Notes under the pieces: model-generated
Databases searched by the model: none
What the model was told of the DNA's origin: nothing
What the model saw: the letters and a program-made list of their open reading frames with translations, nothing else
Made by a program: the position numbers and the translations under genes
Part shown: positions 1-64,000 of the stretch, piece after piece
How positions within the stretch are numbered: the stretch's first letter is position 1
Layout of the letters: every line of letters starts with the position of its first letter
From: a virus
Length of the DNA: 64,000 nt
Direction: 5' to 3' (one strand)
IMG/VR virus record: IMGVR_UViG_3300017971_000013
Span: 39,596-103,595 of that record

Positions 1-1
1 A

Positions 2-223
2 GAGCCCGAGGAAGAGGAAGAAGAGGACGAGTTCGAACTGTCGTTCGATATGGATGACATTAAGACCGCCTCTAAGAAGGAACTCAAGAAGATGTTTGCA
101 GAAGTGAACGGAATCTGTGAGGACCTCGAGGTTGAAGGTATTACTTTCAAGCCTCAGAGTACGGTTAAGATGAACCGTGGCATGCTTATGGCTGCCATCG
201 AGGAGCTGACTGAGGGAAACTAG
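2..223 (+). CDS. 3' end of an acidic hypothetical protein (partial, runs off the left edge)
   Basis: Open frame from base 2 (EPEEEEEEDEFELSFDMDDIKTASKKELKK...) to TAG at 221-223. Confidence 0.7.
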   Translation, partial: EPEEEEEEDEFELSFDMDDIKTASKKELKKMFAEVNGICEDLEVEGITFKPQSTVKMNRGMLMAAIEELTEGN

Positions 224-225
224 GA

Positions 226-411
226 GTGAGGGAACGGGCTCCCGGCCCGGACCCAAAACTTCTAAAATCCTTCTTGGCTACTCGCCCGGAGTGGATAGAA
301 GATACCTGTCTTGAAGCTTCGGGCGAAGCAGCTTGTCTTGAATGTCCAAAAGAAGTCGTCTGGGCTTGTACCAGATACTACATGTCTTTTGCGGAGGTAA
401 ACGAGCAATGA
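226..411 (+). CDS. Small hypothetical protein with Cys residues
   Basis: GTG start just after the upstream stop; ATGA overlap with the next gene. Confidence 0.5.
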   Translation: MRERAPGPDPKLLKSFLATRPEWIEDTCLEASGEAACLECPKEVVWACTRYYMSFAEVNEQ

Positions 412-935
412 GTGAGCAACAGCAGAATGTGAGCATCGAGTCGAAATGGAATGAACTGGTCACGTTCGTGCGTGAGCGCATGGACGAGATGGGACAGAGG
501 ATAGAAGCAGTTGAGGCGATGGTGGAGGATATCCGACAGAATCCACCCGTCGAAATCGCCGATGTCATCGAAGACAACATCAAGGCACTTGCAACCGAGG
601 CCGCTAACGAAGCGGCAGAGGTTAAAGTAGGTGATATGTGCGAGATGTTCATGTCAGAGATTCAGTCTCTGACGAACATGGTTCAGAGCCAAAGTGATCG
701 CCTGGCCTATATCGTTATGGAAGGAGAAGAGCCTTCCGAGGAAGAGCCGGTGCTCGAAAGCTTCGAGCAAGGTATGTTTGTGGCAGTAGAAGAGGTGGTT
801 TATACTCTTGTTACTGTTATGGATGAGGGCGCTACGGCCGTTGGTTTGGCAGTCGAAGATCCAACTATTCCACCGATTCGTGTGACGCTGGATTCTGATT
901 TCGAGGTTGTTGAACCAGTTGAAGACGACGAATAA
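408..935 (+). CDS. Acidic coiled-coil hypothetical protein
   Basis: Start moved to ATG 408 (GAGG RBS, ATGA overlap); terminator follows. Confidence 0.75.
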   Translation: MSEQQQNVSIESKWNELVTFVRERMDEMGQRIEAVEAMVEDIRQNPPVEIADVIEDNIKALATEAANEAAEVKVGDMCEMFMSEIQSLTNMVQSQSDRLAYIVMEGEEPSEEEPVLESFEQGMFVAVEEVVYTLVTVMDEGATAVGLAVEDPTIPPIRVTLDSDFEVVEPVEDDE

Positions 936-1002
936 ATTCTAACTCTTAACCGTTGCCTATCGACTAACATTGCCGGTAGGCAACATTAAGCGTTTGAGTT
1001 TT

Positions 1003-1037
1003 GAACCCGTATGGCATTGTGCTGTGCGGGTTTTTTT
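1003..1037 (+). terminator. Rho-independent terminator
   Basis: AACCCGTATGGC/GCTGTGCGGGTT stem followed by a T-run. Confidence 0.75.
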
Positions 1038-1061
1038 GTGCCTAACTGCTAGGAGGTAAAA

Positions 1062-1400
1062 ATGAAGCTAAGATTCAAGAAGAAAGGCGGAGTTAAGAAG
1101 ACTCGTAGAACTGTGAAGAAAGAGAATCCTACAATTGCGTTGATTAATAAGATGAAGGAGATTACCACCATGGAGGTGGGGGGCACGATCTTCAAGTTCA
1201 TGATTGAGGAATATAAGAACAAATGGTACTTTAAGATAAAGCCGATGTTCCGGGCGAATGATGGCACGTTGGTGTACAAAAAAGGAGGGCTTGTAATGGC
1301 CCTTCCTAAGAACGCCAATGCGATGGAGGAGTTGCGCGATACCATCGATATTTGTGTTTCTATCTTTGATGCCGCCGATGAGAATGGAATTTTCGGATGA
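1062..1400 (+). CDS. PC4/YdbC-like ssDNA-binding protein (putative)
   Basis: AGGAGG RBS; EEYKNKWYFKIKPMF...DG...KKGG resembles the PC4 fold pattern; basic N-terminus. Confidence 0.55.
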   Translation: MKLRFKKKGGVKKTRRTVKKENPTIALINKMKEITTMEVGGTIFKFMIEEYKNKWYFKIKPMFRANDGTLVYKKGGLVMALPKNANAMEELRDTIDICVSIFDAADENGIFG

Positions 1401-1630
1401 AGTATAAATATATTGATGTTGAGCGCTTTCCAGCGTTGCCCGATGGGGCAACCGATATTTCTATCACTCTCTATAACTTTGAAAGGAAAGTTATTGGCGG
1501 AGCGGCTAGATTGGTGTGTGGTATGCTGACAGCCTGGTTCGACACTGGGTTGGGCGTTGTCACACTGTCTGGTCGGGAGGCACATGAGTTTATTGATGAT
1601 TGCTTGGAGGTGGCTAACAGTGAGCCCTGA
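1397..1630 (+). CDS. Hypothetical protein
   Basis: ATGA-coupled ORF in an operon. Confidence 0.65.
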   Translation: MKYKYIDVERFPALPDGATDISITLYNFERKVIGGAARLVCGMLTAWFDTGLGVVTLSGREAHEFIDDCLEVANSEP

Positions 1631-1991
1631 AACAGTGTATTCTCTGCTTGCTCAGGTGTTCGAGATCCATTACGGCTTTGAGGAGGCCGTGGTTAAGAGA
1701 TACTCGGATGTCACGGGCGAAGCAAAGTTTGATGTGGAGGAGGCGCCCGAGCATTCCTACTTTCCATACCGAAACAGATACTCTATCACATACATAAGTC
1801 CCTATGAAATACCTGGAGTGTACATATCGACGGTAGGGTTTGTGTTCGGGTATCTTGTTTCTGTCTTTCGTAAGGAAAACCAGTGGGTGGTGATGGATAA
1901 GCAAATGCTTAATCCTACTTACTACCATTTTTCTACGGCGATCGCGGCGGCACAGAAGGCCATAGAAGTGGCTTTAGAAAGGAAGATATGA
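1620..1991 (+). CDS. Hypothetical protein
   Basis: GTG start at 1620 with GGAGG RBS; coupled to neighbours. Confidence 0.65.
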   Translation: MSPETVYSLLAQVFEIHYGFEEAVVKRYSDVTGEAKFDVEEAPEHSYFPYRNRYSITYISPYEIPGVYISTVGFVFGYLVSVFRKENQWVVMDKQMLNPTYYHFSTAIAAAQKAIEVALERKI

Positions 1992-2434
1992 GCATCGAGG
2001 AATATAAAGACGAAGTCTCCAAGGTTCTGATTAAAGTGAATTATGGTCGTGCTGAGGCTTATTTCCAATGGCAGGATTCAGTTGGTAACTGTGATGCGAT
2101 TTTGATGACTCTCTTTGAGAGTGACTCAGAGGAGATGTTCCTTGAGGAGAAACTCCGGTGGGAGTTCAATGATGACGGCACCTTACTTCGTCTGTTTGTT
2201 GGCACAGAAGAAGTTCTCAGAGACAGAGCCCCTTATTTGAAGTTCGTATTGTATGGTGGATCGAAGCCGCGTGATTTGATCTTAGATGATTTCACACGAA
2301 TCTTTGAATATGGGCTAGAGTATCACTTGGAGCCGATTTTTCTAGAATGTGGTTGTGGTTGCGAGATGCGACAGTATGGTTTCTGTCATTTCGACGTGGA
2401 GCGTGCTACAGCGGGAACTAACAGAGTAAGCTGA
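1988..2434 (+). CDS. Hypothetical protein with C-terminal Cys cluster
   Basis: ATGA-coupled ORF; CGCGC...CH motif. Confidence 0.65.
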   Translation: MSIEEYKDEVSKVLIKVNYGRAEAYFQWQDSVGNCDAILMTLFESDSEEMFLEEKLRWEFNDDGTLLRLFVGTEEVLRDRAPYLKFVLYGGSKPRDLILDDFTRIFEYGLEYHLEPIFLECGCGCEMRQYGFCHFDVERATAGTNRVS

Positions 2435-2511
2435 GCACGAGCAAGGAATCGTCGGGAGTTCGATAAAGCTCATCAATGGCTGGAAGTTCTTTGTTCACCT
2501 TTTCAACAGAC

Positions 2512-2540
2512 TTGACTGTCGAATCGGTGAGAGGTAGACT
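2512..2540 (+). promoter_or_regulatory. Sigma70-type promoter
   Basis: TTGACT (2512-2517) - 17 nt - TAGACT (2535-2540). Confidence 0.6.
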
Positions 2541-2546
2541 TGGCTC

Positions 2547-2656
2547 GTGACCTGTAAGGTTTAGCTCCGCCTTACAGGCTGCCAATACTTTACCTCCAAA
2601 GAAGACTTGGCATAAGTTAAGCCCCTTGCATTGATTTGCAGGGGGCTTTTCTTTTT
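2547..2656 (+). ncRNA. Candidate ~110-nt sRNA presenting an anti-Shine-Dalgarno ACCUCC loop
   Basis: Promoter upstream; hairpin CCTGTAAGG/CCTTACAGG; hairpin TGCCAA..CTTT-ACCTCC-AAAG..TTGGCA; terminator 2619-2656; no ORF. Confidence 0.55.
2619..2656 (+). terminator. Rho-independent terminator
   Basis: AAGCCCCTTGCA/TGCAGGGGGCTT stem followed by TTCTTTTT. Confidence 0.8.
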
Positions 2657-2727
2657 GCCTTCAAAAGTGTTAATATTGCCACTTAGCAACGTTTAGGTGT
2701 CAATCTTATTACTTTTGGAGCGTAATA

Positions 2728-4830
2728 ATGACTAGGTACTTTTTTGCAGGAGGGGACTCTAAGCCCGCAATTAAGTGTATGCTCGCATGTGACGTCAAAA
2801 ATATTCTGTTTAGCTTCTTCTATATACAGAAAAAGCGGCAGAAGAATTTTGATGCCCTTGTAAGTCAGCTGACAGAACTCAAGGAAAAAGGTGGTTATAC
2901 TTTTATCTTAGATTCTGGTGGCTTTACTTATAAAGATGTAGCGGGCCGAGGGTTTCAAACTGTTAGAAGTGAAGCAGGCGCTGTACGGACAAAGAAGCTA
3001 GATCCATATGCGTATTTAGAGGAATACACCAAATTTCTTATACAATATGGACACTTGTTTGATGTCTGTGCAGAGTTTGAACCGGACGAAGTGTTCGGCG
3101 GCGTAGATATTGTAGATGAGAACAGAGAGAAGATGCTAGCCACCTTCGAGAAGCACGGTGTAGAGGTTAACCTCATGCCTGTGTTTGATTCTTTCATAAG
3201 GGATCTAGATACGTGGGAAGAGTGGTGTGAAGATTCTAGATACAAGCATCTTGGTTTTGTGGGAAATGATATACGTCTTGCTTCTCGTCTTGTAAATAAG
3301 GCGCATAGACACGGCAAAAAAGTACATGGTTTCGCGCAGACTAAGATTGAGGATCTTCAAAGAGCTAAGTTTGATACTGTGGATTCTACAGGATGGATTT
3401 CTGGGCAGAAATATGGAGAGGTGTTCATATTTCAACGTGGTAAATGGACCAGACTAAACGCTACCCAAAAGAATAAGCGCAAGCTTTATAAGAACTATTT
3501 CAAGGCAATTGGGATAGATTGGGACCTCATCAATAGAGATGATCCCAATGAGTTACTTAAAGCCTCATGTTTGTCCTGGAAGCGTTTGTTTGATCACTTT
3601 GAGGCTAGGTCTATATTAGAGACAGCCAGTACCACCTCCTTAAAGAGAGCAGCACCAACAAAGCCTGTTCGTGGGGTGTTGATGCAGTTAGCTGAGCTTG
3701 GTGTAGACAAAAAACCACGGGAGCGTAATGTCCCAAAGAAGACAATCAAAGTGGGGGGTAAGATACGGCTTATGTCGACGAAAGCGACAGCGTTCGACGC
3801 ACAGAAGATCATTGCACGGGCGTTGGAGTTGTCGGAACTCCCTGTCGAGGAAGCCTGGGAAAAAGCCTTTGGGCGAGATGAGCAAGAAATAACTGTTGAT
3901 GAGCAAGAGATGAACGCGTTGTTTAAGCCTAAAAGAGCCAGAGGGTTTAGCCCAGAATGGTATGCGTTGCTAGACCAACAACGTCAGGTAGAAGAGGCAT
4001 TAGAAAAAGTCTCGGCAGACAATGAAAAAAGAAATAATAACTGGGACAAGTTCCTGGTGACTGAGCCTCTTATGTCCGAAAACGAGGTAATTTCGCAGGG
4101 TTCCATTTTAGGTGACACTACAGACTACACAAATATTAAACAAATTCAGGGAAATACCGCAGAAATGGCGGATGGATCGCACGTTGCTAAAGACAACGTT
4201 GTTAATAGCAACAGAGAAACTTTAGACAGTCAAAACGACCCTACAAAGCTCACATCATCGACGATTCGTAAAAAATTGTCCGTCCATGCGTGTCATACGT
4301 GCGCAGTTTCTACCGATTGCTCTTATTATCAACCTGGCTACTTGTGTTATTACAAACCAGCATTTCAAACGTTGCAAAGTCGCAATGTTAAAGATGTGAT
4401 GCAGGCGTTAGAGTATATAACGGACAAGAACCTAGAGAGAACGATGCGCGCGTTTTTGATGGAAGAGATACAGATGGGGGGTCAAGTAGACCCTCAAGCA
4501 TCAAATGTGTCTCAGTTAGCTTTCGGGCAGTTAGAGAAGCTAGCTTCACTGAAACATGCAACCAGACCCGAATCTTTCAAGGTAACACTCGAAGGACAAG
4601 GTGAGTCAGCGTCTATCTTGACCCAACTTTTATCGGGCGCAAAACAGCCCGAAGAGCCAAAACAGTTAGAAGCGCAAGAGACTAATATGATAGATGTGAC
4701 ACCTAAGAAGAAAGAGAGAATAGAAGAACGCGCGATAAGAGAGTCAAAACAGCAAGGTAACAGACAAGATGAATATGACATTACTGAATTAGCTACGATA
4801 CAGAAAATGTTTGTTCCTGATCAACAGTAG
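2728..4830 (+). CDS. TGT/DpdA-like transglycosylase (7-deazaguanine insertion) fused to a long C-terminal region with a Cys4 cluster
   Basis: N-terminal ~290 aa has ILDSGGFT, MPVF, KVHGF and FDTVDSTGW motifs typical of phage TGT-superfamily TIM barrels; queC and queD lie in the same window; C-terminus has CxxC-x4-C-x8-C. Confidence 0.65.
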   Translation: MTRYFFAGGDSKPAIKCMLACDVKNILFSFFYIQKKRQKNFDALVSQLTELKEKGGYTFILDSGGFTYKDVAGRGFQTVRSEAGAVRTKKLDPYAYLEEYTKFLIQYGHLFDVCAEFEPDEVFGGVDIVDENREKMLATFEKHGVEVNLMPVFDSFIRDLDTWEEWCEDSRYKHLGFVGNDIRLASRLVNKAHRHGKKVHGFAQTKIEDLQRAKFDTVDSTGWISGQKYGEVFIFQRGKWTRLNATQKNKRKLYKNYFKAIGIDWDLINRDDPNELLKASCLSWKRLFDHFEARSILETASTTSLKRAAPTKPVRGVLMQLAELGVDKKPRERNVPKKTIKVGGKIRLMSTKATAFDAQKIIARALELSELPVEEAWEKAFGRDEQEITVDEQEMNALFKPKRARGFSPEWYALLDQQRQVEEALEKVSADNEKRNNNWDKFLVTEPLMSENEVISQGSILGDTTDYTNIKQIQGNTAEMADGSHVAKDNVVNSNRETLDSQNDPTKLTSSTIRKKLSVHACHTCAVSTDCSYYQPGYLCYYKPAFQTLQSRNVKDVMQALEYITDKNLERTMRAFLMEEIQMGGQVDPQASNVSQLAFGQLEKLASLKHATRPESFKVTLEGQGESASILTQLLSGAKQPEEPKQLEAQETNMIDVTPKKKERIEERAIRESKQQGNRQDEYDITELATIQKMFVPDQQ

Positions 4831-4831
4831 C

Positions 4832-4860
4832 TTGATCGGCGCAAATCACTGTTGTAATAT
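4832..4860 (+). promoter_or_regulatory. Sigma70-type promoter (putative)
   Basis: TTGATC - 17 nt - TAATAT. Confidence 0.4.
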
Positions 4861-4975
4861 TGATCTTTACGTAAGAGAGGTAACACCTAAAAAAAACTTT
4901 GTTGTAAAAGAAGGTGAACCATGAACAACGAGGGTTAAACCCCTCAAGGATCGGTCTTTTCAGGACCTAGACCAT

Positions 4976-5017
4976 TACCCCGATTGAGTGTCAAAAACTT
5001 GGTCGGGGTATTTTTTT
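4976..5017 (+). terminator. Rho-independent terminator
   Basis: TACCCCGATTGAG/CTTGGTCGGGGTA stem followed by T7. Confidence 0.75.
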
Positions 5018-5064
5018 GCCTAACATTGCACTATTGCAACATCAAAACAAAAGGAGGAGACAAA

Positions 5065-5286
5065 ATGAACGTCACACTATACGTAACAGAAGAGACAAAG
5101 AAAGACATGGAGTATCTTAAGAAGTATCACAACTTCAAACCAAGTAAACTACTACAGGAGGTAACAACGCTCATCATGGAGAAAACTGAGATCTGTGCTG
5201 GTTGTCCAGCTCGAGCCGATGAAACGTGCGCGGTGTGTAAGTATAACTCTGTGACTATTATAGTAGAGAAACACTTAAAGAGATGA
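5065..5286 (+). CDS. Small DNA-binding protein, ribbon-helix-helix-like N-terminus plus Cys4 C-terminus (putative)
   Basis: AGGAGGAG RBS; MNVTLYVTEETKKDMEYLK...SKLLQE pattern; CAGC...CAVC. Confidence 0.55.
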   Translation: MNVTLYVTEETKKDMEYLKKYHNFKPSKLLQEVTTLIMEKTEICAGCPARADETCAVCKYNSVTIIVEKHLKR

Positions 5287-5319
5287 CGCTCCCCCGGAGA
5301 CACCTCAACGTCTTGTGGC

Positions 5320-5481
5320 GTGGTCTGTAACTACTGTTATGAGAGTATAACAGGCATTCCTTACATAGATGTTGAGGTGGAAGATATTGTCTATTGTGAG
5401 TCTTGTGCAGCTAAATTAGGAGGAACATATAATCTGGGGGTAATAGTCAACGGTCACGTGCAATCTAACGTCGGTGAATAA
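5320..5481 (+). CDS. Small zinc-finger protein (not in ORF track)
   Basis: VVCNYCYESITGIPYIDVEVEDIVYCESCAAK...; two CxxC pairs; in frame with the upstream gene. Confidence 0.4.
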   Translation: MVCNYCYESITGIPYIDVEVEDIVYCESCAAKLGGTYNLGVIVNGHVQSNVGE

Positions 5482-5719
5482 GAGGAGGGCAATCTAAAAG
5501 TATCCAGCGGGAATGAGATGAAAGAAAGTCCCCTCCGGCAGGAGGGTTAGGGTGTCGTTGTATTACCCTAAGAGAGAGAGACACACACACATACATAAGA
5601 GCATACAAGGAGGACAAGAGAGACAGAGTGACCCGATACCCACCGCATAAGACCTATTGTTTAGAGCATTCTTCACATAGAGGTGGAGTTACTCACATGA
5701 GTGGCAGTCCTCAGAAGTG

Positions 5720-6362
5720 TAAAGTGGAGTACCTAGGGGCCAGGTGGGGACTATACGTTATGAGCATATGCCCATAACCTAGTGTCTGCCATTCCACTTT
5801 TGTTCATCTACAACGTGTAAATGGCACCTAGGTGTACCCTAGACCCCCCCTGAGACCAACCTCAGTCCCCCTCACGCCCAGTAAAGTGATCAGTCAGTGA
5901 AAAGGGTCAGTCTTTGGGGGAGTGTATGGGGAGTTCAGTGTCGGGGCAGTGAGTTGGGAGTGAGTATTAAGTGAGTTCTTAACGAGAGTGAGTAGCCGAG
6001 AGCCCTCCTGCAGTGAGTGAGTCAGTGAGTTTCTTCTGTGCGATAAAGTGACACTCCACCAACCACCTCTTATCTCCAAACATTGCCACTTGGCAACCTC
6101 AAAAAGTCCACGTTCATACATTATAAAGTGATATCTTCAGACATCCTCTGTCAGGCAGCGACCATTTCCTACCTTAGCTGTCATTTTCCACTCAAAAAGT
6201 CTCGGCGTGAACGTTATAAAGTGCATGTGTACCTACTATAAAGTGTATACAGAGCACCAATAAAGTGATGTCTCGCAGCAGTTGGTAGTACAGAGCTATG
6301 CGAAATAAAGTGTTGCGGCGAAAGAGATAAAGTGTGGGCCAAAGTCTCATAGGAAATAAGTG
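5720..6362 (+). repeat. Cluster of TAAAGTG boxes (iteron-like), partly phased at 22 bp
   Basis: TAAAGTG at 5720, 5882, 6044, 6124, 6217, 6239, 6261, 6306 and 6328; 33-nt imperfect direct repeat at 6098-6130 and 6191-6223. Confidence 0.75.
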
Positions 6363-6400
6363 ACGCAGCTGCCGGAGCGGACGGACGAGGTCAGTGGTGT

Positions 6401-6523
6401 CCATATTCGGCCATTGACCACATATGGCGATTGAGGTGTCCATATATGGTGATCACCGCATATGGTGAATCCGACCCTTCTATCCATATATGGCGATTCA
6501 CCCCAAAATTCGACCATATCTGG
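6401..6523. repeat. Cluster of CCATATATGG-type palindromes
   Basis: Copies or variants at 6401, 6418, 6440, 6456, 6484 and 6514. Confidence 0.8.
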
Positions 6524-6998
6524 CGAATATCCTTTTAAACCCTTGAAACCATGGGTGAAATTCGATCCATCTCTGAAACCCCTCATTTCGGGACACGAAA
6601 GCTCTATATAATGATAAGGGCGACTGTGGCAAAATGTATACACTGTATATTCAGAGCAACACTTGGTTTGAGCGAGCAACCATGCGGACATGAGCAAATA
6701 CGTCCTATACCTACATGTCATACTGTATACATTTTGCTACAGGGTGTTGTGTTGACACCTTGCCATTTGGCAACGTCTGTTCTGTACAGGTTGTACTTTT
6801 TTCAACCTTTTTACACTCTGTAACATATTGTAATTATGTACAAAACAGCCACAGGCCGAAATTCGACCCAAAAAAACGACACAAAAAAGCGATGGTTGGT
6901 ATCGAACCTGCAATTTAACCTTTGTGTTCGCGGGGGCGAACAAGGGAAGCAAGCCCTACTTGCTAAGGTCCCTTAGGGGACCAAACAGCGGAGCTATC

Positions 6999-7235
6999 AT
7001 GGAATTGCTAGCTATCATCATGTTTTCGTTCCTTGGTCTGTTCGTTTCTTCTGTTGTAATTCAGAGCAACCTTGCCGTTGTCGTCGCGGCGACTAATCGT
7101 AAGAACTATCTCGATTTCTGCGAGAATGTAGATAGCGAGCTGAAAGCTATTCATAGACAAATGTACGTAGACGAGATTGTCGCTGAAAGCGACATTTACG
7201 CGGCTGTTGATTGTTTGGGTCTGAGACTACGCTAA
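6999..7235 (+). CDS. Small membrane protein (early-type cassette)
   Basis: GGAG RBS before ATG 6999; N-terminal hydrophobic helix. Confidence 0.65.
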   Translation: MELLAIIMFSFLGLFVSSVVIQSNLAVVVAATNRKNYLDFCENVDSELKAIHRQMYVDEIVAESDIYAAVDCLGLRLR

Positions 7236-7272
7236 AACGGTTTTAGGGCGGTTCGATTCCGCCCTTAGCGTA
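7228..7272 (+). ncRNA. tRNA-like minihelix (acceptor-like stem + T-arm, no anticodon arm)
   Basis: TACGCTAA/TTAGCGTA stem enclosing GGGCGG-TTCGATT-CCGCCC. Confidence 0.5.
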
Positions 7273-7341
7273 TACCTCTCAATATGGGGTTGAGAGGAAA
7301 CACAACGGCGCTGAATAGGCGCCATATCAGGAGCTAATATC

Positions 7342-7674
7342 ATGCCCACTAAGAACACTAAAAACACAAAAACGATGATTGACCGACTTCGTGCATTGGC
7401 CGTAAACGGCGACCTGTTCATCCCCTTGGATAGCAAGGGTGAGAAGGTGCTTGAAGCTATCACCTTGAATCAGCTGTTGCAGGCTAGCGCAGGAATCGAA
7501 CCGTGTCACGTTGAAGCGGTCTGGCGCTTAGAAGGTAAGGGTGGTTCGTGGTTGTATGAGCGTCGTTTCAAGGGCGGACCACAGATGAAGCGTATCAAAC
7601 TGCGGACACCTATCGAAGGTGTCGTTGTTTCCTTCCCTTCTGGCGATGATACAGAAGACACCGATCTCTGGTAG
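7342..7674 (+). CDS. Hypothetical protein (early-type cassette)
   Basis: AGGAG RBS; 110-aa ORF. Confidence 0.75.
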   Translation: MPTKNTKNTKTMIDRLRALAVNGDLFIPLDSKGEKVLEAITLNQLLQASAGIEPCHVEAVWRLEGKGGSWLYERRFKGGPQMKRIKLRTPIEGVVVSFPSGDDTEDTDLW

Positions 7675-7757
7675 CCTCTACAGAGACCACACCTGGCGCG
7701 CGTTTGTGTTGGTTGTGGTCTCGATAGAGCCTATCACACACAAAGGGAGAGAAGAAC

Positions 7758-7970
7758 ATGAGACTATCATCTTGCATGACATGTGAAGAAACCACGTGCG
7801 CAAATTGCGCGCGGTTAGCTGTATATAGAGCACGGGTAACCAGAAGGGCGAGGGCTGGGCGACCAGGAAAGGTGGGTCACATCTACGGGTATGCAGCCAG
7901 ACATAGCCTCACAGACTGGCGTAACGATGGCAACAGGTCGACTGCGTTTTTGAAGCACGCGGCAGCATAG
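7758..7970 (+). CDS. Small basic Cys-rich protein
   Basis: GGGAGA RBS; CxxC-x4-CxxC; terminator follows. Confidence 0.6.
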   Translation: MRLSSCMTCEETTCANCARLAVYRARVTRRARAGRPGKVGHIYGYAARHSLTDWRNDGNRSTAFLKHAAA

Positions 7971-7987
7971 CCAACCAACGCGTGTTC

Positions 7988-8017
7988 AAGCCCTCTAGGA
8001 AACTAGGGGGTTTTTTT
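7988..8017 (+). terminator. Rho-independent terminator
   Basis: AAGCCCTCTAG/CTAGGGGGTTT stem with a GAAA loop and T-run. Confidence 0.8.
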
Positions 8018-8101
8018 GTACCCACCGTAGACCGTCAATCCCCTGACACTAAGCCACCTTGGCGCGCCACTATGACACAACGTCGGGCGCATGACTGCTC
8101 A

Positions 8102-8206
8102 CCATATATGGACAACGCCGGAAACCCGCATGGTTACTAGGGTTACGGGTCAACTCGCCATATATGGCGACCCACCCCCTTAACGGAAGGGTGTCAAAAT
8201 TTTGAC
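8102..8206. repeat. Palindromes: CCATATATGG (8102), TCGCCATATATGGCGA (8155-8170), GTCAAAATTTTGAC (8193-8206)
   Basis: Perfect inverted repeats read directly. Confidence 0.75.
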
Positions 8207-8412
8207 GCTCCAGGACAGATTTTAAATATTAGAAATTGATAGAAGTATATACTGCACATTAGGTTAATATTGCCATTAGACAATGTTAAAAAAAAAATAG
8301 AAAAAATAAAAAAGAAGTGTAAAACTATAATTCTTTACAAACTGTACAAAATTGACAACACAGGAGAGAGCCTGTATAAACGGAGAGAGAGAGAGAGAGA
8401 GAGGAGGGAGAG

Positions 8413-8694
8413 ATGAAGGAAGCAAGACTAGCAGCAAAAGAACTAGTCGTCGATAAGCTGGTTACGTCTCTTAGAGATATAATCATCGAGCACTTTGAAT
8501 GCATGGAAGATAACTTCTCTTCACCAGCACCAGGGAAGGTATTATTGCTGACCGAAGAAGAGCAAAAGATCTTAATTGACATAGTAAAACCTTGGGTATC
8601 TAACCAGAACATGTTTTGTTCTTTAGAGAAGGAAGAACTAGCAAGAATTCAGAAACTAGAAAGAGACCTATTGAAGAAAATAGAGACTCTTTAA
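8413..8694 (+). CDS. Hypothetical protein
   Basis: GGAGG RBS at the end of a (GA)n tract. Confidence 0.7.
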   Translation: MKEARLAAKELVVDKLVTSLRDIIIEHFECMEDNFSSPAPGKVLLLTEEEQKILIDIVKPWVSNQNMFCSLEKEELARIQKLERDLLKKIETL

Positions 8695-8919
8695 CACAGG
8701 AAACATTGCGGTATCGCAAGCTATACTAAAGAAGGAAGAAGAGGTCACTATGAAGAGAGTACTTAAAGGAGAAAGATACAAGAAACAAAAGATGACAGAA
8801 ACAGAGATAATTAAAGCCCGTGTAAACTGCTTAACTTGTGACACGCTTAGACGTTTATCTATAAAAGAAATAAACTTCATTTGTTATGTTTCAGGATAAA
8901 TAAAGACCCAAGGACAAAA

Positions 8920-9363
8920 ATGAAGAAACTACTTAGACCAGGAAAAATAGAAACAATCTATCTAGAAGACTGCAGAGAATGTGGAGCTTTATATGTTTAC
9001 GAGAAAGAAGACATAGACTATACAGATAGACCTGGGTATTTGTTTATTGTTTGTCCTTTCTGTGGTGTACAAAGCTTTCATTCAGATAAGAACCTAGTTC
9101 TTAAACATGAGGTTAATCTGAGAATATGGTTAAGGGGGTTAAATGAGAAACAGAAAAAAGAATTTGCTAAATATTTAGGGCTTGAGATTTCTTATAAGAA
9201 AAGGTGGGATAAAAGACAGTTAGAAGATGAATTAGTGAACGCTACTCAACTTAGAGATGAGATAGTAAAAGGAAGAAAATTAAAGGGCTGGGATGAGCAA
9301 TTCTTTCACTTTGACGGAGATAAACTGACAGTAATAGAGGTAGAAGATGAACTACATAGTTGA
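8920..9363 (+). CDS. Zinc-ribbon protein
   Basis: CRECG...CPFCG; start moved to ATG 8920 (AGGA RBS). Confidence 0.7.
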   Translation: MKKLLRPGKIETIYLEDCRECGALYVYEKEDIDYTDRPGYLFIVCPFCGVQSFHSDKNLVLKHEVNLRIWLRGLNEKQKKEFAKYLGLEISYKKRWDKRQLEDELVNATQLRDEIVKGRKLKGWDEQFFHFDGDKLTVIEVEDELHS

Positions 9364-9538
9364 ACATGGTGACGAATTCGAAGGAAGATTGTATATAGGC
9401 AGGTGTTCTTGTGGATGTAGAAAGATTTCTTTTGTGATCTGTATAAACTAGATATGGGAGGTATATTTGCTCTTGTGTGCCAAAAGAAAGAGAAATAATG
9501 AATAAAGGTGATAGGTATTTCTGTTTAAAGGAGCTGTA

Positions 9539-9874
9539 ATGATTACCATACTAGAACAAGGATCGGCCGAATTAAAAACTTTTAAGGTCACATGTACTTC
9601 TTGTAATTGTAAATTTCTTTATCAATCGAATGATCTAATTAGAAGAAGAACATCTCCTGATCTTGTCAAAGACTCTGTGATCTTTTGTCCTGAATGCCGT
9701 ACATGTATTCCTCACTTTAACGAAAACGAACTAGCACATCCACATACAGATGTAATAGAACACCTTTGTCTGACCTGTGAACATCTTAACCATGACGATA
9801 TGTTTTGTGGAGTAATGTCTAGAAATTGTAATGTTTGGATTGTAGGAGCTTGTGCTGGTTACGAAGAACATTAA
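9539..9874 (+). CDS. Zinc-ribbon protein (related to 8920-9363)
   Basis: CTSCNCKF...CPEC; AAGGAG RBS. Confidence 0.7.
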   Translation: MITILEQGSAELKTFKVTCTSCNCKFLYQSNDLIRRRTSPDLVKDSVIFCPECRTCIPHFNENELAHPHTDVIEHLCLTCEHLNHDDMFCGVMSRNCNVWIVGACAGYEEH

Positions 9875-9875
9875 A

Positions 9876-9904
9876 TTGACATTATTTTTAGGTAATGTTA
9901 CAAA
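9876..9904 (+). promoter_or_regulatory. Sigma70-type promoter (putative)
   Basis: TTGACA - 17 nt - TACAAA with an upstream TG. Confidence 0.4.
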
Positions 9905-9939
9905 ATGTATAGAACGTACAGAGAAGGAAAGGAGATAGA

Positions 9940-10197
9940 TTGAAGAGGATTAAACAAGCAAATCCTAGACTGAGAAGAAAGAACTATGACCTAAAACAAG
10001 AATTAAAGAGCTACAAAAATGCATTAAATAACCTACATTACATAATGAAACTACTTTTAATAGAACATGGAGGTTCTTTTGAATTTTCTTCAGAAAGAAA
10101 CCAAGGGATAAACGACAAACATTTAGTCACTAAGAAGGCAGAAACAGAGGGTAATCATGTTATCTATCTTGTAGGATCAGATTTAAATGAAAATTAA
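9940..10197 (+). CDS. Hypothetical protein
   Basis: TTG start with AGGAG RBS. Confidence 0.6.
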   Translation: MKRIKQANPRLRRKNYDLKQELKSYKNALNNLHYIMKLLLIEHGGSFEFSSERNQGINDKHLVTKKAETEGNHVIYLVGSDLNEN

Positions 10198-10453
10198 AGA
10201 TTTTCTAGAAGGAAAAAGAATCGACAAATTAACACTGAATAATAATGTGTTAAAACTGACGACAGAGAAAGGAACTGTGACAATAACGCCGCGCGACAAT
10301 CAAGGAAATCTTACAGGAGCCTATTTAGATCTCTTCTTTGAAGAAAGAACCTGTCCTTCTTGTGACTCAACTAATGTCGTAATAAAACCTAGTAAATATG
10401 AGCAAAATAAGAAAACATTATATTGTTTCAACTGTGGACTAGGGTGTGTGTAA
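10187..10453 (+). CDS. Hypothetical protein with C-terminal zinc ribbon
   Basis: CPSCDS...CFNCG. Confidence 0.7.
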   Translation: MKIKDFLEGKRIDKLTLNNNVLKLTTEKGTVTITPRDNQGNLTGAYLDLFFEERTCPSCDSTNVVIKPSKYEQNKKTLYCFNCGLGCV

Positions 10454-11073
10454 TGGGTTTTCGGTTTAAACAAGACTATTTTAATTATCTAGAAGAAAGA
10501 ATAGAAGGGTTAGAACGAGCAAATAACAGCCTAAAAGAAGACATAAGGAAGACTATGACTGCAAATAGAATATGTAAAACATGTAAGCATTGGAATGAGC
10601 ATGAGAATATTTCTAATGGAGAATGTGGCGTTTATGGAAGTACAACTACTAAAAGCCATACTTGTGAAAAATATGAAGCAGGCAGTCTGTTTTACCAAGA
10701 AGAAATACAACGTCTGAATGGTATCGTCATCGAACAGAAACAAGAACTAAAACAAGCTAAAAAGGAGATATCTTCAGCTATAGAAGATAAAGGCAACTTT
10801 AGAAAGTTAGCAGAAGAACGATTAGAAGAGATAAACCTTTTAAAGAGAACAGAGGAAATTACAGATAGAGTATGTTGTGTGATTGGAGAGGTGTTTTATC
10901 TGTTAGATGACGAAGAGAATTCACGTTTAAATGTCTCTCCTATGGAACTAGAAGATGTCTTCTGGGAGGCATTCAAGAGCTTTCAATCGGAAGAAGAAAG
11001 CATCTATAATCTATCTAGAGAATTCTACGGTGCGCTAGTTAGGAGACCTATAGAATGGGTGACAGACAAATAA
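10453..11073 (+). CDS. Coiled-coil hypothetical protein with a CxxC motif
   Basis: TAATG overlap start; CKTCKHW...C...C. Confidence 0.7.
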   Translation: MGFRFKQDYFNYLEERIEGLERANNSLKEDIRKTMTANRICKTCKHWNEHENISNGECGVYGSTTTKSHTCEKYEAGSLFYQEEIQRLNGIVIEQKQELKQAKKEISSAIEDKGNFRKLAEERLEEINLLKRTEEITDRVCCVIGEVFYLLDDEENSRLNVSPMELEDVFWEAFKSFQSEEESIYNLSREFYGALVRRPIEWVTDK

Positions 11074-11420
11074 ATAAAGAACTACGGTATTTTCTACAAA
11101 AAGAGCTTCCAGGTTGTGTATTAACTGTTAAGGATGAAATATATGGAGAAGACTGTAAATCAACTGCCTTTAAATTAGAGTTTGCAGGCTTTCACGCCGA
11201 AAACTATATTTCAGACTTTGCAATGGTAACATCAGCTTTTCCTGATATAGCCGTTGAAAATATCATTAAAGAGCTCGTAAGAGAGATCAAACATTTAGTA
11301 CTCAAACACTTTGGAATGGTATGTATACCAAGAGATGTGTTTGATGCAACCATTAAGTATCTAGGATATAATCCTTTTGGCGCTTCTTATGGAGAAGAGA
11401 AAAAGAATGAATACACCTAA
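11055..11420 (+). CDS. Hypothetical protein
   Basis: AGGAG RBS; operon packing. Confidence 0.65.
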   Translation: MGDRQINKELRYFLQKELPGCVLTVKDEIYGEDCKSTAFKLEFAGFHAENYISDFAMVTSAFPDIAVENIIKELVREIKHLVLKHFGMVCIPRDVFDATIKYLGYNPFGASYGEEKKNEYT

Positions 11421-11661
11421 GGTTTCGCAGCTTTATCGTATCGGTATTGTTGAGATGGAAGATGGTTCTGTAGGTCTGTGTGGAGAGCTGATAGACAAGA
11501 ACAAGAACATAACTCTTTTTGCTATTTCTTCTCAACAACTAGCGGCGATGAATGAACTTCAAATGAAAGCGCAAGAGCTTAGAGGGGAGATTGAAGGTCA
11601 CGTAACCATTGCTGTTTCTGAAGAAATTGATGAAGATGTGACTAACAAATTGTTGAATTAG
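11407..11661 (+). CDS. Hypothetical protein
   Basis: Start at 11407; operon packing. Confidence 0.65.
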   Translation: MNTPKVSQLYRIGIVEMEDGSVGLCGELIDKNKNITLFAISSQQLAAMNELQMKAQELRGEIEGHVTIAVSEEIDEDVTNKLLN

Positions 11662-11737
11662 AGAGTGTACATAACGTAGAAATGTGGTAAAATACTGAGG
11701 TTTCTGAAACTGTTGTTTTCTTCAGAAAGGTTGCCAC

Positions 11738-11920
11738 ATGACAACATCTAGTACTGAGGCCTTCAAAAGAGCATTAACTAATCTAAACTCTTTTGCGGCT
11801 AAAATGGTTGGTCTAGGGTATCCAATACCTCCTAATGTGAATCAGAATGATCCGGAGGTTCAGACGTTATTACAGAGATGTAAAGAAAAATGGGGCGCGC
11901 CCAGAAAGAAGATAGAATGA
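11738..11920 (+). CDS. Hypothetical protein
   Basis: AAAGG RBS; start overlaps a copy of the palindromic operator. Confidence 0.6.
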   Translation: MTTSSTEAFKRALTNLNSFAAKMVGLGYPIPPNVNQNDPEVQTLLQRCKEKWGAPRKKIE

Positions 11921-12156
11921 ATAAGCTAGCTTTTAGACTTACTGTCGTTTCGATTCTTATTCTTTGTGTGATTTGTCTTCTTAAAATGGCATTCTATCAA
12001 CCTACTTATGAATATGGCATAGATCCTACACAAGACTGCGAGGCCGTTAAAAAAGGTGAGGGTTACGCACCTTGTATGAATAATTTGTCACGGCAGGGTT
12101 GGGAGCCTATAGATACGGTAGGAGGACAATACGTTATTTATAGGAGAGCCAAATGA
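11917..12156 (+). CDS. Small membrane-anchored protein
   Basis: N-terminal TM helix; C-terminal LSRQGWE...YVIYRR (DUF4177-like pattern). Confidence 0.6.
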   Translation: MNKLAFRLTVVSILILCVICLLKMAFYQPTYEYGIDPTQDCEAVKKGEGYAPCMNNLSRQGWEPIDTVGGQYVIYRRAK

Positions 12157-12473
12157 CCGAAGATGAATATTTTTTCCCCACCAAACCTATAAACCTAGGG
12201 AACGCCTGTAGTACTGGTGATAATGGAATTTCTATAGACAAGAAAGATCTTACACTTTATGCAAATTGTAATTTCTGTACAATGAAGCGCGAGGCGACGA
12301 AAATGTTCGGTTTCTTTGTAGCAGAAGACATCATGCGTATATGTGAAGACTGTGTCTTAGCCGCAATATCCAACTCACTAGCTGTTCCTGAACTTGAGCA
12401 AAGACTTCAAAGATTAGAAGAATACCTACGGGCCAATGAGCCTTATAGGTATAAACATTTTGATGAAGGATAG
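12153..12473 (+). CDS. Hypothetical protein with a ClpX-type zinc-finger-like motif
   Basis: CNFC...ICEDCV. Confidence 0.55.
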   Translation: MTEDEYFFPTKPINLGNACSTGDNGISIDKKDLTLYANCNFCTMKREATKMFGFFVAEDIMRICEDCVLAAISNSLAVPELEQRLQRLEEYLRANEPYRYKHFDEG

Positions 12474-12475
12474 TA

Positions 12476-12718
12476 ATGTTCAGACATAATAGAATACAAC
12501 CTATCTTCACTAGATGTGAGAGGTGCGGAACGTCTTTAGACGAACCTAATGCAACAGAAACTTCTCCTTTTTGTTTAAGATGTCGGCGTCTCAACAGAAA
12601 AGAAGCACACATGGATAAAAAGAATAAATGCGCATGTGGTAGCCCAAAATCTAAGAAAGCCAAACAATGTAGGCAATGCTTTTATCACAGAAAGAAATCC
12701 AAACCTTTTGATTTGTGA
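12476..12718 (+). CDS. Basic zinc-finger protein
   Basis: CERCG, CLRC, CACG and CRQC. Confidence 0.65.
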   Translation: MFRHNRIQPIFTRCERCGTSLDEPNATETSPFCLRCRRLNRKEAHMDKKNKCACGSPKSKKAKQCRQCFYHRKKSKPFDL

Positions 12719-12724
12719 GGAACT

Positions 12725-12943
12725 ATGCTACGAAGAATTTTAGGATATACTGCGGCGGTTGTTTTTGGAGGAGCAACACTTCTAGCGGTCGCTTTCTTTG
12801 TTATGGTGTGCATAGCGGCAACTATGTCATATCTGGCTTTTATAGGTCTGGTGAAAAGCGCAGAAGCAAAGCAATGGAGCGACGCATTAGCGGCACTAGG
12901 GATGGTGTTTGGGTTACCACTGGGATATCTCTTTGGGTACTAA
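12725..12943 (+). CDS. Small two-TM membrane protein
   Basis: GAGGA RBS; two hydrophobic segments. Confidence 0.65.
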   Translation: MLRRILGYTAAVVFGGATLLAVAFFVMVCIAATMSYLAFIGLVKSAEAKQWSDALAALGMVFGLPLGYLFGY

Positions 12944-12948
12944 CCATC

Positions 12949-13293
12949 ATGGTTATTGTAGATTTTAAATATTTAGAGCGTCTTATAAGAGAAGAGGCCA
13001 CAAAACTTCGGCGTTTACTGCCAAAAAATAGGTGGTACCTGCTCTGTCCTTACTATGATGCAGAGGAAGGTAAGCTAATAGCTTCGTTTGAAGGTCAATT
13101 GGCTTATAAGACACTTGTTACTTTCGAATGCAAAAAAGACTCGGACTTCGACACTTGTGCCGTTGTTGTTGAGATAGAAAAAGGAGGCAGGTGGCTGAAA
13201 TTAGCCAATAAAGAACTCAAATTCATTAATAACAGAGACATAGAGAGGGTAAGACATTGGCTACATTCGATCTTAAAGGAGATCACAACTTAA
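12949..13293 (+). CDS. Hypothetical protein
   Basis: Start moved to ATG 12949 to avoid overlap with the membrane-protein gene. Confidence 0.6.
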   Translation: MVIVDFKYLERLIREEATKLRRLLPKNRWYLLCPYYDAEEGKLIASFEGQLAYKTLVTFECKKDSDFDTCAVVVEIEKGGRWLKLANKELKFINNRDIERVRHWLHSILKEITT

Positions 13294-13667
13294 GTAGTAA
13301 TTACACTTTTGAGGTCTTCTTTAAAAATGACATGTATGAACATTTTCGTGCAGGTAACATGAAAGGCACTGTAGGTGATGCAATTGTGATTGCCTATAGA
13401 AGCATTCAAACGTTTAAAAATATTTCAGACACGCATTTTAAGATTATTGTTAGAAAAAGAATGTGTAAAGGCTGCACACAATGTGGAAAGACACGTGATA
13501 CCTCGGTGATGCGAGGAGATATTGTAGCCACTGTAATTTTTCAATATCCAGACAGAGAGCTGGAAGAACTTCAGAAGATTTTTGTGGGAGATATTACATA
13601 TGTCGAAGAAAAAGGTACAGAAGATCAGTGCGACAATTCTGAGGCTGGAGCTTGCGGACACGCTTAA
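13257..13667 (+). CDS. Hypothetical protein
   Basis: Fills the gap in the operon; CxxCxxC; start uncertain. Confidence 0.5.
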   Translation: MATFDLKGDHNLSSNYTFEVFFKNDMYEHFRAGNMKGTVGDAIVIAYRSIQTFKNISDTHFKIIVRKRMCKGCTQCGKTRDTSVMRGDIVATVIFQYPDRELEELQKIFVGDITYVEEKGTEDQCDNSEAGACGHA

Positions 13668-13827
13668 TGAAATTGCCTACAATCATGTAAGGTATATCAT
13701 CGAGAGAAGCGGAAAAGAGATAGCGGCTATTGTACCTATGGAGGATTTTGAAAGACTCCAGAGAGAAGGGGCCGATGAAGAAACTAGTGATGGTGGAGGA
13801 AAGACTAGAAAACCTGGTGGATCTTAA
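13600..13827 (+). CDS. Phd/YefM-family antitoxin (orphan)
   Basis: KISATILRLELADTLNEIAY...YIIERSGKEIAAIVPMEDFERL matches the Phd/YefM N-terminal pattern; GGGAG RBS. Confidence 0.8.
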   Translation: MSKKKVQKISATILRLELADTLNEIAYNHVRYIIERSGKEIAAIVPMEDFERLQREGADEETSDGGGKTRKPGGS

Positions 13828-13999
13828 TCAACTAGAGAAACAAATTTGCGCACTTGTTGCCGCAAAATATGAAATAGATGTCAGTAGGGCATCTGTACGT
13901 ATAGCACCAGAGAGAGGTTGGACAACTGGTTACAAATTGTCTGACTTTTACATACAGGTACGCGCGGAAAGAATAACTGATACTTCTCAGGAGAAATAA
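13775..13999 (+). CDS. Hypothetical protein
   Basis: AAGGGG RBS before ATG 13775. Confidence 0.55.
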   Translation: MKKLVMVEERLENLVDLNQLEKQICALVAAKYEIDVSRASVRIAPERGWTTGYKLSDFYIQVRAERITDTSQEK

Positions 14000-14000
14000 A

Positions 14001-14288
14001 ATGGCAACGGTGTCTGAGACAATTCGAGGCGTCATCGAAGGTGAAGGTTTAGAGGTTGCAGATTTGTATTCTTCTAACGTGACCGATGGAAAACATTGGA
14101 GACTACTGTTAAATAATGATGAATTTAAGGTACGACCCCCTATGAGAATGTTGTTGAATGATAAAGTACGCCAGGCCCTAGACTCTGAGGGTTACGTGGT
14201 CTTTAATAACAAAGTGGAGATAAAAGCGTATACAAGAGACGAGGTTGTAAATAATTACGCGGCCTTTTCTTATTACATAGAGGACTAG
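14001..14288 (+). CDS. Hypothetical protein
   Basis: AGGAG RBS. Confidence 0.7.
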   Translation: MATVSETIRGVIEGEGLEVADLYSSNVTDGKHWRLLLNNDEFKVRPPMRMLLNDKVRQALDSEGYVVFNNKVEIKAYTRDEVVNNYAAFSYYIED

Positions 14289-14289
14289 A

Positions 14290-14625
14290 ATGACTATCAG
14301 CAAAGAGAATTGGAAAACTTGGGTGCCAATAGCTCTTACTGTTTTGTCTATGCTAGGAGGCGCCTTTGGTACGATGATATCATGGATTCATGGTGTAGAC
14401 ATGCGGCTAGAGGTAATTGAACGTGAGATAAAGAACATAGAACCAAACTTCGAGCCTTATAAAATAGCTGTAGAACACAAAGAAAAAATTAAAATGAGGA
14501 AATTTTGCCATTCAACGCCTTCTGGTAAACGTTGTACAACGGAGGTTTGTGTAGATAAAGATGGAACCATGGAGTGTTCAGCTGTTCCAGACCTTAAAGA
14601 AGATGAGAAGAGAGCGGCACCTTAA
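14290..14625 (+). CDS. Membrane protein (TM + coiled coil)
   Basis: N-terminal TM helix followed by a coiled coil. Confidence 0.65.
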   Translation: MTISKENWKTWVPIALTVLSMLGGAFGTMISWIHGVDMRLEVIEREIKNIEPNFEPYKIAVEHKEKIKMRKFCHSTPSGKRCTTEVCVDKDGTMECSAVPDLKEDEKRAAP

Positions 14626-15145
14626 GAAAAAGCAAATGAAGGACATCATGACAAAAGCCCTGGAAGATTTAGAGCCGGTTGAAATTGTGGCGATGACAAA
14701 AGCACTTAGAGATGTGTATGCGGTTGCAAGAGATCAGGTGTTACCAGGTGTGCATCACGTTGATGTCGTAGTAAGATTAAAAGGCACAGTTAAAGTTGCC
14801 GATGCGCAACTTTACACACCAACAGCTGAAATCTCTTTTATGAAGATCTTGGCGCAAATGTTACATAATATTGGATACAACGAAGCGGCGATGGCGCTAC
14901 GTAAAATGTTTGTAGATCAATTTATGACAGCGGCAGAGATGTTAATAAAAGAAAAAAACCCTAAGAAAATAGAGGATGAGATAGAAGCGCTATCCACAGC
15001 TTTTGAAATGGTCAAACAACGTCTAAGAGACGTCCTACCTAAGAAACTTCGACATGGAGCCGTTTCACCTCAGCTCACCGTGGAAACCTGGGCTCCAGAA
15101 GATCCATTGTATTCAAAAATAAAAAAGATCTTTGGGAGGTGTTAA
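14603..15145 (+). CDS. Hypothetical protein
   Basis: Long ORF in an operon; start uncertain. Confidence 0.7.
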   Translation: MRRERHLKKKQMKDIMTKALEDLEPVEIVAMTKALRDVYAVARDQVLPGVHHVDVVVRLKGTVKVADAQLYTPTAEISFMKILAQMLHNIGYNEAAMALRKMFVDQFMTAAEMLIKEKNPKKIEDEIEALSTAFEMVKQRLRDVLPKKLRHGAVSPQLTVETWAPEDPLYSKIKKIFGRC

Positions 15146-15387
15146 TGCTGCGTGAAGTAATTCAGGTATGGAAATGTTCCAAATGTGAATATTACGCATT
15201 TGGGGATGTTATTTCTTCTAAGAAACACAGAGAGGTTGTTGTAAATCGTTTAGGAGCAAAAAAGGTGCGGGTATACACAGAAAATCTGTGTGACGGGGAG
15301 ATGAAGAAAAAAGGTAAAGGTTTTGGTTGTTATGATTTAGATCCTGGTAAGGGCGCAGCTAGAAGCTGTAGTCATAGAGGAGAATAA
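15139..15387 (+). CDS. Hypothetical protein
   Basis: GGAGG RBS; CxxC. Confidence 0.6.
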   Translation: MLMLREVIQVWKCSKCEYYAFGDVISSKKHREVVVNRLGAKKVRVYTENLCDGEMKKKGKGFGCYDLDPGKGAARSCSHRGE

Positions 15388-15389
15388 GA

Positions 15390-16505
15390 ATGAAGGAGAT
15401 ATATTTACGCATATTTACATGTGATTTTTGTTCGTGTATTTTTGGGATAGAATGGTCAAAGACAGATTCCCCTTGTGCAATAATCTGTCCGGTCTGCACA
15501 GAATATGTGTGGGAAGAAAACGACGAGGACGATATGGATCATCTTTCAGATACACAAGTTGAAGAAGCTGTAAGTTATAATAAAAAACAAAGTTATTCAC
15601 CTAGTACTTGGATGGAAATTCAAGAAATGGTAGTTTGTCACGCTGATGGACTCGTTGGGCCAGATACTGTTCAGCACGTAGCATTTTGGCAATATAGACA
15701 AGATATAGGATTGACTATAGATGGAAAAGTAGGGCCAGCTACCCTAAAAGAAATGGGTATTGAATACATTCCTGATGATGAATATGACATTAGAAACATG
15801 GTTAAAACCTACCCACATAGGTGTTTTGGTATAGATGTTTCTGACTATCAAGGTGATCTTTCTGCGGAAGATTTTCAACTTATGAAAGATGCGGGAGTAG
15901 TCTTTGTCATTTTTAAGGCTACTGAAGGTAGAACTTGGAAATCAAAATATTTTCATAACAATATTGTGAGAGCAAAAGGTGTCGGTCTTTTTGTATCTGC
16001 TTATCATTTGACGCGTTTGACAGACTCTGCCGTTACTGAGGTGATGAACCCAGAAGGAGGAGCAGAGAACTTTGTTAATTTTATAGGTGATAAATGGTCA
16101 CTGCTTGATTTTACTTGTTGGAACGATTTGGAATACAAACAGGTAGAACAGATGGTTAATTTGTGCAGCGCAGCTGAAGCAAATGATTGGTTGATGCGGT
16201 GGATGGTACGATTCAAAGAAATGGTTAGCCATAAAATTGAATTTTACCTGTCTCATAGAACAGCAAAGCTGTTTAGTTCGTATTGTGAACCTTTTAATAC
16301 AACAGAAGGGTGGTGGGCGTATTACGATTCTGCTACTTGGGGAGATCCACCAAAAATGTATCCTCCTAATTGGAATAAATGGATGTTTAGGCAGATAACA
16401 GGCTCGGGTAAGGTTCCTGGCATTCATGGGGATTGTGACATAAACTATTTTGCCGGAGATACACAAGACTTTTTGGACTTTATAACCAATGAGCAAAGAG
16501 GATAG
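15390..16505 (+). CDS. Endolysin: N-terminal zinc ribbon + peptidoglycan-binding domain + GH25 muramidase
   Basis: DGLVGPDT and DGKVGPATL (PG_binding_1); GIDVSDYQG, KATEG, DLE and VPGIHGDCDINYF (GH25). Confidence 0.85.
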   Translation: MKEIYLRIFTCDFCSCIFGIEWSKTDSPCAIICPVCTEYVWEENDEDDMDHLSDTQVEEAVSYNKKQSYSPSTWMEIQEMVVCHADGLVGPDTVQHVAFWQYRQDIGLTIDGKVGPATLKEMGIEYIPDDEYDIRNMVKTYPHRCFGIDVSDYQGDLSAEDFQLMKDAGVVFVIFKATEGRTWKSKYFHNNIVRAKGVGLFVSAYHLTRLTDSAVTEVMNPEGGAENFVNFIGDKWSLLDFTCWNDLEYKQVEQMVNLCSAAEANDWLMRWMVRFKEMVSHKIEFYLSHRTAKLFSSYCEPFNTTEGWWAYYDSATWGDPPKMYPPNWNKWMFRQITGSGKVPGIHGDCDINYFAGDTQDFLDFITNEQRG

Positions 16506-16761
16506 TTCTATGTTCACAGCCCTGTTGGTGTTGTTTGTTGATATAGAGCGTCAAGTGCCTAAAGTATCTCTTTCTATGTTAACTAACGATTTTATTAACA
16601 GGGTTAAATCTTATATCGAATATGAACTTAGGGAATTAATGAAATTCTTTGGGTTCATATTTCGATATGAGCTACGGGTCTTACCGTGTGTTAGCTTATG
16701 TGATGTGGTTTTAAGCATACCAGATGAAGACATAGCTAAAATGAAGGAGTATAAATGGTAG
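16489..16761 (+). CDS. Hypothetical protein
   Basis: Operon packing. Confidence 0.55.
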   Translation: MSKEDSSMFTALLVLFVDIERQVPKVSLSMLTNDFINRVKSYIEYELRELMKFFGFIFRYELRVLPCVSLCDVVLSIPDEDIAKMKEYKW

Positions 16762-17477
16762 ACGTTATTGTAGAGAGACCTCATGTGGAAATAATAAGCC
16801 CACCAATGATTTTTAAATATAATAAAATGATGGTGGAGATTTGCGCGAGAAACTGTTATAAATCAGAAGAAGGCAGACTCTTCAAACATTCAGATAGATT
16901 CTTAAAGAGCGTAATTCAGACAAGAGGACACGTTTCTGTAGCGGATCATGCGCACATTACTGTGCGTTTCTTTATTGATAGAGCTTGCTCTCACCAACTT
17001 GTTCGTCATAGAATTGCTGCGTATTCTCAAGAATCACAACGTTATTGTAACTACGGAAAGAATAACGCGTTGAGGGTTGTTGGCGAGCCAGACATATTCA
17101 ATGAAGGCGATGATCTCAAACAACTTTGGATAGAAAAGAGAAGAGAAGACTACGAAGAGTACTTGTTGTATCTTAAAAGAGGGGTAAAGCCAGAGGCAGC
17201 GAGAACTTGTTTACCTAACGCTACAAAAACAGAGATATGTTCTACTTTTGATTTGACTGAGTGGCGCCATATCTTTAAAATTCGAGCACTGAGTTCTGCT
17301 GCACAATGGCAGATTCGAGCTGTGATGCAGAGGACTTTGATTTATTTTGATACTCTGTTACCAGCTTTTTTTAGCGATCAAATGAGACAGCTTAGAGAAT
17401 CAAAAGACGGATTGGCTGTATTTGATAGGGCAGATCTGAAGAAATTTCCGTGGGAACAACATGGCATAGAATGGTAA
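16755..17477 (+). CDS. thyX: Flavin-dependent thymidylate synthase
   Basis: GHVSVADH; HQLVRHRIAAYSQESQRY (RHR-x7-S motif); EAAR..LPN. Confidence 0.95.
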   Translation: MVDVIVERPHVEIISPPMIFKYNKMMVEICARNCYKSEEGRLFKHSDRFLKSVIQTRGHVSVADHAHITVRFFIDRACSHQLVRHRIAAYSQESQRYCNYGKNNALRVVGEPDIFNEGDDLKQLWIEKRREDYEEYLLYLKRGVKPEAARTCLPNATKTEICSTFDLTEWRHIFKIRALSSAAQWQIRAVMQRTLIYFDTLLPAFFSDQMRQLRESKDGLAVFDRADLKKFPWEQHGIEW

Positions 17478-17481
17478 GAAC

Positions 17482-17769
17482 ATGGTACAAACGTGCTCTA
17501 AACACCAATTCACACATAATTGTGTGATTACTTTTGACGGTAATTTTGAGGCGTGTCCACTATGCAGCGCACTTGCTGAGGTGGAGGAATATAAACCTGT
17601 TTACGACAGATTTAAAGACCTTTTTATTACTCAGACTAAGATGGACAAAGCTTTTACTATTATGGCAACTGCTATGGTAGATGCTTCTTCTGTTTTAGAG
17701 GCTGAGGTGGAGCGTGTAACCAATGACCTGGGAGTCCTTGTTAATGAAAGAAAAAATCAATCACCCTGA
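17482..17769 (+). CDS. Hypothetical protein
   Basis: ORF in an operon; CPLC. Confidence 0.6.
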   Translation: MVQTCSKHQFTHNCVITFDGNFEACPLCSALAEVEEYKPVYDRFKDLFITQTKMDKAFTIMATAMVDASSVLEAEVERVTNDLGVLVNERKNQSP

Positions 17770-17971
17770 CTACTATAACGCCGCTGCCTTGGAGACAATA
17801 GATGCTATTGAAGGTCTAGGGTGCGAACCTGGTTTTAGTATTGGGTCTGTAATTAAATACATAACAAGGTACCAACATAAAGGTTCGCCTCTTACAGATC
17901 TTAGAAAAGCCAAGTGGTATATTGACAGACTTATTCAATACGAAGAGAAGAAATTAGAAGACAAGCGTTAA
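17744..17971 (+). CDS. DUF3310 family protein (T7 gp1.7-like nucleotide kinase domain)
   Basis: INHPDYY...ETIDAI...F.IG.VIKY.TR..HKG..DLRKAKWY. Confidence 0.9.
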   Translation: MKEKINHPDYYNAAALETIDAIEGLGCEPGFSIGSVIKYITRYQHKGSPLTDLRKAKWYIDRLIQYEEKKLEDKR

Positions 17972-18001
17972 CGTTGCCATTGTGCAACTTTAGGAGTTTT
18001 C

Positions 18002-18250
18002 ATGTCTAACTCTAGAGAAGAAGAAAAACTGCCGCCTGAATGTGCGGATGGTGTCCTAGATATCAAAGCGTATGATGCAGCTATCAATAACCCAGACAGG
18101 AAAGCTTATTGGAATCCAGAAGGCAAAAAAAGATGTACATGGTGTTTAAACGTTGTAGAGCAGCTGGCAGATGAGAGGTACTGCGAAACGTGCAGGCGTA
18201 TGTACATTTTTAAACTCAAATCAGAATTCAAGGATACTTCAGAAGCATGA
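18002..18250 (+). CDS. Hypothetical protein with a Cys4 motif
   Basis: AGGAG RBS; CTWC...CETC. Confidence 0.65.
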   Translation: MSNSREEEKLPPECADGVLDIKAYDAAINNPDRKAYWNPEGKKRCTWCLNVVEQLADERYCETCRRMYIFKLKSEFKDTSEA

Positions 18251-18570
18251 ACATTTATGCTTATTCTGTACCAGGCGCAACAATCTTTGTTTCCACCCTA
18301 CAGAAAGCGAGGCTCAGGGCAGAGGAGGTGGCCACAAGAGGCGCTACGGCGGTCGTTCTTAAGTTTGATTTTCCATCTTTGAGCAAAGATCTTGTTGTTA
18401 AATTATGTAATAGCGGTGTTGACGCTGTTCCTTTTGTGAAACTTGAGGAATGGAAACCTCTTTATTACAAATCTAATGACAAGATGGTTTTTGACTCTGT
18501 GGTTCGAAGAGACCTAGGTATACATAAAGCTAAAGAAGAATCGGAAGAAGAGGAGGAGGAAGAGGTATGA
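18247..18570 (+). CDS. Hypothetical protein, acidic tail
   Basis: ATGA-coupled. Confidence 0.65.
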   Translation: MNIYAYSVPGATIFVSTLQKARLRAEEVATRGATAVVLKFDFPSLSKDLVVKLCNSGVDAVPFVKLEEWKPLYYKSNDKMVFDSVVRRDLGIHKAKEESEEEEEEEV

Positions 18571-18800
18571 AACTATTTTTGTTTTTGGTGACATTTTGCG
18601 CGTTGATGTTTAGCGGTTGTCCAAATGACAACTGTGAGGTTGCCTCAACACGTTGTGAAGGGAATGTTGCTCAGGTTTGCAACGCTGATAAGAACTGGCA
18701 AGATTTTCTTAGTTGTGACGAAATGGAAGGCGATTGGGTTTGTGGTCAGGTTCCAGAAACTAAAGATTTCACGTGTTTGCAAGAGGAAGGTTCTGATTAA
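18567..18800 (+). CDS. Cysteine-rich lipoprotein
   Basis: Signal peptide with lipobox FSG-C; six further Cys (C..STRC.GN..QVC...W...C). Confidence 0.75.
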   Translation: MKLFLFLVTFCALMFSGCPNDNCEVASTRCEGNVAQVCNADKNWQDFLSCDEMEGDWVCGQVPETKDFTCLQEEGSD

Positions 18801-19171
18801 TGCCTACTATCAAATTCAAGACTTTTACATATGTTCCAGATCAATTGGAGGAAGAGGTCGGTCAAGATCAGTATTTTTCTGAACGATTACAGCAGGTTCT
18901 GAAGGATGGTAATCGTTTGGTCACATTTAGCACACCAACTTACACAACAGGTGCGGTACGTTTCTCTGTTGTTTACTTGGAGCCTACAACTGAAGAGCTT
19001 GCGCAGGTTGAACAGCAGAAAGAGGCAATGGCGCAAGCACAGGCTGCCCAGGCAGAAGCATCAAAGCAGAATAATGTATCCAATGAACTCGCTATGGAGC
19101 TTTTAAGGTCTCAAAAGCGTGAAATTGAGATGCAAAGGTCAGAAATCGACAGGCTGAAAGGGAGTAGCTGA
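18800..19171 (+). CDS. Hypothetical protein, C-terminal coiled coil
   Basis: TAATG coupling. Confidence 0.65.
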   Translation: MPTIKFKTFTYVPDQLEEEVGQDQYFSERLQQVLKDGNRLVTFSTPTYTTGAVRFSVVYLEPTTEELAQVEQQKEAMAQAQAAQAEASKQNNVSNELAMELLRSQKREIEMQRSEIDRLKGSS

Positions 19172-19770
19172 TGTTGCCGATCACATCTGAAGATGTAAAA
19201 AACTTCTGGGCCTATATGAGCAATCATTATGGTACAGATATTGTTACAAAAGACGATAGTTGGTTTATAGAGATCTTAGCTTTTGCCATGGATACTTTAG
19301 GTATTGTGGATAAAGAAAAATTCATGAATCATTTTACGACAACTATCGGTATGAACATCTATGTGCCTTTTGAAATTGGCACAATGGAAGAAGGTGCACC
19401 TTCTTTGTTGTCTCAGATGGCTACATGTGTTCATGAGCATATGCATGTTAAGCAACATTTAGTAGAACCGGCTTTGTTTGAATTGAAATATCTTTTTGAT
19501 TCTGTACACAGGGCTGCATACGAGGCCAAAGCATACGCTGCCAACATGGAAATGCACTGGTGGTATAACGGGAAGCTTTTAGACACAGAAAAGCTGGCGA
19601 ATAAACTCAAAGGCTATGCTGTTGATGAGGCGGATATTCAGGTAACAAAAAAGACCTTGGATATGCTTAGTGTTACTATTTCTAGAGGAGGTGTTGTTAC
19701 TAAGCCTATGCGTGTGGCCATGAAATGGTTGAAGAAAAGATTTCCAGATCATGTGCCGGGGACACCATGA
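19171..19770 (+). CDS. Putative zincin metalloprotease
   Basis: HEHMH (HExxH) plus a downstream YEAKAY glutamate. Confidence 0.65.
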   Translation: MLPITSEDVKNFWAYMSNHYGTDIVTKDDSWFIEILAFAMDTLGIVDKEKFMNHFTTTIGMNIYVPFEIGTMEEGAPSLLSQMATCVHEHMHVKQHLVEPALFELKYLFDSVHRAAYEAKAYAANMEMHWWYNGKLLDTEKLANKLKGYAVDEADIQVTKKTLDMLSVTISRGGVVTKPMRVAMKWLKKRFPDHVPGTP

Positions 19771-20201
19771 CAGAAATTATTTTTGAGATGTTAGAGAACT
19801 ACCCAAGTGATTGTCCCATACCAAAATATGAATCAGATTGTGCCAGCGGCATGGACGTAAGAGCAGCAAACTCTTATTTATTGTGGCCAGGAAAAACAGC
19901 CCTGATAAAAACAGGCTTGAAAGTAGAAATACCAAAAGGGTTTGAGTTACAGGTGCGTCCTAGGTCAGGTCTAGCTTTAAAACATGGAATAACGGTTTTA
20001 AACGCACCAGGGACAATTGATCAAGATTACAGGGATGAGATTGGAGTTCTTCTTATTAACCACGGAGGGGACACTTTCACTATTGAGAGAGGAGACAGGA
20101 TAGCTCAGCTTGTTTTATCTAGGGTAGAGAAAGCCATACCCAAGGTAGGTGTTGTGAAAGAAACTTCTAGAAAAGGCGGTTTCGGCAGCACTGGGGTGTA
20201 A
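19767..20201 (+). CDS. dut: Trimeric dUTPase
   Basis: ASGMD, RPRSGLA, GTIDQDYRDEI, GDRIAQL and RKGGFGSTG motifs I-V. Confidence 0.97.
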   Translation: MTEIIFEMLENYPSDCPIPKYESDCASGMDVRAANSYLLWPGKTALIKTGLKVEIPKGFELQVRPRSGLALKHGITVLNAPGTIDQDYRDEIGVLLINHGGDTFTIERGDRIAQLVLSRVEKAIPKVGVVKETSRKGGFGSTGV

Positions 20202-20208
20202 GAGGACT

Positions 20209-20248
20209 GAAGACCCCGCTTGCATTTTTGTAGGCGGGGTTTTCTTTT
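20209..20248 (+). terminator. Rho-independent terminator
   Basis: GAAGACCCCGCTTGCA/TGTAGGCGGGGTTTTC stem followed by a T-run. Confidence 0.8.
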
Positions 20249-20269
20249 AACATTGCAAGGTGGCAACTT

Positions 20270-20704
20270 ATGGAAGTAACTATAGCTAAGAATTTTCATT
20301 TTGAAGCAGCTCATAGGCTAAAAGACCATTTTGGTAAATGTGAATTTATTCATGGTCATTCTTACAAATTAGAGCTTTTTCTTACTGGTTCTGTAGATCC
20401 AGACACAGGTGTTGTGCTGGATTTTCTTTTGTTTGATAGGTTGTACTATCATAAATGTGAGGCATTGGCTATAGCTGATTTTGACCACGCCTTTATTATA
20501 CAAGAAGAAGATCCTGTGAATGTAAAAATATATGCTCGTGTGATTGAGATTGGGTCTCCTCCTACTGTTGAGAATCTTGTGTTGATCTTCAAAAATATTA
20601 TTGTCGATGCTTTGTCAAAAGATAAAGAATCTTATGGAAATATATGCGGCGGAAAGCTTATTTTATGGGAAACTGAAAGATCGCGCGCAGAGGTATCATT
20701 TTAA
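20270..20704 (+). CDS. queD: 6-carboxy-5,6,7,8-tetrahydropterin synthase
   Basis: FHFEAAHRL, CEFIHGHSY, LDF, DHAF, PTVENL and WETE motifs. Confidence 0.92.
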   Translation: MEVTIAKNFHFEAAHRLKDHFGKCEFIHGHSYKLELFLTGSVDPDTGVVLDFLLFDRLYYHKCEALAIADFDHAFIIQEEDPVNVKIYARVIEIGSPPTVENLVLIFKNIIVDALSKDKESYGNICGGKLILWETERSRAEVSF

Positions 20705-20720
20705 AGTAGGGGGGATTGCA

Positions 20721-21122
20721 ATGTCAGGTAAATTTTTGTATGATGCACTAGAAGCAGTGCTTAATAACACTGTATCAGGAGGAAATGCGCCCCATTTAGA
20801 TCTTTTTTGGGCAACTTTTCCTCAGGTGCTTTTTATGCCTATAGATTCTTCACGCCAAACTTTTTCCCTCCTATCTACGGTAGCTCCAGCACCAGATGCG
20901 GATGTCCCGCAATTAGAAGAGACATTTATAGAGCAACCTGTCAAGACCCTCATGCTAGAGGACATTAAATTCCTTTACTTGAGGGCTTTGCATCTTCTGG
21001 TTGTGGATTCTTCTTTTCTTGAAAAATATAAAGATACAATGCGGATGCCTAAATTGCTTGAATTTATGGTGTCTTTGGGGTTGTTTAAGACAGGGAGGAG
21101 GCAATGCCGGGTAAACAGGTGA
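20721..21122 (+). CDS. Hypothetical protein
   Basis: Start at 20721 after a GGGGGA RBS. Confidence 0.6.
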   Translation: MSGKFLYDALEAVLNNTVSGGNAPHLDLFWATFPQVLFMPIDSSRQTFSLLSTVAPAPDADVPQLEETFIEQPVKTLMLEDIKFLYLRALHLLVVDSSFLEKYKDTMRMPKLLEFMVSLGLFKTGRRQCRVNR

Positions 21123-21250
21123 AGAATTGGAAACAATACCATGCGTTGAGACGTAAAGGGCTTTCAAAAACATCTTCGGCGAAGATAGCTAACGCGCGCA
21201 GCCGTAGAAGAAAACATGGTGGAAGCTGCTCAAAAGCTAAACGGAGATAA
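21104..21250 (+). CDS. 48-aa basic protein (not in ORF track)
   Basis: GGAGGAGG RBS; MPGKQVKNWKQYHALRRKGLSKTSSAKIANARSRRRKHGGSCSKAKRR; the Y.ALRR.G.SK..AA.IAN pattern is seen in small basic phage/bacterial proteins. Confidence 0.75.
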   Translation: MPGKQVKNWKQYHALRRKGLSKTSSAKIANARSRRRKHGGSCSKAKRR

Positions 21251-21252
21251 TA

Positions 21253-21654
21253 ATGAGTATAACGCGTGATGCAAGCAATACTCTGTACTATGCTGCAAAA
21301 GCAACTCGTGTGTTTGCTGATGAAACTGTGCCTGAAGCAATAGATGCTATCACTGGAGCTTTGGGCGTAGACACTAAGAACTGTTCTACTTACACTATTT
21401 CGGTGAGGGCGTGGCCACCTGCTGCAGGTATTACTTTCAATGTTATTTGTGTCGGTATGATGACCGGCAAAGATAGACTTGCAACGTATAAATTTTGGTC
21501 TCGTTGTAGAAATTCTTCTTTTTTGGGTATTGGTGACCCAACTTTTACTGAATCTTTGAATGTCGAGAATTTTGAACGTGTATATGCGGCGATTACAGGC
21601 ATCATTGGTCTTAATCCCGGAGAATATATAGTGAAGATTGAAAGAGCAATCTAA
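21253..21654 (+). CDS. Putative virion structural protein
   Basis: First gene of the fibre cluster; beta-rich. Confidence 0.6.
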   Translation: MSITRDASNTLYYAAKATRVFADETVPEAIDAITGALGVDTKNCSTYTISVRAWPPAAGITFNVICVGMMTGKDRLATYKFWSRCRNSSFLGIGDPTFTESLNVENFERVYAAITGIIGLNPGEYIVKIERAI

Positions 21655-21666
21655 TAAGGGGATGCC

Positions 21667-23427
21667 ATGCCGTTAAGTACAAATAACATTTCTATTCCAG
21701 ATGGAGGCGCTGGCGGACCTACTACTGCAAATTTAGTTACTTGCGACACTACAAACTTCAATAACAACCTCAGCGCGGCCGATGTCAATGTCCAGTTGGC
21801 CTTAGAGACTTTGGACGATATGGTGGCAGGCGGCGCGGTTGAGGTACAAGATGAAGGTGTTGTAGTCGTACCAGCAGCGCAGGTGATCAATTTTATTGGT
21901 GCCGATGTGTTAGCTGTACAGAATGGCGGAAACCCGAATCAGGTTGACGTCTATATTCCTGCAATTACTTTTCAACCTTTCTATAATCAATCTAATCCGT
22001 CAGGTAATGCGGTAGTACCGAACATACCTACATCAAATAGAAACATAGCAGATCCAGCGCCTGCTAATAATTTTGATATAGGTTCATGGGTGCCAGGTTC
22101 CGTACACCCAGCTTCAAATGATGGCACTACAGGTTACGCACATGCAGATCCTTGTAGTTTCATTGATTTAACAACTACGGTTGAGGTTACTGTTTATGAT
22201 GCAGATGACGTAACTCCTCTGGCTAATTACATAACGCCTGCTATAACAGGCAATATTGTGCTTCCTTCAGGGGCAATAACGGTCACAATTTCTAACTGGG
22301 CACCTGATTCAACTCAATGGCAAGCAAATATTGATGTTGATTTAAATCTTCCTCTGTTAATAGCAAATGGAGGTAGATACTCTGTTGAAATTGTGCATCA
22401 TAATGCAGGTACAGATTACACAAAAACACAAGGCCCGTTATTTTATGATGCAGAAGCGTTTGCTGCTGTGTTGGCAGGTGTAACGATAGCTGAGACTCCT
22501 GGTTTCGTAGTAACTAGGTTTATTTCAGGTGTTGAATATTATGACACGGGGTCAGATTTTACTATTGACATAGCTGACATTGATTACACCAACTCAGATT
22601 CTTACATAGCTGCGGATTTGATCGAATGTAATGGTGTTGAATACGGATTACCCACATTAACACCTGGAAGTGTTGATCTTACGGGCTGGGCAGGCGCGTG
22701 GGATGTCAATAACATGACTTACAATAATACGGTCTGGGAAATTACAGCCGTAAACTTCTTCACAGCTACAACTACCGCCAATGTATCTTCCAGAACTTTA
22801 GATTGGATAAATGGCGCGTGGGTAAATTCTGCAAACGCATCAATTCTTATTGATACGCATACAGATGTTTCTACTAGGTTGATTGAGCGTTTCTATGATG
22901 AGCAATGGCGTTGCCCTGTAACAGGCAACTTTGATTTGCCAGGACAAAGATCGTGGGATTCTACCATAGATGTTTTGGCTACGGACGCTGTTTTTTACAA
23001 CGGCGGATGCGAGAGAAATGTAACTGATTTTACTATCTATGATCCAAATGCAGCCTCACAGCCAGATTATTCAGGGGCTTTTATGGATCCTATCGTGTAT
23101 CTCTATAGAGAATTCATGCACGATGGGGCAGCTTCTTCTGGGTTCACATTAAATATAGCGGGCACCTATACGTCCCTAGAGATGAAACTGGCGGCCGCTT
23201 GGGATGGAACACCTGGAGGGGGTACTGTTTGGGTAGATATGTTAGCGGCGTATAATGCTGCGCAATGGAATAATGGGAATCCATTAGCAGGTACTGGTAG
23301 CTGGACAGGTGCCGCTCATTATACCTTCGGTTCGAATAACATTGTTAACACTGGAGACACACTCTACCTCCGTATAGGTTTTTCAGCTGGAGAAAGAATC
23401 ACCGCTCTCAGTGTGACTTTTGATTAA
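21667..23427 (+). CDS. Virion fibre/decoration-like protein
   Basis: Lys-free, T/N/D/G-rich beta protein; N-terminal DTTNF...DVNVQ.ALETLDD motif shared with 32929-33225. Confidence 0.7.
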   Translation: MPLSTNNISIPDGGAGGPTTANLVTCDTTNFNNNLSAADVNVQLALETLDDMVAGGAVEVQDEGVVVVPAAQVINFIGADVLAVQNGGNPNQVDVYIPAITFQPFYNQSNPSGNAVVPNIPTSNRNIADPAPANNFDIGSWVPGSVHPASNDGTTGYAHADPCSFIDLTTTVEVTVYDADDVTPLANYITPAITGNIVLPSGAITVTISNWAPDSTQWQANIDVDLNLPLLIANGGRYSVEIVHHNAGTDYTKTQGPLFYDAEAFAAVLAGVTIAETPGFVVTRFISGVEYYDTGSDFTIDIADIDYTNSDSYIAADLIECNGVEYGLPTLTPGSVDLTGWAGAWDVNNMTYNNTVWEITAVNFFTATTTANVSSRTLDWINGAWVNSANASILIDTHTDVSTRLIERFYDEQWRCPVTGNFDLPGQRSWDSTIDVLATDAVFYNGGCERNVTDFTIYDPNAASQPDYSGAFMDPIVYLYREFMHDGAASSGFTLNIAGTYTSLEMKLAAAWDGTPGGGTVWVDMLAAYNAAQWNNGNPLAGTGSWTGAAHYTFGSNNIVNTGDTLYLRIGFSAGERITALSVTFD

Positions 23428-23466
23428 ACGTTGCCATGTGACAACTTTAAATATCTGGAGGCCATC

Positions 23467-23646
23467 ATGGCAGTATTTTCTGAACCTATAAGGTTTACGG
23501 GTAATGTGGAAGATGGAACAGGGACCATAAGCTTAGCTGTAAATGATACAATGGTTACTGTGAAAAGCATGTCTAAAAGAGAGGTACAGCAGCTGTATGC
23601 TGAGCTAGACCTTTTCCTCAAGACTCAAGATGAGGAGGAGGAATAA
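23467..23646 (+). CDS. Small hypothetical protein
   Basis: GGAGG RBS before ATG 23467; TAATG coupling to the next gene. Confidence 0.6.
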   Translation: MAVFSEPIRFTGNVEDGTGTISLAVNDTMVTVKSMSKREVQQLYAELDLFLKTQDEEEE

Positions 23647-25505
23647 TGCCTTTCTCTGACGAGGAAATTCGCGTAAAATCTGATAAACTTTCTTTGCAGA
23701 TTTCAGGAGGCGCGGATCAGGCTCCAGGAAAAAAGTTCTGGTATAATGAGGAGCATCCTTGGTCTCCTATTGTTGTACCTGATAACATTTGGTCTGATTT
23801 TGCTACAATACCTCCAGCTACAACGCCAGCTCAGGCAGATGCAAATGCTATAGCTAATCCCACTATTATTGAAAGGTTGGAAACCAGGTTAACTAACAAT
23901 CCAACTAGCAATAATAGGCAATATGAAGCTAGACAAACTTATGGTGATCGGACCAGTGATATTTATGTCAACTGGATCCAGCCTGCTCTCGTTAGAGATA
24001 GCGGTGCGCCCTCAAACGGATACATCATCCGACTGTATAATGGTGATCCCTCTGGAGGCGGTGTAGAGTTACCAACTACTTGGAATGGTGGTCCAGATGG
24101 TGCCCCCTCTTGGGAATGGAATTACTCTACTGGTGTTTTAAAGGTTTCTACTGATCAATCTGCAAACTATGGTGCTATAGATGCTGGCGCCGGTTTATGG
24201 GTTCAGGGTTTCAGATATATCGGGCCTACAGGAGGAGGTGCTTCCACTGTTGCAAGCACACCTAAAAGACTTGGCGCAATTGATATAGATGGCGCAGTTA
24301 ACCTAGTAAATACAGATTATGTTTTGTACACTGTTCCAGCAGGGTCTTATGCATTATCTGCCTTTGTTGTTGTGTGTAACAGAAACGCGGCGTTGGCAAC
24401 AACTGTAAGAATTGCACATTCTGTGGCTGGGCCACTAAACAATGAAGATTACATATTTTATGATGTAGATGTGCTAGCTTACGAATCTAAATTCATTTCT
24501 ATACCAGGCATGTCTGCTGGTGATTATATTACAGTAAGAGCAGATACTTCTGATACGGATTTTATGATTCGTGGTTTTGAAGATGTTGGAACTGCGCCTG
24601 TTCAACGCATAGCAGCGCTTGCCACAGATATAGGAACCAGAAATACAGATCTCCAAGCCTACTTAAGTACACAGGATTCTAGTGATGTTAAATACTACAT
24701 TTGTAATCATAATGGTGCTTTAGCTACGCGCGTGCGCGTGGCGCATATAGATGATGTTGTTGTTGGTAGTTTACTACCAGAGGACTACGAACTATATGAG
24801 GAAGAATTAGTAGCCACTGAATCTAGAGGATATTGTACTGGTCTTCAAATGTCTGCTAATCAGACTTTGATGTTTCGCGCAGATGAAGCAGATGTGAACA
24901 TTGTTGTTTATTGTTCATTTGGAGGAACGGGTGGAGGCGGTGGAGGAGGTGTTTCTTTATGGCAAGAAATAGGTACCGACTTAAGTCCTCTAACTCCAGG
25001 TAACAATGTGACTGTTCCTGGCGCAAGGCTGACTCTAGGTGATGATGTAGATCCTCAATTCTTTGAATCCATCACACAAGCTTCAGGCCAAGCTACCCAG
25101 GTTGGTGACAGCCAATATGAACGTGTTGTCTGTTATGGTGAGACTTTTGATGCGGCCTGGACAGTTCTCTATCCAGGCGGCAATGCCGCTAACAATTTGA
25201 CTTTAGTTGCAGGTTCATCTTATACTTGCAGGGTTCTTGTAACTGGAGTTCAGTACGGCGGCATTTTAGGGTCTCAGTATGATACTTGGGCATATGAATT
25301 GATAGGAAACATTGTGCTGGCCGGAGGTGTCACTACAATGCATTCTTATATCTCAAATACAATATTTGAAGCAGATAATACCTTTGATGTGCAATTAGTT
25401 GCAGATGACATCAATGATGCAATTCAGGTCCAGGTTAGAGGCGGTGTTAGTAAGTCCGTGCGATGGACCGCCGTTGTTGAACTTATAAATAGTTATGGTG
25501 GCTAG
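23646..25505 (+). CDS. Multi-domain tail-fibre/adhesin-like protein
   Basis: Gly-rich linkers; two tandem beta-sandwich repeats (VCNRNAALATTVRIAH / ICNHNGALATRVRVAH); C-terminal VRWTAVVE domain. Confidence 0.7.
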   Translation: MPFSDEEIRVKSDKLSLQISGGADQAPGKKFWYNEEHPWSPIVVPDNIWSDFATIPPATTPAQADANAIANPTIIERLETRLTNNPTSNNRQYEARQTYGDRTSDIYVNWIQPALVRDSGAPSNGYIIRLYNGDPSGGGVELPTTWNGGPDGAPSWEWNYSTGVLKVSTDQSANYGAIDAGAGLWVQGFRYIGPTGGGASTVASTPKRLGAIDIDGAVNLVNTDYVLYTVPAGSYALSAFVVVCNRNAALATTVRIAHSVAGPLNNEDYIFYDVDVLAYESKFISIPGMSAGDYITVRADTSDTDFMIRGFEDVGTAPVQRIAALATDIGTRNTDLQAYLSTQDSSDVKYYICNHNGALATRVRVAHIDDVVVGSLLPEDYELYEEELVATESRGYCTGLQMSANQTLMFRADEADVNIVVYCSFGGTGGGGGGGVSLWQEIGTDLSPLTPGNNVTVPGARLTLGDDVDPQFFESITQASGQATQVGDSQYERVVCYGETFDAAWTVLYPGGNAANNLTLVAGSSYTCRVLVTGVQYGGILGSQYDTWAYELIGNIVLAGGVTTMHSYISNTIFEADNTFDVQLVADDINDAIQVQVRGGVSKSVRWTAVVELINSYGG

Positions 25506-26745
25506 TATGCAAAACAATGTCCAAGGAAAGGTCGTTGGCTTGGGCGGTAATTTGCCGAGCCACGTAAGACTGGAACCTTCTTTTCATGATCATTGTAACT
25601 GCAGGGGTTGGACTCCTGCAGCCCTTGGGTCTGGAAATAGTTTCCTTAATAGGTTTTGGAATAGGGCAAACACTGATTGGAACAATCATTGGAAATATAA
25701 ATGGTGGGAATTCTTTCCTCAAGGAGGTACTGTAGATCCATTTGGTCCAAGAAGGTTTGATACCACTGTTGAACTTGCTAATTACCTAGCTGATAACCTA
25801 CCGATGCTTGCTGGCAATTATGATGATGGTGTGAATGTGCGGTGTTATGATGCCGTAGATTATGCTGATTCATTTCCGCGCATAAGAATTGTTCGCAATT
25901 CTATTATAGGCTCGGTTAGAGGCAGGCGTAGATGGTTAGTAGGCTTTAGCTCCGAAACTTGTGGTATTTCTTCGGGCTTTAATGCCCCTAACTATTATGC
26001 AGGTGGCTTTCCTGGTAACACGGGTCGTTTGTTTGTTCAGAAATATACAGGCTTTTTACCAGGGACAAATAACGATGACGTTGTGTGGGCTACGAGGAAG
26101 AAACGCACTATGTGGTCGTTCCCTAAGGTAGGTAATCTGATTCAAGACTTACCCCCTGGAGCAAGAAGGGCTGCGTGGAATACAAACACTTTAAATTGGG
26201 TGACTCCAGCTCCTCAGCTTAGTTACGCATTTCAAAATCCTTTTCTGTGGTATGAAAACTACTGGGGCGGGGTTTTGGCTGTTGGTTATCCTAGTGACTT
26301 AGGTCAATCTTACAGAGAGGCTGTTCTTAATGGACCAGCAGCACTTGTGTTTCCTGTAGTCTCTGGGGATCATGTCGCTTTTGCTGTTTATCCAATGGGT
26401 TTTGATACTTTTTACACGGATAGACTAGGTACAGACGAAGAGCTTATCACAAAAGCAACCTTTAAAAGACAATCAACTCCAAGATACAAAGTTCTAACAT
26501 CTTCAAGCGTCGATCGTGATGTTGAAATGTTCCACACCGGAGACGGTGGAGGAAATCATTTTATGCAGTCAACGGATTGGCCAAACTCAAGCAATGATGG
26601 TATACGTGTACCTCATAAGGTGTATGTAGCTAAACGTAACACTGTGACAGGTGTGCGTTCAAAATGGGTTAAATTAGGAATCTTTCATCATCGTGTTCCT
26701 CATTCATCCCATAGGTTTGATCCAGCCTATAAATGGACAGGATAA
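25495..26745 (+). CDS. Unknown protein, paralogue A (followed by 3x30-nt hairpin array A)
   Basis: 416-aa W/R-rich ORF; aligns by eye with the C-terminal ~400 aa of 27275-28987; alternative start 25507. Confidence 0.8.
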   Translation: MVASMQNNVQGKVVGLGGNLPSHVRLEPSFHDHCNCRGWTPAALGSGNSFLNRFWNRANTDWNNHWKYKWWEFFPQGGTVDPFGPRRFDTTVELANYLADNLPMLAGNYDDGVNVRCYDAVDYADSFPRIRIVRNSIIGSVRGRRRWLVGFSSETCGISSGFNAPNYYAGGFPGNTGRLFVQKYTGFLPGTNNDDVVWATRKKRTMWSFPKVGNLIQDLPPGARRAAWNTNTLNWVTPAPQLSYAFQNPFLWYENYWGGVLAVGYPSDLGQSYREAVLNGPAALVFPVVSGDHVAFAVYPMGFDTFYTDRLGTDEELITKATFKRQSTPRYKVLTSSSVDRDVEMFHTGDGGGNHFMQSTDWPNSSNDGIRVPHKVYVAKRNTVTGVRSKWVKLGIFHHRVPHSSHRFDPAYKWTG

Positions 26746-26788
26746 GATTCAGATGTTGCCAACTGGCAATGTTTGATTCCCCGTGAGA

Positions 26789-26878
26789 GGGGCTGCTATG
26801 TAGTAATGCAGCCCCAACGGGGTCACTTTGTAGTAATGTGGCCCCAAAGGGGCTGCCTTGTAGTAGTGCAGCCCCAAT
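26789..26878 (+). repeat. Array A: three tandem 30-nt hairpin repeats (candidate structured RNA)
   Basis: GGGGCTGC-TATGTAGTAAT-GCAGCCCC-AAC / GGGGTCAC-TTTGTAGTAAT-GTGGCCCC-AAA / GGGGCTGC-CTTGTAGTAGT-GCAGCCCC-AAT; compensatory stem changes. Confidence 0.9.
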
Positions 26879-26927
26879 GAGATGCCTCTAAAGGAGAGCC
26901 AGCCAGGTTCGATTCCTGGGCATCTCA
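26879..26927 (+). ncRNA. Anticodon-less tRNA-like element
   Basis: 7-bp acceptor stem GAGATGC/GCATCTC + A; D-like arm CTCT-AAAGG-AGAG; T-arm CCAGG-TTCGATT-CCTGG; only CCAG where the anticodon arm would be. Confidence 0.7.
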
Positions 26928-26954
26928 CTTTTGTGTTTCACTAAGAGGAATGTA

Positions 26955-27278
26955 ATGAAAGAATTACAGGTTAGAGGCACTACTGGTCAAAGACACTCTG
27001 GTGGGCAGCAAAACACTACGTCTGTATCCACCTTGACTGTGGCAGATTATGATTTAACTGATATGCGTTACGGGGGAGAATTCCTCCTTACGCCAGACGG
27101 TTCTTCTACTTTGTTAGAGTTGCTTCAGGCCGAAGCTCCTTGGGATTTGATGGAGACTTATACACTGGAGGAGCCTCCAGAAGATAATCAGTTAAGTTTA
27201 GCTGTGGTACCTTCGGCCGGTGCCACTGTTCGTGTTTTGTTGACTGCACGAATTGATTGTCAGGATCCTGTAACATGA
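26955..27278 (+). CDS. Small protein, paralogue of 37992-38348 (fibre-associated/chaperone candidate)
   Basis: GAGGA RBS; GGEFLLTPDGSSTLLELLQ...VPSAGATVRV...DCQD vs GGDVVLDADGTKNILELIQ...VPVSGSKVVV...TCEE. Confidence 0.7.
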   Translation: MKELQVRGTTGQRHSGGQQNTTSVSTLTVADYDLTDMRYGGEFLLTPDGSSTLLELLQAEAPWDLMETYTLEEPPEDNQLSLAVVPSAGATVRVLLTARIDCQDPVT

Positions 27279-28987
27279 TTGAAAGCACAAAACCTAATAT
27301 AGATTTTGCGGCAAGAGACACAGCTTTTTTGACTATGTCAGCGCCGCAGAATGCTAATCTAGCTGTCGGAGATCATGTTGAATTTAACTTAGTTGAAGGA
27401 AACATCCCGTTATCTGTAGGAGCCGGACAGGCTAACGGTGTTTTGACTTTAACTAACAGCAAAAAATATAAACTAGAGGCCAATGTCTCTTGTGCGTTCG
27501 GCGCAACAAATGATTCGTGCTCATTTGTCTGGTATGACACAACAAACAACACTGAGATAGGGAAAAGGTCTGATTGTTTCTCTGTTTCTGGTTCAGCTAC
27601 AGAGAGTTCTGTCAGCACCGTGCGCGCGGTGGTAACGCCAGGGGCAGACATAAACGTAGAGCTTAGAATTATCGCTGTCAGCGGTACTGTTACACTCATT
27701 TCTAACTCCTTTGCAAATGGGTGGGTAGAGAGCTTAGAGGCGTATATAAATGTAGTGCCAACTTTTGATGTTCATGTTCCCACTATAGAATATGACACGT
27801 TCACTGTTGGCATACACGACTCTACAAACTGGTCTGGTTCTGCTTTTGATTCTTTGGCGGATCGTCAAGCGGCAGATATAAACAGAAATTTCTCTAACTA
27901 CACACAATGTTTTTGGCGCTTGTATGAAAGAGAGGTAGGCACTAACCTTTTGGTTAATTACTGGGAAGGTTTGCAATTTGCCTCTATTGCCGCTCTTTAC
28001 ACCTTCATAAGAAATAACTGTGTAGAAAGTGGGACGGCTCCAGGGACACCAGCCAATGATATCATCGCTACTGCTTATGATATCATTGATGACACGGTAC
28101 AGCGCGTTAACCGTATTTATGGCCTGAATACTTTTCTTGCTATATTGAAAGGTCGGCGCAGGTATTTGTCATCCAACTTTGATGAATGTGTTTTAGACGA
28201 AAATCTGTGTTCGTGGGGACAGCTTGGTAACTGGATTGATGATCTGAATGCCAACGCGCCTGGGTGGCTTAATCCACTTTCGTCTTGGGCTCCAGGTTCT
28301 AATGAAGAGAATATTGTTTGGTTTTCAAGGAACATAAAGAAACTTTATGGGCTTCCAAACATCTCTACTGTGTTTATGAATCTGACTGCTCTAACAAATA
28401 GACGTGTTTGGGATTGGGGTGCGTCTGCTGTGGTCGCAGCCCCTCTTGGTGGTTATCAGGGCACAGGGCCGAGCGGAGAGCCTAAGATTTATTGTTCGTT
28501 GGATATGCCTACTCAAACGTGGACGTTTTTTGACACTACGTTGAGAGATCATTACGTACAGCAGTTTAACGGAGATAAATCTATTATAGTGCTTTATCAA
28601 CTGTCCAGTACTGCCGATCCGAACAAAAGAGCTGTCTTAGCAAAGCCTCTTGGTATAGATAGGGTTTCGATTCCTTGGTTTGATTCTTCTGTGTATGACT
28701 TATACGCTCTGTATAATCGTAAGAATCAGACACACAATATTCGCGGTCCTTTGACTAGTACCTTCGAAGATGTTATAGCTAATAAGAAGTGGGTGTTGAA
28801 AGATCAGTGGATGCATCCTTCTAAGTTCGATACTAAAGCTTCTGCAAGAATGGTTGGTACTCAAGAGTACACAACTAGATTCTTTTTGCGGCATAAATCT
28901 ACAGGGCGTATCTCAAAGCCTAGCAGCGCCAGAATAGTATGTGCCCAGAGGCACAGAGACGCTATGTTTAAATTTGAGGTACGTTAA
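27275..28987 (+). CDS. Unknown protein, paralogue B: N-terminal C1q/BclA-like beta domain + domain shared with 25495-26745
   Basis: ATGA-coupled start 27275; N-terminal VEFN..GNI...GVLTL...YKLEANVS jelly-roll pattern; followed by hairpin array B. Confidence 0.8.
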   Translation: MIESTKPNIDFAARDTAFLTMSAPQNANLAVGDHVEFNLVEGNIPLSVGAGQANGVLTLTNSKKYKLEANVSCAFGATNDSCSFVWYDTTNNTEIGKRSDCFSVSGSATESSVSTVRAVVTPGADINVELRIIAVSGTVTLISNSFANGWVESLEAYINVVPTFDVHVPTIEYDTFTVGIHDSTNWSGSAFDSLADRQAADINRNFSNYTQCFWRLYEREVGTNLLVNYWEGLQFASIAALYTFIRNNCVESGTAPGTPANDIIATAYDIIDDTVQRVNRIYGLNTFLAILKGRRRYLSSNFDECVLDENLCSWGQLGNWIDDLNANAPGWLNPLSSWAPGSNEENIVWFSRNIKKLYGLPNISTVFMNLTALTNRRVWDWGASAVVAAPLGGYQGTGPSGEPKIYCSLDMPTQTWTFFDTTLRDHYVQQFNGDKSIIVLYQLSSTADPNKRAVLAKPLGIDRVSIPWFDSSVYDLYALYNRKNQTHNIRGPLTSTFEDVIANKKWVLKDQWMHPSKFDTKASARMVGTQEYTTRFFLRHKSTGRISKPSSARIVCAQRHRDAMFKFEVR

Positions 28988-28999
28988 CAGTGTTTTGGC

Positions 29000-29089
29000 G
29001 GTTCGCTCGATTAAAGACGAACTGCGTTAGGTTCGCTCGATTAAAGACGAACCGTATTTGGCCCGCTCGATTAAAGACGGGCCACATAT
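29000..29089 (+). repeat. Array B: three tandem 30-nt hairpin repeats (candidate structured RNA)
   Basis: GGTTCG-CTCGATTAAAGA-CGAACT / GGTTCG-CTCGATTAAAGA-CGAACC / GGCCCG-CTCGATTAAAGA-CGGGCC; invariant 12-nt loop; double compensatory change TT/AA to CC/GG. Confidence 0.9.
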
Positions 29090-29092
29090 TCC

Positions 29093-29146
29093 AATAATTC
29101 CCCTCTTGTGTAACTTTCTCCTACATGAGAGGGGAATTATTATTTC
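29093..29146 (+). terminator. Long inverted repeat closing array B (terminator/processing hairpin)
   Basis: AATAATTCCCCTCT (29093-29106) / AGAGGGGAATTATT (29128-29141). Confidence 0.65.
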
Positions 29147-29219
29147 CTGCCCTTCTATCTGCTTGCTATTCCTATCCCTTGTAGATTCTTCTAGCTTTAT
29201 AAAAAAATTGAGGGTTAAT

Positions 29220-32009
29220 ATGTCTAACAACACTGGAAGTATAACTTCAAGCGAGTTATTTGGTGCTCCTGCTTCTGGCTCTTCATCTTCCTCTATTTGG
29301 GATGCTGATGCGGATACAGGCGTTGATGTTGAGGCAACACCGGATAATGATACTATCTTTGGGTATACAAATGATGGCGCGGGAAATCCCTTAGCTCGGT
29401 TTTCCATCTCTCAGCCAGGCGAAGCATCCTTTGGACAGCTTGATGGTCGGGTGGGGACCGAGTTTTTTAATGTCTTGGGTGGGGATACTTTAGGCTTAAG
29501 CGCTGGTTTGCTGTTAGATGCTGTGGATGGTGCAGGCGGCGGATACGATGCTTTTTTAGCCATTGATAGTGATTTAGCTGGTGGTGGTAGCTCCGCAGCC
29601 GTGATCTTAAGAAACAATGGCGGAAACTCTGTGGCTTGGACAGCGCCATCTGTCGCTCCAGGTTCCGACTTGTTTTTTGCTCTACCAAATACGCAAGGCG
29701 CAAATGGCCAGGTATTAGCTAGTAATGGTGTTGACAGCACTTATTGGACTACTGTTGCCACTTCAGGTATTTGGGACACTGATGGTGATACAGGTATAGA
29801 TTGTGAACGTACTCCAGACGTAGACGAGATTTCTTTTTATACAGGAGATCCGTCTGTCGAACGAATGCGTTTGGGTGGTAACGGTTTACGTATTGAGCCT
29901 GGTTCTGTGTCTGGGACTGCTACAGAGATTTTAGAGATACAAGGTAGTTCAATTGGCGGAGATATTCGTGCCAAGGCAACAAATATTTTAGGTCTGCCAA
30001 CTCAACCAGGCACAGCTGGTTTAGATATGGATGTTTCTGGGCTGGTTGGTTCTATTTACATGTCTCGTAATGATGGCTTGTGGCTAGAATCTGATGGGAC
30101 AGCCTTAGGACGTCAGGCGCCTATTCATATGTCTGTAGATTCTACAGAGATTGTGACTGTTAATTTTGATTCCGGTTCTGTTCCTGGTTATTTGGGCTTG
30201 AGTCAATATGGTGCTGGTGCAGGTGAGAAGTCAGAGCTAAGGTTTTTTCTGGGAGATGTTAGCTCTAATTATGTTGGTTTTAAGGCGCCGGATGCAATAC
30301 CTACTTCTGAGATATGGACATTACCAGCGGCGGATGGAACACCTGGTCAGGTTTTATCTACCAATGGCGCAAATGTTTTATCTTGGGTTGGAGGCGCAGC
30401 AGATTCAGATTGGTCTGGAGCAGCTACGGGTATGTTATATCCGACCAACATTACAGATAATGTAGCTATAGGAAACGCGACGCCAACATATACAAATCGT
30501 GGTTTGTGGGTAGAAAATGCTGGAGCCTATGGAGGTTCAGCACAGTTAAGAGGAAGCGCAGCTAGGCTCGAACTTTTTTCTTCTGGTAATGCTGCTGGTG
30601 CCAGAGCCATGGATATTGTTGGCTATTCTGACGCTTATCATATACGGCTGTTAGATGATGGCTTTAGCACACAATCTGCTGGCATTTTGTTGTCGGCATC
30701 ATCTTTTATTTTAAATGACAACTATGCTGATGTAGATACTCAGATTTTTGGAAACTCTGGTTTGGTTCCTCGTGTGCATGCTGATGGCGCGACAAAGACA
30801 GTTGGTATAAATACTGCTACTCCTGGATCTCAGCTACATGTGACAGACGATACTGCTTGTGGTGTTTTGGTCTCTGCTTTTGGAAATGGAGCAGGAGATT
30901 ATCCTTTTTGGTTTATGTATCGTGGCAGGAATGTTGAGGCCGCGCCCAATTCTGTGCTGACAGGAGATATTCTTGGCAGCGCCGATTTTAGAGCTTTTGA
31001 CGGTACAGGAGCAGGAGACGCTGGTTATATTGCTATGTACGCCAATGAGGATTGGTCTACTGGTAATACTGGATCCAGGTTAGTTTTAGCTACTACAGAA
31101 GATGCCAATGCTACTTCTGTTGAGAGAGTTCAGATAGATGATGATGGTGTTGTTCAGGTTTTAACTAATTATATAGATGTGCATCCGAAAGGAACGGCAG
31201 CTGGTGATGGTGGGACGGTACGTTTTAGAGAATTAGCAGCAAGCGGCACTGATTATGTAGGGCTTAGTGGGCCAGATGCAGCAACAGCAACACAAGACTA
31301 TAAACTACCGCAGAACTATCCTTCTGTGGCAGGAGATGCTCTCACGTGTGATGGTTCAGGAAATATGGGGTGGGCAGCAAGAGACTTGCGATGGTCTGCA
31401 ACTGCTGCTGGAACCTGGGCATCTACTAGCACATTTACTGTCACTGATAACGCCACCAACCAATCAATCTTTGCAACTGGGCGTCCAATCAGATTTAGAC
31501 AAGCTGCAGGTACTTGGCGTTATGCAATTATTACTGACTACACAACAGGGACAATAACTGTTGCTGGTCATCCGATTACAAATGCTGCCGAAATGACAGA
31601 AATGGAATGGGGTAACTTTGATCGTGTTCAGACCCTTTCTTTTGCTATTAATGGCGAATTTGCGGATGGCGCAAGCACTTCTCTGATTGAAGATGATTTA
31701 TTTACTTTCTTTAAATGGACGATGGCTAAGGCTTATTGTGTACTCATTAGCCATCGTGTGACAGACGTGGATACAGGCGCATCGCAGCCGCGTGTTAACT
31801 TAAGAGTGAACGGTCAGCCTGTTTCAACTTCTAATACTAACGCAGGACGAGATGTTTCTACTTCGTGGGTAGATACTGTTGTAGACATCGCTGTAGCTAA
31901 TTATGATATTAACTGGGGAGAAGCTATAGAGATTTCTACTGATGCTAACGGTACAAATAATGATGCCAGAAGTCTGTCACTACAGGCCACCTTTGTATTT
32001 GAGGATTAA
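29220..32009 (+). CDS. Long tail fibre protein
   Basis: Start moved to ATG 29220; repeated WD.D.DTG.D.E.TPD.D.I.FY and LP..G..GQVL..NG...W fibre motifs; VGINTATP. Confidence 0.85.
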   Translation: MSNNTGSITSSELFGAPASGSSSSSIWDADADTGVDVEATPDNDTIFGYTNDGAGNPLARFSISQPGEASFGQLDGRVGTEFFNVLGGDTLGLSAGLLLDAVDGAGGGYDAFLAIDSDLAGGGSSAAVILRNNGGNSVAWTAPSVAPGSDLFFALPNTQGANGQVLASNGVDSTYWTTVATSGIWDTDGDTGIDCERTPDVDEISFYTGDPSVERMRLGGNGLRIEPGSVSGTATEILEIQGSSIGGDIRAKATNILGLPTQPGTAGLDMDVSGLVGSIYMSRNDGLWLESDGTALGRQAPIHMSVDSTEIVTVNFDSGSVPGYLGLSQYGAGAGEKSELRFFLGDVSSNYVGFKAPDAIPTSEIWTLPAADGTPGQVLSTNGANVLSWVGGAADSDWSGAATGMLYPTNITDNVAIGNATPTYTNRGLWVENAGAYGGSAQLRGSAARLELFSSGNAAGARAMDIVGYSDAYHIRLLDDGFSTQSAGILLSASSFILNDNYADVDTQIFGNSGLVPRVHADGATKTVGINTATPGSQLHVTDDTACGVLVSAFGNGAGDYPFWFMYRGRNVEAAPNSVLTGDILGSADFRAFDGTGAGDAGYIAMYANEDWSTGNTGSRLVLATTEDANATSVERVQIDDDGVVQVLTNYIDVHPKGTAAGDGGTVRFRELAASGTDYVGLSGPDAATATQDYKLPQNYPSVAGDALTCDGSGNMGWAARDLRWSATAAGTWASTSTFTVTDNATNQSIFATGRPIRFRQAAGTWRYAIITDYTTGTITVAGHPITNAAEMTEMEWGNFDRVQTLSFAINGEFADGASTSLIEDDLFTFFKWTMAKAYCVLISHRVTDVDTGASQPRVNLRVNGQPVSTSNTNAGRDVSTSWVDTVVDIAVANYDINWGEAIEISTDANGTNNDARSLSLQATFVFED

Positions 32010-32012
32010 AAT

Positions 32013-32918
32013 ATGATTATTTTGAATACAAGGGAATACAATGGCTATAATATGGATGATCAGGACACTATGTTGGCAACAGGTGATGAAACTATCACCG
32101 GAGGTTCTGGCACAGTATCTACCGGCACAGTAACTACTGGAGGAGGAGCAACCACATTAATTGATTCTGCAGCTACTTTTGTGACTGATGGTGTGGCTGT
32201 TGATGATGTGGTTATAGTGCCTACTGATAACACAGCAATAGCAAAGGTCACTTCTGTGGATAGTGAAACACAGCTGACCACAGAAATTTTAAGCGGTGGA
32301 TCTAGTTACAATGTAGGTGATGGTTACTCTGTTGAGAATTGTGATTCTTTTACAGAAAGCAGCCCCAACGCTAGAACTGGGCTTATTTTACCAAATGCAT
32401 CGATAACTACTTCAGGTAAGATAGGGGATGCTTTTAATTTCGACGGAAACTTACAAAGCATTGTAACTTTTGGTAATCTTCCAGCTTTTGAATTAGGTAG
32501 CAACGACTTTACTATGGATGCGTGGGTGTATCCTACTGTAAGCTTTTTTGGTGCCATTATAGCTAAATACAGGGTCAGCATAGGTTGGTTATTCAGGGTG
32601 AATGGGACGTCGGTTGATTTTTACACCGGAACAGGTGGTATTCTTCTAGGTTCAGCTGGAGGTACCGTACCTTTAAATCAATGGACGCATGTTGCCGTTG
32701 TGCGTAAAGGGAATCAATGGCGTCTTTATGTTAACGGTGGTATAAGAGATTCCTTGAATTCTAGCCATGTAGTACCTACTTCTAATGAACAACTCTGGCT
32801 GGGAAGACAGAATTATCAAAGCCGTGTTTTGACAGGACGTATAGACCATGCCCGCTTGAGCATAGGAATGGTGCGATGGGAACGTCCTTTCGAACCTCCT
32901 GCACGTGTGTTTTACTAA
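32013..32918 (+). CDS. LamG/concanavalin A-like lectin domain virion protein
   Basis: DFTMDAWVYP, NQWTHVAVVR, LYVNG and GRIDHARLS. Confidence 0.85.
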   Translation: MIILNTREYNGYNMDDQDTMLATGDETITGGSGTVSTGTVTTGGGATTLIDSAATFVTDGVAVDDVVIVPTDNTAIAKVTSVDSETQLTTEILSGGSSYNVGDGYSVENCDSFTESSPNARTGLILPNASITTSGKIGDAFNFDGNLQSIVTFGNLPAFELGSNDFTMDAWVYPTVSFFGAIIAKYRVSIGWLFRVNGTSVDFYTGTGGILLGSAGGTVPLNQWTHVAVVRKGNQWRLYVNGGIRDSLNSSHVVPTSNEQLWLGRQNYQSRVLTGRIDHARLSIGMVRWERPFEPPARVFY

Positions 32919-32928
32919 GGAGATACCA

Positions 32929-33225
32929 ATGCCTATTGGAAGAGGAAACATTAGTGATAGTCCAGGAGGAGGCGGCGGACCTATTGCTGCTAATCTTGTT
33001 ATTCTTGATACCACAAATTTTGATGGGGCGTTAGGGCCGGGCGATGTCAATGTGCAAATCGCCATGGAAACCTTAGATGATGCTATTCCTGCAACACTAA
33101 GCGGCGCAGGTTCGCCGGACGGCGTTGTAAATGGGGCATTCGGACAAGGTTATTATGACACAACAAATTTACTTTGGTACAAATGCACATCTGATCCGTC
33201 CGGGTTAAACTGGACGGTAATCTAA
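32929..33225 (+). CDS. Small virion fibre-like protein
   Basis: AAGGAG RBS; shares an N-terminal motif with 21667; C-terminal GSPDGVV.G..G..Y.DTT..WYK..W motif. Confidence 0.7.
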   Translation: MPIGRGNISDSPGGGGGPIAANLVILDTTNFDGALGPGDVNVQIAMETLDDAIPATLSGAGSPDGVVNGAFGQGYYDTTNLLWYKCTSDPSGLNWTVI

Positions 33226-33265
33226 CATTGCCATGTGGCAACTTTAAAAAAGGGAGAAAATACTA

Positions 33266-35086
33266 ATGGCACTTAGCTCTACTTACAAACAGCATAATTA
33301 CCTTGGTGAATATGCAAATGATGCCGCAGCTCTAACTTTTCTTCAGGCGTGTGAATGGGATACTAATTCAGACGGAACTGGTAACCCTAGAAACGGTATG
33401 TGGTACTATGATAGTACCAATAATAAATTTCGTGCCTATATAAATAGCGCTTGGGCCGATATGGATACGGGAGCGGCTATTGTAGATAGACAGGATGTCT
33501 ACGATCAAGACCCGGCGGTTCTAGTAACCGCAGCTGGTGGTGCGCACGGCGCAACACTGAACGACAATGGCGCGGAATTTGAAATTGGCTCTGGTGGCGC
33601 TGACCAGTTTAATCTGACACGCTCAGCGCTCGGTGAAATAACCGCTGATTGGGATCTAGAATCTATTGACGCGGATGTGGCCGGGGATGTCGCCATTACG
33701 TCTACAGGCGGCAATGCGACGTTTGAAGGTGACTCAGATGTCACTCTTCAATCTACCAGCGGCTCTGGCCGTGTGTTGATACAGGCTGGCGGTGGCGATA
33801 TTGACGTCGATGCCTCTCAGATCACCCTTGACGCGGGCTCGAATTTCAGCATTGACGCTACTGGTTCTGCGTCGAATGTCAGCTGTTCTGGTGGTGACCT
33901 GACTGTCTCTGCTACTGGTGCAGGTAATGACTTGTTGCTTTCGTCAGCTGCCGCAGAGGTGGATATCACTTCTGGTACGTTGATGGACATTAATGCTGGC
34001 GCTAATTTAGATATGGATGTCACAGGTACGTGTGATATCGATTCTACAGCTGCTATGACGTTGACGGCAGCAGGCGCGGCGCTTAACCTTGTTACTACAG
34101 GTTCTGGTGATGTTGTTCTGAACGCGGCTGATGATATCGATGCCAACAATAACATTATCAAAAACGTTGCTACGCCCACGGCCGGTTCTCATGCAGCTAA
34201 CAAGAGCTACGTGGATGCTGCTGTTAGTGGTTTGCAGTGGCTAGAACCAGCAGATGTAAAGGGCTATATTGGTTCTAGAACGATCGCAGAAATCAACGCT
34301 CTCACACCGAGCGCTGGTGATGCTGTTGTTGCAGCTTCTGCTGGTACACCTACTGCAGGTACTTCAGATGCTTTAGCCATTGGTGATATTGCAGAATATG
34401 ATGGCACTAGCTGGCTACAAATTGTAGCTAACTCTGGTGGTTTTCCTCCTGCAGACACTCGGGCGCTTGTTGCCGATGGTGCCGCTACTCTTTATGCTCC
34501 TCTTACTGATAATACGGACGAAGGTAAGGTTGCAGAGTGGGATGGCACCTCTTTAACGGCTACACTTGATACACCTGATGATGGTGATGCTATTTTGATT
34601 AACGGAGAAGGTTCTGTTAATGAGAATAAGCAATTTGTATTTGATGGTTCTGTGCCCACTGGAACGTGGGTGCAATTTGGTGGCACAGGCCTGGCACATA
34701 GTTCTTTATCGGGATTAACTGCTGGCGATGACCATACCCAGTATGCTCTGCTTGCTGGCCGTGCAGGCGGACAGACTCTTATTGGTGGTACTGCTGCCGG
34801 TAATGACCTGACTCTTACTGGTTCTTCTGGTGGTGGCGGTACTATCATTATGTCTGATGATGTAGACATGGGTGGTAGTCAGCAGATTACAAATTTGCAA
34901 GCGCCAGCAGCCAACGGAGAAGCCTTGCGTTATGAAGACTCGCCTATTGTGTCCACTAATGCTGGTCCCCCTGAAGGTTCTGTCACGGCCACTAAAAATG
35001 GCGATATTTGTGTAGATACTACAAATAGTCTTGCTTATATTAAGACTTCAGGTGGCGCTACTAACACAGGCTGGGCTGTGATGTAA
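33266..35086 (+). CDS. Tail-fibre-like protein
   Basis: N-terminus shared with 35166; HAANKSYVD and HSSLSGL..DDHTQY fibre motifs. Confidence 0.8.
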   Translation: MALSSTYKQHNYLGEYANDAAALTFLQACEWDTNSDGTGNPRNGMWYYDSTNNKFRAYINSAWADMDTGAAIVDRQDVYDQDPAVLVTAAGGAHGATLNDNGAEFEIGSGGADQFNLTRSALGEITADWDLESIDADVAGDVAITSTGGNATFEGDSDVTLQSTSGSGRVLIQAGGGDIDVDASQITLDAGSNFSIDATGSASNVSCSGGDLTVSATGAGNDLLLSSAAAEVDITSGTLMDINAGANLDMDVTGTCDIDSTAAMTLTAAGAALNLVTTGSGDVVLNAADDIDANNNIIKNVATPTAGSHAANKSYVDAAVSGLQWLEPADVKGYIGSRTIAEINALTPSAGDAVVAASAGTPTAGTSDALAIGDIAEYDGTSWLQIVANSGGFPPADTRALVADGAATLYAPLTDNTDEGKVAEWDGTSLTATLDTPDDGDAILINGEGSVNENKQFVFDGSVPTGTWVQFGGTGLAHSSLSGLTAGDDHTQYALLAGRAGGQTLIGGTAAGNDLTLTGSSGGGGTIIMSDDVDMGGSQQITNLQAPAANGEALRYEDSPIVSTNAGPPEGSVTATKNGDICVDTTNSLAYIKTSGGATNTGWAVM

Positions 35087-35097
35087 TAATAAACCAG

Positions 35098-35142
35098 AAA
35101 ATACCCTCGGCTGGATGTCTGGTCGGGGGTATTTTATCTTTT
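35098..35142 (+). terminator. Rho-independent terminator
   Basis: AAAATACCCTCGGC/GTCGGGGGTATTTT stem with a T-rich tail. Confidence 0.7.
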
Positions 35143-35165
35143 GATTGACAACTTGGAGATAAGAA

Positions 35166-37979
35166 ATGGCTCTGACTACGTCTTCGACATATAAACAGCA
35201 TAATTATATGGGCGAATATGCTGACGATGCGACAGCATTAACGGCCATTAGAGATCAAAATTGGGATTCAAACTCGAATGGCACAGGTAACCCCCGTAAT
35301 GGGATGTGGTATTACAATACAACGTCCAACGTTTTCAGAGCTTATACAAGTGGTGCGTGGGGCAATTTAGGAGGAGGGGGTTCTCCAGGAGGTGCGGATA
35401 CTCAACTGCAGTATAATAATAGCGGGGCATTTGGAGGAGATGCTGATTTAGCATGGGACGATACAAATCATTTTTTGCAGCTTGGAACACCAGCTCTGTT
35501 AATGACAGGTGGCCACACAACGCAAGACACCTACGTTAGCGACGGTGCTATCATCGTTAACACAGCGAGTGTAGGGTCGTCTTATCGGTCGATGCGTTTT
35601 CGGTGTGATTCCGTGATAAACAACTCGTCTCTGGCCAACATCCCGGATGAGGTGTATTGTGATATATATCCGCACGCGACGAACGGTGGCATGAACATCT
35701 GGGGGTTTAGTAACGACGCAGCCACAAGCCATGGTCTGCGGCTGCACGGACACTCACAGGTTGAGGATACGACGACAACTACTTCATCAAACGGGGTGGT
35801 TGAGCTGTATGGATCTCGTGGTTCGTTGAGTACAATTAGCGACTCTGGAAACATACTGAGTATCGATAGCGGCGGAACCAAATTTCTCATGAAGGGCGAC
35901 GGTGCTGTTCGTGGGTTAGGTTCATGGACGATAGGGTATGGAACAACATATGACGATAACCCTGGTACAAATGCTGACGGTCTCACACTTCATCAAGGGA
36001 TAGTTGACGCCTTTACATATGATGATCCTATTCTGGTAATGCGCGGAAATGGGGTATCAACCGGACTGACGGCTGCTACGTATAGAAATACTACGGAAAC
36101 GTACGCAAGGATACTCCAGGCAAACAAGAGAAATGGTGGCGCTCAGTTGGACGGGTTTGCTGAGACGTCGGCAGGTTTGGTCGGTATCAGGCTGCGGGCA
36201 ATCAGTGGACTGGCATCATCAGACCCATCAGCTGCTGCACCATTGGACTTGCAGTGTATGGAGAACTCTGGTGCAACATCTGGTACAGCAATTGCGGTTG
36301 GTGAGAACCTCGTTCGTTTCAGCGGGTTTAGTAATGCTACGTATTATGCATTCCAACATCGTAAGGCTTGGTGGCCAAGCGTCAAGTTAATTACAGGTGA
36401 TATTGGACTGACGTCAACTTATGACACTGTAAGTGACCGTGGTATATCAATCTATACAAACGGATTGGACAACTCCTTCGAAACATTTGCTCCGAATGTG
36501 GCAACAGGTGTGACGGAGATTGATGGGTCGGCATCTAGGGCTATCGATACGAGGACTACGTATTGCCTTCAGCAGCATTCTTCAAGTGCTGGCGGTACTC
36601 GCGTCATTGGACTGTCTGACCAAACTTATGGACTTTCATTAGAGGGAATTGGAAGGTCGGCATCATCGACTATAAGTACAGCATCAGAGGGTCCGATTTC
36701 GCTGCGCGGTCACAAGTGGGATAGCGTCGACACCAACACGTCACTTGCAGGTACTGAGGTGTGTTTCACGATTCGAAACTACACCACGACTCGCGCGGTA
36801 ATGACTGGAAACGGCGACTGGTTCTTCAGCGGCAAGATCTCCATCGATGAGAGCGGCAGTTTTGAGACCGCTCCAGATGTAGACTCCGGAGGTCTTTGTT
36901 TAAACCACGGTGCAAACGATGGGAATGTATTAACGTTTAAGAACTCTGATGTGAGCGTGCCTTACACCTCCGTTGTTGAAGCTGATACTTACATGGAGGC
37001 GCATAAACGTAGCGGCGATTATGGAGGGGCTATTTTCAGAGGCTACGCGGATTCAGGCACAGAGCCTGGTATGACTATACATGGCTTTTCTGTTACACCT
37101 TCAACTAGTGTAACTTCTACTACTGCTCAAGGCTGCACTGTTCTTAGAAGCTCTATGTCTGACGGTGGCACAGGGATTCAAGATGTGGACGATAACAGGT
37201 TGATGGTAACTATTCGTAACAGAGATACAAATAAGATCCAAATAGTAGGCGATGGATCTATGTACTTTGTAGATACCGATGCTGTTATTTCTACAGGAAA
37301 TGAAGATAGCCCAGATTGCTCGGGCGGAGGTATTTGTTTAAATCAAAACGCAGAAGATACTGATATTTTGACGTTTAAATCTTCTGATGTTGCTCATGGT
37401 ATGACAAACATTGCTGAGACTGATACTTATGGAACTTTTGCTAAAGGCAGCCCTGCTGCCGGAGCCTTGCGTTTAACAGGTTTAGCAGATTCTGCTCTTG
37501 CTATAGGAATAGCTTTACGTGGTTACGGAGGCACAACTGATAATACCACGGGTTCAGCGGCAATAGGTGCCATCACACTTGAGGGTGCATATGCTAATGG
37601 AACCGGTGTACAGGCGGTAGGAAATACAGATAACGTCTTCGTTGTCCGTAATAGAAATAGTTCGGAATTGATGTTAAAGGGCAATGGAGATCTGTATACA
37701 CAAACGGGCACAGGTGGTCCTTATGATGATGAGAACGATCTTGCGTTAGCCGAAGCAGCAAAATATGAAATGGCAGGATGTTATGATAGGATAACTAAAA
37801 AAGATCAAGAGAGGTTGCACGAATTAGGTATTATGAAAAATGGTTATGTTTGCCACCAAAAAATGATGGCGTTGCAACTAGGTGCATTTGGTCAGATTTG
37901 GAATGTTTTAAAAGGTTTAGCTGAAAAACTTGGTTTTACAGATGAGGAGCTTTTGGCCCTAACTAAGAATTATTCGTAA
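35166..37979 (+). CDS. Tail fibre/receptor-binding protein with ~150-aa internal repeats
   Basis: SPGGADTQLQYNNSGAFGG motif; repeats G.CLN.GA.D...LTFK.SDV...E.DTY; helical C-terminal domain. Confidence 0.8.
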   Translation: MALTTSSTYKQHNYMGEYADDATALTAIRDQNWDSNSNGTGNPRNGMWYYNTTSNVFRAYTSGAWGNLGGGGSPGGADTQLQYNNSGAFGGDADLAWDDTNHFLQLGTPALLMTGGHTTQDTYVSDGAIIVNTASVGSSYRSMRFRCDSVINNSSLANIPDEVYCDIYPHATNGGMNIWGFSNDAATSHGLRLHGHSQVEDTTTTTSSNGVVELYGSRGSLSTISDSGNILSIDSGGTKFLMKGDGAVRGLGSWTIGYGTTYDDNPGTNADGLTLHQGIVDAFTYDDPILVMRGNGVSTGLTAATYRNTTETYARILQANKRNGGAQLDGFAETSAGLVGIRLRAISGLASSDPSAAAPLDLQCMENSGATSGTAIAVGENLVRFSGFSNATYYAFQHRKAWWPSVKLITGDIGLTSTYDTVSDRGISIYTNGLDNSFETFAPNVATGVTEIDGSASRAIDTRTTYCLQQHSSSAGGTRVIGLSDQTYGLSLEGIGRSASSTISTASEGPISLRGHKWDSVDTNTSLAGTEVCFTIRNYTTTRAVMTGNGDWFFSGKISIDESGSFETAPDVDSGGLCLNHGANDGNVLTFKNSDVSVPYTSVVEADTYMEAHKRSGDYGGAIFRGYADSGTEPGMTIHGFSVTPSTSVTSTTAQGCTVLRSSMSDGGTGIQDVDDNRLMVTIRNRDTNKIQIVGDGSMYFVDTDAVISTGNEDSPDCSGGGICLNQNAEDTDILTFKSSDVAHGMTNIAETDTYGTFAKGSPAAGALRLTGLADSALAIGIALRGYGGTTDNTTGSAAIGAITLEGAYANGTGVQAVGNTDNVFVVRNRNSSELMLKGNGDLYTQTGTGGPYDDENDLALAEAAKYEMAGCYDRITKKDQERLHELGIMKNGYVCHQKMMALQLGAFGQIWNVLKGLAEKLGFTDEELLALTKNYS

Positions 37980-37991
37980 GGAAGGAAAAAG

Positions 37992-38348
37992 ATGTCCATT
38001 TCATTTAAGAGTAGCTCTAAAGAAACTACAAAGTCTTTGTTCTTTGGCGATGTTCTTCAGACCCTAAATAGATATTCCGGTATGATTAACTTTCATGGAG
38101 AAGGACCAGGCGGTGACGTTGTGTTAGACGCAGACGGAACAAAAAACATTCTAGAGCTTATTCAATCAGGTCCAGATCTTTCAGCTTTATCTACTAAAGA
38201 GATTCCCGAAGAACCTTCTGATACAGAGAGCCAGGAGTGGCTGGATTGGAACAGGCAATATGGTGGTTTCTCGAAAGTACCGGTCTCTGGTTCTAAGGTG
38301 GTTGTTACTACGAAAATCATTGTGACCTGTGAAGAATTGAAGGAGTAA
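37992..38348 (+). CDS. Small fibre-associated protein (paralogue of 26955-27278)
   Basis: Similarity by eye; directly follows a fibre gene. Confidence 0.7.
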   Translation: MSISFKSSSKETTKSLFFGDVLQTLNRYSGMINFHGEGPGGDVVLDADGTKNILELIQSGPDLSALSTKEIPEEPSDTESQEWLDWNRQYGGFSKVPVSGSKVVVTTKIIVTCEELKE

Positions 38349-38353
38349 AACTT

Positions 38354-39499
38354 ATGCAAAATGTTGAATATCCCTATGCGTTAACTTCTTTTTTAAATAC
38401 AAAAGTAGATATCCAGACCTTATCTGAAGAAATACTGGCAAGTGATATAACTATAGCCTTGAATTCTATCTCTTCCGGTGCAACTTCATGTTCAATTTGG
38501 TTCAAGGCAGAGCTTTCTTCTGACGAGGAAGGTCTTCTAGATGTTGTTGTGGCTTCTCATACAGGCGAGGCTAAACCTCTTGGTGATCTTGTAACAATTG
38601 TAGGTCAGAATCCAGACACAAAGGCCGTACCTGTTTCATTAATTGGGCGTGTTGGTTCAGACTCCATTCGTGCTTCTCATGACATGTGCCACAAAGAGAC
38701 ATGGTTTGAGAATTCTAATCGTGTTGTAAGAGAGCACTTGTTAGATACAGGCGACGGCTTTACTTGGGAATCTGAGAATCCATGGTGGATCGATACACGG
38801 CATGGGCGTGTACATAAAGAGCATCTTCTTCTTAACGATCAAGGTGATCATCTGTACGATGAAATCATTTATGTAGATAATGTAAAGATGGACCCGCGCC
38901 CACCCTTCTGTGTTGATTGGTCTGAGGGCGGGGATTACTATATTGAATATTATACCGGTCGGGTTATTTTTAGGGAATCTCAGTATGGCAAAGACGTAGA
39001 AGCTACATATAGTTATTCCCCAGACGAAGAAGGTTCGTCTGTTTGGGTCTTAGAACCAGATGAGGGTGAGGTTATTGAAATTAACCAAGCGGAGGTTCAA
39101 TTTTCTAAAGATATCGTTATGACTGACGATATTTACTATGAGGTCTATGGATATGTTGAAGCGTTTGCGCCTAGCTTGGCCGTTTCTGGAGGTGGATCTA
39201 TTCCTGACGGAACTCGCATTCAATTGGATTACACCCTATACAAAACTCTATATCAATTAATGGATGAAGCGCGCGGCGCGTATCCTTTGATTCCAGCGGT
39301 CGGAGGCGCAACTAGCCCTCACAATTTCGGTCGAGGTATGGATAACGAGTTTTTGATCTTTCCTTTTATTTATGGAACGGTCAGAGAGATAAAATCTTCG
39401 TTAGGTATGCAGCTGCGGTGCAGGCAACTCAATGATATCCCTTTTGAAGGGGAAAGAGCGACTGTTACTTTTTATTGTACAGGAAGGCCAGAAGAATGA
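38354..39499 (+). CDS. Putative virion structural protein
   Basis: 381-aa acidic ORF; GDY.I.Y.TG.V.F motif; end of the fibre cluster. Confidence 0.65.
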   Translation: MQNVEYPYALTSFLNTKVDIQTLSEEILASDITIALNSISSGATSCSIWFKAELSSDEEGLLDVVVASHTGEAKPLGDLVTIVGQNPDTKAVPVSLIGRVGSDSIRASHDMCHKETWFENSNRVVREHLLDTGDGFTWESENPWWIDTRHGRVHKEHLLLNDQGDHLYDEIIYVDNVKMDPRPPFCVDWSEGGDYYIEYYTGRVIFRESQYGKDVEATYSYSPDEEGSSVWVLEPDEGEVIEINQAEVQFSKDIVMTDDIYYEVYGYVEAFAPSLAVSGGGSIPDGTRIQLDYTLYKTLYQLMDEARGAYPLIPAVGGATSPHNFGRGMDNEFLIFPFIYGTVREIKSSLGMQLRCRQLNDIPFEGERATVTFYCTGRPEE

Positions 39500-40359
39500 G
39501 AGCTTTAGTGCTTAGCGGAGGGGGCTCTAAAGGAGCTTTTCAGGTCGGCGCAATTATGTATTTAATGGAGACCTTGAAGTTCAAATATGATATTTACTGT
39601 GGGGTGTCTGTAGGGGCAATCAACGCAGCGCATCTAGCTCAATACAAAGACGGAGAGGAGAAAGAGGCTTCAATATCTCTTAGACTACTCTGGCAGAAGC
39701 TTTACACTGATAAGGTGTATAAAGATTTTCCTCTAGGGAAGATATCTGCTTTGTGGGAGCCTTCTGTGTATAACTCTTGGCCATTACGTAAACTACTAGA
39801 AAAAGAGCTAGACGTTAATAAGGTCAGAGAGAGCGGCAAGCAGCTAAAAATAGGTGTTGTATCGCTGGATACAGGAAACTATCGTCGATTTGATGAAAAT
39901 TCGCCCGAGTTGCTTAATGCTGTTTTGGCTTCGTCTGCGTTTCCTGGTATGTTGATGCCGATAGACATTGACGGCGAACTTTACACCGATGGAGGTGTAA
40001 AGAATATTACTCCTATCTTTGCGGCGCTTTCAGCCGGTGCCACAGAGATAGACATTGTAATGACTTCGCCAGCGCACGTTAAATATAAAAAGCTTGACGA
40101 TCCTAACACTCTCGACATAGCATTGAGGGTGATTGAATTGATGGCAGATGAGATAACAGAAGGAGATTTGAGAGAGGCGGTACTTCTCAATGATCTTTCT
40201 TCTAAACCTAAAGCTACTTTTAGGATCATAAGGCCTGACAAGGTACTTACGGACAATTCTTTGGACTTTAGCCCTATAAAAACAGGCGCGATGCTGGTTA
40301 AGGGCTATAGTAAAGCTAAACTTATTTGTGAGGGAAAACATGGAAGAGAAACAGCTTGA
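39496..40359 (+). CDS. Patatin-like phospholipase
   Basis: LVLSGGGSKGAFQVG, GVSVGA (GxSxG), ASSAFPG and DGG. Confidence 0.95.
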   Translation: MRALVLSGGGSKGAFQVGAIMYLMETLKFKYDIYCGVSVGAINAAHLAQYKDGEEKEASISLRLLWQKLYTDKVYKDFPLGKISALWEPSVYNSWPLRKLLEKELDVNKVRESGKQLKIGVVSLDTGNYRRFDENSPELLNAVLASSAFPGMLMPIDIDGELYTDGGVKNITPIFAALSAGATEIDIVMTSPAHVKYKKLDDPNTLDIALRVIELMADEITEGDLREAVLLNDLSSKPKATFRIIRPDKVLTDNSLDFSPIKTGAMLVKGYSKAKLICEGKHGRETA

Positions 40360-40561
40360 TTTGAATGATGCTCTTGATTGTGTGGATTTTTTGTATGGTT
40401 TAACTAGAAATCTCAGGCTTAATGCGCAGGAGCATGAAGCTTGCTCAGCCGCTCGGGCTAAGATTTTAGGTGAAATTAGCGACCTCAAAGAAAAGATGGA
40501 CGAATTCTACAAAGAGACAGTGGGCCTGAAGAGTCAACTAGAAAACTCAACAACACATTAA
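40340..40561 (+). CDS. Hypothetical protein
   Basis: GAGGG RBS; coiled coil. Confidence 0.6.
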   Translation: MEEKQLDLNDALDCVDFLYGLTRNLRLNAQEHEACSAARAKILGEISDLKEKMDEFYKETVGLKSQLENSTTH

Positions 40562-40579
40562 CATTAAAGGCCACTTATT

Positions 40580-40864
40580 ATGACACCACAAGAATATGAA
40601 GAACGAGAAGCTCGGCTCGTTAATATTTACAAGACTTTTCCTGTGTTAGTACTTTCTTTGTCCATAGGGCTTCTGTTTGTCGCCTTTGCAACCCTGGACC
40701 TTACTCTTTGGCTGAAAACTTCTTTGGTTGCTACTCTTTGTTTTTTTGCGCTTAGTGGCCTTGGAATTCTGTCTGAAATAGGTACGGTGAAGATTTTTGC
40801 GCTAGCAAAAGAATTGAAGACAGGAGAGAAAGAAGAAGAGACTTGGGTAAACGACTGGGAATAA
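40580..40864 (+). CDS. Two-TM membrane protein (holin candidate)
   Basis: Two hydrophobic helices and a charged C-terminus; precedes a cell-wall hydrolase. Confidence 0.5.
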   Translation: MTPQEYEEREARLVNIYKTFPVLVLSLSIGLLFVAFATLDLTLWLKTSLVATLCFFALSGLGILSEIGTVKIFALAKELKTGEKEEETWVNDWE

Positions 40865-41514
40865 TACTCCTGGTTTCGATGCTATTCTTACCTAAAGAGA
40901 CGGCACCTGCTGAAATTTCTGAATTTCATTGGTTACGACTTAGCATTGCCAATGTGCAATGTTTGATACGACCTGCGTTTGATCCCACCATAGCTACCTC
41001 GGCTTTTGAAATATCTAATAATTTTCATACAATTGAAGGAAAACTTCGCGCGTTAGATATTATGTTTTTGACGCGCGTTGTTTTTGCTGAAGCTAGCATC
41101 GGAACTAGATTTGAGAAACAATGTGTTGCGCTCGCTGCTTTAAATAGGTATGCTCTTAATATGGAGTATAATTTCAAGAAGGAACGTGGGCGATGGGCGA
41201 AAAGGGTCTGGAAGACAAGAAACACTTACAGGTATCTGTGGCTGACTCTAGCGCTATACGCGAAAAAGAACGCAGGAGATACATGCAACGGAGTTACTCA
41301 CTTCTTTTCGCCAATGAATATGAGAAAATGCATACCGGGAGAAAAGCCAAAAGGAACAAGAATGCCCTGTGAGGACTTAGGAAGCTTAGGTTATAGACTG
41401 GTTCCTGTGTTTTCTTTTTCACCTAGGTTTAAACGTCTGAAATCTAAACGTCCTAAGGTTTTCACGTTTTATAAGGACAGATATGTTACTCAACCGGTCT
41501 TTGATAAAATCTAA
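40843..41514 (+). CDS. SleB/Hydrolase_2-like cell-wall hydrolase with signal peptide
   Basis: LTRVVFAEA...VALAALNR...GVTHFFSP. Confidence 0.7.
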   Translation: MGKRLGIILLVSMLFLPKETAPAEISEFHWLRLSIANVQCLIRPAFDPTIATSAFEISNNFHTIEGKLRALDIMFLTRVVFAEASIGTRFEKQCVALAALNRYALNMEYNFKKERGRWAKRVWKTRNTYRYLWLTLALYAKKNAGDTCNGVTHFFSPMNMRKCIPGEKPKGTRMPCEDLGSLGYRLVPVFSFSPRFKRLKSKRPKVFTFYKDRYVTQPVFDKI

Positions 41515-41995
41515 TACTGTGTTTTATGATGCTGTAGACGATATGTTGGTGTCCGCTAGAGATGGAGATTTTGTCCTGTGGCGTCAACTGTCTCTAGAAG
41601 CTATAGCTTTCTATAGACGGAATTTTGGCGCGGCGTTCACATTATTGTGGATGTGTATAGATGACAGTTGGCGCCTTATAAGAATACCTGGAAATGACCA
41701 AGGCGTCATTAACTCTCTTCAGACAAACCTTATTGCCAGCCTAGAATTCCCTATCGACACGTGGCACACTTTCACTGTCATTGACGACAAGACTTTGTTT
41801 GAAATGTTGGATGAGGATGTTCTAGTAGACATAGATGTGCAGATCTCAGGCCTTATTCTTGTGTTAGATTCTTATTTTGGGGAGGGTTTCCTTGAGCAAT
41901 TCACTGGGTGTAAGCAAATCTCACTTAAACAAGGACGATTTTTCAGTGGTTTCTGGGAAGAGGAAAAGGTTTCTACAGGCACTGATAGATCTTGA
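41483..41995 (+). CDS. Hypothetical protein
   Basis: 170-aa ORF in an operon. Confidence 0.6.
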   Translation: MLLNRSLIKSNTVFYDAVDDMLVSARDGDFVLWRQLSLEAIAFYRRNFGAAFTLLWMCIDDSWRLIRIPGNDQGVINSLQTNLIASLEFPIDTWHTFTVIDDKTLFEMLDEDVLVDIDVQISGLILVLDSYFGEGFLEQFTGCKQISLKQGRFFSGFWEEEKVSTGTDRS

Positions 41996-42440
41996 ACATG
42001 ATGAAATCAGAGTTCATTACAAAGATTTTTTTGCTGAAACAACTACTTTTGGATGCCGCGAAGACTATCTAGCGGTCTTAGCTAGCTACATAACGGCTGT
42101 TTTAGGTATTCCTAGCGTTCCTGTTAAGAGAGACGACGGTAAGCAAAGGTTGCCAGGTGTCAAGGTTAGCGGAAATGTCGTTCGCGCCGGTTGTTATTAT
42201 CAAGGAATTATCTATTTGAAGCCTTTGGTAGAGAATAGAAAATCCTCTGTAATGTTTCTTTTTGACTCTTTTGTTCATGAGCTTGCACATCATGTACTTT
42301 TAACGTATTTTCACGATCGTGAGTTCCATATTCATTATGCACGTTTTTACTTGATCATGGGTTGTTTACGGTCTGCTTTTATGGGTCAGGTGGGTAACTT
42401 GCGTGCAATGTTGAAGGAGTTAGAAGATGCCGGCAGCTAA
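41877..42440 (+). CDS. Putative HExxH metalloprotease (SprT/WLM-like)
   Basis: AGCYY...FVHELAHH...HYARF; start uncertain. Confidence 0.65.
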   Translation: MGRVSLSNSLGVSKSHLNKDDFSVVSGKRKRFLQALIDLEHDEIRVHYKDFFAETTTFGCREDYLAVLASYITAVLGIPSVPVKRDDGKQRLPGVKVSGNVVRAGCYYQGIIYLKPLVENRKSSVMFLFDSFVHELAHHVLLTYFHDREFHIHYARFYLIMGCLRSAFMGQVGNLRAMLKELEDAGS

Positions 42441-42798
42441 TCAGAACTCTATAGTTATGGATGGTGAATTAAAGAAATACTCTGGTGGTCGAACAGCCAA
42501 AGAAGATTTTTCTTTAACTTTCGCACTAGAAGATCTTGAATACGTTGGGACTGAATCTGCACGTTTGCAGGTAGCGGACACTCTTCCTATTCCTCAATAT
42601 AATCTTCAGCAATTTAAATTTGTCGGTATTTATGTAAGCCAGCCTGTAGATCTTACAAAAGTAACGGGCGGCGTTCCTGTTACAGAGACTGTTGATCGTT
42701 ATTATATTCATTTTTTTGAAGATGGTAACGGTGTAGATTCCCTAACTGTGACGGGTAAATTTAGCGATACTTTTGTAGATGTAATGGTAGGTGTGTGA
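42427..42798 (+). CDS. Hypothetical (possibly structural) protein
   Basis: AAGGAG RBS. Confidence 0.65.
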   Translation: MPAANQNSIVMDGELKKYSGGRTAKEDFSLTFALEDLEYVGTESARLQVADTLPIPQYNLQQFKFVGIYVSQPVDLTKVTGGVPVTETVDRYYIHFFEDGNGVDSLTVTGKFSDTFVDVMVGV

Positions 42799-43199
42799 TG
42801 AGCGATGATCTATGGGATGAGATCGAAGAGGTGGCAAAGAAAGGCGGTTCGCCTTTTATTCGTCTTAATGAGCAGCGTAAGGTGGGAAAGAAAGAGCCAA
42901 AACGTCGTGCTCCCAGACGCACAAATTTGCGCTATGATTTTGACGTAGACCCCTTTATGAAGGGTGTTTATATGACTCTTCCTCTCAAACATAAATCGCG
43001 CAGAACCTGTATTCGTAAAGGCTGCTTGAAAGAACTTCGTGTAGACCAGAAATGGGTATGTTGCACTGAATGTAAGATAATTGTCGTACAAGCACTTTCA
43101 AACGTATTGTCTGACCTTGTGCCCGGCGGAGAGGTACTTTTTGGGAGCATCAATAATGATCTCTTTCGACGATATAAAAGAATCCTTGAAGGAATTTGA
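42795..43199 (+). CDS. Hypothetical protein with a Cys cluster
   Basis: C...GC...CCTEC. Confidence 0.6.
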   Translation: MMSDDLWDEIEEVAKKGGSPFIRLNEQRKVGKKEPKRRAPRRTNLRYDFDVDPFMKGVYMTLPLKHKSRRTCIRKGCLKELRVDQKWVCCTECKIIVVQALSNVLSDLVPGGEVLFGSINNDLFRRYKRILEGI

Positions 43200-43371
43200 C
43201 GGAGAGATGGCGCGACAGGCGTTTGAATCTCTTCGTGAAAGATATCGTTTACTTGGTAAACTAGCTTTGCTCGATTGCAGTGAAATAGAACGTTCGTTGT
43301 TTGTAGCAGAGCTACATAGAAACCTTTCTGTTGGGCGCGTTACTTTTAGTAAGAGGAGATTTGGACGATGA
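43156..43371 (+). CDS. Hypothetical protein
   Basis: GGGAG RBS before ATG 43156; ATGA coupling to queC. Confidence 0.55.
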   Translation: MISFDDIKESLKEFDGEMARQAFESLRERYRLLGKLALLDCSEIERSLFVAELHRNLSVGRVTFSKRRFGR

Positions 43372-43997
43372 AGATTGTAATGTTACTCTCTGGAGGACTA
43401 GATAGTTTTGTTTCAGCGCGTATTTTGCTTGAACAGGGATACAACGTTTACCCTCTCTATGTTGATTATGGACATGCGGCCAATATGGCCGAAAGAGAGG
43501 TTATTTCATACTATAGAGAAATAGCTAGCGTAGCTTCTGCGCATAGAAGCAATGATCCTTTGATTGTAAAGACAGAATTTCCAGGTAACAACAGACTGTG
43601 TTCTCTTTTTAATCCAGAAGGAGAGAAGGCGGAGTTGGCGGGTAGAAACTTTGTATTTCTGTCTTTAGCTATTTCTTATGCTTTAGAGTTAAGGGCCAAG
43701 GCCGTTGCTTTTGGTGTGTCTAAGACATCAAACTTACACAACCCTTCTATCTATGCCGACACTGGCGAGGAATTTGTAGATATTGGTTACAAATTGATGG
43801 GTTTATATGGTTTGGATCTACTCTTGCCTGTATATGAGCTAGATAAGCGTCAGATTCTTAGGTTAGCGGAGAGCTTCGGTATAAAAAACTATCATTCATG
43901 CATTGTTAGCGATATTCCTTGTGGGTCGTGCATAAACTGCAAAGAACTAAAAAACGCTATTCTTGAAATCGGACTAGATAACATACAAAAAGCTTGA
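43368..43997 (+). CDS. queC: 7-cyano-7-deazaguanine synthase
   Basis: PP-loop LLSGGLDS, VDYGH, GRNFVFLSLA, YAD, and Zn motif SC...CGSCINC. Confidence 0.9.
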   Translation: MKIVMLLSGGLDSFVSARILLEQGYNVYPLYVDYGHAANMAEREVISYYREIASVASAHRSNDPLIVKTEFPGNNRLCSLFNPEGEKAELAGRNFVFLSLAISYALELRAKAVAFGVSKTSNLHNPSIYADTGEEFVDIGYKLMGLYGLDLLLPVYELDKRQILRLAESFGIKNYHSCIVSDIPCGSCINCKELKNAILEIGLDNIQKA

Positions 43998-44063
43998 CAA
44001 AAAACCTATACCCAGTTAAAAAGAAAATTGGGATTCGTTTACACCAAGTAAAGGAGAACTCCA

Positions 44064-44201
44064 ATGGGTAATACTGGTGGTCGTCGACGTGGTCCTGGTG
44101 TGACGGCACGTCGGACCGGAACGCGACGCGCACGCGGTGGACGAGGAACTCGAGCACGAGGTGGCCGAGGAACACGCGCCCGCGTAGGACGTCGTCGTTA
44201 A
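44064..44201 (+). CDS. 45-aa Arg/Gly-rich protamine-like peptide (not in ORF track)
   Basis: AAGGAG RBS; MGNTGGRRRGPGVTARRTGTRRARGGRGTRARGGRGTRARVGRRR; TTGACA upstream (43994), hairpin downstream (44235-44269). Confidence 0.75.
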   Translation: MGNTGGRRRGPGVTARRTGTRRARGGRGTRARGGRGTRARVGRRR

Positions 44202-44289
44202 GTCACATTTCTATATTTAAGCACGTTTTTTAGCAAGGCAGGTATTCCAAATAGGAGTAGCTGCCTTTTGTGTTCTGAGGTAATGAACA

Positions 44290-46107
44290 ATGGCTGTTTG
44301 TCCTTTAGATACTCTACAGGTTGTAGAGGTTATACTTAACTTCTGCTCGATGCTATCTAAGCATACGTTTTATGGGTTTCAGAAGAAGACACTCAGCCGT
44401 ATAGTGGAATTACTTCTTGAACCACCTCCTACAGATTTTATCACTTCGGGCGAAGACTATGTGCCTACTACGGTATCTATGTTGGTTTCTCGTCAGGGTG
44501 GTAAATCCTCTAGTATTGCTGATCTTTCTTCTGGTCTATGTATCATTCTTCCTGTTTTGGCGCAGAAATTTCCAGATGATCAGCGCCTTTCTCAATACAA
44601 GGATGGTTTTCTTTTAGGCGTTTTTGCGCCAAAGCAGGAAAAGAGTGAGATTATTTACGGTAAGGTTCGCGACATTGTTGAAAGCGAACTGGCAAAAGAG
44701 GTTTATGAGGATCCAGAATTTAGTATTGGGGTATCAACTTCTAGAGGTGATAGATTCTCATGGTCGCATGGGTCTCTTGTAGATGCGAAGACGGCATCTG
44801 AATCATCTGATAAGGAAGGTTTTACTTACCATCTTGTTATTATTGATGAGGCGCAGCTTGTTCCAGGCACTAAGGTAAAGAAAGAGCTTAGACCAATGCT
44901 CGCTGCCACTAATGGTAAGATGGTTCTTATTGGAACTTCTTCTTTGAATCCTAATTCTGGATTTTTTAAAGACCAGATAAAACAGAACTTAGACTATGAG
45001 AAAGCCTGTGGTGTGCGAAACCACTTTGAATTCGATTTTCTCAAGGTCATAGCGGATAAAAGAAAAGCTTTTAAAGAAGATCACAACCCCTTCCATTTGA
45101 ACTATGAACGGTTCGTTCAACGAGAAATAATGGAGCTTGGGTACGACGCAGACGAGGTTAAATTAAACTATCGTCTGCAATGGGTTGCTCCTTCAGGTAA
45201 GGCTTTTGACGTAGAAGAATTCGAAAAACTTGGCCTGGCCACTAGAGAGAAATCACCTTCTCGTGCTGGGTTTCAAGTAGCAGCCATGGATGTAGCCAAA
45301 GATGGCGGCGCGAGATCTGTTGTCACTGTTGGTAGAATTCATTTAGAGAATCCCCTTTCTGCAGAAGGTGAAGACGAAGGACACTTCGTAAAAGAGATTA
45401 TCAACTGGATTCAGCTAACAGGGCGCTTTGAAGGAGAGACTGGGCAATATGAAAGGGTAAAGAATTTTCTATTACACCATAATGTGAAATTCTTTATGGT
45501 GGATGCTACAGGTATAGGTGATCCTGTCTGTGAGCATTTTGCAGAGATTCTGAAGCCCTATAACATTGCTGTCATTCCGTTCAAACACTCTGTTGTCATC
45601 AATGACAGAATAAATAAGCTGTATATGAGGGAGATAAAAACCAAGAGATTTTTATTCCCGGCAGGGCCAGAGACACGTGCTTCGGAAGAATACAGCTTAT
45701 TTATAGAAGAACATGATGAGATAGTTAAAGAGTATTCTGGAAACTATCTGCAATTTGTGTCCATCGGTAATACAAAAGACTTTGTAATATCTTCGATACT
45801 TTTTGTTTATTGTTCAAAATTGATCTTTGATGATCCAGAGTTAAGACAATCTGTGCCATCTAGGGTTACAAGCCAAGGTCAGGTAGATGTTGAGAACTAT
45901 AGCTCTTTAGCGTCGTTAACAAACGGCCGTGAGATGCCTCAGTTTAGACCTGACCTTAAATATTTTGATGCCCAACGTTACATACACAAAGGTAAGGAGC
46001 GAGGTTCGTTAGGTCAAGAATACGGACACTCTAGCGGGCATCACCAAATTGTCGTTGGTACTTTTTCTAGGGAAGATAGGTATCGGCGCGGACGGAGGGG
46101 AAGATAA
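44290..46107 (+). CDS. terL: Terminase large subunit
   Basis: Walker A SRQGGKS; Walker B LVIIDEAQ; nuclease AAMDVAK and MVDATGIG; upstream of the portal. Confidence 0.9.
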   Translation: MAVCPLDTLQVVEVILNFCSMLSKHTFYGFQKKTLSRIVELLLEPPPTDFITSGEDYVPTTVSMLVSRQGGKSSSIADLSSGLCIILPVLAQKFPDDQRLSQYKDGFLLGVFAPKQEKSEIIYGKVRDIVESELAKEVYEDPEFSIGVSTSRGDRFSWSHGSLVDAKTASESSDKEGFTYHLVIIDEAQLVPGTKVKKELRPMLAATNGKMVLIGTSSLNPNSGFFKDQIKQNLDYEKACGVRNHFEFDFLKVIADKRKAFKEDHNPFHLNYERFVQREIMELGYDADEVKLNYRLQWVAPSGKAFDVEEFEKLGLATREKSPSRAGFQVAAMDVAKDGGARSVVTVGRIHLENPLSAEGEDEGHFVKEIINWIQLTGRFEGETGQYERVKNFLLHHNVKFFMVDATGIGDPVCEHFAEILKPYNIAVIPFKHSVVINDRINKLYMREIKTKRFLFPAGPETRASEEYSLFIEEHDEIVKEYSGNYLQFVSIGNTKDFVISSILFVYCSKLIFDDPELRQSVPSRVTSQGQVDVENYSSLASLTNGREMPQFRPDLKYFDAQRYIHKGKERGSLGQEYGHSSGHHQIVVGTFSREDRYRRGRRGR

Positions 46108-46496
46108 TGCCTAAAGGAGGGTACAGGGCTCCTGTCGAAAGACTAGTAGGTAGACACGGGCCTTCTCGTGAAAGAGTTCCTGAGCCATCAGATAGAACGT
46201 CTGTAAATGATACCGAAAAAGGTGCTTACGGCGGGAATTTGTATGGTTTCGTTATTCCTACTCAAGCCGGACTTAGCGGCAGCGTTACGCCCAGAGGAAA
46301 AATCAGCCCTGTTGTTGAGGCTAAAGGCAGCATGCCTGCGGTAAAAGCTGCTACTGGTATGTATAATGCTGAAGGCGACACTAAAAATAACGTACCTCAG
46401 GGCAGCACACAGGCTTTTGAGCAAGGTAGATCAGGTAACTCTTTTAATGGCCGTGCTACCAAGACCATACAGAGAAATTTGAAAGCCTATAAGTAA
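46107..46496 (+). CDS. Hypothetical head-region protein
   Basis: TAATG coupling; G-rich and basic. Confidence 0.65.
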   Translation: MPKGGYRAPVERLVGRHGPSRERVPEPSDRTSVNDTEKGAYGGNLYGFVIPTQAGLSGSVTPRGKISPVVEAKGSMPAVKAATGMYNAEGDTKNNVPQGSTQAFEQGRSGNSFNGRATKTIQRNLKAYK

Positions 46497-46515
46497 TAAA
46501 TGAGGATGGTGAGAA

Positions 46516-48531
46516 ATGTCTTACACCTTTTTTCAAAATCCAGACTCTGTTCATCTGACGTCTCCTTCTTATATGGCTCTACCGGAGTTGGATTTACAAC
46601 GAATTAGACGATACATCTACCACTGGAAGCGGTATGCAGGTATTTCCTGGGAATTCCAGCGTGAAGATGGTTCTTCTTTAGCTACTTATAATTTCATTCG
46701 AAAATTCGTCGACAAACATATTTATTGGTTGATTGGTAAAGGCGTTAATTTCACCGTTCAAGAGCCCTTAAGTGAGATAATCGGGGATTTCATCGACATT
46801 GTGTGGCGTGAGAACAATGGGGATCAGCTGAAACAGGATATGGCTTTGATGGGAGGTGTTACGGGCGATGTGTTTGTGCTCGTAACTGATAGGCCACATC
46901 AGCAATCTTTTGATTCTGTATTTAAGAAACATGGTATTCATATTCAGCTGCTAGCCTCTGAAACTGTGTTTCCTAGGTTTTTTGGCTCACTCACACAGAC
47001 TCCAGAATGGTATGAGGTTAGAACTCCTCACTATAATGAAAAAGGTGAGGTTCAACTGTTCATTCAAGAGATTTACCAAGACAGGATAGTGGAATACACG
47101 GATGGTTATAGAGAGGCCACCGAGCGCACATTTCCTAATCCTTTAGGCGAATTTCCTATTGTTCATGTGCCAAATATCAAGATGGGTACAGAGTACTTTG
47201 GCATCTCCGATGTTGAAGACATTTTAGGGCTGAATGATTCATTTAATAACAAGGCAACGGATCTAGAAGATATTATTTATTATAATGCTTCTCCTTTGCT
47301 TTTGTTGTTTGGCGCGAAACTGGCTGAAGGCGAACGGAGCCCTAAATCCATCTGGTCCGGTCTTCCGCCAGAAGCTAAGGCCCAGTTAATTGAGATGGAC
47401 AACGGAACACTTAATAGCTCTCTTGATTATCTTGATATGTTATATAGTAATATGTTGCGTATTGGAGATATTCCGGCGGGCTCTTTAGGTGACACACAGC
47501 CGATCTCTAATACTTCTGGTGTTGCTCTACATACTCAATATTTACCTCTGATTGAAAGGGCCGCTCGGAAATATCCGAACTATGCAGCTCTTTTTAAACA
47601 CATCAATTATTTGGTGCTGAAATGGGGTGAATTAAAAGGGCATATTGAGAGGGATCTTTCTAAACTAAATATTTGTCAGTATTGTGGAGGAAAGATCCTT
47701 GAAACACGAGAAAGTGTAAACACAGCTGAATTTGTTACTGAACTACCGAATCCTCAGGTTCTAGAAGCAGATAACTCTTTCAATCAAATGTTGCAACTTG
47801 GCAATGTTCCGGTTTATAGAGATCGCTGTTTCGAGGTCGACAAAAAAACCTTACAGGTAGAAGATCCTAACAACCGTAAGGTAAAAATGTTGACTGACAT
47901 TGGATTCGGAGTTAAGTTAGCAGACTTGGATAAACAAGAGTTGTCAAGTGGCAAGGTTAACTCTTTTTGGTTGCCAAATACTGATATGGAGCCACTTACA
48001 GAAGAAGATGATGTAACTACTACATCAGAGGTTCTTCGTAATCTTGATTTTCCTGAAGAGCCAGACTACTATGAAGTTGTATTTCGCAGAGATTTTACAG
48101 AAGAGGAGTTAAAGGGGAATGATGTACCTCCTAAAGCACAGAAACCTGTGCGTGGTGTGGTGCGTTCTTTTATAACTCCTAAAAATTGCCACCACGCCGA
48201 GCCTTTAAATCCTTATGAGACAGATGTAGACTTTATTTCTGTCTTACCTAGAGATGAACACCTGCAAGCTACCCTTTGGCAGCAATATCAGACTGCAGGT
48301 TGGACCACCCCAGAAGAGGCTCGCGAGAATATACCAACTCTTGCTGACCTAGAATCAAAACCACAAACAGTTTTTCAGAAGCTACAAATTCCAGAGGCGG
48401 AAGATGTAGCCGAAGTTGAAGGTGAGGAAGGCAAAAAATCTTCTCCCACATCGGATAGTGGCGAAGGTCAAATGTCTTCTGGAAAGGACCTGGAGCGTCT
48501 AATGACGAAACCAGGCGGAACTAATCAATAG
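46516..48531 (+). CDS. Portal protein (SPP1 gp6-like) with a large insertion
   Basis: NFIRKFVD..GKGV, NPLGEFPIVH.PN, GISDVE, SNTSGVAL...PL and LPRDE. Confidence 0.9.
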   Translation: MSYTFFQNPDSVHLTSPSYMALPELDLQRIRRYIYHWKRYAGISWEFQREDGSSLATYNFIRKFVDKHIYWLIGKGVNFTVQEPLSEIIGDFIDIVWRENNGDQLKQDMALMGGVTGDVFVLVTDRPHQQSFDSVFKKHGIHIQLLASETVFPRFFGSLTQTPEWYEVRTPHYNEKGEVQLFIQEIYQDRIVEYTDGYREATERTFPNPLGEFPIVHVPNIKMGTEYFGISDVEDILGLNDSFNNKATDLEDIIYYNASPLLLLFGAKLAEGERSPKSIWSGLPPEAKAQLIEMDNGTLNSSLDYLDMLYSNMLRIGDIPAGSLGDTQPISNTSGVALHTQYLPLIERAARKYPNYAALFKHINYLVLKWGELKGHIERDLSKLNICQYCGGKILETRESVNTAEFVTELPNPQVLEADNSFNQMLQLGNVPVYRDRCFEVDKKTLQVEDPNNRKVKMLTDIGFGVKLADLDKQELSSGKVNSFWLPNTDMEPLTEEDDVTTTSEVLRNLDFPEEPDYYEVVFRRDFTEEELKGNDVPPKAQKPVRGVVRSFITPKNCHHAEPLNPYETDVDFISVLPRDEHLQATLWQQYQTAGWTTPEEARENIPTLADLESKPQTVFQKLQIPEAEDVAEVEGEEGKKSSPTSDSGEGQMSSGKDLERLMTKPGGTNQ

Positions 48532-48541
48532 GAGATTAGAC

Positions 48542-48802
48542 ATGGCAAAGCGTTATGGTCAGGGTATTGCTCGGCGCAACCGCGTCGGGGCTACTACCTC
48601 GCCAAACCCTGTTCGTAAGCCGATGGGCCGTCAGGGTGAGTATGGAACTCCTGGTTCTATTTATTCGGGTGAGGTTAATGAATACCCGAATACTTCCAAT
48701 CCGAGAAACGATCCTACTTTAGGTAATCCTGCTGATGTAGCCGTCGATGGCGGTCTTCCTGTTGTCAGCAAGGCTTTTCGTAACACGGGCCGAATTCGTT
48801 AA
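48542..48802 (+). CDS. Small head-region protein
   Basis: AGGAG RBS; between the portal and scaffold. Confidence 0.65.
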   Translation: MAKRYGQGIARRNRVGATTSPNPVRKPMGRQGEYGTPGSIYSGEVNEYPNTSNPRNDPTLGNPADVAVDGGLPVVSKAFRNTGRIR

Positions 48803-48833
48803 TTTTTAGGCCGTATATTTAGAGGAGACAATT

Positions 48834-50069
48834 ATGCCGGACTCTATTAATACAACTACTGGAGACCAAGTTCAGCCGACACAGACTACTGATCCGCAGC
48901 AGCAGACTGTGCCTGTTTCTCAGACTCAGGCTTTTCCTCAAGATGCAGCAGCGCAGCAGCCACAGGCTCCTGTTCAGCCTCAGCCGCAAGCTTATCCTCC
49001 TCAGTCAGCTAATATTGATGAGGTTATGAAGCTTGTTAATTTGAGTAAAGCTGAAGATCGTAAGTCTTATAATGAAAAAATTGCTTCTCTGGAGTCTAAG
49101 CTTTCTGCCGCTGAGAAGCAGCTGAAAGAGGTACAGGAACCTGATTATTCTACAATCAAAGATGAGAAGATCAGGACAGAACTTCAGAGCTTGCAGCAGC
49201 AGCTGACAGCTGAAAAAACTGCGCGCGAGGATCTCGAGAAAAGAAACGAATTAGAGGCCTATAAATCTCACATTCGTTCCCTTCTTCGTCCTGGCGAAGC
49301 TGTAGAGGCTATGATTGGTGGCGGAAGCATTGAAGAGATTAACCGCTCTGTTGCTATGGCAAAAGCTGAGGCAGATAGATTGCGTTCAATGTTTGCGCCC
49401 GCTGTTCAGCAACAGCAGATGCCACAGCCTCAGGTACAGCAGCAGTATTTTCCCCCACAGCCGCAGCAGAATATTCCTTCGGTTTCTCAGCAGGCACAGG
49501 CAATGCCTCAGCCTTCTGTTGGACCGACGGCTCCGTCTCCTCAACCCCCTGTTTTAGATGTTGGTCAGGATTCTAATCTTTTGGCTCAGTCTCAGCAATT
49601 GACTGGTGACCAGGCGCGCCGAACCGGTAGTTATATGCAGAGCAGAGAACAGCTGCTTAATACTATTCAGCAAATGACTGGCGGCGGAATGCCTTCTTTT
49701 AAATTAGAGCCAACTAATTCCTTTGGGCAACATCCTGTGTCTGCTACAAATGTACAATCGCTTTCATGGCCGCAGCCTGGACAACAGGCTGGATATGCTC
49801 CTCCAGGCCATCAAAGCCCGCAGGCTAGACAGCGTGCAGGTGTCTACACACCCCCGCAAGCACCCGCACAGCCGCCGTCCCCCCATCAGTCTTATCAACA
49901 GGGTGGTTTTCAGCAACCACAAATAGGGCAGCCAACGCCTGTTCAGCAGGCACATAATATGCAGGGAGGTATGCCAGACTTTCAGCAAGGTGGAATTGCT
50001 CCGGCAGACGCAGGCACATCTTCCACTCTGCAGAATCCAACTGGCCACCCCATGTTTAGAAACTCGTAG
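48834..50069 (+). CDS. Capsid scaffolding protein (Q/P-rich)
   Basis: Central coiled coil; directly upstream of the MCP. Confidence 0.7.
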   Translation: MPDSINTTTGDQVQPTQTTDPQQQTVPVSQTQAFPQDAAAQQPQAPVQPQPQAYPPQSANIDEVMKLVNLSKAEDRKSYNEKIASLESKLSAAEKQLKEVQEPDYSTIKDEKIRTELQSLQQQLTAEKTAREDLEKRNELEAYKSHIRSLLRPGEAVEAMIGGGSIEEINRSVAMAKAEADRLRSMFAPAVQQQQMPQPQVQQQYFPPQPQQNIPSVSQQAQAMPQPSVGPTAPSPQPPVLDVGQDSNLLAQSQQLTGDQARRTGSYMQSREQLLNTIQQMTGGGMPSFKLEPTNSFGQHPVSATNVQSLSWPQPGQQAGYAPPGHQSPQARQRAGVYTPPQAPAQPPSPHQSYQQGGFQQPQIGQPTPVQQAHNMQGGMPDFQQGGIAPADAGTSSTLQNPTGHPMFRNS

Positions 50070-50091
50070 AGGATGACAAGGAGAGAGGAAT

Positions 50092-51078
50092 ATGCCAGGT
50101 GTAATTAACACTGCTGTTGCTACTGGAGCTGGCTATAATCAGCTAACTGGTGCCATTCGCGATGTTTTTTCGGCCGAGATTTTTGTTCGCGCGCTTCCGC
50201 TTCTGCGCTTTGACCAGTTCGCTCTTTACCGATCCGAACTAGGTGTTCAGCCCGGGCACACCATTCAGATGCCCCAGCTGCACAACATCAAACGCGGCAA
50301 GATGATGACAGAGAAAGATGAGCTTGAGACCCAGGCCATGGCTCTGTCGACCCTGCAGATTACCGTGCATGAGTATGGTAATGCTGTTGGTTTTTCTGAG
50401 TTTCTTTTACAGACCAGCTTTTTCGATCAGATGACTTCGGCATCTATCGTTCTGGGTCGTGACTTTGCTGTCGTTTTAGACACAGAGCTTCGTACCTCGA
50501 TGCTGGCGGGTGCTGTTAATGTTGTTTATGCTAACGGCAAAACAGCGCGTACGGCTCTCGTTTCTGCAGACGTTCTGACTACTCAGGAAGTTAAGGACGC
50601 TGTTGAGGTCTTGGAAACTAATAACACACCTCGTTGGAATGGTGACCACTATGTGTGCATCATTCATCCTCATAGTGCTCGTCACTTAATGGATGCCAAT
50701 CAATGGATCGAGGCTAGCTTGTACGGTAACGTCGAGCAGATTTATCGCGCTGAAATTGGGCGTTATCATGATGTTCGTTTTATCTCGACGACGGTCATGA
50801 ACAATGGTGCCAATCCTACGGTAGATCCAAACACTGGTGACTACGTTGATATCGGTTTCGATCCTGCGCTGCAGAACGGCGTTGCCGGTAATCAGACGGT
50901 GGTTTATCAGTCTGTTATGTTTGGTGAGTTCTCTTTAGGCCATGCTGTTTCTTTGCCGGTCGAGCTGCGTGATAACGGAATCGAAGATTTCGGTCGCCGC
51001 CATGCTTTGGCTTGGTATTCAATTTTTGGCCAGGATGTTTTAGAGACGGACAATATCGTGGTTATTGAAACTGCGTAA
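50092..51078 (+). CDS. Major capsid protein (N4-gp56 family-like)
   Basis: PLLRFDQFA...ELGVQPG..I, EYGNAV, YVCIIHP, EIGRY.DVRFI and DFGRRHALAWY. Confidence 0.92.
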   Translation: MPGVINTAVATGAGYNQLTGAIRDVFSAEIFVRALPLLRFDQFALYRSELGVQPGHTIQMPQLHNIKRGKMMTEKDELETQAMALSTLQITVHEYGNAVGFSEFLLQTSFFDQMTSASIVLGRDFAVVLDTELRTSMLAGAVNVVYANGKTARTALVSADVLTTQEVKDAVEVLETNNTPRWNGDHYVCIIHPHSARHLMDANQWIEASLYGNVEQIYRAEIGRYHDVRFISTTVMNNGANPTVDPNTGDYVDIGFDPALQNGVAGNQTVVYQSVMFGEFSLGHAVSLPVELRDNGIEDFGRRHALAWYSIFGQDVLETDNIVVIETA

Positions 51079-51132
51079 TTCACTGTTGAGAAAACAAAGG
51101 TTGCCACTTGGCAACTTTAAAAGGAGAACGAG

Positions 51133-51810
51133 ATGCCTGTTTATAAGCGTGGACGGGGTTTCGCTGGTTTCAACCAGGTTAACCGTACCGAGCGTGCTTT
51201 CACGCACTATGAAGGTTTTGTTGATAACGCCGCTGGTTTTCAGATTGCTGCTCCAGATAAGCTTGACGGTGTGTTGGTTCCTTCTGTTGAGCCTTGGGAT
51301 GTTGGTAACAGCCCCATGATGTCTGTAGCCATCGCCGTTGGTGTTGGCATCGATATTTCGGCCGTTACTTTAGGTGGTAACGCAGCTATCGATTTCGTTC
51401 TGGACGGCGAGGCTGTTACGTTCGATCTCGAGACTCAGAATGGTCTGGCTATTGCTAACATGGCAGCGGCAGAGGCTTCTGAAATTACGGCAGCTATTAA
51501 CGCAATCGCTGCGCAGCTTGATCTTGATGATAAGATTTTTGCTACGTACGATTTTGGCGCTGTCAATGCTACCATGCATATCTTGCCTGGTGACGGTGAA
51601 GATGTAGCTTCTGTTGAGGTTACTGGTGGTCTTGCCGCTCTTCCCGTCTTCGGCGCAGCTACTGTTGCTGAGATGAAGTGGAGCGATTTCACTTATGCTA
51701 AGTCTGATCCTGCTGATTGGACGATTGCTTATGATGCTAGCGCTCCTGAGCTGGATCTTACTAACGCTTCCGGCGCTGCTATCCATACTGCCTTTATTAT
51801 TCGTTACTAG
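51133..51810 (+). CDS. Putative capsid decoration protein
   Basis: Follows the MCP; Ala-rich; strong RBS. Confidence 0.55.
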   Translation: MPVYKRGRGFAGFNQVNRTERAFTHYEGFVDNAAGFQIAAPDKLDGVLVPSVEPWDVGNSPMMSVAIAVGVGIDISAVTLGGNAAIDFVLDGEAVTFDLETQNGLAIANMAAAEASEITAAINAIAAQLDLDDKIFATYDFGAVNATMHILPGDGEDVASVEVTGGLAALPVFGAATVAEMKWSDFTYAKSDPADWTIAYDASAPELDLTNASGAAIHTAFIIRY

Positions 51811-51850
51811 AGCTAACGAACTTATTTAAACAGATATTTAGGAGAACATA

Positions 51851-52126
51851 ATGGCCGACAAAGATTTTGACCAGCTTGTTGTAGAAGAAGAGAGTTTTCT
51901 TGAAGGTGGCGACGGTCCCGTAACGATTTCTTCTGCGTCTGAACCGCTTCCACAGCCCAATGATCAGGCCTTGGGCGGGAATGTTGACCTTGTAGCTGTG
52001 GTTGCGGTGAAGACCTTAAGAAAGGTGCATGTCGGTGGTTCCTGGTATACGTTTCAATCAGGAAAAACTTCCATGGTGCCATCTACGGTACTTAATCATC
52101 TTAAAGAGAAAGGTATAATTCACTGA
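51851..52126 (+). CDS. Small head-completion-region protein
   Basis: C-terminal YTF..GK...VP..V.NHL.EKG. Confidence 0.65.
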   Translation: MADKDFDQLVVEEESFLEGGDGPVTISSASEPLPQPNDQALGGNVDLVAVVAVKTLRKVHVGGSWYTFQSGKTSMVPSTVLNHLKEKGIIH

Positions 52127-53520
52127 TGATGATTGAACGTTTCCGCACCATGACGGGGGATATCTCCTACGCTAAACCAGCTGTTGTCATTGAAATTGAT
52201 CCTACTGCTGGGCTTAGGGATGCCGAGGTTACTGTAACTGTCTTAAACGGCGTTCTAGCCTTGACTCCTAGTACTGGTCGTGGGGGCCTTCAAATATCTC
52301 TTCAGGATGAACGTGTATCTACTCTAGAAAAACTCGTTGAATACTTAAATGCTCAACGATCTTATAATGCTCATTTAGGCAGAAACGCAAAATCTTATCA
52401 TGATTCAATAGACATAGGAGACGTATATAACAGAGAGATTTCTCCAGAGTTGGATGGGGTCACTCTTTACTCTCATGTTTATTGTGATAGGGAATGTTGG
52501 GCTTTTCTTGAGCGGGGTATGAATCGTCATAATCCCACGTTTAGTTCTTTAGACGAAGTTCCTCCCAATGAATTAGATTTTGTTTTTACTTTGGCGCGTT
52601 GTGAATTTCTTGGTGACTTGGCTGCTGATGCAACACGTCGGGCTTACATGGAAGAGAGCGTATCTACGCTTTTAGATCTGAAAGCCGACTTAGAAAATCA
52701 ATACAAGCGCGACTACTCAAGGCTAAATAGAGCATTTAAGCCTATAGAGAATACACCGGAGGTTCAGGGCGAGGGAGATGTTCTTGTTGGTCAGTACAAC
52801 AGGAAAGATCCTCGCTGGGGGTTCATGTATCCTTTAAATAGGAACAAGGCCCCTTATAAACCTCTTTTAAATGAGGTTATACCTTCTGATATTTCTGACA
52901 AGAGCGTATTGATTCGTTGGATAAGACCTGCAGAGGTGGATTGGGCTAGAATAGAACTATGGAGAGATACTCGGCCAGAGGTTAGAAGAGAGGATGTTTC
53001 TAAGACAGCCTATATGACAACTTCGCGCCGTGTGTTTGCTTATCCTTGGGCTAAATCTGAATCCGCTTCTGTTACAATCTTACCTAACTTTAACTACGAT
53101 TCTAACGCAGAATTTGTTCCTACAAAGTTCTTAGACGAGACAGTCGAGCCGGATACTAGGTATTACTACAAGCTGTATGTGGTAGACTCAACCGGCATGA
53201 TGTCGAGTTCAGATACAATATTGGTGGAAACGGCGCCATTACGTGCTTTATTGGACGACACTGCGCCCGTCACACCAACTTTTACAACTTTAGGTACTCT
53301 TGAGCCGCTGACTTTTGCAGGTACTGGTTTTGTAGCAGGCTGTAGATTCTATGTAGGTGAAAAAGAAATTACTAATGTTGTGATTGTAACGCCTAATCAA
53401 GCAACCGGAGACCTTCCTCCTTTCTATAATGAAAATCAAACGGGTAGTAAGATCGTTACCGTGGTTAGTCCTGAAGGACAACTAGATCAGGTTCCCGCTG
53501 GTTTTGAATTGAGAGCGTAA
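52126..53520 (+). CDS. Head-tail adaptor-like protein with FN3 and IPT/TIG domains
   Basis: VEPDTRYYYKLYVVD (FN3); LTFAGTGF...VTVVSPEGQ (IPT). Confidence 0.65.
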   Translation: MMIERFRTMTGDISYAKPAVVIEIDPTAGLRDAEVTVTVLNGVLALTPSTGRGGLQISLQDERVSTLEKLVEYLNAQRSYNAHLGRNAKSYHDSIDIGDVYNREISPELDGVTLYSHVYCDRECWAFLERGMNRHNPTFSSLDEVPPNELDFVFTLARCEFLGDLAADATRRAYMEESVSTLLDLKADLENQYKRDYSRLNRAFKPIENTPEVQGEGDVLVGQYNRKDPRWGFMYPLNRNKAPYKPLLNEVIPSDISDKSVLIRWIRPAEVDWARIELWRDTRPEVRREDVSKTAYMTTSRRVFAYPWAKSESASVTILPNFNYDSNAEFVPTKFLDETVEPDTRYYYKLYVVDSTGMMSSSDTILVETAPLRALLDDTAPVTPTFTTLGTLEPLTFAGTGFVAGCRFYVGEKEITNVVIVTPNQATGDLPPFYNENQTGSKIVTVVSPEGQLDQVPAGFELRA

Positions 53521-53522
53521 TT

Positions 53523-54026
53523 ATGGCGCGCGGATACCACACAGCGACTCTTGTCGTAAAAAAAGGTTTTGGGTGGGGAGACGCGCGTAAAAATGTACGC
53601 AAACTACAGCCTATGATTCGGCTAGCTGTAGAAGGTGCTCTCTACGATGCAGCAGAGATGTTTAGAAATAAACTCGTACGTGGCATTTATTCTGGAGCAT
53701 TACCTACAGAAAACCAGGCTCTTTCGGCTAAATGGAAAGAAGAGAAGGCAGAAAAAGGTCATTCTCCTTTGACTCTTGTTGCTACAGGTAAGTATCTAGA
53801 TTCGATTAGAATAGTTAAAAGGCGAAAGACAGTCACGAGAGGCCTACAAGCAGAGGTTTGGTTGGGTGTAGATGATCCAGATTCTGTGGAAAAGGCTATG
53901 ACGCACGAATATGGACTTGGTAAAAACCCAGAAAGACCTCATTGGCGTCCTACTGCTATTTGGTTTAAAAGATTTGGTGGAAATTTCTTAGGTGAGATGT
54001 TGCGTAAACGATTGATAGCGAGGTGA
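53523..54026 (+). CDS. Neck/tail-completion protein
   Basis: LVATGKY...HEYG...PERPHWRP. Confidence 0.75.
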   Translation: MARGYHTATLVVKKGFGWGDARKNVRKLQPMIRLAVEGALYDAAEMFRNKLVRGIYSGALPTENQALSAKWKEEKAEKGHSPLTLVATGKYLDSIRIVKRRKTVTRGLQAEVWLGVDDPDSVEKAMTHEYGLGKNPERPHWRPTAIWFKRFGGNFLGEMLRKRLIAR

Positions 54027-54751
54027 ATATGGGAGACGTTAACAAAAAGAAATTGATAGCTGTTTCTCATCGAATTCGAATCGCTATGAAAAATTTACTC
54101 AAACAAGGCCTGAATCATATTCTTGTTCAACAAGGATTATTTAACAGTAAGATTCTGAACATAGGTGAAAGACGTGACGGTGTTGACTACAAAGATGCAC
54201 CTCAGATCACTATAGACTATTTAAACAGGGAATTTAACCCTGTTCATTATCATTACGACCGGCCGATTGTTAGGCCGGTTGAAGCTTCTAAAGCTAAAGC
54301 TGTATTTGCCTACGGGTCTGAAAAAGAAGGCTACCTTCAACAGATGGTGTACAAGCATCCAATGCCGTACACCTATTATTACATTGTGGCCGTGTGGTCT
54401 CATCACCACAACGCGGCCGAGGCAGAGGCGATTGTAGAGGCAATTCAGCATCCTAGCGTTTTGCCAGAGAGAGGTTATGTTCCTGTAACATTGTCAGATG
54501 GCAATGTTTACAATTGGAACATGTTTTGTGGTGATGTTTCGAAAATAGACCCGCGTAAAATGTTATCACAGCGTGCACCCGAAGATTTCACATCTGAAGA
54601 ATATCGGGTCGAGCTGATGTATACTGTGGAAGGTTTCAACGACCCATTCTTGTATGGTGAGAGACAAGCTACAATAAGTCGGACAGTTCTTGAAATGGAA
54701 CGTCTTGATGGTGTTGAAACAGAGGAGCACCTGATAGAACCTATAGAATAG
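54023..54751 (+). CDS. Tail terminator-like protein
   Basis: Position directly before the sheath. Confidence 0.55.
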   Translation: MNMGDVNKKKLIAVSHRIRIAMKNLLKQGLNHILVQQGLFNSKILNIGERRDGVDYKDAPQITIDYLNREFNPVHYHYDRPIVRPVEASKAKAVFAYGSEKEGYLQQMVYKHPMPYTYYYIVAVWSHHHNAAEAEAIVEAIQHPSVLPERGYVPVTLSDGNVYNWNMFCGDVSKIDPRKMLSQRAPEDFTSEEYRVELMYTVEGFNDPFLYGERQATISRTVLEMERLDGVETEEHLIEPIE

Positions 54752-54760
54752 GAGGGTTAA

Positions 54761-57199
54761 ATGCCTGATGCTCCTGGGGTAAGAACTTTTGAGGTTAACC
54801 GAGCAGGTTTCATTATTAATCAGAGACCTGTTGGGAGACCCTTGTTTTTTGTTAGGGCTACCTCTGGTCCTGCTGGAGTTCCAGTCTTGATTACAGGCTG
54901 GGATGACTATCGTGCAATTTTCGGTGAAAGAATTAGTGGCGATTACTCCTATGATGAGGTGTATCAATTCTTTCGCCTTGGTATCGAATGCTACATTGTT
55001 CGTGTTATCGATGGTACGGCAGCTATTGCTACTGGGACATTGAATACTCTTGGTGTTGCTACTAACGGCACTCTGACTTCTACCATCGATCCTTTATTTC
55101 CTGTTGCTTTAGCTCCAGGGGATAATATCGAGTTTGACTCTGACCTGCTTGGTGGTTCTACTGCTGTTACGGTTGCTGCTACGCAAGCCGCCGACATTAC
55201 GGTAGAAAATTCAGGCGCATTTGTTGCTCCTGCTGTTGGCGATACCATGGTGTTCGAAATGAACGGCGATGGTGTTTCTCAGCAGGTTACTTTTGCAGGT
55301 CCTCCTGTGACGATGCAGGATGTTGTCGACCAGATTAATGCGCAGATTTATGGTGCCGTTGCGACATTCGTCGATGCGGCCGTCTCTGTTTCTGGTAATG
55401 ACGAAATTCATATTGTGTCTTCTTTGTTAGGCACTGATTCCGAGGTTGACTACACAGCAGATACCTTAACTGGTTCAATGACAGCGTCGCCTTTAAATGA
55501 CGCTCCTGGCGTTGGTGATTTTGCAGACTATTCTGCCGTCACTTATGCGGAGTTTAAAGCTGTTGTTGAAGCTGCCCTGGGTGCTGTGAATGTCACTGTT
55601 AACCCGGCTGGCGCAGCTTCTTGGTCTATTCAGACCAATACAGCTGGTGCTGGGGGTTGGATTCAATGTACCGTGACTGGTGCTATGGGTCCGAAGATTG
55701 GTATGTTAGCGGGTGCCGCTGTTGCCGGTGGTACGTTGACTTTGCCGCTACCTACCATGGACGTTGAAGCCTCTTATGAAGGTGACTTCGCCAATACTTA
55801 CGATGTTATTGCAACGCGCCGTGATTTGTACTCTGGTCAGGTTTCAGCAGATCTTCCTGTTGCTGCCGCACGTCAGTTTAACATGGTGTCTACGCATAAT
55901 GTTGCTGTTGGTGATGTTCTTCGTGTGCGTGATTCAGCTGCGCCTACGAACTACTTCTATTGTACGGTTAGAAAGATCTCTGGTCCAATTGTTTATACAG
56001 AGGCATCTTTCACTCCGCCTGTGCTAATTCCAGCCGCTACTTCTGAGGTTCATAAGCTTGTCTTTGACCTTGAGGTTGATGACCAGGGCGACGTTGTTCA
56101 CAATTGGGTTGGTCTCTCAATGAGTCCTACTTCGCCATCTTATTGTGAATCCGCTGTAAATAGCACTGACCCAAATCGTAAGATTCAGATTAGTATTATT
56201 TCTCCTGCTCCTGCTATTGATAATCGCCCTGATGGAACGATTCAGCTTGCGGGCGGAGATGACGGCGGTATTCCATTAGCGGCTGATTACACTGCGTTAT
56301 GGCCGTCTCTTGAGAAGTACAAAGATTTCGACGAAGCCTATAACCCTGCTATTATGTCTTATGACAATGCATCGCAGGTGAGCTGGGCGCGTTCTCTTGA
56401 AGGTGAGGCAGCGGACCGTAAAGACTTTTTAGGTATTGTCATTCCTCATGAAGTAGGTGGTAATCCTTGGACGTCTGCACAGCTTCTTAAGGAATGGAAA
56501 GAAGGCTCTTCTGGTGGTGGACCTGCGCTGTTCTCTACTTTTGTAGCCCTTTACTATCCTTGGGTTAAGGTTGAAGATCCTATCTCTAGCGCTGCTGGTG
56601 CGTTGGTTACTGTGCCTTGTGGTGGTTCTGTTTTAGGTGCTTTTCAGTATAATGACAGAGAAGCTACTTTTGGTAAGGCTCCAGCTAATAGGACTGGTAT
56701 TCTTCCTAATGCTCTTGGCATTACGGCTGAATACTCTGACCCAGAACGTGGAGAACTGAACAACGCTGGCATTTGTATCATCAAGAAGGTTCGTAATCGC
56801 GGCATTAGAATCTTTGGTGCACGTACTGCTGGTCTTGGCGATTTTATGTATGTGAATATCCGACGTGGATTTATTCGTATGCGTAAAGACATTGATGAGG
56901 GGCTGCAGGATGCTCCTTTTGAGAACAATGACGCCAGAACTCGCGCCGAGATTACAAGGGTTATTGAGAACTACCTTTATAACCGCTGGAAAGAAGGCGT
57001 CCTTATGGGTGAAAACTCAGAGGATGCTTACTATGTAATCTGCGATGAAACTAATAATCCTCCGTCTGTCGCTGAATCTGGGAAACTGATTGTTCGTGTT
57101 GGTTTGGCTATGGCGACTCCTGGTGAGTTCATCGAGGTTTATTTTGAGAGAGACCGACGTGCTCTGAATGAAGAACTTGGTCTTCAGCAGCTTACATAA
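54761..57199 (+). CDS. Tail sheath protein
   Basis: APGVRTFEV, ALYYPWVKV, KAPAN, GIRIFGART, YVNIRR, FENND and CDETNNPP. Confidence 0.96.
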   Translation: MPDAPGVRTFEVNRAGFIINQRPVGRPLFFVRATSGPAGVPVLITGWDDYRAIFGERISGDYSYDEVYQFFRLGIECYIVRVIDGTAAIATGTLNTLGVATNGTLTSTIDPLFPVALAPGDNIEFDSDLLGGSTAVTVAATQAADITVENSGAFVAPAVGDTMVFEMNGDGVSQQVTFAGPPVTMQDVVDQINAQIYGAVATFVDAAVSVSGNDEIHIVSSLLGTDSEVDYTADTLTGSMTASPLNDAPGVGDFADYSAVTYAEFKAVVEAALGAVNVTVNPAGAASWSIQTNTAGAGGWIQCTVTGAMGPKIGMLAGAAVAGGTLTLPLPTMDVEASYEGDFANTYDVIATRRDLYSGQVSADLPVAAARQFNMVSTHNVAVGDVLRVRDSAAPTNYFYCTVRKISGPIVYTEASFTPPVLIPAATSEVHKLVFDLEVDDQGDVVHNWVGLSMSPTSPSYCESAVNSTDPNRKIQISIISPAPAIDNRPDGTIQLAGGDDGGIPLAADYTALWPSLEKYKDFDEAYNPAIMSYDNASQVSWARSLEGEAADRKDFLGIVIPHEVGGNPWTSAQLLKEWKEGSSGGGPALFSTFVALYYPWVKVEDPISSAAGALVTVPCGGSVLGAFQYNDREATFGKAPANRTGILPNALGITAEYSDPERGELNNAGICIIKKVRNRGIRIFGARTAGLGDFMYVNIRRGFIRMRKDIDEGLQDAPFENNDARTRAEITRVIENYLYNRWKEGVLMGENSEDAYYVICDETNNPPSVAESGKLIVRVGLAMATPGEFIEVYFERDRRALNEELGLQQLT

Positions 57200-57212
57200 T
57201 TAGGAGGCTAGA

Positions 57213-57683
57213 ATGGCATCTGGACGTGCGACGTTTGAAGACCCGCTTCGCGCATTTCGGTTTCTTGTTGAGATTGATGGTTTTGAGCGGGCTGGTTTCA
57301 CTGAATGTAGCGGTCTAGTATCGACTACAGAGGTGATTAAATATAGGGAAGGTTCTGATCCTACGCACCCAAAAAGCCTTCCTGGCATCACAGACTTTGA
57401 CCCAATCACTTTGAAGCGTGGGCTTATTCTGTCAGACAAGAATGATATTGAAGAATGGTATAACGAGGTTTATGCTGCTCGTCGCGATAAACGGGCCGCA
57501 AACTTTCGTCGTTCTCTAGATGTCGTTATTCAGACAGAAGATGGTTCGGGCGAGGTTCGTTACCGTGTGTTGAATGCTTGGCCTTCAAAATTCACTGCTT
57601 CTCCTACAATGGGAGGGCAGACTAATGAGGCCTATATTCAAGAGGTTGAGCTTACACACGAGGGTTTCTACAGAGTGCGGTAA
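57213..57683 (+). CDS. Tail tube protein (T4 gp19/eCIS-like)
   Basis: DPLRAFRFLVEIDG..AGFTECSGL..YREG..LPG..ITLKRG..NAWPSK..IQEVEL.HEG. Confidence 0.95.
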   Translation: MASGRATFEDPLRAFRFLVEIDGFERAGFTECSGLVSTTEVIKYREGSDPTHPKSLPGITDFDPITLKRGLILSDKNDIEEWYNEVYAARRDKRAANFRRSLDVVIQTEDGSGEVRYRVLNAWPSKFTASPTMGGQTNEAYIQEVELTHEGFYRVR

Positions 57684-57721
57684 TTTAACATTGCCACTTT
57701 GCAACTTTTGAAGGACGTATT

Positions 57722-58711
57722 ATGTCACTTACTGCAGAAGAACTTGATCCTACAACCTTCCATCTTTCTGGCACGGACAATGGTTTAGCTGAAGAAGATG
57801 TCTATGATCTTCCTGTGGGATATGTAGATAGAGAAGGTAAATTTCACAAAAGAATTATACAGAAACAAACTTTTGGCAAAGCCGAGGCTGCTTTACATAG
57901 TAAGACAGAGCACAAAAGAGGGCGGGCGTTGACCTCTTTCTTAGGGCATATAGTGTCTTCGGTCGGTACTCACATCTCTTCAGGTCCTAAATCTTTGACG
58001 GACTTGATTCATGATATGTGGATTACCGACCGGACCTATATGCTCTTTAAGGCTAGGATCTTCAATCTTGGCCCAGAATGGCGCAATGCTCCCGTGCGCT
58101 GTCCAAGTTGTAACTATGTAAATAAGAATACTGTTGACTTAAATACTTACCTTTATGGAAATATTCATGTTCCTGGTCTTGATAGACCACCGGAATCTGA
58201 AGATGAGGTTGTTGAGCTTCTAACAGAAATGAAGGAAGAGTCGGAAAGTACTGGTCTTTCTTTAGAAGCTTTAGCAGAAGAGCTTGAATACACTGGTGAT
58301 TTTGCTGAGCTACCTCATTACTTTCCAGCAGATGAAGAGGAAAGGGAACGGAATGAATGGGAGATTACTCTTCCTGTGTCTCAGGTTCCTCTGACTTATC
58401 GTTTGATTAAAGGTAGTGACGAGAAACGCGTGCAGACCATTTTAAATCGTGGCCAAGATGAACTAGACGCCATGATGAAGGTCTGTATTACTTCGATAGA
58501 TGGTAACTCAAGAATCAACTCTAAAATGTTAAAGGCACTGCCTTGGAAGGATAGGATCTATTTTAGAGAGATGATGACTAACGTTAAGCCTGGAGGTAGG
58601 TTTGATCTTAGAATCATACTTGATAAATGTGTCCGCTGTGGGATGGAAGATCAAGAGACTGTCTTGAACTTTGAACTCGATAGTTTTTTTTCTCTTTCTT
58701 TGGGCCGTTAG
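57722..58711 (+). CDS. Tail assembly chaperone (G protein) with a zinc ribbon
   Basis: LPVGYVD.EG, DRTYML, CPSC and CVRCG; ends at a slippery T8 run; between tube and tape measure. Confidence 0.75.
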   Translation: MSLTAEELDPTTFHLSGTDNGLAEEDVYDLPVGYVDREGKFHKRIIQKQTFGKAEAALHSKTEHKRGRALTSFLGHIVSSVGTHISSGPKSLTDLIHDMWITDRTYMLFKARIFNLGPEWRNAPVRCPSCNYVNKNTVDLNTYLYGNIHVPGLDRPPESEDEVVELLTEMKEESESTGLSLEALAEELEYTGDFAELPHYFPADEEERERNEWEITLPVSQVPLTYRLIKGSDEKRVQTILNRGQDELDAMMKVCITSIDGNSRINSKMLKALPWKDRIYFREMMTNVKPGGRFDLRIILDKCVRCGMEDQETVLNFELDSFFSLSLGR

Positions 58712-58884
58712 CTGGCTCTCCCCAGATCCTTCATGAAATGTACTTTGCCTTCGCAGAAGGTTGGAATTGGACCCCGGACGTTGTTGATTCTTTACCGACG
58801 AGAACCCGCATCTTCCTATTTAAGCGTCTTCACGAAGCACGTAAGAAGCTTACAGATAAAGCGGAAGGGGTTAGAAGAGGTTAA
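58684..58884 (+). CDS. -1 frameshift extension (T/GT chaperone part, DUF6760-like)
   Basis: The -1 frame is open from the T8 run: FFFSFFGPLAGSPQILHEMYFAFAEGWNWTPDVVDSLPTRTRIFLFKRLHEARKK...; stops 2 nt before the tape-measure ATG. Confidence 0.75.
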   Translation, partial: FFFSFFGPLAGSPQILHEMYFAFAEGWNWTPDVVDSLPTRTRIFLFKRLHEARKKLTDKAEGVRRG

Positions 58885-58886
58885 AA

Positions 58887-61208
58887 ATGGCTCAGACTGT
58901 TGGAACCTTCGGTATAATCTTCAATGCTCGTGGTAATGCTCTACAGTACGTACAGCGCCTTAACAGAGAGGTTGGCGCCCTCGCCAGCCAGATAAATGCC
59001 CTTCAGTCAAAGCCCTTCCTAAATGTTAGTGGTGCCGCTGTTGGCGGTCGTCGTGGGCAACAAGCCTCTGGCGGAGCCGTAGGTCAGGGCGGTGCCACTA
59101 CCAATCCTTTCCGTTCTCATGTTTTACAGTCATGGTTTGGCCAAATCGGTATGTTAATGGGTGTTGCCTACGGTTGGATTTCAGCTGGTAGGCAATTCAT
59201 TCATATGGGTGAGGCCATGATAGGAGTTACTGCCGGAATTGCCCAAGGTATGTTCGGTATCGTAGCTTCAACCATGGCAGTGCGCATGGAATTTGAGCTT
59301 CTAGAGAAGAGGTTTGAATTTGTGTTTGGAGATAAAGGTGGGAAGGTCTGGCAGCAAACACTAGATGTTGCCATGGATACACTTGCTACTACGAAAGAGA
59401 TGGCTACTCTTGTCCAATCTATGGGTCTGCAGAATGTCACAGATCCTTTTACTATGGTTCGTAGTAGAACAGGAGAGATGATAACAGCGGCTGAGGCTTT
59501 GGCTGATGTCGCGGCTGTTATTGGCCCTGGTGGTACTAGACAGATTCAAATGGCCACACGAGAATTTCTATCTGGAGGTTCTCATGGTGTACGTTCTATG
59601 ATGCAGCGTTTGAATCTTCCTGGTGTTATGAAGGGCGAGCTTCAGAAGATTCAGCGTTTGACAGAGACTGATGTCCAAGCTGCCTACCAAGAGATGGCAC
59701 AATTACTTGCTACTCAATATGGTGGTCTTGGTAGAGCAATGGAGGGTACCACTGCTTTCATTCTTGGCCAGTTTCCTGATATTTATGAGAATCTAGCTGA
59801 TATTCTCGGTAAGGCAGCAGACGAGGTTCTAAATCCATTTCTTAATGAGGTGATGATTTGGGCCAAAGAATTCGTAAGAGCTTTACGTGCAGGAGAATAC
59901 AAAGGTCTGCTTGACGGTATTCGTATGATTGCTGAGGCTTTTAAATGGCTAGGCGAGAAGATCTTTGGCGCGTTGAAATGGATTGTTGCATTCATAGATC
60001 AGAACCCACACTTTGTTAAACTTATCATTACATTGACAGCCCTTGTTGGTGTTTTGACAGCTTTAGCTGGTGTCTTGTTTATCATAGGTGGTTCTATCTT
60101 TGTTGTTGTGGCAGCGGTTGCTGCTTTGACAATGGCTGTTGGTGTGCTTGAAGCAGCTTTAATACCTATCTTGCTTACATTAGGCGGCATTATTGCCTTA
60201 ATGACTGGTGCATTTGCTGCTGGTTTAGTTCTTTTGGGCGCTTACTTTGAGAACTGGGGTGGATTCGCCGATAAGATCGAAGATGTCTTTCTTGTTCTTC
60301 AAGGCTTGTTTCAACTTATTTCTTCTGAGAAGAATACAATTGGTTTGATGGACCATAAATTAGCTTCGAAGCTGGAACAACGAGGGTTGATGGATACAAC
60401 ACTTGGTTTGTTTCATATGTATGGCCAAGGTAAAGAATTTTTAGGAGGCGTTAAAGAAGGTTTTATGGATAAGCAGACAGCAGCTGCCCGTAAAACTTTG
60501 TTTGAAGGCATCATAGACAACGTTTCTAGTACTGCCAAGAATCTAGGAAAACCAATTTCTGCTTTCTCCGCAGGTTTAGATGCTGCTACGCCAGGCTCTA
60601 TGGACGGCCCAAAGAATTTTGGTGAAATGGTCGGTTGGTTTTTAGGTCAGATCCTAAATGTACTTCTTGCGCAGTTGTTTTTCTTAACAGCAATGGCTGA
60701 TTTAGCCTCTGAAATTTTTGCTCTTATGATGCAAAGTCCTATGTTTAATGTAGGTAGAGGTTTTGGTAAGATGATGGAAGATCCCGTTGCAGGTGCTCTA
60801 GATGTCGCCAAAGGTTTAATAGGTTTTCAGCCTCTCTCTCCTCTTGGCATAACTACGGCCATATGGGAAAAACATCAGAAAAATTTAGAGGAAAACAGAG
60901 ATAAGGGCCGTAAGACTTCCGAGGAAGTTGAGATGGCCCAAGGCACCTTGCGTGAACGTGAGCCTGGAGGTGAGGTTTATAGACTTACGCAGATGCAAGC
61001 TGTGGCCGATAAACTTGATAGGATGGCTAAAGCCTTGGAAGCACAACAAGAGCGCGTTATGCAGCTTAATCTTGAGTTGGATGGTGATACTGTTTTTGAG
61101 AAAATGGTTTCTCTTCAAAGCTTAGCTAGGGAACGCGGCGCGCTTGATGCGTTTAACTCTAGAACTGGCGACGCTTTAGAAGCGTTAGATGACATAGGCG
61201 GTCTTTAA
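58887..61208 (+). CDS. Tape measure protein
   Basis: Ala/Gly-rich helical protein with a hydrophobic central segment and YFENWGGF; canonical position. Confidence 0.9.
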   Translation: MAQTVGTFGIIFNARGNALQYVQRLNREVGALASQINALQSKPFLNVSGAAVGGRRGQQASGGAVGQGGATTNPFRSHVLQSWFGQIGMLMGVAYGWISAGRQFIHMGEAMIGVTAGIAQGMFGIVASTMAVRMEFELLEKRFEFVFGDKGGKVWQQTLDVAMDTLATTKEMATLVQSMGLQNVTDPFTMVRSRTGEMITAAEALADVAAVIGPGGTRQIQMATREFLSGGSHGVRSMMQRLNLPGVMKGELQKIQRLTETDVQAAYQEMAQLLATQYGGLGRAMEGTTAFILGQFPDIYENLADILGKAADEVLNPFLNEVMIWAKEFVRALRAGEYKGLLDGIRMIAEAFKWLGEKIFGALKWIVAFIDQNPHFVKLIITLTALVGVLTALAGVLFIIGGSIFVVVAAVAALTMAVGVLEAALIPILLTLGGIIALMTGAFAAGLVLLGAYFENWGGFADKIEDVFLVLQGLFQLISSEKNTIGLMDHKLASKLEQRGLMDTTLGLFHMYGQGKEFLGGVKEGFMDKQTAAARKTLFEGIIDNVSSTAKNLGKPISAFSAGLDAATPGSMDGPKNFGEMVGWFLGQILNVLLAQLFFLTAMADLASEIFALMMQSPMFNVGRGFGKMMEDPVAGALDVAKGLIGFQPLSPLGITTAIWEKHQKNLEENRDKGRKTSEEVEMAQGTLREREPGGEVYRLTQMQAVADKLDRMAKALEAQQERVMQLNLELDGDTVFEKMVSLQSLARERGALDAFNSRTGDALEALDDIGGL

Positions 61209-61217
61209 GGAGTAAAT

Positions 61218-61877
61218 ATGGCTATAACATATCAATGGATAGCTGGGGGCAGAGATACTCCAGTTACCACTAAGGCGACAGAGGCCGCCGTAGAGCTTAG
61301 CTCTCAATATACCCGTTATAAACATATTTTCGAAAAAACTAGAAAAGGCTCCCTGTCTATAAATTCTTCTTTTGCTTTTGAAGAGGATAAGATCTTTACC
61401 GATGCGATTATTTTTCAATACAATCCAGAGACTGTGGTTGTAAACAGGAATCCTGTGTATGGCAATAATACCCCTCCTGGGTACTCACATTCTCTTCAGC
61501 AATTTGGAAATAGTGGTCCGCGCGAAATTTCTTTTTCTTTATATCTTCATTGCTTAGGAGAAGACCCAGAAGGCAATGGTGACTTGAAGCGAGACATAGA
61601 GCGGGAGCTTTTAATTCTTGAAGCTGCTTGTGTTCCTGAATCAGAGACTATAGGAGGCTCTGAGATTGTTACTTCTCCTCCTCAAGTAGTTCTTTACTTT
61701 GGGGAAAGCTCTTTTATGGGTATTCTACCAGGCATCATTACTGGTTTTAGCGCTCGTATAGAGAAGATGTGGCCCAAGACATTAAAACCTATGATTGCTA
61801 CAGCAGCAATTAAATTCAGACATCAACCTGTTTCTAACCTGACTGCCGGAAGAGTCATGGATAAAATCTGGGGATAA
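61218..61877 (+). CDS. Baseplate/tube-initiator protein (CIS tube protein-like)
   Basis: FQYNPE..., QF..SGPREISF.L and PP.V.L.FG. Confidence 0.8.
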   Translation: MAITYQWIAGGRDTPVTTKATEAAVELSSQYTRYKHIFEKTRKGSLSINSSFAFEEDKIFTDAIIFQYNPETVVVNRNPVYGNNTPPGYSHSLQQFGNSGPREISFSLYLHCLGEDPEGNGDLKRDIERELLILEAACVPESETIGGSEIVTSPPQVVLYFGESSFMGILPGIITGFSARIEKMWPKTLKPMIATAAIKFRHQPVSNLTAGRVMDKIWG

Positions 61878-61878
61878 A

Positions 61879-62160
61879 ATGTACAGAAGATCTCTGTTAG
61901 ACATCTTGGGACCAGATTTAAAGCCGCTTACTCAACAAACTATCGCTGTTAGTAAGCGGTTTTCTGTACCTACTTCTAAATGTTTGAGGTACAAGGTCAA
62001 ATTCGGCGATACTCTTCTCATGATAGCCTATAACTTCTATGGCACGTCAGATTACTGGCGCGAGATTGCCGACCAAAACAAAATCATCGATCCCTTAGAC
62101 ATTGCCGAGGGGCAACTTTTGTTTGTGCCTTTCTTGTCTGAGGTAGCTTTGGGGTTCTAG
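61879..62160 (+). CDS. LysM-domain baseplate protein
   Basis: YKVKFGDTLLMIAYNFYG...WREIADQN.I.DP..I..GQ.L.VP. Confidence 0.9.
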   Translation: MYRRSLLDILGPDLKPLTQQTIAVSKRFSVPTSKCLRYKVKFGDTLLMIAYNFYGTSDYWREIADQNKIIDPLDIAEGQLLFVPFLSEVALGF

Positions 62161-62161
62161 C

Positions 62162-63778
62162 ATGCCTGTACCATTTGTGTTCGAACTCTATAAAAAGCCT
62201 GTGTTTATCATGCGTGTTAATGACCAGCCTAATACGCTGATTCATAGGTTCATGACGAAATGGACGATTAAAAACTCCATGAGAAAAGCAGATGAGCTTA
62301 AGCTTAGCGTTAAGCTTCCTTATGGAGATCTTTTGTACTCTTGGGAATTTGAGCAAGGCAACACTTTCAAGGTGCGTTTTGGGTACCCATTCAAACTTTC
62401 GCGCCTTTATGAATTTACGGTTGTCTATCTTAAACCAAGGTTCGCAAAAGACGGAATTGTTCATGTAGAAATCACAGCATGGGATATCTCATATACGCTT
62501 TCGCGAATAATGAAAGAGCGTAACTGGTGGCAACTACATTCAAGCCAGATTGCTTCTTTGTATGCCAAACAGCATAATCTTAGATCTGTGATTGAACCTT
62601 CTAATGATCTTGATCCAGAGCATCCTTTTGTTCAGACGACGAACACAAATGCTTGGCGTTTTTTGAGAGCACGGGCGGAAGAGATTGGTTTTGAATGTTT
62701 TATAAAGAATAGGACCTTATTCTATGTAAGTGATGAGCGCATTGAAGCTCAAGCTCCCGTCAAAAGCTATACCTATAAAGAGCTTGATACTTTATTGTTA
62801 GAGTTTACACCGAGCATAAAACAGCCACAGGTACCTAACATTAGGGTGCAGGGTGTTAATTCTAAAGAGAAAGAGCAAGCAGGTGAGGATAGTAAGAAAT
62901 ACGCAATTGATGTAGGAAAAAGGGCCTTTGGTTATGCGATTAACACAGAAAAAGGGCGGAAATTCAATGAGGAAGGTCATGTTTTTAACGCTAAGTTAAG
63001 AAAAGAGAACTTCGATTTTGATTTTCCTTTACCTAGAGATACCAAAGCTGCATCTATCCGAGAAATCAATAGGCGGAGCCCGGATAGTGGTCCGATTACT
63101 GGCGCAGGTATAGTAGGTTTAGGCGGCCAGACTGTTGATAGTTCTATCCCTTTTATTTCTAGTCTTGAAAAATTTCATACTGTTTATAACATAATTAAAG
63201 GTCGTGAAGGCATAGAGCAGGAGCGAAACACCACGCAGGTTAAAAAACCTACGGCCGAGACTCAATCTGCCAGAATTCGTTTGATTGCTCGCGCTAAAAG
63301 AAAAAGCGCTTTAGAGAGAGCTAAAGAAGCTTCAGCCACTGTTGTTGGTGAACCAGACATTGAAGCAGGGACGGTCATTAGGTTTGCGAATGTAGCTATG
63401 CTCGGTGGGGACTATGTTGTTTCTGAATGCACTCATTCTGGAGGTTCAGGGGGGACATTTACCACTAAAATGAGCAAGATGCATCGTAAGTTAAAGGACG
63501 ACGGTAGGACAGGATCTGGTAAAGGTAATTCTGGTAATCTTGGTCCAAAAGAAGGTCTATCTTCTGTCAAAACTGCTTTACCAGAAATAATTAACGCAGC
63601 ATCATATCATTATGATGATAAAATAGTTATTGTTCCTGGTAAATATGTTGAAGACTTCAGGGCTTGGGGTCCTCAGGCCATGGTTGCTCCTAAAGAGACG
63701 TTAGAGGCTATCAAGATTGAACGTCAGACTTACCAGGCCGTTAGAGAAGCACCCCAGGCCGTTGAGAGGTTATTCTAA
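62162..63778 (+). CDS. Baseplate hub (late control D / gp27-like)
   Basis: VRFGY, Q....AWRFLRARAEEIGFE and VVGEPDIEAG...GGDYVV..CTH. Confidence 0.85.
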   Translation: MPVPFVFELYKKPVFIMRVNDQPNTLIHRFMTKWTIKNSMRKADELKLSVKLPYGDLLYSWEFEQGNTFKVRFGYPFKLSRLYEFTVVYLKPRFAKDGIVHVEITAWDISYTLSRIMKERNWWQLHSSQIASLYAKQHNLRSVIEPSNDLDPEHPFVQTTNTNAWRFLRARAEEIGFECFIKNRTLFYVSDERIEAQAPVKSYTYKELDTLLLEFTPSIKQPQVPNIRVQGVNSKEKEQAGEDSKKYAIDVGKRAFGYAINTEKGRKFNEEGHVFNAKLRKENFDFDFPLPRDTKAASIREINRRSPDSGPITGAGIVGLGGQTVDSSIPFISSLEKFHTVYNIIKGREGIEQERNTTQVKKPTAETQSARIRLIARAKRKSALERAKEASATVVGEPDIEAGTVIRFANVAMLGGDYVVSECTHSGGSGGTFTTKMSKMHRKLKDDGRTGSGKGNSGNLGPKEGLSSVKTALPEIINAASYHYDDKIVIVPGKYVEDFRAWGPQAMVAPKETLEAIKIERQTYQAVREAPQAVERLF

Positions 63779-64000
63779 TGGACTCTAATTTTCCGGGTAT
63801 TTACAAAGGTTTTGTTGTAGATAATCAAGATCCTCAAAAACGCGGCCGCTTGCGTTTTATTATTCCTCAGGTGTTTGGAGAAGGGGAGAATGATGCCCAA
63901 TGGTCGAATTGGGCCGAGCCTTGTTTTGGCACCTACGTCGATTTCAAAATACCAACTATCGGCGCGATGGTCTGGGTTATGTTTGAAATGGGTAACCCCC
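63778..64000 (+). CDS. Baseplate spike gpV/gp5 N-terminal OB domain (partial)
   Basis: MDSNFPGIYKGFVVDNQDPQKRGRLRFIIPQVFG...WAEPC...IPTIGAMVWVMFEMGNP. Confidence 0.9.
   Translation, partial: MDSNFPGIYKGFVVDNQDPQKRGRLRFIIPQVFGEGENDAQWSNWAEPCFGTYVDFKIPTIGAMVWVMFEMGNP

Follow-up and report, generated by a model that had tools for sequence, protein, structure and literature searches.

Why should two neighbouring genes of one phage each be followed, just past the stop codon, by exactly three hairpins? The locus that raises this question lies within a window of 64,000 nucleotides, the whole stretch of DNA analysed here, from a phage genome of 103.6 kb. Two plus-strand open reading frames are concerned: paralogue A (25495..26745; 416 aa), which consists of a ~400-aa C-terminal domain alone, and paralogue B (27275..28987; 570 aa), in which the same domain is preceded by a ~170-aa all-beta N-terminal domain (phrog_12269). 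The initial annotation had read them as paralogues, and their homology was upheld by BLASTP (E 4e-7 across 214 aa) and by profile-profile comparison of the A and B subfamilies with hhalign (97.7%, E 1.8e-12, 323 columns). We found that the C-terminal domain defines a family of 291 representative clusters; judged by sequence, A and B are members of a widespread, previously unnamed family of phage tail-region proteins. The domain sits at the extreme C-terminus (median C-terminal tail, 2 residues), and A and B both match the family profile over the whole domain, which ends at the C-terminus of the protein.

The family domain is basic, with a median pI of 8.4 (59% of members above 8, about 40% below 8). 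Paralogue A has a pI of 9.4 and B is acidic overall (pI 6.0); the structural proteins that this phage encodes nearby range from 4.0 to 4.7. Mtd_N is the N-terminal domain of Mtd, the trimeric receptor-binding protein of a Bordetella phage, and the Pfam model for it was found in 6 of 40 family members, a hint that proteins of this family may form oligomers. The AF2 model of A (pLDDT 84, pTM 0.83) gave no convincing fold match to solved structures, RNA-binding folds included. The N-terminus of B matches PHROG 12269, a group of unknown function; its single-sequence AF2 model has a low pLDDT (38) and indicates only an all-beta fold. When the C1q/BclA-like domain that the initial annotation had assigned to this N-terminus was sought (a C1q/TNF-like fold), there was no Pfam match even at E <= 10 and no PDB sequence match.

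Upstream, on the same strand, a 619-aa ORF (23646..25505) with an N-terminal phrog_9417 domain (PHROG match) overlaps the start of A with its 3' end. In two records of jumbo phages, too, a phrog_9417 protein stands immediately 5' of the family gene, and the pair is a case of conserved synteny, seen in 3 of the 8 records that we compared; besides this protein, no second conserved gene accompanies the module in those records. Between A and B lies a plus-strand ORF of 107 aa (26955..27278) whose stop codon overlaps the start of B (ATGA); it showed no conservation with a small ORF found 5' of the family gene in another record. Neither A, B, the 107-aa ORF nor the downstream 929-aa protein has a Pfam, PADLOC or NCBIfam match for a ToxN/AbiQ-type endoribonuclease.

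The hairpins that follow A (26789-26815, 26819-26845 and 26849-26875, plus strand) each have an 8-bp stem of the form GGGGYYRC/GYRGCCCC and a loop of 11 nt (yWTGTAGTArT) whose core, TGTAGTA, is invariant; one U-G pair is possible on the plus strand only. The first stem begins 43 nt past the stop codon of A, and an extra 10-bp hairpin in the interval (26749..26776, plus strand, loop CCAACTGG) occurs in this phage only. Array B (28998..29084, plus strand) begins 10-12 nt past its stop codon and carries an invariant 12-nt loop, CTCGATTAAAGA, on 6-8-bp stems (6-bp cores at 29000-29023, 29030-29053 and 29060-29083) that covary from GGTTCG/CGAACC to GGCCCG/CGGGCC; the linkers diverge. Three hairpins with a 30-nt period had been described after each ORF, and two repeat searches located them there: Tandem Repeats Finder reported period 30 at 26799-26877 and 29000-29079, and find_repeats placed three 30-nt units at 26788-26877 and three at 29000-29089. 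Both intergenic regions fold far better than shuffled sequences (z = -7.9 after A and z = -5.9 after B, with 0 of 200 shuffles as good in either case), and the region between A and B exceeds all other intergenic regions of the 103.6-kb genome in structure.

Each array is closed by a further structure. After B this is a long 20-bp hairpin in terminator position (29093..29141, plus strand), followed by TATTTCC. After A it is a tRNA-like minihelix (26879..26927, plus strand), made up of a 7-bp acceptor-like stem (GAGATGC/GCATCTC), a small hairpin and a canonical T-arm (CCAGG-TTCGATT-CCTGG), with a T-rich tail after it. Of the tRNA cloverleaf, only the acceptor-like stem and the T-arm are there; ARAGORN found no tRNA in the window and Rfam scored tRNA-Sec at 17 bits against a gathering score of 47, so a tRNA identity was rejected. 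The minihelix takes the place held by a terminator-like hairpin in other members, and an A-type relative with three hairpins (loop CAGGTAGCAGT) has an ordinary UUCG hairpin at this position. Of the two structural boundaries originally pointed out, both are therefore real, but the tRNA-like one is peculiar to array A of this phage and lies outside the conserved module.

The pairing of gene and array extends well beyond this phage. Relatives were present in seven other viral records (28-61% GC, 21-676 kb), which hold 12 further gene copies and up to four tandem paralogues per record. As the initial annotation had anticipated for homologues elsewhere, triple hairpins follow them: exactly three at a ~30-nt period, starting 4-43 nt past the stop codon, in 14 of 14 gene copies from 8 records. 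The count of three stays constant across 28-61% GC and at protein identities down to 12-20%. An hmmsearch of seven fully scanned records returned 13 family genes, none without an array. Conversely, a structure-only scan for three hairpins on both strands of seven whole viral records (711 kb) recovered 12 of 13 arrays and no such array away from family genes, which excludes chance; a bulged-stem array (copy 4 of record G001) and the divergent-loop array of record G007 were missed by the scan. In IMG/VR, a structure-blind DNA pattern scan recovered perfect hairpin triples only as family-linked arrays. The module runs from the gene through its stop codon to three hairpins at a ~30-nt period and, in most members, a terminator-like fourth hairpin. 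Which genes come after the arrays differs from record to record, and there is no array ahead of the first paralogue in a tandem set.

We then examined how loops, stems and spacers vary. Within an array, loops (identity 0.91) are more alike than stems (0.78) or spacers (0.60); the identity of loops falls from 0.92 within a genome to 0.48 between genomes. Each of the tandem paralogues of one genome (up to four) has a different loop, and loop similarity goes with protein clades. Together with the array after every one of the 14 copies, this tracking of the protein phylogeny bears out the proposal that a gene and its own array form a conserved unit and are inherited together; simple physical linkage would also produce such co-inheritance. 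The stems are under evident pairing constraint: when seven arrays are aligned, all 126 of their 126 cells pair, with double changes in 15 of 18 pairs, a result that 0 of 500 shuffles reached. Over 12 arrays, the 222 stem positions comprise 210 Watson-Crick pairs, 12 G-U pairs, no A-C pairs and no mismatches. The excess of G-U over A-C points to arrays that act as sense-strand RNA, in support of the strand polarity first noticed in this phage. Since the array lies between the stop codon and the terminator-like hairpin, it is placed in the 3' UTR of the gene, at the predicted 3' end of its own mRNA. The loops have no complementary site above chance in their own mRNA or in the phage genome, and this speaks against RNA-RNA pairing with a partner encoded in cis.

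None of the known classes that we considered accommodates the arrays. Rfam 15 returned no family at gathering thresholds in the whole window, and only chance-level matches in E-value mode. A type III toxin-antitoxin locus was rejected because the arrays stand 4-43 nt downstream of a family gene rather than upstream of a toxin gene and set off from it by a terminator, and because the ~400-aa domain carries no ToxN/AbiQ signal (the toxin there being a small endoribonuclease). A CRISPR array was rejected on its linkers, which measure just 3-8 nt and include no unique spacers; with the repeats downstream of the gene and Rfam silent, the view that the arrays are neither CRISPR- nor ToxIN-like holds. 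For CRISPR-repeat mimicry, the comparison covered the catalogued CRISPR-DR families of Rfam, none of which matched at E <= 10. With loops of 11-13 nt and without a U-tract, the three units are not intrinsic terminators, whereas the fourth hairpin does fit that description in most members. Dispersed palindromic repeats (REP/BIME or MITE-like) were dismissed, as searches of the 103.6-kb genome and of six other whole records turned up no further copies of the loops or arrays. Most loops do not contain GGA, contrary to a Csr/Rsm sponge sRNA. For a diversity-generating retroelement target, there is no RVT_1 in the genome and no direct repeat touching the 3' ends of A or B. The protein-RNA pairing itself had no match in Rfam, Pfam or PDB and no description in the literature searched.

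What, then, could the hairpins do? We tentatively propose, giving it somewhat less than an even chance, that the triple hairpin is an element of the 3' UTR on which three copies of the cognate protein dock, for assembly or feedback control. The three identical, paralogue-specific loops would each bind one copy of a single partner, which co-evolves with the gene concerned. Most economically, this partner would be the newly translated product of the same mRNA, bound through its C-terminal domain, one hairpin serving each subunit. Newly released subunits would be gathered in cis on their own message, so that homotypic, probably trimeric, assembly would be nucleated and co-expressed paralogues would be kept from mixing; unassembled protein could also, by feedback, alter how stable its own mRNA is or how well it is translated. 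The proposal draws on the strict two-way linkage of gene and array, the invariant three units, the conservation of loops within arrays together with their difference between paralogues, the covarying sense-strand RNA structure and its 3'-UTR position, the basic family domain, the Mtd_N matches (6/40), and the absence of an antisense target for the loops in their own mRNA or the phage genome. Against it, the predicted fold of the family domain matches no RNA-binding or other known fold, B is acidic overall (pI 6.0), and about 40% of family domains have a pI below 8. The constraint on the loops could instead mirror another partner, such as a chaperone, nuclease or host factor.

A bolder version, which we consider unlikely, would make the triple hairpin an mRNA-borne assembly scaffold, each of the three loops capturing one newly made subunit through the basic C-terminal domain and nucleating a homotrimeric fibre tip in cis; in its stronger form, the RNA would stay in the mature appendage. 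Paralogue-specific loops would then insulate co-expressed paralogues from mixed trimers. If true in either form, this would be a new principle, the RNA-templated, self-addressed assembly of oligomers in a dsDNA virus.

There is also a small but real probability that the array is bound by some other factor (for example a chaperone of fibre assembly, an RNA-binding regulator of the phage or a protein of the host), or that it is mainly a 3'-end protection and termination module that sets mRNA half-life. Stable 3' stem-loops block 3'-5' exonucleases, the array sits between stop codon and terminator-like hairpin, and the predicted fold of the domain gives no hint of RNA binding. However, a common host factor or pure stability would leave unexplained why loops are conserved within arrays, differ between paralogues and track the protein tree, and why the count of three is invariant; the only conserved gene accompanying the module is that of the upstream phrog_9417 protein (3/8 records).

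Rather less probable is the release of the three hairpins and the terminator as a 3'-UTR-derived small RNA, whose identical loops would act in trans as seeds or decoys on host RNA or protein. Bacterial sRNAs of this origin run from stop codon through structured RNA to a shared terminator, the same layout as here, and multi-loop sRNAs with repeated seeds exist. As the loops have no target in the phage genomes, any sRNA target would be in the host. This explanation does not account for the exclusive association with a single protein family in phages and hosts that are unrelated, nor for fixed sets of three with paralogue-specific loops within one phage.

It is very improbable that the hairpins act as DNA (ssDNA hairpins or cruciforms), as recombination, mobility or replication signals that, like the attC sites of integrons, would delimit an exchangeable tail-fibre cassette at its 3' end. 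Tandem gene-hairpin units in very different phage backbones do suggest cassette-like spread, but 12 G-U against 0 A-C pairs and an orientation constant with the gene fit a transcribed sense strand. Moreover, a conserved centre between variable arms is the reverse of what dimeric DNA-binding proteins recognise, a single recombinase would find no shared homology among paralogue-specific loops, and no recombinase or reverse transcriptase is linked. Finally, although phages carry tandem antitoxin-like RNA repeats and repeat mimics, and the arrays are tandem ~30-nt repeats without spacers, a role in anti-defence, either as pseudo-antitoxins that counter type III toxin-antitoxin systems of the host or as mimics of CRISPR repeats, is highly improbable, as there is no Rfam match to ToxI-type RNAs or CRISPR-DR even at E <= 10 and no PADLOC match, and a strict tie to one structural-gene family and its stop codon would be unexpected for a decoy.

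Whatever the mechanism, these results describe a structured-RNA motif that is new and conserved, an equally new protein family (about 290 clusters) with no match for its predicted fold among solved structures, and a simple rule of genome organisation by which the two go together, in phages whose hosts range from AT-rich to GC-rich and whose genomes range from 100 kb to jumbo size. If the loops do dock the encoded protein, they would constitute compact, portable and naturally orthogonal protein-RNA pairs (at least 14 loop/protein pairs, four of them in one phage) and a new viral means of controlling the assembly or amount of paralogous receptor-binding proteins.

Several known systems share part of this arrangement. 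Targets of diversity-generating retroelements carry a functional hairpin just 3' of the gene end, and Mtd_N is common to Mtd and some members of our family; here, however, there is no reverse transcriptase in the genome and no template/variable repeat pair, the C-terminus is conserved rather than variable, and three hairpins with long conserved loops replace one GC-rich hairpin. The CsrB/RsmZ sponge RNAs likewise present the same loop on variable stems, probably as multi-site docking RNAs, but theirs are GGA loops on many hairpins in free-standing genes, whereas our arrays have no common GGA, number exactly three, are part of the upstream gene's mRNA and are specific to that gene. In ToxIN, CptIN and TenpIN, as here, a protein gene is physically linked to structured RNA repeats of ~30-45 nt, arranged as a short tandem array with a terminator; ToxIN also assembles into a closed complex that joins three proteins with three RNAs, which recalls the number of hairpins here. 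Those repeats lie upstream of the toxin gene and form pseudoknots; ours lie downstream at the stop codon as simple hairpins with 11-13-nt loops, fixed at three, and the protein is a ~400-aa domain that ends tail-region proteins. In autogenous control (T4 gp32, RegA and gp43; P22 scaffolding protein), surplus unassembled protein acts on its own mRNA, a likeness that would explain paralogue-specific operators, yet the known operators are single sites at the 5' end or ribosome-binding site, in contrast to a 3'-terminal triple array kept across very distant phages. For how the element may work, the closest analogue is the set of coat-protein operator and packaging hairpins of the ssRNA phages MS2, PP7 and Qbeta, several copies of which promote assembly and repress translation. 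Theirs are part of an RNA genome, where a small dimer of coat protein binds them, while ours occupy the 3' UTR of a dsDNA-phage mRNA in exactly three tandem copies beside an unrelated 400-aa domain; common to both are a sequence-specific loop on free, covarying stems and recognition, established there and putative here, by a structural protein.

Both hairpin arrays described in the initial annotation are present: tandem repeat and hairpin structure was verified at 26789-26875, after the stop codon of the first tail-region paralogue (A; 25495-26745, + strand, 416 aa), and at 29000-29083, after that of the second (B; 27275-28987, + strand, 570 aa). Each of the three hairpins of array A pairs over 8 bp and carries an 11-nt loop of core TGTAGTA; one extra hairpin lies on its 5' side, and on its 3' side is a tRNA-like minihelix (26879-26927) made of an acceptor stem and a T-arm. 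The core of array B comprises three hairpins with 6-8-bp stems that carry compensatory changes, an invariant 12-nt loop (CTCGATTAAAGA) and diverging linkers, and is followed on its 3' side by a closing hairpin of 20 bp (29093-29141). Folding of the two intergenic regions against shuffled sequences gave z values of -7.9 (array A) and -5.9 (array B), and the array A region is the most structured intergenic region in the genome. When IMG/VR was scanned for loop motifs, two copies of CTCGATTAAAGA gave no match, and the 118 loci with three copies of TGTAGTA were all short-period coding or simple repeats.

The proposed paralogy of A and B is borne out. BLASTP gave a weak alignment (20% identity over 214 aa, E 4e-7), and the profiles of the A-type and B-type subfamilies match over 323 columns reaching the C-terminus (97.7%, E 1.8e-12), which indicates that the paralogy is old and real. 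Each protein has closer relatives of its own, at 31-43% identity for A and 30-40% for B, and searching 1.84 billion proteins with a joint profile of A, B and the single database relative of B gave 291 representative clusters, of which 181 reached E <= 1e-10. In this family the shared domain of about 400 aa always lies at the very end of the protein (a median of 2 residues follow it), and what precedes it varies from nothing to an N-terminal extension of about 880 aa; Pfam Mtd_N was found in 6 of 40 members and Laminin_G_3 in one long member. The pI of the domain is mostly basic (median 8.4, and 9.4 in A), compared with 4.0-4.7 for neighbouring structural proteins of the phage; its conserved basic positions include, in the numbering of A, 130, 142, 204, 225, 299, 381, 383 and 407. 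The AF2 model of A was confident (pLDDT 84, pTM 0.83), and its domain found no convincing fold match with Foldseek against PDB and BFVD, VIA-align (wide), a PDB profile search or the ESM Atlas, the best structural match being a partial Ig/FN3-like sandwich (Z 6.3). The N-terminal domain of B was modelled poorly (pLDDT 38), and a homologue search with it came back empty. Translationally coupled to B by an ATGA overlap is a 107-aa ORF (26955-27278) that has neither a family match nor a counterpart in the other records; the small ORF upstream of the family gene in one of these records (G004) is not its homologue. Directly 5' of the family gene, this phage and both jumbo phages encode a phrog_9417 protein.

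Subfamily alignments led to relatives in seven other viral records of 21-676 kb and 28-61% GC, including two complete phages of ~210 kb and one provirus. At each of these loci three hairpins with a period of ~30 nt come after the stop codon, as had been predicted for homologues elsewhere: exactly three hairpins follow 14 of 14 gene copies in eight viral records, at a stop-to-first-stem distance of 4-19 nt in 13 copies and 43 nt for A of this phage. An HMM search of the loci showed that tandem paralogues are frequent (one record has four, and two further records have two each), every one with its own array and its own loop sequence. The record with four (IMG/VR 3300017971_000328; ORFs 932-2350, 2854-4188, 4362-5702 and 5839-7032, each with its own triple hairpin) has four unrelated loop sequences and offers the best natural material for testing cognate specificity.

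The linkage also held in the reverse direction. We scanned seven records whole (711 kb, both strands) for any three hairpins with similar loops, and the matches were exclusively arrays downstream of family genes; this generic scan overlooked two arrays, a bulged-stem A-type array (G001) and one with divergent loops (G007). An hmmsearch of the same records gave 13 family genes, 13 of 13 with an array. Over IMG/VR, a structure-blind DNA pattern (three GG...G/C...C units) matched 43 loci; of these only four, those whose stems were perfect, were linked to the family, and the remainder were coding 10-aa repeats without a family ORF. Relatives were found neither by single-protein searches of viral contigs (queries A, B and P0003) nor in metagenome and genome-contig scans, and GenBank phages yielded no match to blastn or tblastn. 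A covariance model run on the eight records recovered just its seven training arrays, being too rigid for periods of 31-32 nt and loops of 11 or 13 nt.

The stems of these arrays bear marks of selection on RNA. When seven B-type arrays were aligned without gaps, 126 of 126 cells paired, with changes on both sides in 15 of 18 pairs (equalled in 0 of 500 shuffles); slid-partner controls gave 17-48% pairing. Across 12 arrays the stems contain 210 Watson-Crick and 12 G-U pairs, 0 A-C and 0 other mismatches. Because G-U pairs are present and A-C pairs absent, the structure belongs to the sense strand, in support of the earlier claim of a sense-strand RNA. Within an array, identity is 91% for loops, 78% for stems and 60% for spacers, and for loops it drops to 48% when genomes of the closest clade are compared. 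Loop similarity tracks protein clades: loops matched at 10/12, 8/12, 9/12 and 7/11 positions for proteins of 50%, 55%, 42% and 34% identity, respectively. B-type loops have a common 3' consensus near YKARAGU, a half that, judged from the loop alignment, may be T-loop-like, and a 5' part that varies among paralogues. Matching the three hairpins one by one between genomes gave no significant orthology (p = 0.11), and no site antisense to the loops in their own mRNA or in the phage genome rose above chance. In most members a fourth, GC-rich and short-looped hairpin, often with a U-tract, lies 3-17 nt past the array; this terminator-like element puts the array in the 3'-terminal part of the transcript.

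Taken together, these results define a conserved module that is passed on as one unit, consisting of a family gene and three sense-strand hairpins with gene-specific loops, and closed in most members by a terminator-like hairpin. Since the loops are identical within an array yet divergent between paralogues and lineages, all three would read the same lineage-specific partner, and we infer that this partner is the upstream protein, the sole lineage-specific component that is always present. Newly made subunits would then dock onto their own mRNA, and docking could serve homotypic assembly, feedback control, or both. This model is fitted by the three sites, the basic domain at the extreme C-terminus, the short distance from the stop codon and the presence of Mtd_N in some members; we give it a little under an even chance. 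Binding of some other factor, or plain protection of the 3' end, would account less well for loops that are specific to each paralogue and for the exclusive linkage to family genes. A 3'-UTR sRNA acting in trans also fits these two observations less well, as does a cassette signal read at the DNA level. Anti-defence decoys, too, are a poorer fit to paralogue-specific loops and exclusive linkage than docking of the protein on its own message.

The minihelix after array A is called a tRNA by neither ARAGORN nor Rfam; the sole true tRNA found by ARAGORN is Leu(UAA), at genome positions 36017-36100. An 11-mer of canonical T-arm sequence, GGTTCGATTCC, has four copies in the 103.6-kb genome against ~0.05 expected by chance: at 26906, in this minihelix; at 7250, in a similar minihelix of acceptor stem and T-arm (7205-7265, genome 46800-46860); at genome 34124, before the window, in a longer tRNA-like fold (34054-34140); and at ~7492, on the - strand. 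The phage seems to scatter tRNA-like minihelices through its intergenic regions, perhaps as RNase P/Z processing signals or as decoys. A contig of another organism in one sediment run matches just the T-arm/acceptor part (26898-26930) and then runs into an apparent tRNA gene cluster, so the minihelix may reproduce a tRNA 3' half belonging to some other member of the community, possibly the host.

The IMG/VR viral record (103,595 bp, of which the window is bases 39596-103595) has direct terminal repeats, a GC content of 42.7% and nearly all its genes on the + strand. Replication genes (helicases, a family A DNA polymerase, RecA-like and ParB-like) lie upstream, and the two modules are set among genes for large acidic proteins that have matches to Laminin_G_3 and to baseplate-wedge and virion-structural PHROGs. 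DNA segments of 73-76% identity recur at the 5' ends of several large tail-region genes (21703-21819 with 32965-33081, a 586-aa ORF and the 32905-33225 ORF; 33278-33336 with 35184-35242, a 606-aa and a 937-aa ORF), which suggests that several fibre or spike proteins have an N-terminal anchor in common. The gap separating the 606-aa and 937-aa genes contains a very strong 17-bp hairpin (35098-35135) with A and T runs on its flanks, probably a bidirectional intrinsic terminator. A GC-rich 24-nt tandem repeat (44126-44191, 2.8 copies) lies in or beside a short ORF amid structural genes. The same sequence was found in marine sediment and seawater metagenomes; all three DNA runs are identical and so offer no natural variation to exploit, and no RNA run was among the public runs checked.

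Rfam holds no family for the arrays, and a full-text literature search returned no description of the triple-hairpin motif. The domain has no existing family name in the protein databases searched (Pfam, PHROG, NCBIfam and PADLOC), and a PDB profile search gave no relative of it among solved structures. Compared with known systems on the features tested, the module falls outside DGRs, type III TA loci (defence and toxin-antitoxin families being ruled out), and CRISPR-like, REP-like and Csr-like elements.

Follow-up and report, generated by a model that had tools for sequence, protein, structure and literature searches.

A candidate RNA element of three tandem hairpins beside putative tail-fibre genes in uncultured phages

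Locus and arrays

Here, we describe two arrays of three tandem hairpins, designated A and B, in the genome of a myovirus-like phage (portal, 46516-48531; capsid-like protein, 50092-51078; sheath, 54761-57199; GH25 lysin, 15390-16505), together with their relatives in other phages. The genome is an IMG/VR virus record of 103,595 bp with direct terminal repeats, and the window, meaning the whole 64-kb stretch that was analysed, comprises its bases 39596-103595; positions below are those of the window unless given as genome positions. All long ORFs in the window lie on the plus strand. Among the sequencing runs, matching contigs were found in three samples, all of DNA, from marine sediment or seawater; these contigs are identical over 25400-29400 and therefore carry no micro-variation information. 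Each array follows a gene whose product (416 and 570 aa, respectively) ends in a common C-terminal domain of about 400 aa, here called famX, and neighbouring genes in the window encode Laminin_G_3 and DUF2345-like domains. The features of the locus, all on the plus strand, are as follows.

25495-26745, plus: upstream gene, 416 aa, divergent famX member (famX profile E 3e-68; stop codon TAA at 26743-26745)
26750-26775, plus: additional hairpin (11-bp stem, 4-nt loop) in the gap from stop codon to array A (minimum free energy [MFE] fold of 26746-26960)
26789-26815, plus: array A hairpin 1, 8-bp stem and 11-nt loop; -16.4 kcal/mol
26819-26845, plus: array A hairpin 2, with two double compensatory changes and one U-G wobble; -13.7 kcal/mol
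26849-26875, plus: array A hairpin 3, 8-bp stem, 3' bulged U, 2-bp inner helix and 6-nt apical loop; -18.0 kcal/mol
26879-26927, plus: mini-tRNA-like element of 49 nt, followed by a U-rich tract (T-arm motif scan and fold)
26955-27278, plus: 107-aa ORF that begins 27 nt past the mini-tRNA-like element and runs into the start of the next famX gene
27275-28987, plus: second famX gene, 570 aa (famX profile E 2.5e-136)
28998-29084, plus: array B, sister triple hairpin with a 30-nt period (covariance model match, 63.8 bits)
29093-29141, plus: terminator-like 20-bp hairpin and U-rich tract after array B (fold and terminator scan)

Repeat finding divides array A into three head-to-tail 30-nt copies (26788-26817, 26818-26847 and 26848-26877), the second and third being 77% and 90% identical to the first. 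A degenerate form of its hairpin pattern matches three sites in the 64-kb window, where 0.26 would be expected (at least three in 0/100 shuffles), with no further occurrence in the whole 103,595-bp genome. All three units fold as hairpins, the outcome of the RNA folding check suggested in a preliminary description of this DNA; folded singly they reach z scores of -3.3 to -4.4, the fold of hairpin 3 accounts for 0.91 of the ensemble, and the 215-nt intergenic region 26746-26960 folds with z = -7.7. The repeat copies, shuffles and single-unit folds thus bear out the array of covarying 8-bp stems reported in that description. Relative to units 1 and 3, unit 2 carries G-C to A-U and U-A to C-G, both double compensatory, as well as C-G to U-G, which confirms the earlier claim that its stem had changed with pairing kept and one U-G. 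On the minus strand this wobble becomes an A-C mismatch, and hairpin 2 falls to -8.6 kcal/mol. The loop core is invariant across the three units. The preliminary description had also proposed an inner 2-bp extension that differs between units 2 and 3, a 3' bulged U and a 6-nt loop, and direct reading of the sequence agrees: the inner pairs are U-A and U-A in unit 2 and C-G and U-A in unit 3, with only the first inner pair in unit 1, although ViennaRNA predicts the inner helix in unit 3 only.

The distance of 43 nt between the stop codon and array A is unusual because the extra 11-bp hairpin occupies the gap. In the reading frame of the upstream gene, 44 codons without a stop span array A (26746-26880), with a TGA just after, and would specify a 10-residue peptide repeat if read; this is probably chance, as other arrays do not share it. 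A coding or read-through extension was rejected for the arrays as a whole, since only about 4/12 are open throughout and several meet a stop within 0-13 codons.

The mini-tRNA-like element consists of an acceptor-type stem, a small D-like hairpin and a T-arm with a canonical T-loop, with no anticodon arm, and occupies the place that a terminator-like hairpin holds after other arrays. A tRNA-Sec match at 26878-26927 is weak and sub-threshold (17.3 bits, E 5.2); ARAGORN called no tRNA in the window, and Rfam none at the element. In run X3, a sediment-metagenome contig aligned to the T-arm part only (26898-26930) and continued as an apparent ordinary tRNA of another organism, which shows the tRNA-likeness of this segment. 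T-arm-like stem-loops with canonical T-loops also lie in intergenic DNA at genome positions 34121, 34751, 35205, 36075 and 46842 (window position 7247), and may mark sites for processing by RNase P or RNase Z. There is no promoter room after the mini-tRNA-like element, so array A is probably intercistronic. The 107-aa ORF has no Pfam or PHROG match. Array B lies 10 nt past the stop codon of the 570-aa ORF; its stems covary, its linkers have diverged and its three 12-nt loops are identical.

The famX family and its arrays in other phages

The 416-aa and 570-aa proteins are weakly related paralogues, with 20% identity over 214 aa (BLASTP E 4e-7). For the 416-aa protein, Pfam and PHROG gave no match, and a word-indexed search of 5.8 billion proteins returned no homologue but itself, while a profile search recovers family members; the same word-indexed search yields a single relative (38% identity) for the 570-aa protein, whose homologues in other phages are 38-40% identical. 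A five-member famX profile matched 349 cluster representatives among 1.84 billion proteins (E <= 1e-3). The domain corresponds to no Pfam family and has no recognisable RNA-binding domain. Mtd_N is present in 5/36 members, several members match tail-fibre or tail-spike PHROGs, and one long member carries Laminin_G_3. An AlphaFold model (pLDDT 75.6, the domain mostly >90) gave no Foldseek match in the PDB at E <= 1e-3, BFVD matches of TM <= 0.16 and nothing in the ESM Atlas; its best VIA Z score was 6.5, to generic Ig-like sandwiches only. Altogether, famX has the appearance of a C-terminal module, so far uncharacterised, in proteins of the tail-fibre type. Because tail fibres normally form trimers, the famX protein is presumed by analogy to be trimeric too.

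Relatives were found by scanning IMG/VR with a famX alignment, and further scans added six more records; genes were located by profile and hmmsearch. Among 8 uncultured phage records, drawn from the family of 349 representatives, 14 famX genes have readable 3' flanks, and each is followed by three hairpins with a period of 30-32 nt. The records are as follows.

G000 (this genome): two famX genes with arrays directly after the stop codon
G001 (212-kb record, locus L004): two famX genes with arrays
G002: four tandem famX genes, each with its own array
G003: one famX gene with an array
L035 record: two famX genes with arrays
G005: one famX gene with an array, with A+T-rich loops
G006: one famX gene with an array
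G004 (312-kb record, locus L036): a 15th gene, its array displaced behind a 117-aa ORF

The number of hairpins is exactly three in 15/15 arrays, and 15/15 lie on the coding strand. Hairpin 1 starts 4-19 nt past the stop codon in 13 arrays and 43 nt past it in array A, which is also atypical in its 8-bp stems and 11-nt loops. Array A nevertheless has the features that define the element, namely triple sense-strand hairpins, a famX stop codon upstream, conserved loops and covarying stems. The G001 homologue (40% identical) is followed, 12 nt past its stop codon, by a 30-nt hairpin in three copies, whose stems covary and whose 12-nt loop is common to all, then by a terminator-like hairpin; the second G001 member, 2 kb downstream, has an array of 3 x 31-32 nt. 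At most loci a further hairpin follows the array and is terminator-like in several; no tRNA-like element follows any of the other 14 arrays, and in most of them a plain hairpin does. In G002, famX genes and arrays alternate with nothing else between them. The downstream genes vary by locus (the 107-aa ORF, a 929-aa ORF or another famX gene), with no Pfam or PHROG family in those tested.

In G004, the 117-aa ORF between the famX stop codon and the array (L036:4920-5272) has two CxxC pairs, and a second, weaker and degenerate triple hairpin lies directly after the first (L036:5297-5517); this arrangement may be what is left of a famX cassette that was lost or rearranged. Two 15-nt tandem repeat arrays at L008:2270-2337 and 3188-3255 (IMGVR_UViG_3300033145_001546), which are not hairpins, have a 15-nt string in common with the loop and 3' arm of an array B unit, and a near-identical leader of about 40 nt precedes each.

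Pattern and sequence searches gave the following. The exact array A pattern was not found in IMG/VR, and the array B loop pattern occurred there at 24 loci, mostly simple or coding repeats and none with a triple-hairpin array. Scans of metagenome contigs and genome contigs found nothing, nor did blastn and tblastn against 50,697 cultured-phage records. Rfam 15 gave nothing at the gathering threshold in the window and chance-level matches only at E up to 10 in 26700-29200, and no paper describing the element was found in the literature.

Selection on pairing, loops and bulge

The hairpins have a G+C-rich stem of 6-8 bp, usually a single 3' bulged U, and loops of 11-13 nt. Pairing was counted over the six loop-proximal pairs in 12 arrays from 7 phages (36 hairpins, 216 cells, 72 pair columns). 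Every cell pairs (216/216), 8 as G-U and 0 as A-C; in 19/72 pair columns both partners have changed and still pair, in 2 a single partner has changed, by way of G-U, and 0 are broken. The arrays L032-3, L035-1 and L036-1 consist of three nearly identical copies each and have no covariation information of their own. In the covariance model (CM) alignment, which is fitted to the model and so leans towards it, 86% of cells pair, compared with 63% in shuffles (0/500 reach this value) and 29-43% with slid partners, and changes affect both sides in 19/21 pairs. Within arrays, 17/143 loop columns are variable, against 34/60 columns of the linkers, taken as the five bases after the stem (Fisher p = 1e-10), and 40/144 columns of the stems (p = 0.001). 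From the pair-column and variable-column counts, pairing is selected, and loop sequence is selected more than stem sequence. The earlier proposal of selection on pairing and loop sequence, made for array A, now extends across the 12 arrays.

Loops are kept identical across the three hairpins of an array and differ between arrays. Recurrent features are a stem starting GG and a pyrimidine at loop position 1 that pairs with the penultimate purine; this first inner pair is C-G or U-A in most units and covaries (13 related arrays). A U stands directly before the 3' arm in 12/14 arrays read, which is the bulged U first seen in array A.

A covariance model, R1, was built from 13 arrays. In the window, R1 detects arrays A and B and nothing else; in the complete 212-kb record G001 it detects just the two arrays linked to famX, and in 1.29 Mb of five more records just the known arrays; no sense-strand match occurs elsewhere at E <= 0.01 in about 1.6 Mb of these phages. 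Two arrays are missed by R1, the fourth of G002 and the degenerate second array of L036, both found by eye and folding. In G000 and G001, TRF found no further array with such a period. Similarity of loops is needed to tell arrays from chance, because a crude detector of hairpin triples gives about 2.4 chance matches per shuffled genome. On the plus strand, arrays B and A score 63.8 and 39.0 bits, versus 22.2 and 15.6 on the minus strand; the score of array A corresponds to an E of about 1e-6, R1 having been built from arrays that include it.

Proposed function

The asymmetry between G-U and A-C, the gap between plus- and minus-strand CM scores and the constant gene orientation point to sense RNA as the acting form, and on this sequence evidence the element very probably works as RNA in the famX 3' UTR or intercistronic region. 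The strand asymmetry alone leaves some room for a DNA hairpin on the coding strand, because G-T is tolerated in folded single-stranded DNA. An element like the attC sites of integrons, which carry extrahelical bases, with the folded single strand marking the boundary of a fibre-gene cassette for recombination or exchange, would suit the resemblance of tandem famX genes with their own arrays to a cassette series (four in G002), the keeping of structure while sequence varies, the bulged base and the uncoupling of loop type from protein identity. Such a DNA-level role is nonetheless rather improbable: the loci examined have no associated recombinase and lack attC core motifs, each array consists of three short hairpins in place of a single long imperfect one, and the shared orientation and the closeness to the stop codon fit an mRNA feature better.

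Within mRNA, the arrays might serve as a passive 3'-end module that blocks 3'-to-5' exonuclease or makes polymerase pause before the terminator, stabilising the message with no specific ligand. Intercistronic REP hairpins and terminator hairpins act as passive mRNA stabilisers, the stems of the arrays are G+C-rich and stable, and the arrays sit between a stop codon and a further, in several loci terminator-like, hairpin. For array A, if RNase P or RNase Z were to cut at the mini-tRNA-like element, the three hairpins would come to lie at the mRNA 3' end, which they could protect. We consider a purely passive role unlikely, since it leaves unexplained why loops are conserved far beyond linkers and stems, why the bulged U and inner pair are near-invariant, why the count is three in every array, and why the element is restricted to one gene family in 1.6 Mb.

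The same placement recalls the nut and put sites of antitermination, at which hairpins enable read-through of a terminator, either by loading a factor onto polymerase or by a direct effect on it. The model here is cro-nutR-tR1 of phage lambda, which has the same order of gene, hairpin or hairpins, terminator-like hairpin and next gene, and the genes after array A, having no promoter room, need read-through. However, one antiterminator or polymerase surface should need one type of loop, and the loops of arrays A and B are unrelated in one phage; no boxA-like motif was noted, and the element is tied to one gene family instead of to promoter-proximal positions. An antitermination site is accordingly improbable.

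Several identical single-stranded loops ahead of a terminator-like hairpin would also befit a trans-acting small RNA or sponge derived from the 3' UTR, with the loops pairing with or titrating a host or phage RNA or a global RNA-binding protein; CsrB/RsmZ and the multi-loop small RNAs of Gram-positive bacteria are precedents. The loops of array B and of the second G001 array (L004-2) are alike at 10/12 positions while their stems differ, so this loop type recurs in another phage. Complementarity of the loops to their own translation initiation region, mRNA and downstream 250 nt is not above shuffled (z -0.9 to +2.1), however, and neither is that to other genome sites; there is no common GGA or other known binding motif, and the strict linkage to famX would be left without explanation, all of which makes this reading decidedly improbable.

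The preliminary description had likened the hairpins to protein sites such as those of MS2 or boxB and had further suggested that UGU in the loop is recognised by a tRNA-guanine transglycosylase (TGT), making the hairpins base-exchange substrates of the phage TGT/DpdA-like enzyme (2728-4830) or of the host TGT. All three array A loops do contain UGU, and the 2728-4830 protein matches PHROG 887, 'queuine tRNA-ribosyltransferase' (E 1e-40), with no Pfam match at 1e-3 and no PDB sequence match. UGU is not a feature of the family, however: among the 14 arrays read it occurs only in array A, in two units of L052 and in one unit of L004-1, and it is absent from most sister arrays, including array B of the same phage. 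The apical loop of array A has 6 nt (with the inner pairs) or 11 nt, not the 7 nt of the anticodon type, and the TGT-like gene lies 22 kb from the arrays, apparently unlinked to the module. Phage enzymes of the PHROG 887 type (DpdA-like) are described as acting on DNA. The TGT part of the earlier proposal is thus unsupported and very close to being discounted, whereas the protein-binding part stands as a fair working model for the loop and bulged base.

Overall, array A reads as one instance of a conserved, apparently undescribed RNA element that forms a module with famX genes, and a functional sense RNA coupled to famX is very probable. Three identical loops with a bulged base suggest a platform for three copies or subunits of a sequence-specific ligand, most likely a protein, and we give this reading about an even chance. 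A ligand that is specific to the module and encoded by the phage is simplest, because the element travels with famX across phages with local G+C of 0.30 to 0.67 and because famX genes and arrays alternate in G002; the simplest candidate is the famX fibre protein of the same mRNA, as the only constant one, but this identification is tentative and somewhat doubtful. Binding of famX to its own array might hold new chains together or exert feedback on the stability or translation of its own message. Protein identity does not correlate with loop identity (Mantel rho 0.16, p 0.2), and simple recognition by a cognate protein is argued against by array B and L004-2, the arrays with the most similar loops, which follow proteins only 22% identical. 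Three hairpins would match trimeric tail fibres. In the most specific form of the proposal, which we regard as quite unlikely, the mRNA would encode an assembly platform on which each loop binds one new fibre chain, gathering the homotrimer on its own message; array-specific loops could then keep co-expressed paralogous fibres from forming mixed trimers. We know of no phage precedent for an RNA-templated, cis-acting chaperone of oligomer assembly.

These results extend an observation on three repeats of a single phage to a conserved module of gene and RNA that recurs in other phages. The famX domain was seen only in uncultured phages, and a triple bulged hairpin is found in every readable 3' flank in the 8 records inspected. 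The covariation and exclusive gene linkage are as strong as is usually accepted for new classes of structured RNA, and a fixed set of three hairpins beside genes of a normally trimeric protein class yields a testable hypothesis on the control or assembly of receptor-binding proteins. Even if the arrays are only a regulatory or stabilising 3' UTR, they would still constitute a compact and portable RNA module, with loops specific to each array and of possible use in fibre engineering.

Comparison with known systems

Among the closest systems are the MS2 and PP7 operators and the lambdoid boxB/nut sites, which are also short hairpins with covarying pairs and a fixed bulge and loop sequence, the signature of a sequence-specific protein site; nutR is likewise placed between a stop codon and a terminator. 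Unlike these, the famX element always comprises three tandem copies with a period of 30-32 nt, has loops of 11-13 nt that differ between arrays of one phage, and is coupled to a tail-fibre-like gene family of DNA phages; in contrast to boxB/nut, it has neither a boxA motif nor a GNRA-like pentaloop.

Type III antitoxin RNAs (ToxI, CptI and TenpI) also have repeats in tandem, about 30-45 nt long, with a terminator behind them, and their processed units assemble with protein in a 3:3 triangular complex, a precedent for threefold RNA-protein assembly. Arrays of this type lie upstream of the gene for a ToxN/AbiQ-type endoribonuclease and fold as pseudoknots, whereas famX arrays have their constant partner upstream, variable genes downstream and plain bulged hairpins. 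A ToxIN-like toxin gene after the array was sought and rejected, the downstream genes being different from one another and without a Pfam or PHROG family in those tested. A pseudoknot unit was rejected as well: linkers are 3-8 nt long, no loop complementarity was seen, and the MFE folds of arrays A and B are plain hairpins.

REP/BIME sequences and 3' stabiliser stem-loops resemble the arrays as G+C-rich extragenic hairpins just past a stop codon that are able to protect mRNA, but REPs occur in hundreds of dispersed copies of common sequence, while famX arrays occur only after famX, with array-specific conserved loops and always in threes. For array A only, there is also a likeness to MALAT1/MEN-beta with mascRNA, in which a stable 3' structure adjoins a tRNA-like element that is a potential RNase P site; those are eukaryotic nuclear RNAs with a triple helix, and array A has three hairpins in a phage mRNA, with putative cleavage. 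Two further candidates were set aside. A CRISPR array does not agree with the lack of spacers, with hairpins that fill 24-27 of each 30 nt, or with the lack of an Rfam match, features that also tend to speak against an RNA anti-CRISPR mimic. Intrinsic terminators, with loops of 3-8 nt and an adjoining U tract, differ in that the array hairpins have loops of 11-13 nt and no U tract (one exception being hairpin 3 of L035-1, followed by a long T run), and the only hairpin flagged by the terminator scan is the separate one that follows array B.

The element thus fails the defining features of the MS2/PP7/boxB, type III antitoxin, REP-type and MALAT1-mascRNA systems. It may be classed as a cis-encoded, probably protein-binding mRNA hairpin element, and there is a chance that it is categorically new.

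What the first reader, a model, noticed from the sequence alone, without database searches (positions are those of the whole stretch)
26879..26927. Anticodon-less mini-tRNA fused directly to the 3' end of array A
This 49-nt element has a 7-bp acceptor stem and discriminator A, a D-like arm with GG in its loop, and a canonical T-arm (CCAGG-TTCGATT-CCTGG). Only CCAG sits where the anticodon arm should be, and no CCA is encoded. It starts immediately after repeat 3. Established: RNase P and RNase Z recognise the acceptor/T-arm elbow, as in MALAT1/mascRNA processing. Inference: it is a processing tag that cuts the triple-hairpin RNA away from the downstream fibre mRNA, the role a terminator-like hairpin would play for array B. 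It could also be a tRNA decoy.
Basis: partly seen in the sequence, partly recalled or inferred. Interest (0 to 1): 0.8.

Follow-up and report, generated by a model that had tools for sequence, protein, structure and literature searches.

The report
Anticodon-less tRNA mimic in a phage
The 49-base stretch really is shaped like a tRNA that has lost its anticodon arm. It is one of five such elements on the coding strand of an uncultured 104-kb phage and most likely marks where host tRNA-trimming enzymes cut the phage RNA, although no RNA data could be obtained to show this.

Summary
Window 26879-26927 has a perfect 7-bp acceptor stem, a 4-bp hairpin with loop AAAGG, a 4-nt linker, a T arm containing GGTTCGATTCC, discriminator A and no encoded CCA. 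ARAGORN and Rfam call nothing.

It is not a chance hairpin. A pairing descriptor finds five such elements in the 103.6-kb genome, all on the coding strand, against 0.25 hits per shuffled genome. It finds none beyond chance in 866 kb of unrelated viral contigs. Four elements share one architecture: 65 of 65 paired cells are standard pairs, and 15 of 18 pairs show two or more pair types.

The attP reading is very unlikely. The genome has no integrase, no host tRNA matches, and both acceptor strands are present.

The best reading is a tRNA-like signal for RNase P and RNase Z that bounds the triple-hairpin RNA and the downstream mRNA, like plant mitochondrial t-elements or mascRNA. Three points weaken it:
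- No RNA data or related phages could be obtained.
- E5 alone has a rod-like fold 5 kcal/mol better than the tRNA-like fold, followed by a U-rich tract, so it also looks like a terminator.
- Two sister elements overlap upstream stop codons.

This scan has noted similar mini-tRNAs in at least 15 other phage genomes. I found no paper describing them.

The parts
26879..26885 (+). E5 acceptor stem, 5' strand (GAGATGC)
   Evidence: Pairs perfectly with 26920-26926. Found by the descriptor.
26886..26898 (+). E5 D-like mini arm: 4-bp stem CTCT/AGAG with loop AAAGG
   Evidence: The same position in E2 and E3 holds GGCTG-AAAG-CAGC(C/T).
26899..26902 (+). 4-nt linker CCAG where the anticodon arm and variable loop would be
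   Evidence: E2 and E3 have 4-nt linkers GTTA and GTCA.
26903..26919 (+). E5 T arm: CCAGG-TTCGATT-CCTGG
   Evidence: GGTTCGATTCC at 26906-26916. Fits GGTTCRANYCC (PMC1920247).
26920..26927 (+). E5 acceptor stem, 3' strand (GCATCTC), plus discriminator A26927. No CCA is encoded.
26928..26938 (+). U-rich trailer CTTTTGTGTTT. It resembles the trailer of the phage's only true tRNA (CTTCTGAG after discriminator A). It could be a 3'-processing context or a terminator U tract.
   Evidence: Interpretation is inferred.
26788..26877 (+). Array A: three 30-nt hairpin repeats ending one base before E5
   Evidence: The 215-nt region folds with z = -7.7.
26756..26769 (+). Copy of the genome-wide palindrome TTGCCA-N2-4-TGGCAA, 19 nt before array A
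   Evidence: Function unknown.
25495..26745 (+). Upstream ORF of 416 aa with no known family. Its mRNA would end at array A and E5.
26955..27278 (+). Downstream ORF of 107 aa counted from ATG 26955. GAGGA lies at 26945-26949, 18 nt after E5.
7229..7272 (+). E4, a sister element: ACGCTAA / 10-nt linker / GGGCGG-TTCGATT-CCGCCC / TTAGCGT / A. Its 5' strand overlaps the stop codon TAA at 7233-7235 of ORF 6924-7235.
   Evidence: (E = 6.7e-5 to the model built from E2 and E3).

Best explanation
E5 is a transcribed, anticodon-less tRNA mimic: acceptor stem, mini D arm and T arm. It is one of five such elements on the coding strand of this phage. It most likely acts in cis as a recognition signal for the host's tRNA end-processing enzymes. 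RNase P would cut between U26878 and G26879. That would leave the upstream RNA (the mRNA of ORF 25495-26745 and/or a separate triple-hairpin RNA) ending in three GC-rich hairpins. RNase Z, or whichever pathway matures the phage's CCA-less tRNA-Leu, would cut after A26927. That would free a 49-nt mini-tRNA and give the downstream mRNA a 27-nt leader carrying its ribosome-binding site. Shown: the anatomy, the family, the strand bias, the enrichment over chance and the intergenic placement. Inferred: transcription through the element, both cleavages, and any effect on RNA stability or translation.
For: (1) The anatomy matches the minimal RNase P/RNase Z substrate, namely a 7+5 bp acceptor/T stack with a canonical T loop and a GG-bearing mini D loop. 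It also matches the t-element search motif GGTTCRANYCC.
(2) Five elements occur, all on the + strand, against 0.25 hits per shuffled genome. None beyond chance occurs in 866 kb of other viral contigs.
(3) E2, E3, E4 and E5 share one architecture although their stem sequences differ completely. All 65 cells are paired, 15 of 18 pairs have two or more pair types, and the RNAalifold consensus equals the tRNA-like fold. The three G-U pairs in E2 would be A-C mismatches on the other strand, so the + strand is the folded strand.
(4) For E2, E3 and E4 the tRNA-like fold is the MFE or within 0.7 kcal/mol of it.
(5) A model built from E2 and E3 alone finds E4 at E = 6.7e-5.
(6) Every element lies between genes, 27-70 nt before the next start codon.
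(7) The phage's one true tRNA also lacks an encoded CCA and has a similar trailer (A|CUUCUGAG against A|CUUUUGUG). The host must therefore have a CCA-independent 3' maturation pathway that E5 could use.
(8) The phage has no integrase, reverse transcriptase or CCA-adding enzyme, so host enzymes would have to act.
Against: - No RNA data exist.
- No related phage carries a homologous element or array, so there is no cross-genome covariation.
- For E5 itself the thermodynamic model prefers a rod-like hairpin by 5 kcal/mol, with P(tRNA-like pairs) about 2e-4. This model ignores T-loop tertiary contacts.
- A U-rich tract follows E5, as it would after a terminator.
- E3 and E4 overlap the stop codons of their upstream ORFs. 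RNase P cleavage there would produce non-stop mRNAs, which is awkward for a simple punctuation model.
- E2 and E3 differ by 7 transitions that all keep pairing, but this is only weakly significant (p about 0.05-0.12).
- U8 and N9 are missing and the D loop has only 5 nt, so elbow formation is unproven.
Confidence: 0.45

Rival explanations
1. E5 is mainly an intrinsic terminator, or a 3'-protective hairpin, that ends the array A RNA or the upstream mRNA. This matches the terminator-like hairpin after array B. The tRNA likeness would be secondary or inherited.
For: The MFE of E5 is a long imperfect hairpin at -24.7 kcal/mol, z = -4.1. It is followed after 1-2 nt by CUUUUGUGUUU. Array B is followed by a 14-bp inverted repeat with a U-rich tail that the terminator scan flags at 29114-29136.
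Against: The terminator scan does not call E5. The four sister elements have no U tract. An exact GGTTCGATTCC with a perfect 7-bp stem set directly against the T stem is not needed for termination and is very unlikely by chance.
Confidence: 0.2
2. The released mini-tRNA acts in trans as a decoy or sponge for a protein that reads the acceptor/T-arm half of tRNA. One example is SmpB, as proposed for the 'TLD-only' tmRNA of mycobacteriophage DS6A. Another is a host defence enzyme that attacks the tRNA 3' end.
For: The element keeps exactly the half of tRNA that tmRNA's tRNA-like domain keeps. A TLD-only molecule is recorded in a phage and is reported to inhibit tmRNA (PMC4131195). Five copies per genome would raise dosage. 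If sister elements create non-stop mRNAs, blocking trans-translation would benefit the phage; this last step is inference.
Against: E5 has no G3-U70 alanine identity pair (it has G3-C70) and no encoded CCA. ARAGORN finds no tmRNA. The known anti-phage tRNA nucleases that I recall target the anticodon loop, which is absent here. The acceptor stems of the five copies differ, which fits a structural signal better than a specific mimic.
Confidence: 0.15
3. The elements are decaying relics of phage tRNA genes that lost their anticodon arms and now have no function.
For: E1, E2 and E3 lie within 2 kb of the only true tRNA, in a tRNA-region-like stretch of small ORFs. Distant relatives such as Streptomyces phage BRock carry large tRNA clusters. 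The statistical support from E2 against E3 is weak.
Against: Every stem in four elements is perfectly paired, 65 of 65 cells. Allowing one mismatch turns up no further degraded copy. E2, E3 and E5 share the same unusual design: a hairpin with an AAAG(G) loop directly after the acceptor stem, then a 4-nt linker. E4 and E5 lie far from the tRNA region. All five are on the transcribed strand.
Confidence: 0.12
4. E5 is an attP core, a fragment of a host tRNA gene used for integration.
For: tRNA-like attP sites exist in viruses, for example halovirus HF2 (PMC8707807).
Against: The genome has no tyrosine integrase. It has direct terminal repeats. No genome among 185,579 species holds the 23-nt T-arm-plus-acceptor string. 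There are five different copies. The 5' acceptor strand is present while the anticodon arm is precisely missing.
Confidence: 0.02

Closest known systems
t-elements of plant mitochondria (Hanic-Joyce 1990; Forner et al. 2007, PMC1920247)
   Same: Non-decoding tRNA-like folds with a conserved GGTTCRANYCC T arm and an acceptor-like stem. They are embedded in long transcripts at mRNA 5' or 3' boundaries. Some lie inside the reading frame, so that the mRNA loses its stop codon, as E3 and E4 would cause here. They are cleaved by RNase P and RNase Z and sometimes gain C or A residues from the CCA-adding enzyme.
   Different: They occur in an organelle, not a phage, and are about 70-75 nt long with degenerate cloverleaves rather than a clean deletion of the anticodon arm. 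Their cleavage is shown experimentally, whereas none is shown here.
mascRNA / MALAT1 and MEN-beta tRNA-like 3' modules (Rfam RF01684; Wilusz et al. 2008, from my own knowledge)
   Same: A tRNA-like fold fused directly to the 3' end of a non-coding RNA. RNase P makes the mature 3' end of the upstream RNA, and RNase Z plus CCA addition release a small tRNA-like RNA.
   Different: These are eukaryotic nuclear RNAs, and mascRNA keeps a short anticodon-like stem. No Rfam match was found here. Whether array A is a separate ncRNA is unknown.
tRNA-like domain of tmRNA, and the 'TLD-only' tmRNA of mycobacteriophage DS6A (PMC4131195)
   Same: Acceptor stem plus T arm plus a reduced D region, with no anticodon arm. 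One phage-encoded example is known.
   Different: E5 has no G3-U70 pair, no encoded CCA and no mRNA-like domain. ARAGORN makes no tmRNA call.
RNase P-processed phage small RNAs (P1/P7 C4 antisense RNA, P4 CI RNA, phi80 M3 RNA) and T4 stable RNAs C and D
   Same: Phage RNAs whose ends are made by host RNase P acting on tRNA-like acceptor/T-type helices.
   Different: Those are single regulatory or stable RNAs, not a dispersed family of 44-52-nt top-half mimics placed between genes.
Canonical tRNA (Rfam RF00005)
   Same: A 7-bp acceptor stem, a discriminator base, and a 5-bp T stem with loop TTCGATT.
   Different: E5 has no anticodon arm, no U8/N9 and a 5-nt D loop. It falls below every detection threshold.

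Membership tests
Canonical tRNA (RF00005 / ARAGORN) | Anticodon arm: 5-bp stem with a 7-nt loop carrying an anticodon | tested here: not met
   Only CCAG lies between the D-like hairpin and the T stem. ARAGORN makes no call. Rfam is below gathering score.
Canonical tRNA (RF00005 / ARAGORN) | 7-bp acceptor stem lying directly against a 5-bp T stem with a T-loop consensus | tested here: met
Canonical tRNA (RF00005 / ARAGORN) | U8/N9 connector and a 7-11-nt D loop with G18 G19 | tested here: not met
   There is no connector. The D-like loop is AAAGG, 5 nt, with GG present.
tRNA-like processing signals (t-elements, mascRNA class) | T-arm motif GGTTCRANYCC with an adjoining acceptor-like stem, in a non-decoding fold | tested here: met
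tRNA-like processing signals (t-elements, mascRNA class) | Located on the transcribed strand at a boundary between RNAs or genes | tested here: met
   All five elements are on the + strand, intergenic or at ORF ends. Transcription itself is inferred from gene orientation.
tRNA-like processing signals (t-elements, mascRNA class) | RNA 5' and 3' ends coincide with the element's ends; cleavage by RNase P and RNase Z; non-templated C/A addition | not testable with these tools
mascRNA-menRNA (Rfam RF01684) | Match to the family covariance model | tested here: not met
   No match up to E = 10 in 26600-27100.
tmRNA tRNA-like domain | G3-U70 alanine identity pair and a 3' CCA | tested here: not met
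   Position 3 pairs as G-C and no CCA is encoded. ARAGORN makes no tmRNA call.
Intrinsic (rho-independent) terminator | Stable GC-rich hairpin immediately followed by a U tract | tested here: inconclusive
   A rod-like MFE hairpin of -24.7 kcal/mol is followed 1-2 nt later by CUUUUGUGUUU. The consensus scan does not call it.
attP / tRNA-gene fragment | Identity to the 3' part of a host tRNA gene, with a cognate integrase nearby | tested here: not met
   No exact match in 185,579 species genomes. No PF00589 integrase in the genome.

The most novel reading that the evidence does not exclude
This phage uses a dispersed set of anticodon-less tRNA mimics as a bacterial-virus version of tRNA punctuation. 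Host RNase P and RNase Z would cut long phage transcripts at these tags. [quoted passage not shown] At E3 and E4, it would remove the upstream stop codon. The released mini-tRNAs might in addition titrate a tRNA-binding host factor such as SmpB. I found no paper that describes such a system in phages.
Probability: 0.35. Interest if true: 0.75.

Novelty: new variant of a known kind. Interest (0 to 1): 0.6.

Why it matters
If host tRNA-processing enzymes do cut here, phages would share with mitochondria and with MALAT1-type RNAs the use of a tRNA-shaped tag to define RNA ends. RNase P and RNase Z would then be host factors for phage gene expression. It would also explain structured intergenic elements that tRNA finders and Rfam miss. 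The elements are short and portable, so they could be tested directly and reused as RNA-processing tags in bacteria. The overlap of two sister elements with stop codons raises a testable link to trans-translation.

Tried and rejected
- **Relatives by flanking proteins.** The 416-aa upstream protein has no homologue in IMG/VR or among 5.8 billion proteins, where it matches only itself. The 576-aa downstream protein has none in IMG/VR.
- **Relatives by capsid protein.** The nearest relative, at 66% identity, is a 79-kb contig of 63% GC. It has no T-arm motif, no homologue of the neighbouring gene and no elements.
- **Cultured relatives.** BCD7, BRock, Bacteroides phage BS162P1 and MT835482 share 38-47% capsid identity. 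BCD7 and BS162P1 have no T-arm motif at all. BRock's 31 motifs are 29 tRNAs plus five 66-86-nt atypical tRNA-like genes, with no mini elements.
- **Exact-pattern scans.** The E5 core gave no hit in IMG/VR. The E2/E3 core gave none in IMG/VR. The E5 T arm plus acceptor strand gave none in 185,579 genomes.
- **Array-loop pattern in IMG/VR.** It gave 83 hits, all low-complexity coding repeats and none a hairpin array.
- **Array loops plus T arm in JGI metagenomes.** No hit.
- **E2/E3 T-arm pattern in metagenomes.** It gave 13 hits, none with an adjoining acceptor stem. Some look like other structured RNAs.
- **MAFFT structural alignment.** MAFFT could not align the elements by structure. I therefore counted pairs on a hand alignment in a script, which is fitted to the structure. 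Model R1, built from E2 and E3, finds E5 only at E = 0.5 and in a shifted register.
- **Minus-strand ORF 26749-26928 (59 aa).** Rejected as a gene. It has no ribosome-binding site, it would be the only minus-strand gene in the area, and it is a by-product of the repeats.
- **Reverse-transcriptase primer idea.** Rejected, because the genome has no RT.

Full report
**Context.** The window is bases 39596-103595 of a 103,595-bp IMG/VR virus record with direct terminal repeats and 42.7% GC. PHROG matches to terminase, portal, major head protein, tail sheath and endolysin mark it as a tailed myovirus. Almost all ORFs lie on the + strand. The nearest cultured capsid relative is Bacillus phage BCD7 at 47% identity. 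The whole genome holds a single bona fide tRNA, Leu-UAA at genome 36017-36100, outside the window. Its CCA is not encoded.

**Observation.**
- Acceptor stem: GAGATGC (26879-26885) pairs with GCATCTC (26920-26926).
- Hairpin directly after the acceptor strand: CTCT-AAAGG-AGAG.
- Linker: CCAG.
- T arm: CCAGG-TTCGATT-CCTGG.
- Discriminator: A26927, followed by CTT rather than CCA.

Repeat 3 of the 3 x 30-nt hairpin array ends at 26877, one base before the element. ARAGORN finds nothing and Rfam has nothing at gathering score. The best permissive Rfam match is tRNA-Sec at 17.3 bits, E = 1, aligning only the acceptor and T arm.

**Is it chance?** I wrote a descriptor: a 7-bp acceptor stem lying directly against a 5-6-bp T stem with a tRNA-type T loop, total length 38-66 nt.
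- In its strict form it finds only tRNA-Leu plus three mini elements in the genome, against 0.12 hits per shuffled genome.
- With one mismatch allowed it finds exactly five places, all on the + strand and none on the - strand, against 0.25 per shuffle.
- Over 866 kb of unrelated viral contigs fetched for another purpose, it finds one AT-rich spurious locus, equal to the shuffled expectation.

So the element is real, and this phage is enriched for such elements.

**The family.** The five elements are:
- E1: genome 34082-34144, 63 nt. It has an anticodon-arm-like hairpin but no D arm and follows a roughly 460-nt non-coding stretch.
- E2: genome 34725-34776.
- E3: genome 35179-35230.
- E4: window 7229-7272.
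- E5: the finding.

The lead to E1-E4 came from an earlier first-stage note, and I verified each one in the sequence.

E2, E3 and E5 share an unusual design. The acceptor stem is followed at once by a 4-5-bp hairpin with loop AAAG(G), then a 4-nt linker, the T arm, the 3' acceptor strand and a discriminator. E4 lacks the small hairpin. On a hand-made structural alignment of E2-E5, all 65 paired cells are standard pairs. Fifteen of 18 pairs show two or more pair types, and RNAalifold returns exactly the tRNA-like fold. This alignment is fitted to the structure, and the four sequences may not all be homologous. A covariance model built from E2 and E3 alone finds E4 at E = 6.7e-5 but finds E5 only at E = 0.5.

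E2 and E3 differ by seven transitions. Five fall in stems and all keep pairing, including one A-U to G-C double change. A simulation puts this at only p of about 0.05-0.12. The three G-U pairs of E2 would be A-C mismatches on the other strand, which points to the + strand RNA as the folded molecule.

**Folding.** For E2, E3 and E4 the tRNA-like fold is the minimum-energy fold or within 0.7 kcal/mol of it. For E5 a rod-like hairpin is 5 kcal/mol better, because AGGAGAGCC can pair with GGUUCGAUUCCU. The energy model ignores T-loop tertiary contacts, so this is a caveat rather than a refutation. E5 is also followed by CUUUUGUGUUU, which keeps a terminator reading alive. The simple terminator scan does not call E5, but it does flag the hairpin that closes array B.

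**Placement.** Each element lies 27-70 nt before the next start codon. E5 ends 18 nt before the GAGGA of the ATG at 26955. E3 covers the last four codons and the stop of ORF genome 34814-35191, and E4 covers the stop codon of ORF 6924-7235. A cut at their 5' ends would therefore give non-stop mRNAs, as happens at the ccmC and nad6 t-elements of plant mitochondria. Only two 30-nt arrays exist in the genome, and array B has no tRNA-like element. The fusion of E5 to array A is therefore a single case, not a rule.

**Excluded readings.**
- attP: no tyrosine integrase, terminal repeats, five different copies, and no genome of 185,579 species with the E5 T arm plus acceptor strand.
- Reverse-transcriptase primer: no RT in the genome.
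- Phage-encoded CCA addition: no CCA-adding enzyme in the genome.
- Minus-strand ORF through the region: implausible.

**Relatives.** None could be found for the element, the array or the flanking genes in IMG/VR, JGI metagenomes, the 5.8-billion-protein set or cultured phages. Cross-genome covariation and RNA ends are therefore missing.

**Mechanism.** The best-supported reading (0.45) is a cis-acting tag for host tRNA end-processing. RNase P would cut at 26878/26879, and RNase Z or the pathway that matures the CCA-less tRNA-Leu would cut after A26927. The tRNA-Leu trailer, A|CUUCUGAG, resembles that of E5, A|CUUUUGUG. The upstream RNA would end in three GC-rich hairpins, and the downstream mRNA would start 27 nt before its ATG.

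The rivals are:
- terminator or 3'-protective hairpin (0.2);
- trans-acting decoy such as an SmpB sponge, like the TLD-only tmRNA of phage DS6A (0.15; PMC4131195);
- functionless tRNA relic (0.12);
- attP (0.02).

**Comparison and novelty.** The closest known systems are plant mitochondrial t-elements (PMC1920247) and mascRNA-type modules. Membership by sequence model fails for tRNA, mascRNA and tmRNA. The functional resemblance stands but is untested. Four full-text searches found no paper on anticodon-less tRNA mimics between phage genes. A large survey of viral structured RNAs mentions tRNA-like candidates only in general terms. This scan has noted similar elements in at least 15 other phage genomes. 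I did not test those notes. In my own sample of 866 kb of unrelated viral contigs they were absent, so they appear confined to particular lineages.

Noticed in passing
L007:4083-4145, 4726-4777, 5180-5231 (genome 34082-35230, before the window start): Three further tRNA-like mini elements (E1-E3) lie within 2 kb of the only true tRNA (Leu-UAA, L007:6018-6100). E2 and E3 are 87% identical 52-nt copies that bracket a single 125-aa ORF, and E3 overlaps that ORF's stop codon.
   Followed up: yes
L007:3640-4082 (genome ~33640-34081): A roughly 450-nt GC-richer stretch without a convincing ORF ends directly at the tRNA-like element E1. It has no Rfam match at E <= 1 and ARAGORN finds no tmRNA. It is a candidate large structured RNA with a tRNA-like 3' tag.
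   Followed up: partly
window 26788-26877 and 29000-29089: These are the only two 30-nt-period arrays in the genome, each with three hairpins that have constant loops (TGTAGTA(A/G)T and CTCGATTAAAGA) on covarying stems. The loops of array A contain UGU, the core recognition triplet of tRNA-guanine transglycosylase as I recall it, and the phage encodes a 700-aa TGT/DpdA-like protein (window 2728-4830, phrog_887). Any link is pure speculation.
   Followed up: partly
window 26756-26769 and about 30 other sites genome-wide (e.g. 17974, 23431, 33228, 51101, 57691): A palindrome TTGCCA-N2-4-TGGCAA with conserved flanks (AAC.TT...AACTTTAAA) recurs in intergenic gaps, often 5-25 nt before a ribosome-binding site, and also inside ORFs. 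It matches no sigma-70 promoter spacing. It may be a phage regulator or ParB-type site, or an RNA hairpin.
   Followed up: partly
window 5900-6900: A long non-coding region holds at least seven copies of ATAAAGTG-type iterons and repeats of CCATATATGGCGA. It is a candidate replication origin or regulatory region upstream of E4.
   Followed up: no
window 25495-26745 and 27257-28987: The two large ORFs that flank the finding look like divergent paralogues in their C-terminal parts by eye. Neither matches any Pfam family, and the first has no homologue outside this phage in 5.8 billion proteins.
   Followed up: partly
L131, L136, L138 (metagenome contigs fetched): Three unrelated metagenome contigs share a conserved motif, TCGGGGGTGCAATTCCCC(T/C)C.G.GGCTT, closed by a GAAAGC/GCTTTC-type stem. 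This may be a known or unknown structured RNA with a T-loop-like hairpin. It is not related to the finding.
   Followed up: no
L046 (Streptomyces phage BRock, record 96299-103847): Five T-arm motifs in BRock's tRNA cluster are not called by ARAGORN. They sit in 66-86-nt tRNA-like folds with perfect acceptor stems, so they are atypical or unannotated tRNA-like genes.
   Followed up: partly

Follow-up and report, generated by a model that had tools for sequence, protein, structure and literature searches.

The IMG/VR record from which this DNA was taken is 103,595 bp in length with 123-bp terminal repeats, and the window analysed here (64,000 nucleotides in all) is its right-hand 64 kb. Judged by its sheath and portal genes the source phage (G000) is a myovirus, and the + strand carries nearly all of the long ORFs of the window. 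Two of its genes, A and B, belong to the same uncharacterized tail-protein family, and each is followed by a tandem array of three small hairpins. The features at the locus, in window coordinates, are as follows.

25495-26745, + strand: gene A, 416 aa, subfamily A of the family, a distant paralogue of gene B
26789-26875, + strand: array A, three hairpins with an 8-bp stem, an 11-nt loop and a 3-nt linker, period 30 nt
26879-26927, + strand: tRNA-like mini element with a perfect T-arm-like hairpin, adjoining array A on its 3' side
27275-28987, + strand: gene B, 570 aa, stop codon 28985-28987, uncharacterized tail-protein family
29000-29023, + strand: hairpin 1 of array B, stem 29000-29005/29018-29023 with a G·U outermost pair, loop 29006-29017
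29030-29053, + strand: hairpin 2 of array B, stem 29030-29035/29048-29053, loop 29036-29047, the same as loop 1
29060-29083, + strand: hairpin 3 of array B, stem 29060-29065/29078-29083, loop 29066-29077, again identical
29093-29141, + strand: fourth hairpin, 20-bp stem and 9-nt loop, stem G+C-rich in its upper part, 3' side and tail U-rich
29220-32009, + strand: downstream gene, 929 aa, ATG at 29220 with a GAGGG box 7 nt upstream

The paralogy between genes A and B is weak (BLASTP E = 4e-7). A counterpart of gene A is found at 9227-10414 of L122, and in the protein tree gene A clusters with the gene at 4478-5662 of L166. The 929-aa product of the downstream gene matched no Pfam or PHROG family, and the name 'fibre' given to it in the first-pass annotation remains unverified. 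Comparison of 26500-32100 with GenBank phages revealed no DNA similarity.

Array B (29000-29083) is built from three 30-nt units, in which the stem has 6 bp, the 12-nt loop is the same every time and the 6-nt linkers diverge. Its first hairpin begins 12 nt past the stop codon of gene B. Tandem Repeats Finder reports the same region (29000-29079, period 30, 2.7 copies). The 64-kb window contains three exact copies of the loop, CTCGATTAAAGA, which start at 29006, 29036 and 29066 on the + strand, and no others; this agrees with the first-pass annotation, which had noted the three identical loops. The stems of hairpins 1-3 are GGTTCG/CGAACT (with one G·U pair), GGTTCG/CGAACC and GGCCCG/CGGGCC; relative to stems 1 and 2, two adjacent pairs of stem 3 are altered on both sides. 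The compensatory switch that had been claimed is therefore real, and the G·U pair of stem 1 can be added to it. The minimum-energy RNA fold of the region consists of exactly the three array B hairpins and the long fourth hairpin (z = -7.7 relative to 200 shuffles).

The core of the fourth hairpin is a perfect 14-bp inverted repeat (29093-29106/29128-29141). Such a repeat had been described as closing the array; it is present and extends to a 20-bp stem, but it ends at 29141 rather than at 29146, and the last bases of the range originally assigned to the structure (28998-29146) are the U-rich tail beyond the repeat. Terminator-like matches were located at 29114-29136, inside the hairpin, which is probably a terminator or a processing site that ends the gene B transcript.

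From TTG 29058 an open frame extends across hairpin 3 and on into the downstream gene, and the 30-nt period is a multiple of three, as would suit a region that is simply translated or that arose by a recent neutral duplication. This explanation can for practical purposes be dismissed. TTG 29058 sits in the linker preceding hairpin 3 without a ribosome-binding-type box, whereas ATG 29220 has a box of its own, and the gene B frame stops again eight codons past its stop codon. Moreover, relatives also show periods of 31-33 and 38 nt, and the stems undergo compensatory changes while the loops stay fixed. The earlier proposal that the region is non-coding and that the next gene starts at 29220 is thus well supported, although not proven.

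Array A follows the same plan as array B. The shared 30-nt period had already been remarked upon, and it can now be added that the genes in front are distant paralogues, each with its own array. Copy 2 of array A contains compensatory changes and one U·G pair, and the 11-nt-loop type of this array also occurs behind the subfamily-A gene of L166. The tRNA-like element occupies the place that the long hairpin has after array B; neither ARAGORN nor Rfam gave a call for it. A second T-arm-like hairpin of a similar kind is present at 7245-7265 of the window. Between the gene A stop codon and array A there is a separate 12-bp hairpin (26748-26777), which accounts for the unusually long gap of 43 nt. 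Array A is followed by a small ORF (26931-27278; ~100-115 aa), a homologue of which (5799-6104 in L166) lies directly after the subfamily-A array, so that the order gene, array, small ORF is conserved for subfamily A.

A family profile made from five proteins retrieved 356 representatives among 1.84 billion proteins, mostly of 400-500 aa. Neither Pfam nor PHROG has a model for the family domain. A tail or receptor-binding function is probable. Six of 50 members have tail-fibre-type N-termini (PHROG matches and Pfam Mtd_N), and Mtd_N is absent from gene B itself. The AF2 model of gene B has pLDDT values above 90 for residues 170-570. Fold searches with the family domain returned no clear known relative, only weak Ig/FN3-like pieces (the ESM Atlas gave nothing usable), and no RNA-binding domain could be recognized in the fold. 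For a virion protein, the domain has an unusually basic composition, its median pI being 8.9 compared with a median of 5.3 for the ORFs of the source phage. For the last 45 residues the family median pI is 11.0 with a net charge of +7, and the corresponding values for gene B are 11.3 and +7.

A word-indexed protein search with gene B identified only a fragment as a close relative, and neither a single-protein search of IMG/VR nor the first metagenome scan gave a match. An alignment-based scan led to a 212-kb phage contig (G001, locus L122) with a gene B homologue of 40% identity. Later metagenome scans returned G001 again and nothing further, genome-contig scans for the family were empty or returned only the L170 contig again, and a scan for the divergent subfamily gave nothing. 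No family member was found in cultured phages using tblastn with four members. The source phage and G001 have only six BLAST-detectable proteins in common, three of them in the tail module and one of them ThyX, and there is no recognizable RNA-binding protein among the six. The ThyX thymidylate synthase is encoded at 16755-17477 of the window, and a GH25 lysozyme with a peptidoglycan-binding domain at 15390-16505.

A further scan, however, brought the number of contigs up by nine. To establish how widely the hairpins occur, 18 family genes were identified with the family HMM on 11 contigs from nine metagenome datasets, and the DNA behind each was read; the contig of P0002 and three other contigs carrying gene B lay outside this survey. 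As the 11 contigs were found through the protein, any arrays that lack a family gene may have escaped detection. Three hairpins are present behind 16 of the 18 genes, forming 15 clear arrays and one weak array (L174), in which three repeat units with weak bulged stems lie inside a long enclosing stem. The two genes without an array share the 312-kb contig of L169, where they are adjacent, back to back, at 1415-4221 with 11 nt between them. They represent the two deepest family clades, one each (including the gene A lineage), and constitute a natural array-less control.

The first-pass annotation had stated that it would be refuted by a lack of structural conservation in relatives; relatives in fact have the same three-hairpin plan after the homologous gene, with sequences that differ and with compensatory changes. 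Behind the orthologue of gene B in G001, three 30-nt hairpins begin 12 nt past the stop codon, and their loop is quite unlike that of array B. Another array lies 3 kb further downstream on this contig; its loop closely resembles the array B loop, and it too stands behind a family member. In L166 four family genes succeed one another, and every one has a separate array with a distinct loop.

The arrays vary widely in composition (23-67% G+C across the 11 contigs), and all 16 have the orientation of their gene. Stems are mostly of 6 bp (range 5-8), typically with GG at the base and a G-C pair on top. Loops are of 12 nt, except that those of subfamily A have 11 nt, those of one array 13 nt and the third loop of L172 14 nt. 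The linkers between repeat units are of 3-14 nt, the period is 30-33 nt (38 nt at the second junction of L175) and the modal gap between stop codon and array is 12 nt. We therefore define the motif as three direct hairpins of 5-8 bp with 11-13-nt loops (one 14-nt exception) and a period of 30-33 nt (38 nt once), with one loop sequence per array, in sense orientation, behind a family gene. Arrays A and B, 13 further clear arrays and the weak one in L174 meet this definition.

Searches by sequence pattern added no further arrays. An exact 14-mer of the loop gave only single chance matches without stems across IMG/VR, and a triple GATTAAAG pattern gave only simple or coding repeats. A generic pattern of three GG...G/C...CC units gave mostly coding repeats; among the matches listed, the pairing filter left only the G001 array, which was already known. 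The - strand of G001 (L134) has, at ~117,888-117,995, a repeat of 36-nt period whose hairpin-like unit keeps an identical 14-nt centre; it is probably a coding repeat. A base-by-base scan of two complete genomes (G000 and G001) identified only four arrays of the type, two in each, all behind family genes. Rfam 15 had no match to the whole window at gathering scores, and at permissive E-values over 26700-29250 and nine related loci only tRNAs reached gathering scores; a weak match over array B on the - strand was attributed to chance (15.7 bits against a gathering score of 176). Our literature search found no description of a comparable element. The element is a previously undescribed RNA motif; in at least ten unrelated uncultured phages it is linked to a single family of tail proteins.

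A distinct and more stable fourth hairpin, often with a tetraloop, follows 12 of the 15 clear arrays. Canonical terminators follow the arrays in L172 and L173 (both A+T-rich) and in L171, where the U-run is carried by the third hairpin itself. The L175 array has no fourth hairpin; the family gene and array there are flanked by tRNA genes (370-441 and 5064-5135). The stable hairpins and terminators indicate that the array forms the final portion of the tail-protein mRNA, ahead of the 3' end. Hairpins 1-3 themselves do not qualify as intrinsic terminators, as they have 12-nt loops and no U-run; only the fourth hairpin and its counterparts fit partly or fully. A factor that bound the three hairpins could in principle decide between termination and read-through, as in attenuation or put/nut-like antitermination, and the immediate proximity of the array to a terminator-like hairpin at most loci and the U-run of the third L171 hairpin are compatible with such control. 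However, no alternative pairing between array and terminator is seen in the folds, L175 lacks the fourth hairpin altogether, and antitermination sites are normally near promoters rather than behind one gene family. We regard control of termination as improbable.

The covariation statistics are based on seven ungapped arrays and on counts per hairpin, because MAFFT failed to align arrays with unequal linkers. In the seven arrays all 126 of 126 cells pair, and 15 of the 18 pairs show changes on both sides. None of 500 shuffles reached the observed values, and with the partner slid only 17-48% of cells pair. The 45 hairpins comprise 270 stem cells, with Watson-Crick pairs in 252, G·U in 16, A·C in one and U·C in one. 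About ten of the 16 G·U wobbles represent independent events. A structure in the antisense strand or in duplex DNA would show A·C as often as G·U. The observed ratio of 16 to one therefore indicates that the element works as sense-strand RNA, with single-stranded DNA of the sense strand being less likely. A covariance model (R1) built from the seven arrays recovered arrays on which it had not been trained at 15-38 bits with filters off, and scored the + strand far higher than the - strand.

These data bear on the possibility that the element acts at the DNA level, with extruded hairpins marking a gene cassette for recombination, retrohoming or integron-like exchange. One array per cassette, at the 3' end and with up to four cassettes in a row, is an arrangement that would suit such a function. 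The target hairpin of the BPP-1 diversity-generating retroelement (DGR), 3' of mtd, likewise depends on stem structure but not stem sequence, and on loop sequence (PMC3240598). The arrays resemble this site in lying directly 3' of a probable receptor-binding gene, in a family of which some members have Mtd_N, but the BPP-1 site is a single DNA hairpin or cruciform that needs a reverse transcriptase and a template repeat. No RVT_1 match was found in G000, G001 or G003, which are estimated to be 100% complete, and a DGR target site was rejected on this basis; a reverse transcriptase ~50 kb from the array was recorded under G004 and under L170/L292. An attC site consists of one long imperfect hairpin per cassette and is used by a tyrosine recombinase (IntI) in the element. 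The three short perfect hairpins found here do not fit that description, and there was no Phage_integrase match in the same three genomes. With neither enzyme in the complete genomes, G·U pairs on the sense strand only, and loops that track the protein tree with no sign of exchange, we consider a DNA-level element very unlikely.

The loops are under stronger constraint than the rest of the array. Within arrays, loops diverge by 8%, stems by 21% (with 23 positions changed on both sides) and linkers by 42%. Across phages the loop consensus is close to CUnrrYUAAAGU and is strongest over the last five positions. The loop type follows the clade of the protein in the family tree, from which we infer that gene and array are inherited together and that the loop evolves slowly.

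It is against this constraint that a purely passive function has to be weighed. Repetitive extragenic palindromes (REP/BIME, for example in malE-malF) are tandem small hairpins in the 3' UTR behind a stop codon and can protect the upstream mRNA, and the arrays are likewise tandem small hairpins in a 3' UTR just past a stop codon. By this analogy they might form a decay barrier against 3' exonucleases or set mRNA levels within the operon. Their position directly past the stop codon and ahead of a terminator or processing hairpin agrees with this, and the tRNA-like element after array A could be a cut site for RNase P/Z. On the other hand, 6-bp stems with 12-nt loops would make a weak barrier, and a stable tetraloop hairpin is already present behind most arrays. 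A barrier also has no need of a loop that is five times more conserved than the linkers, of a cross-phage loop consensus or of exactly three copies. Passive protection of the 3' end is thus unlikely, although it deserves to be kept in mind. Membership in the REP/BIME class itself can be excluded. REPs occur as hundreds of dispersed copies, often in alternating orientation, and are conserved in the stem; here, each complete genome has only two arrays, behind genes of a single family, with three units in direct orientation, conserved loops and free stems.

Alternatively, the array and terminator might be released from the 3' UTR as a trans-acting sRNA with the three loops as seeds for a target mRNA. 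LhrC and RNAIII are multi-loop sRNAs of comparable anatomy, and three identical exposed loops followed by a terminator hairpin match it. However, loop complementarity is not above that of shuffled controls, either within 3 kb of the gene or in the translation start regions of G000 and G001 (host targets were not covered), and on the same comparison antisense pairing of the loops was rejected. An sRNA would moreover leave the separate loop of each paralogue and the strict tie to one gene family unexplained. We consider it quite unlikely.

Several other known systems are similar in part. In ToxIN, ToxI consists of tandem non-coding RNA repeats of ~30-36 nt plus a terminator, three RNA units bind three protein units, and the ToxI repeats lie upstream of a ~170-aa endoribonuclease toxin. 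Array B also comprises direct tandem repeats of similar length followed by a probable terminator, but it stands after a tail-protein gene, its stems covary between copies and the next gene encodes 929 aa. A type III toxin-antitoxin system was excluded, as this product has no Pfam-A match (ToxN models included), and in L166 the genes downstream of arrays are further family paralogues, which also counts against a ToxIN-like reading. CRISPR arrays have identical repeats and spacers of ~30 nt; the 'spacers' here are linkers of 3-14 nt and the repeat stems vary between copies, which rules out a CRISPR array or solitary repeats. In lambda sib, one long hairpin located 3' of a phage gene determines what becomes of the mRNA upstream. 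The hairpin at 29093-29141 is similarly placed 3' of a phage gene and, with its 20 bp, is long enough for an RNase III substrate, but RNase III cleavage has not been shown here, and the arrays differ from sib in having repeated loop-specific units.

A parallel in the proposed mode of recognition is with the MS2 and PP7 coat-protein operators and lambda N-boxB, which are single hairpins with 4-6-nt loops at 5' or internal regulatory sites; lambda N binds boxB through an arginine-rich peptide. As in these systems, the arrays combine a short stem that would be read by shape with a loop that would be read by sequence, and the specificity diverges between related phages. They differ in having three copies, 12-nt loops and a location in the 3' UTR, and no binding protein has been shown for them.

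Any explanation has to account for six features, namely the exactly three units, the constraint on loop sequence with stems held only to pairing, the loops that are identical within an array but paralogue-specific, the loop core shared across phages, the placement just past the stop codon and the strict linkage to the family. The first four are not needed by a decay barrier, a trans-acting sRNA is unsupported by the complementarity data and the DNA-level readings fail as described above, so that docking sites are favoured. Our preferred reading is that array B is one copy of a conserved cis-acting RNA module that serves as a docking platform in the 3' UTR, with the product of the gene itself as a possible partner. 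This reading remains tentative, and we estimate its probability at about 0.45.

The array would be transcribed as the 3' untranslated end of the tail-protein gene, about 12 nt past the stop codon, and would be closed by the terminator-type hairpin. Judging from the pattern of substitutions, the stems would need only to pair, whereas the loop sequence would have to be fixed within an array and differ between paralogues. The three equal hairpins may then present three equivalent, loop-specific docking sites for one partner on the tail-protein mRNA. The position of the array corresponds to the leading edge of a terminating ribosome. Since there is no known RNA binder among the six proteins common to G000 and G001, the candidates are the family protein, a neighbouring tail protein or a host factor. 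The strongly basic C-terminus and the presence of Mtd_N in some members suggest that the leading candidate would be the protein just made from the same mRNA. The array-less family proteins of L169 are equally basic, which shows that basicity is not tied to the array, and the loops could just as well be read by a host factor. Three bound copies might either feed back on the fate of the mRNA or be held together for assembly of a homotrimer. The gene's own product is probably trimeric, but the only ground for this is Mtd_N, which is carried by few members (six of 50, gene B not among them), and the family domain has no clear fold match to strengthen the comparison with an Mtd-like trimer. The proposal starts from what is observed (the structure and its covariation, the sense-strand polarity, the link to the family, the loop constraint and the place before the terminator); protein binding to the loops, the identity of the protein and the effect of binding are inferred only, and no binding has been shown.

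A more specific version is that the 3' UTR is an assembly device, in which each loop captures one new chain by its basic C-terminal part, the three chains are brought into register to form the homotrimer and the paralogue-specific loops prevent close paralogues from mixing. We know of no case of mRNA-templated assembly of a virion protein in phages so far, and we regard this version as speculative and rather unlikely. We group the element with the cis-acting hairpin elements that are read by loop sequence, with its function left open; it would be new in kind if it proved to be an mRNA-templated assembly device.

To our knowledge, hardly any conserved non-coding elements linked to receptor-binding or tail genes of phages have been described, with the exception of DGR target sites. 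The grammar of the present element is unusually strict: the hairpins number exactly three, the 6-bp stem is free in sequence, the 12-nt loop is fixed within the array and every paralogue has a loop of its own. Should the loops dock the product of the gene that they follow, they would provide an example from bacterial viruses of a 3' UTR organizing the assembly or dosage of the protein that it follows, and a source of orthogonal hairpin-protein pairs. Even if the element is merely regulatory or stabilizing, it represents a new class of RNA motif. It also marks an uncharacterized tail-protein family with several hundred representatives, none of them in cultured phages with the queries tried.

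The contig of L170 and L292 (78,677 bp) is present in IMG/VR and also as scaffold QMZE01000001.1 of an Archaeoglobales metagenome-assembled genome from Guaymas Basin, which may reflect either mis-binning or a hint of an archaeal host.
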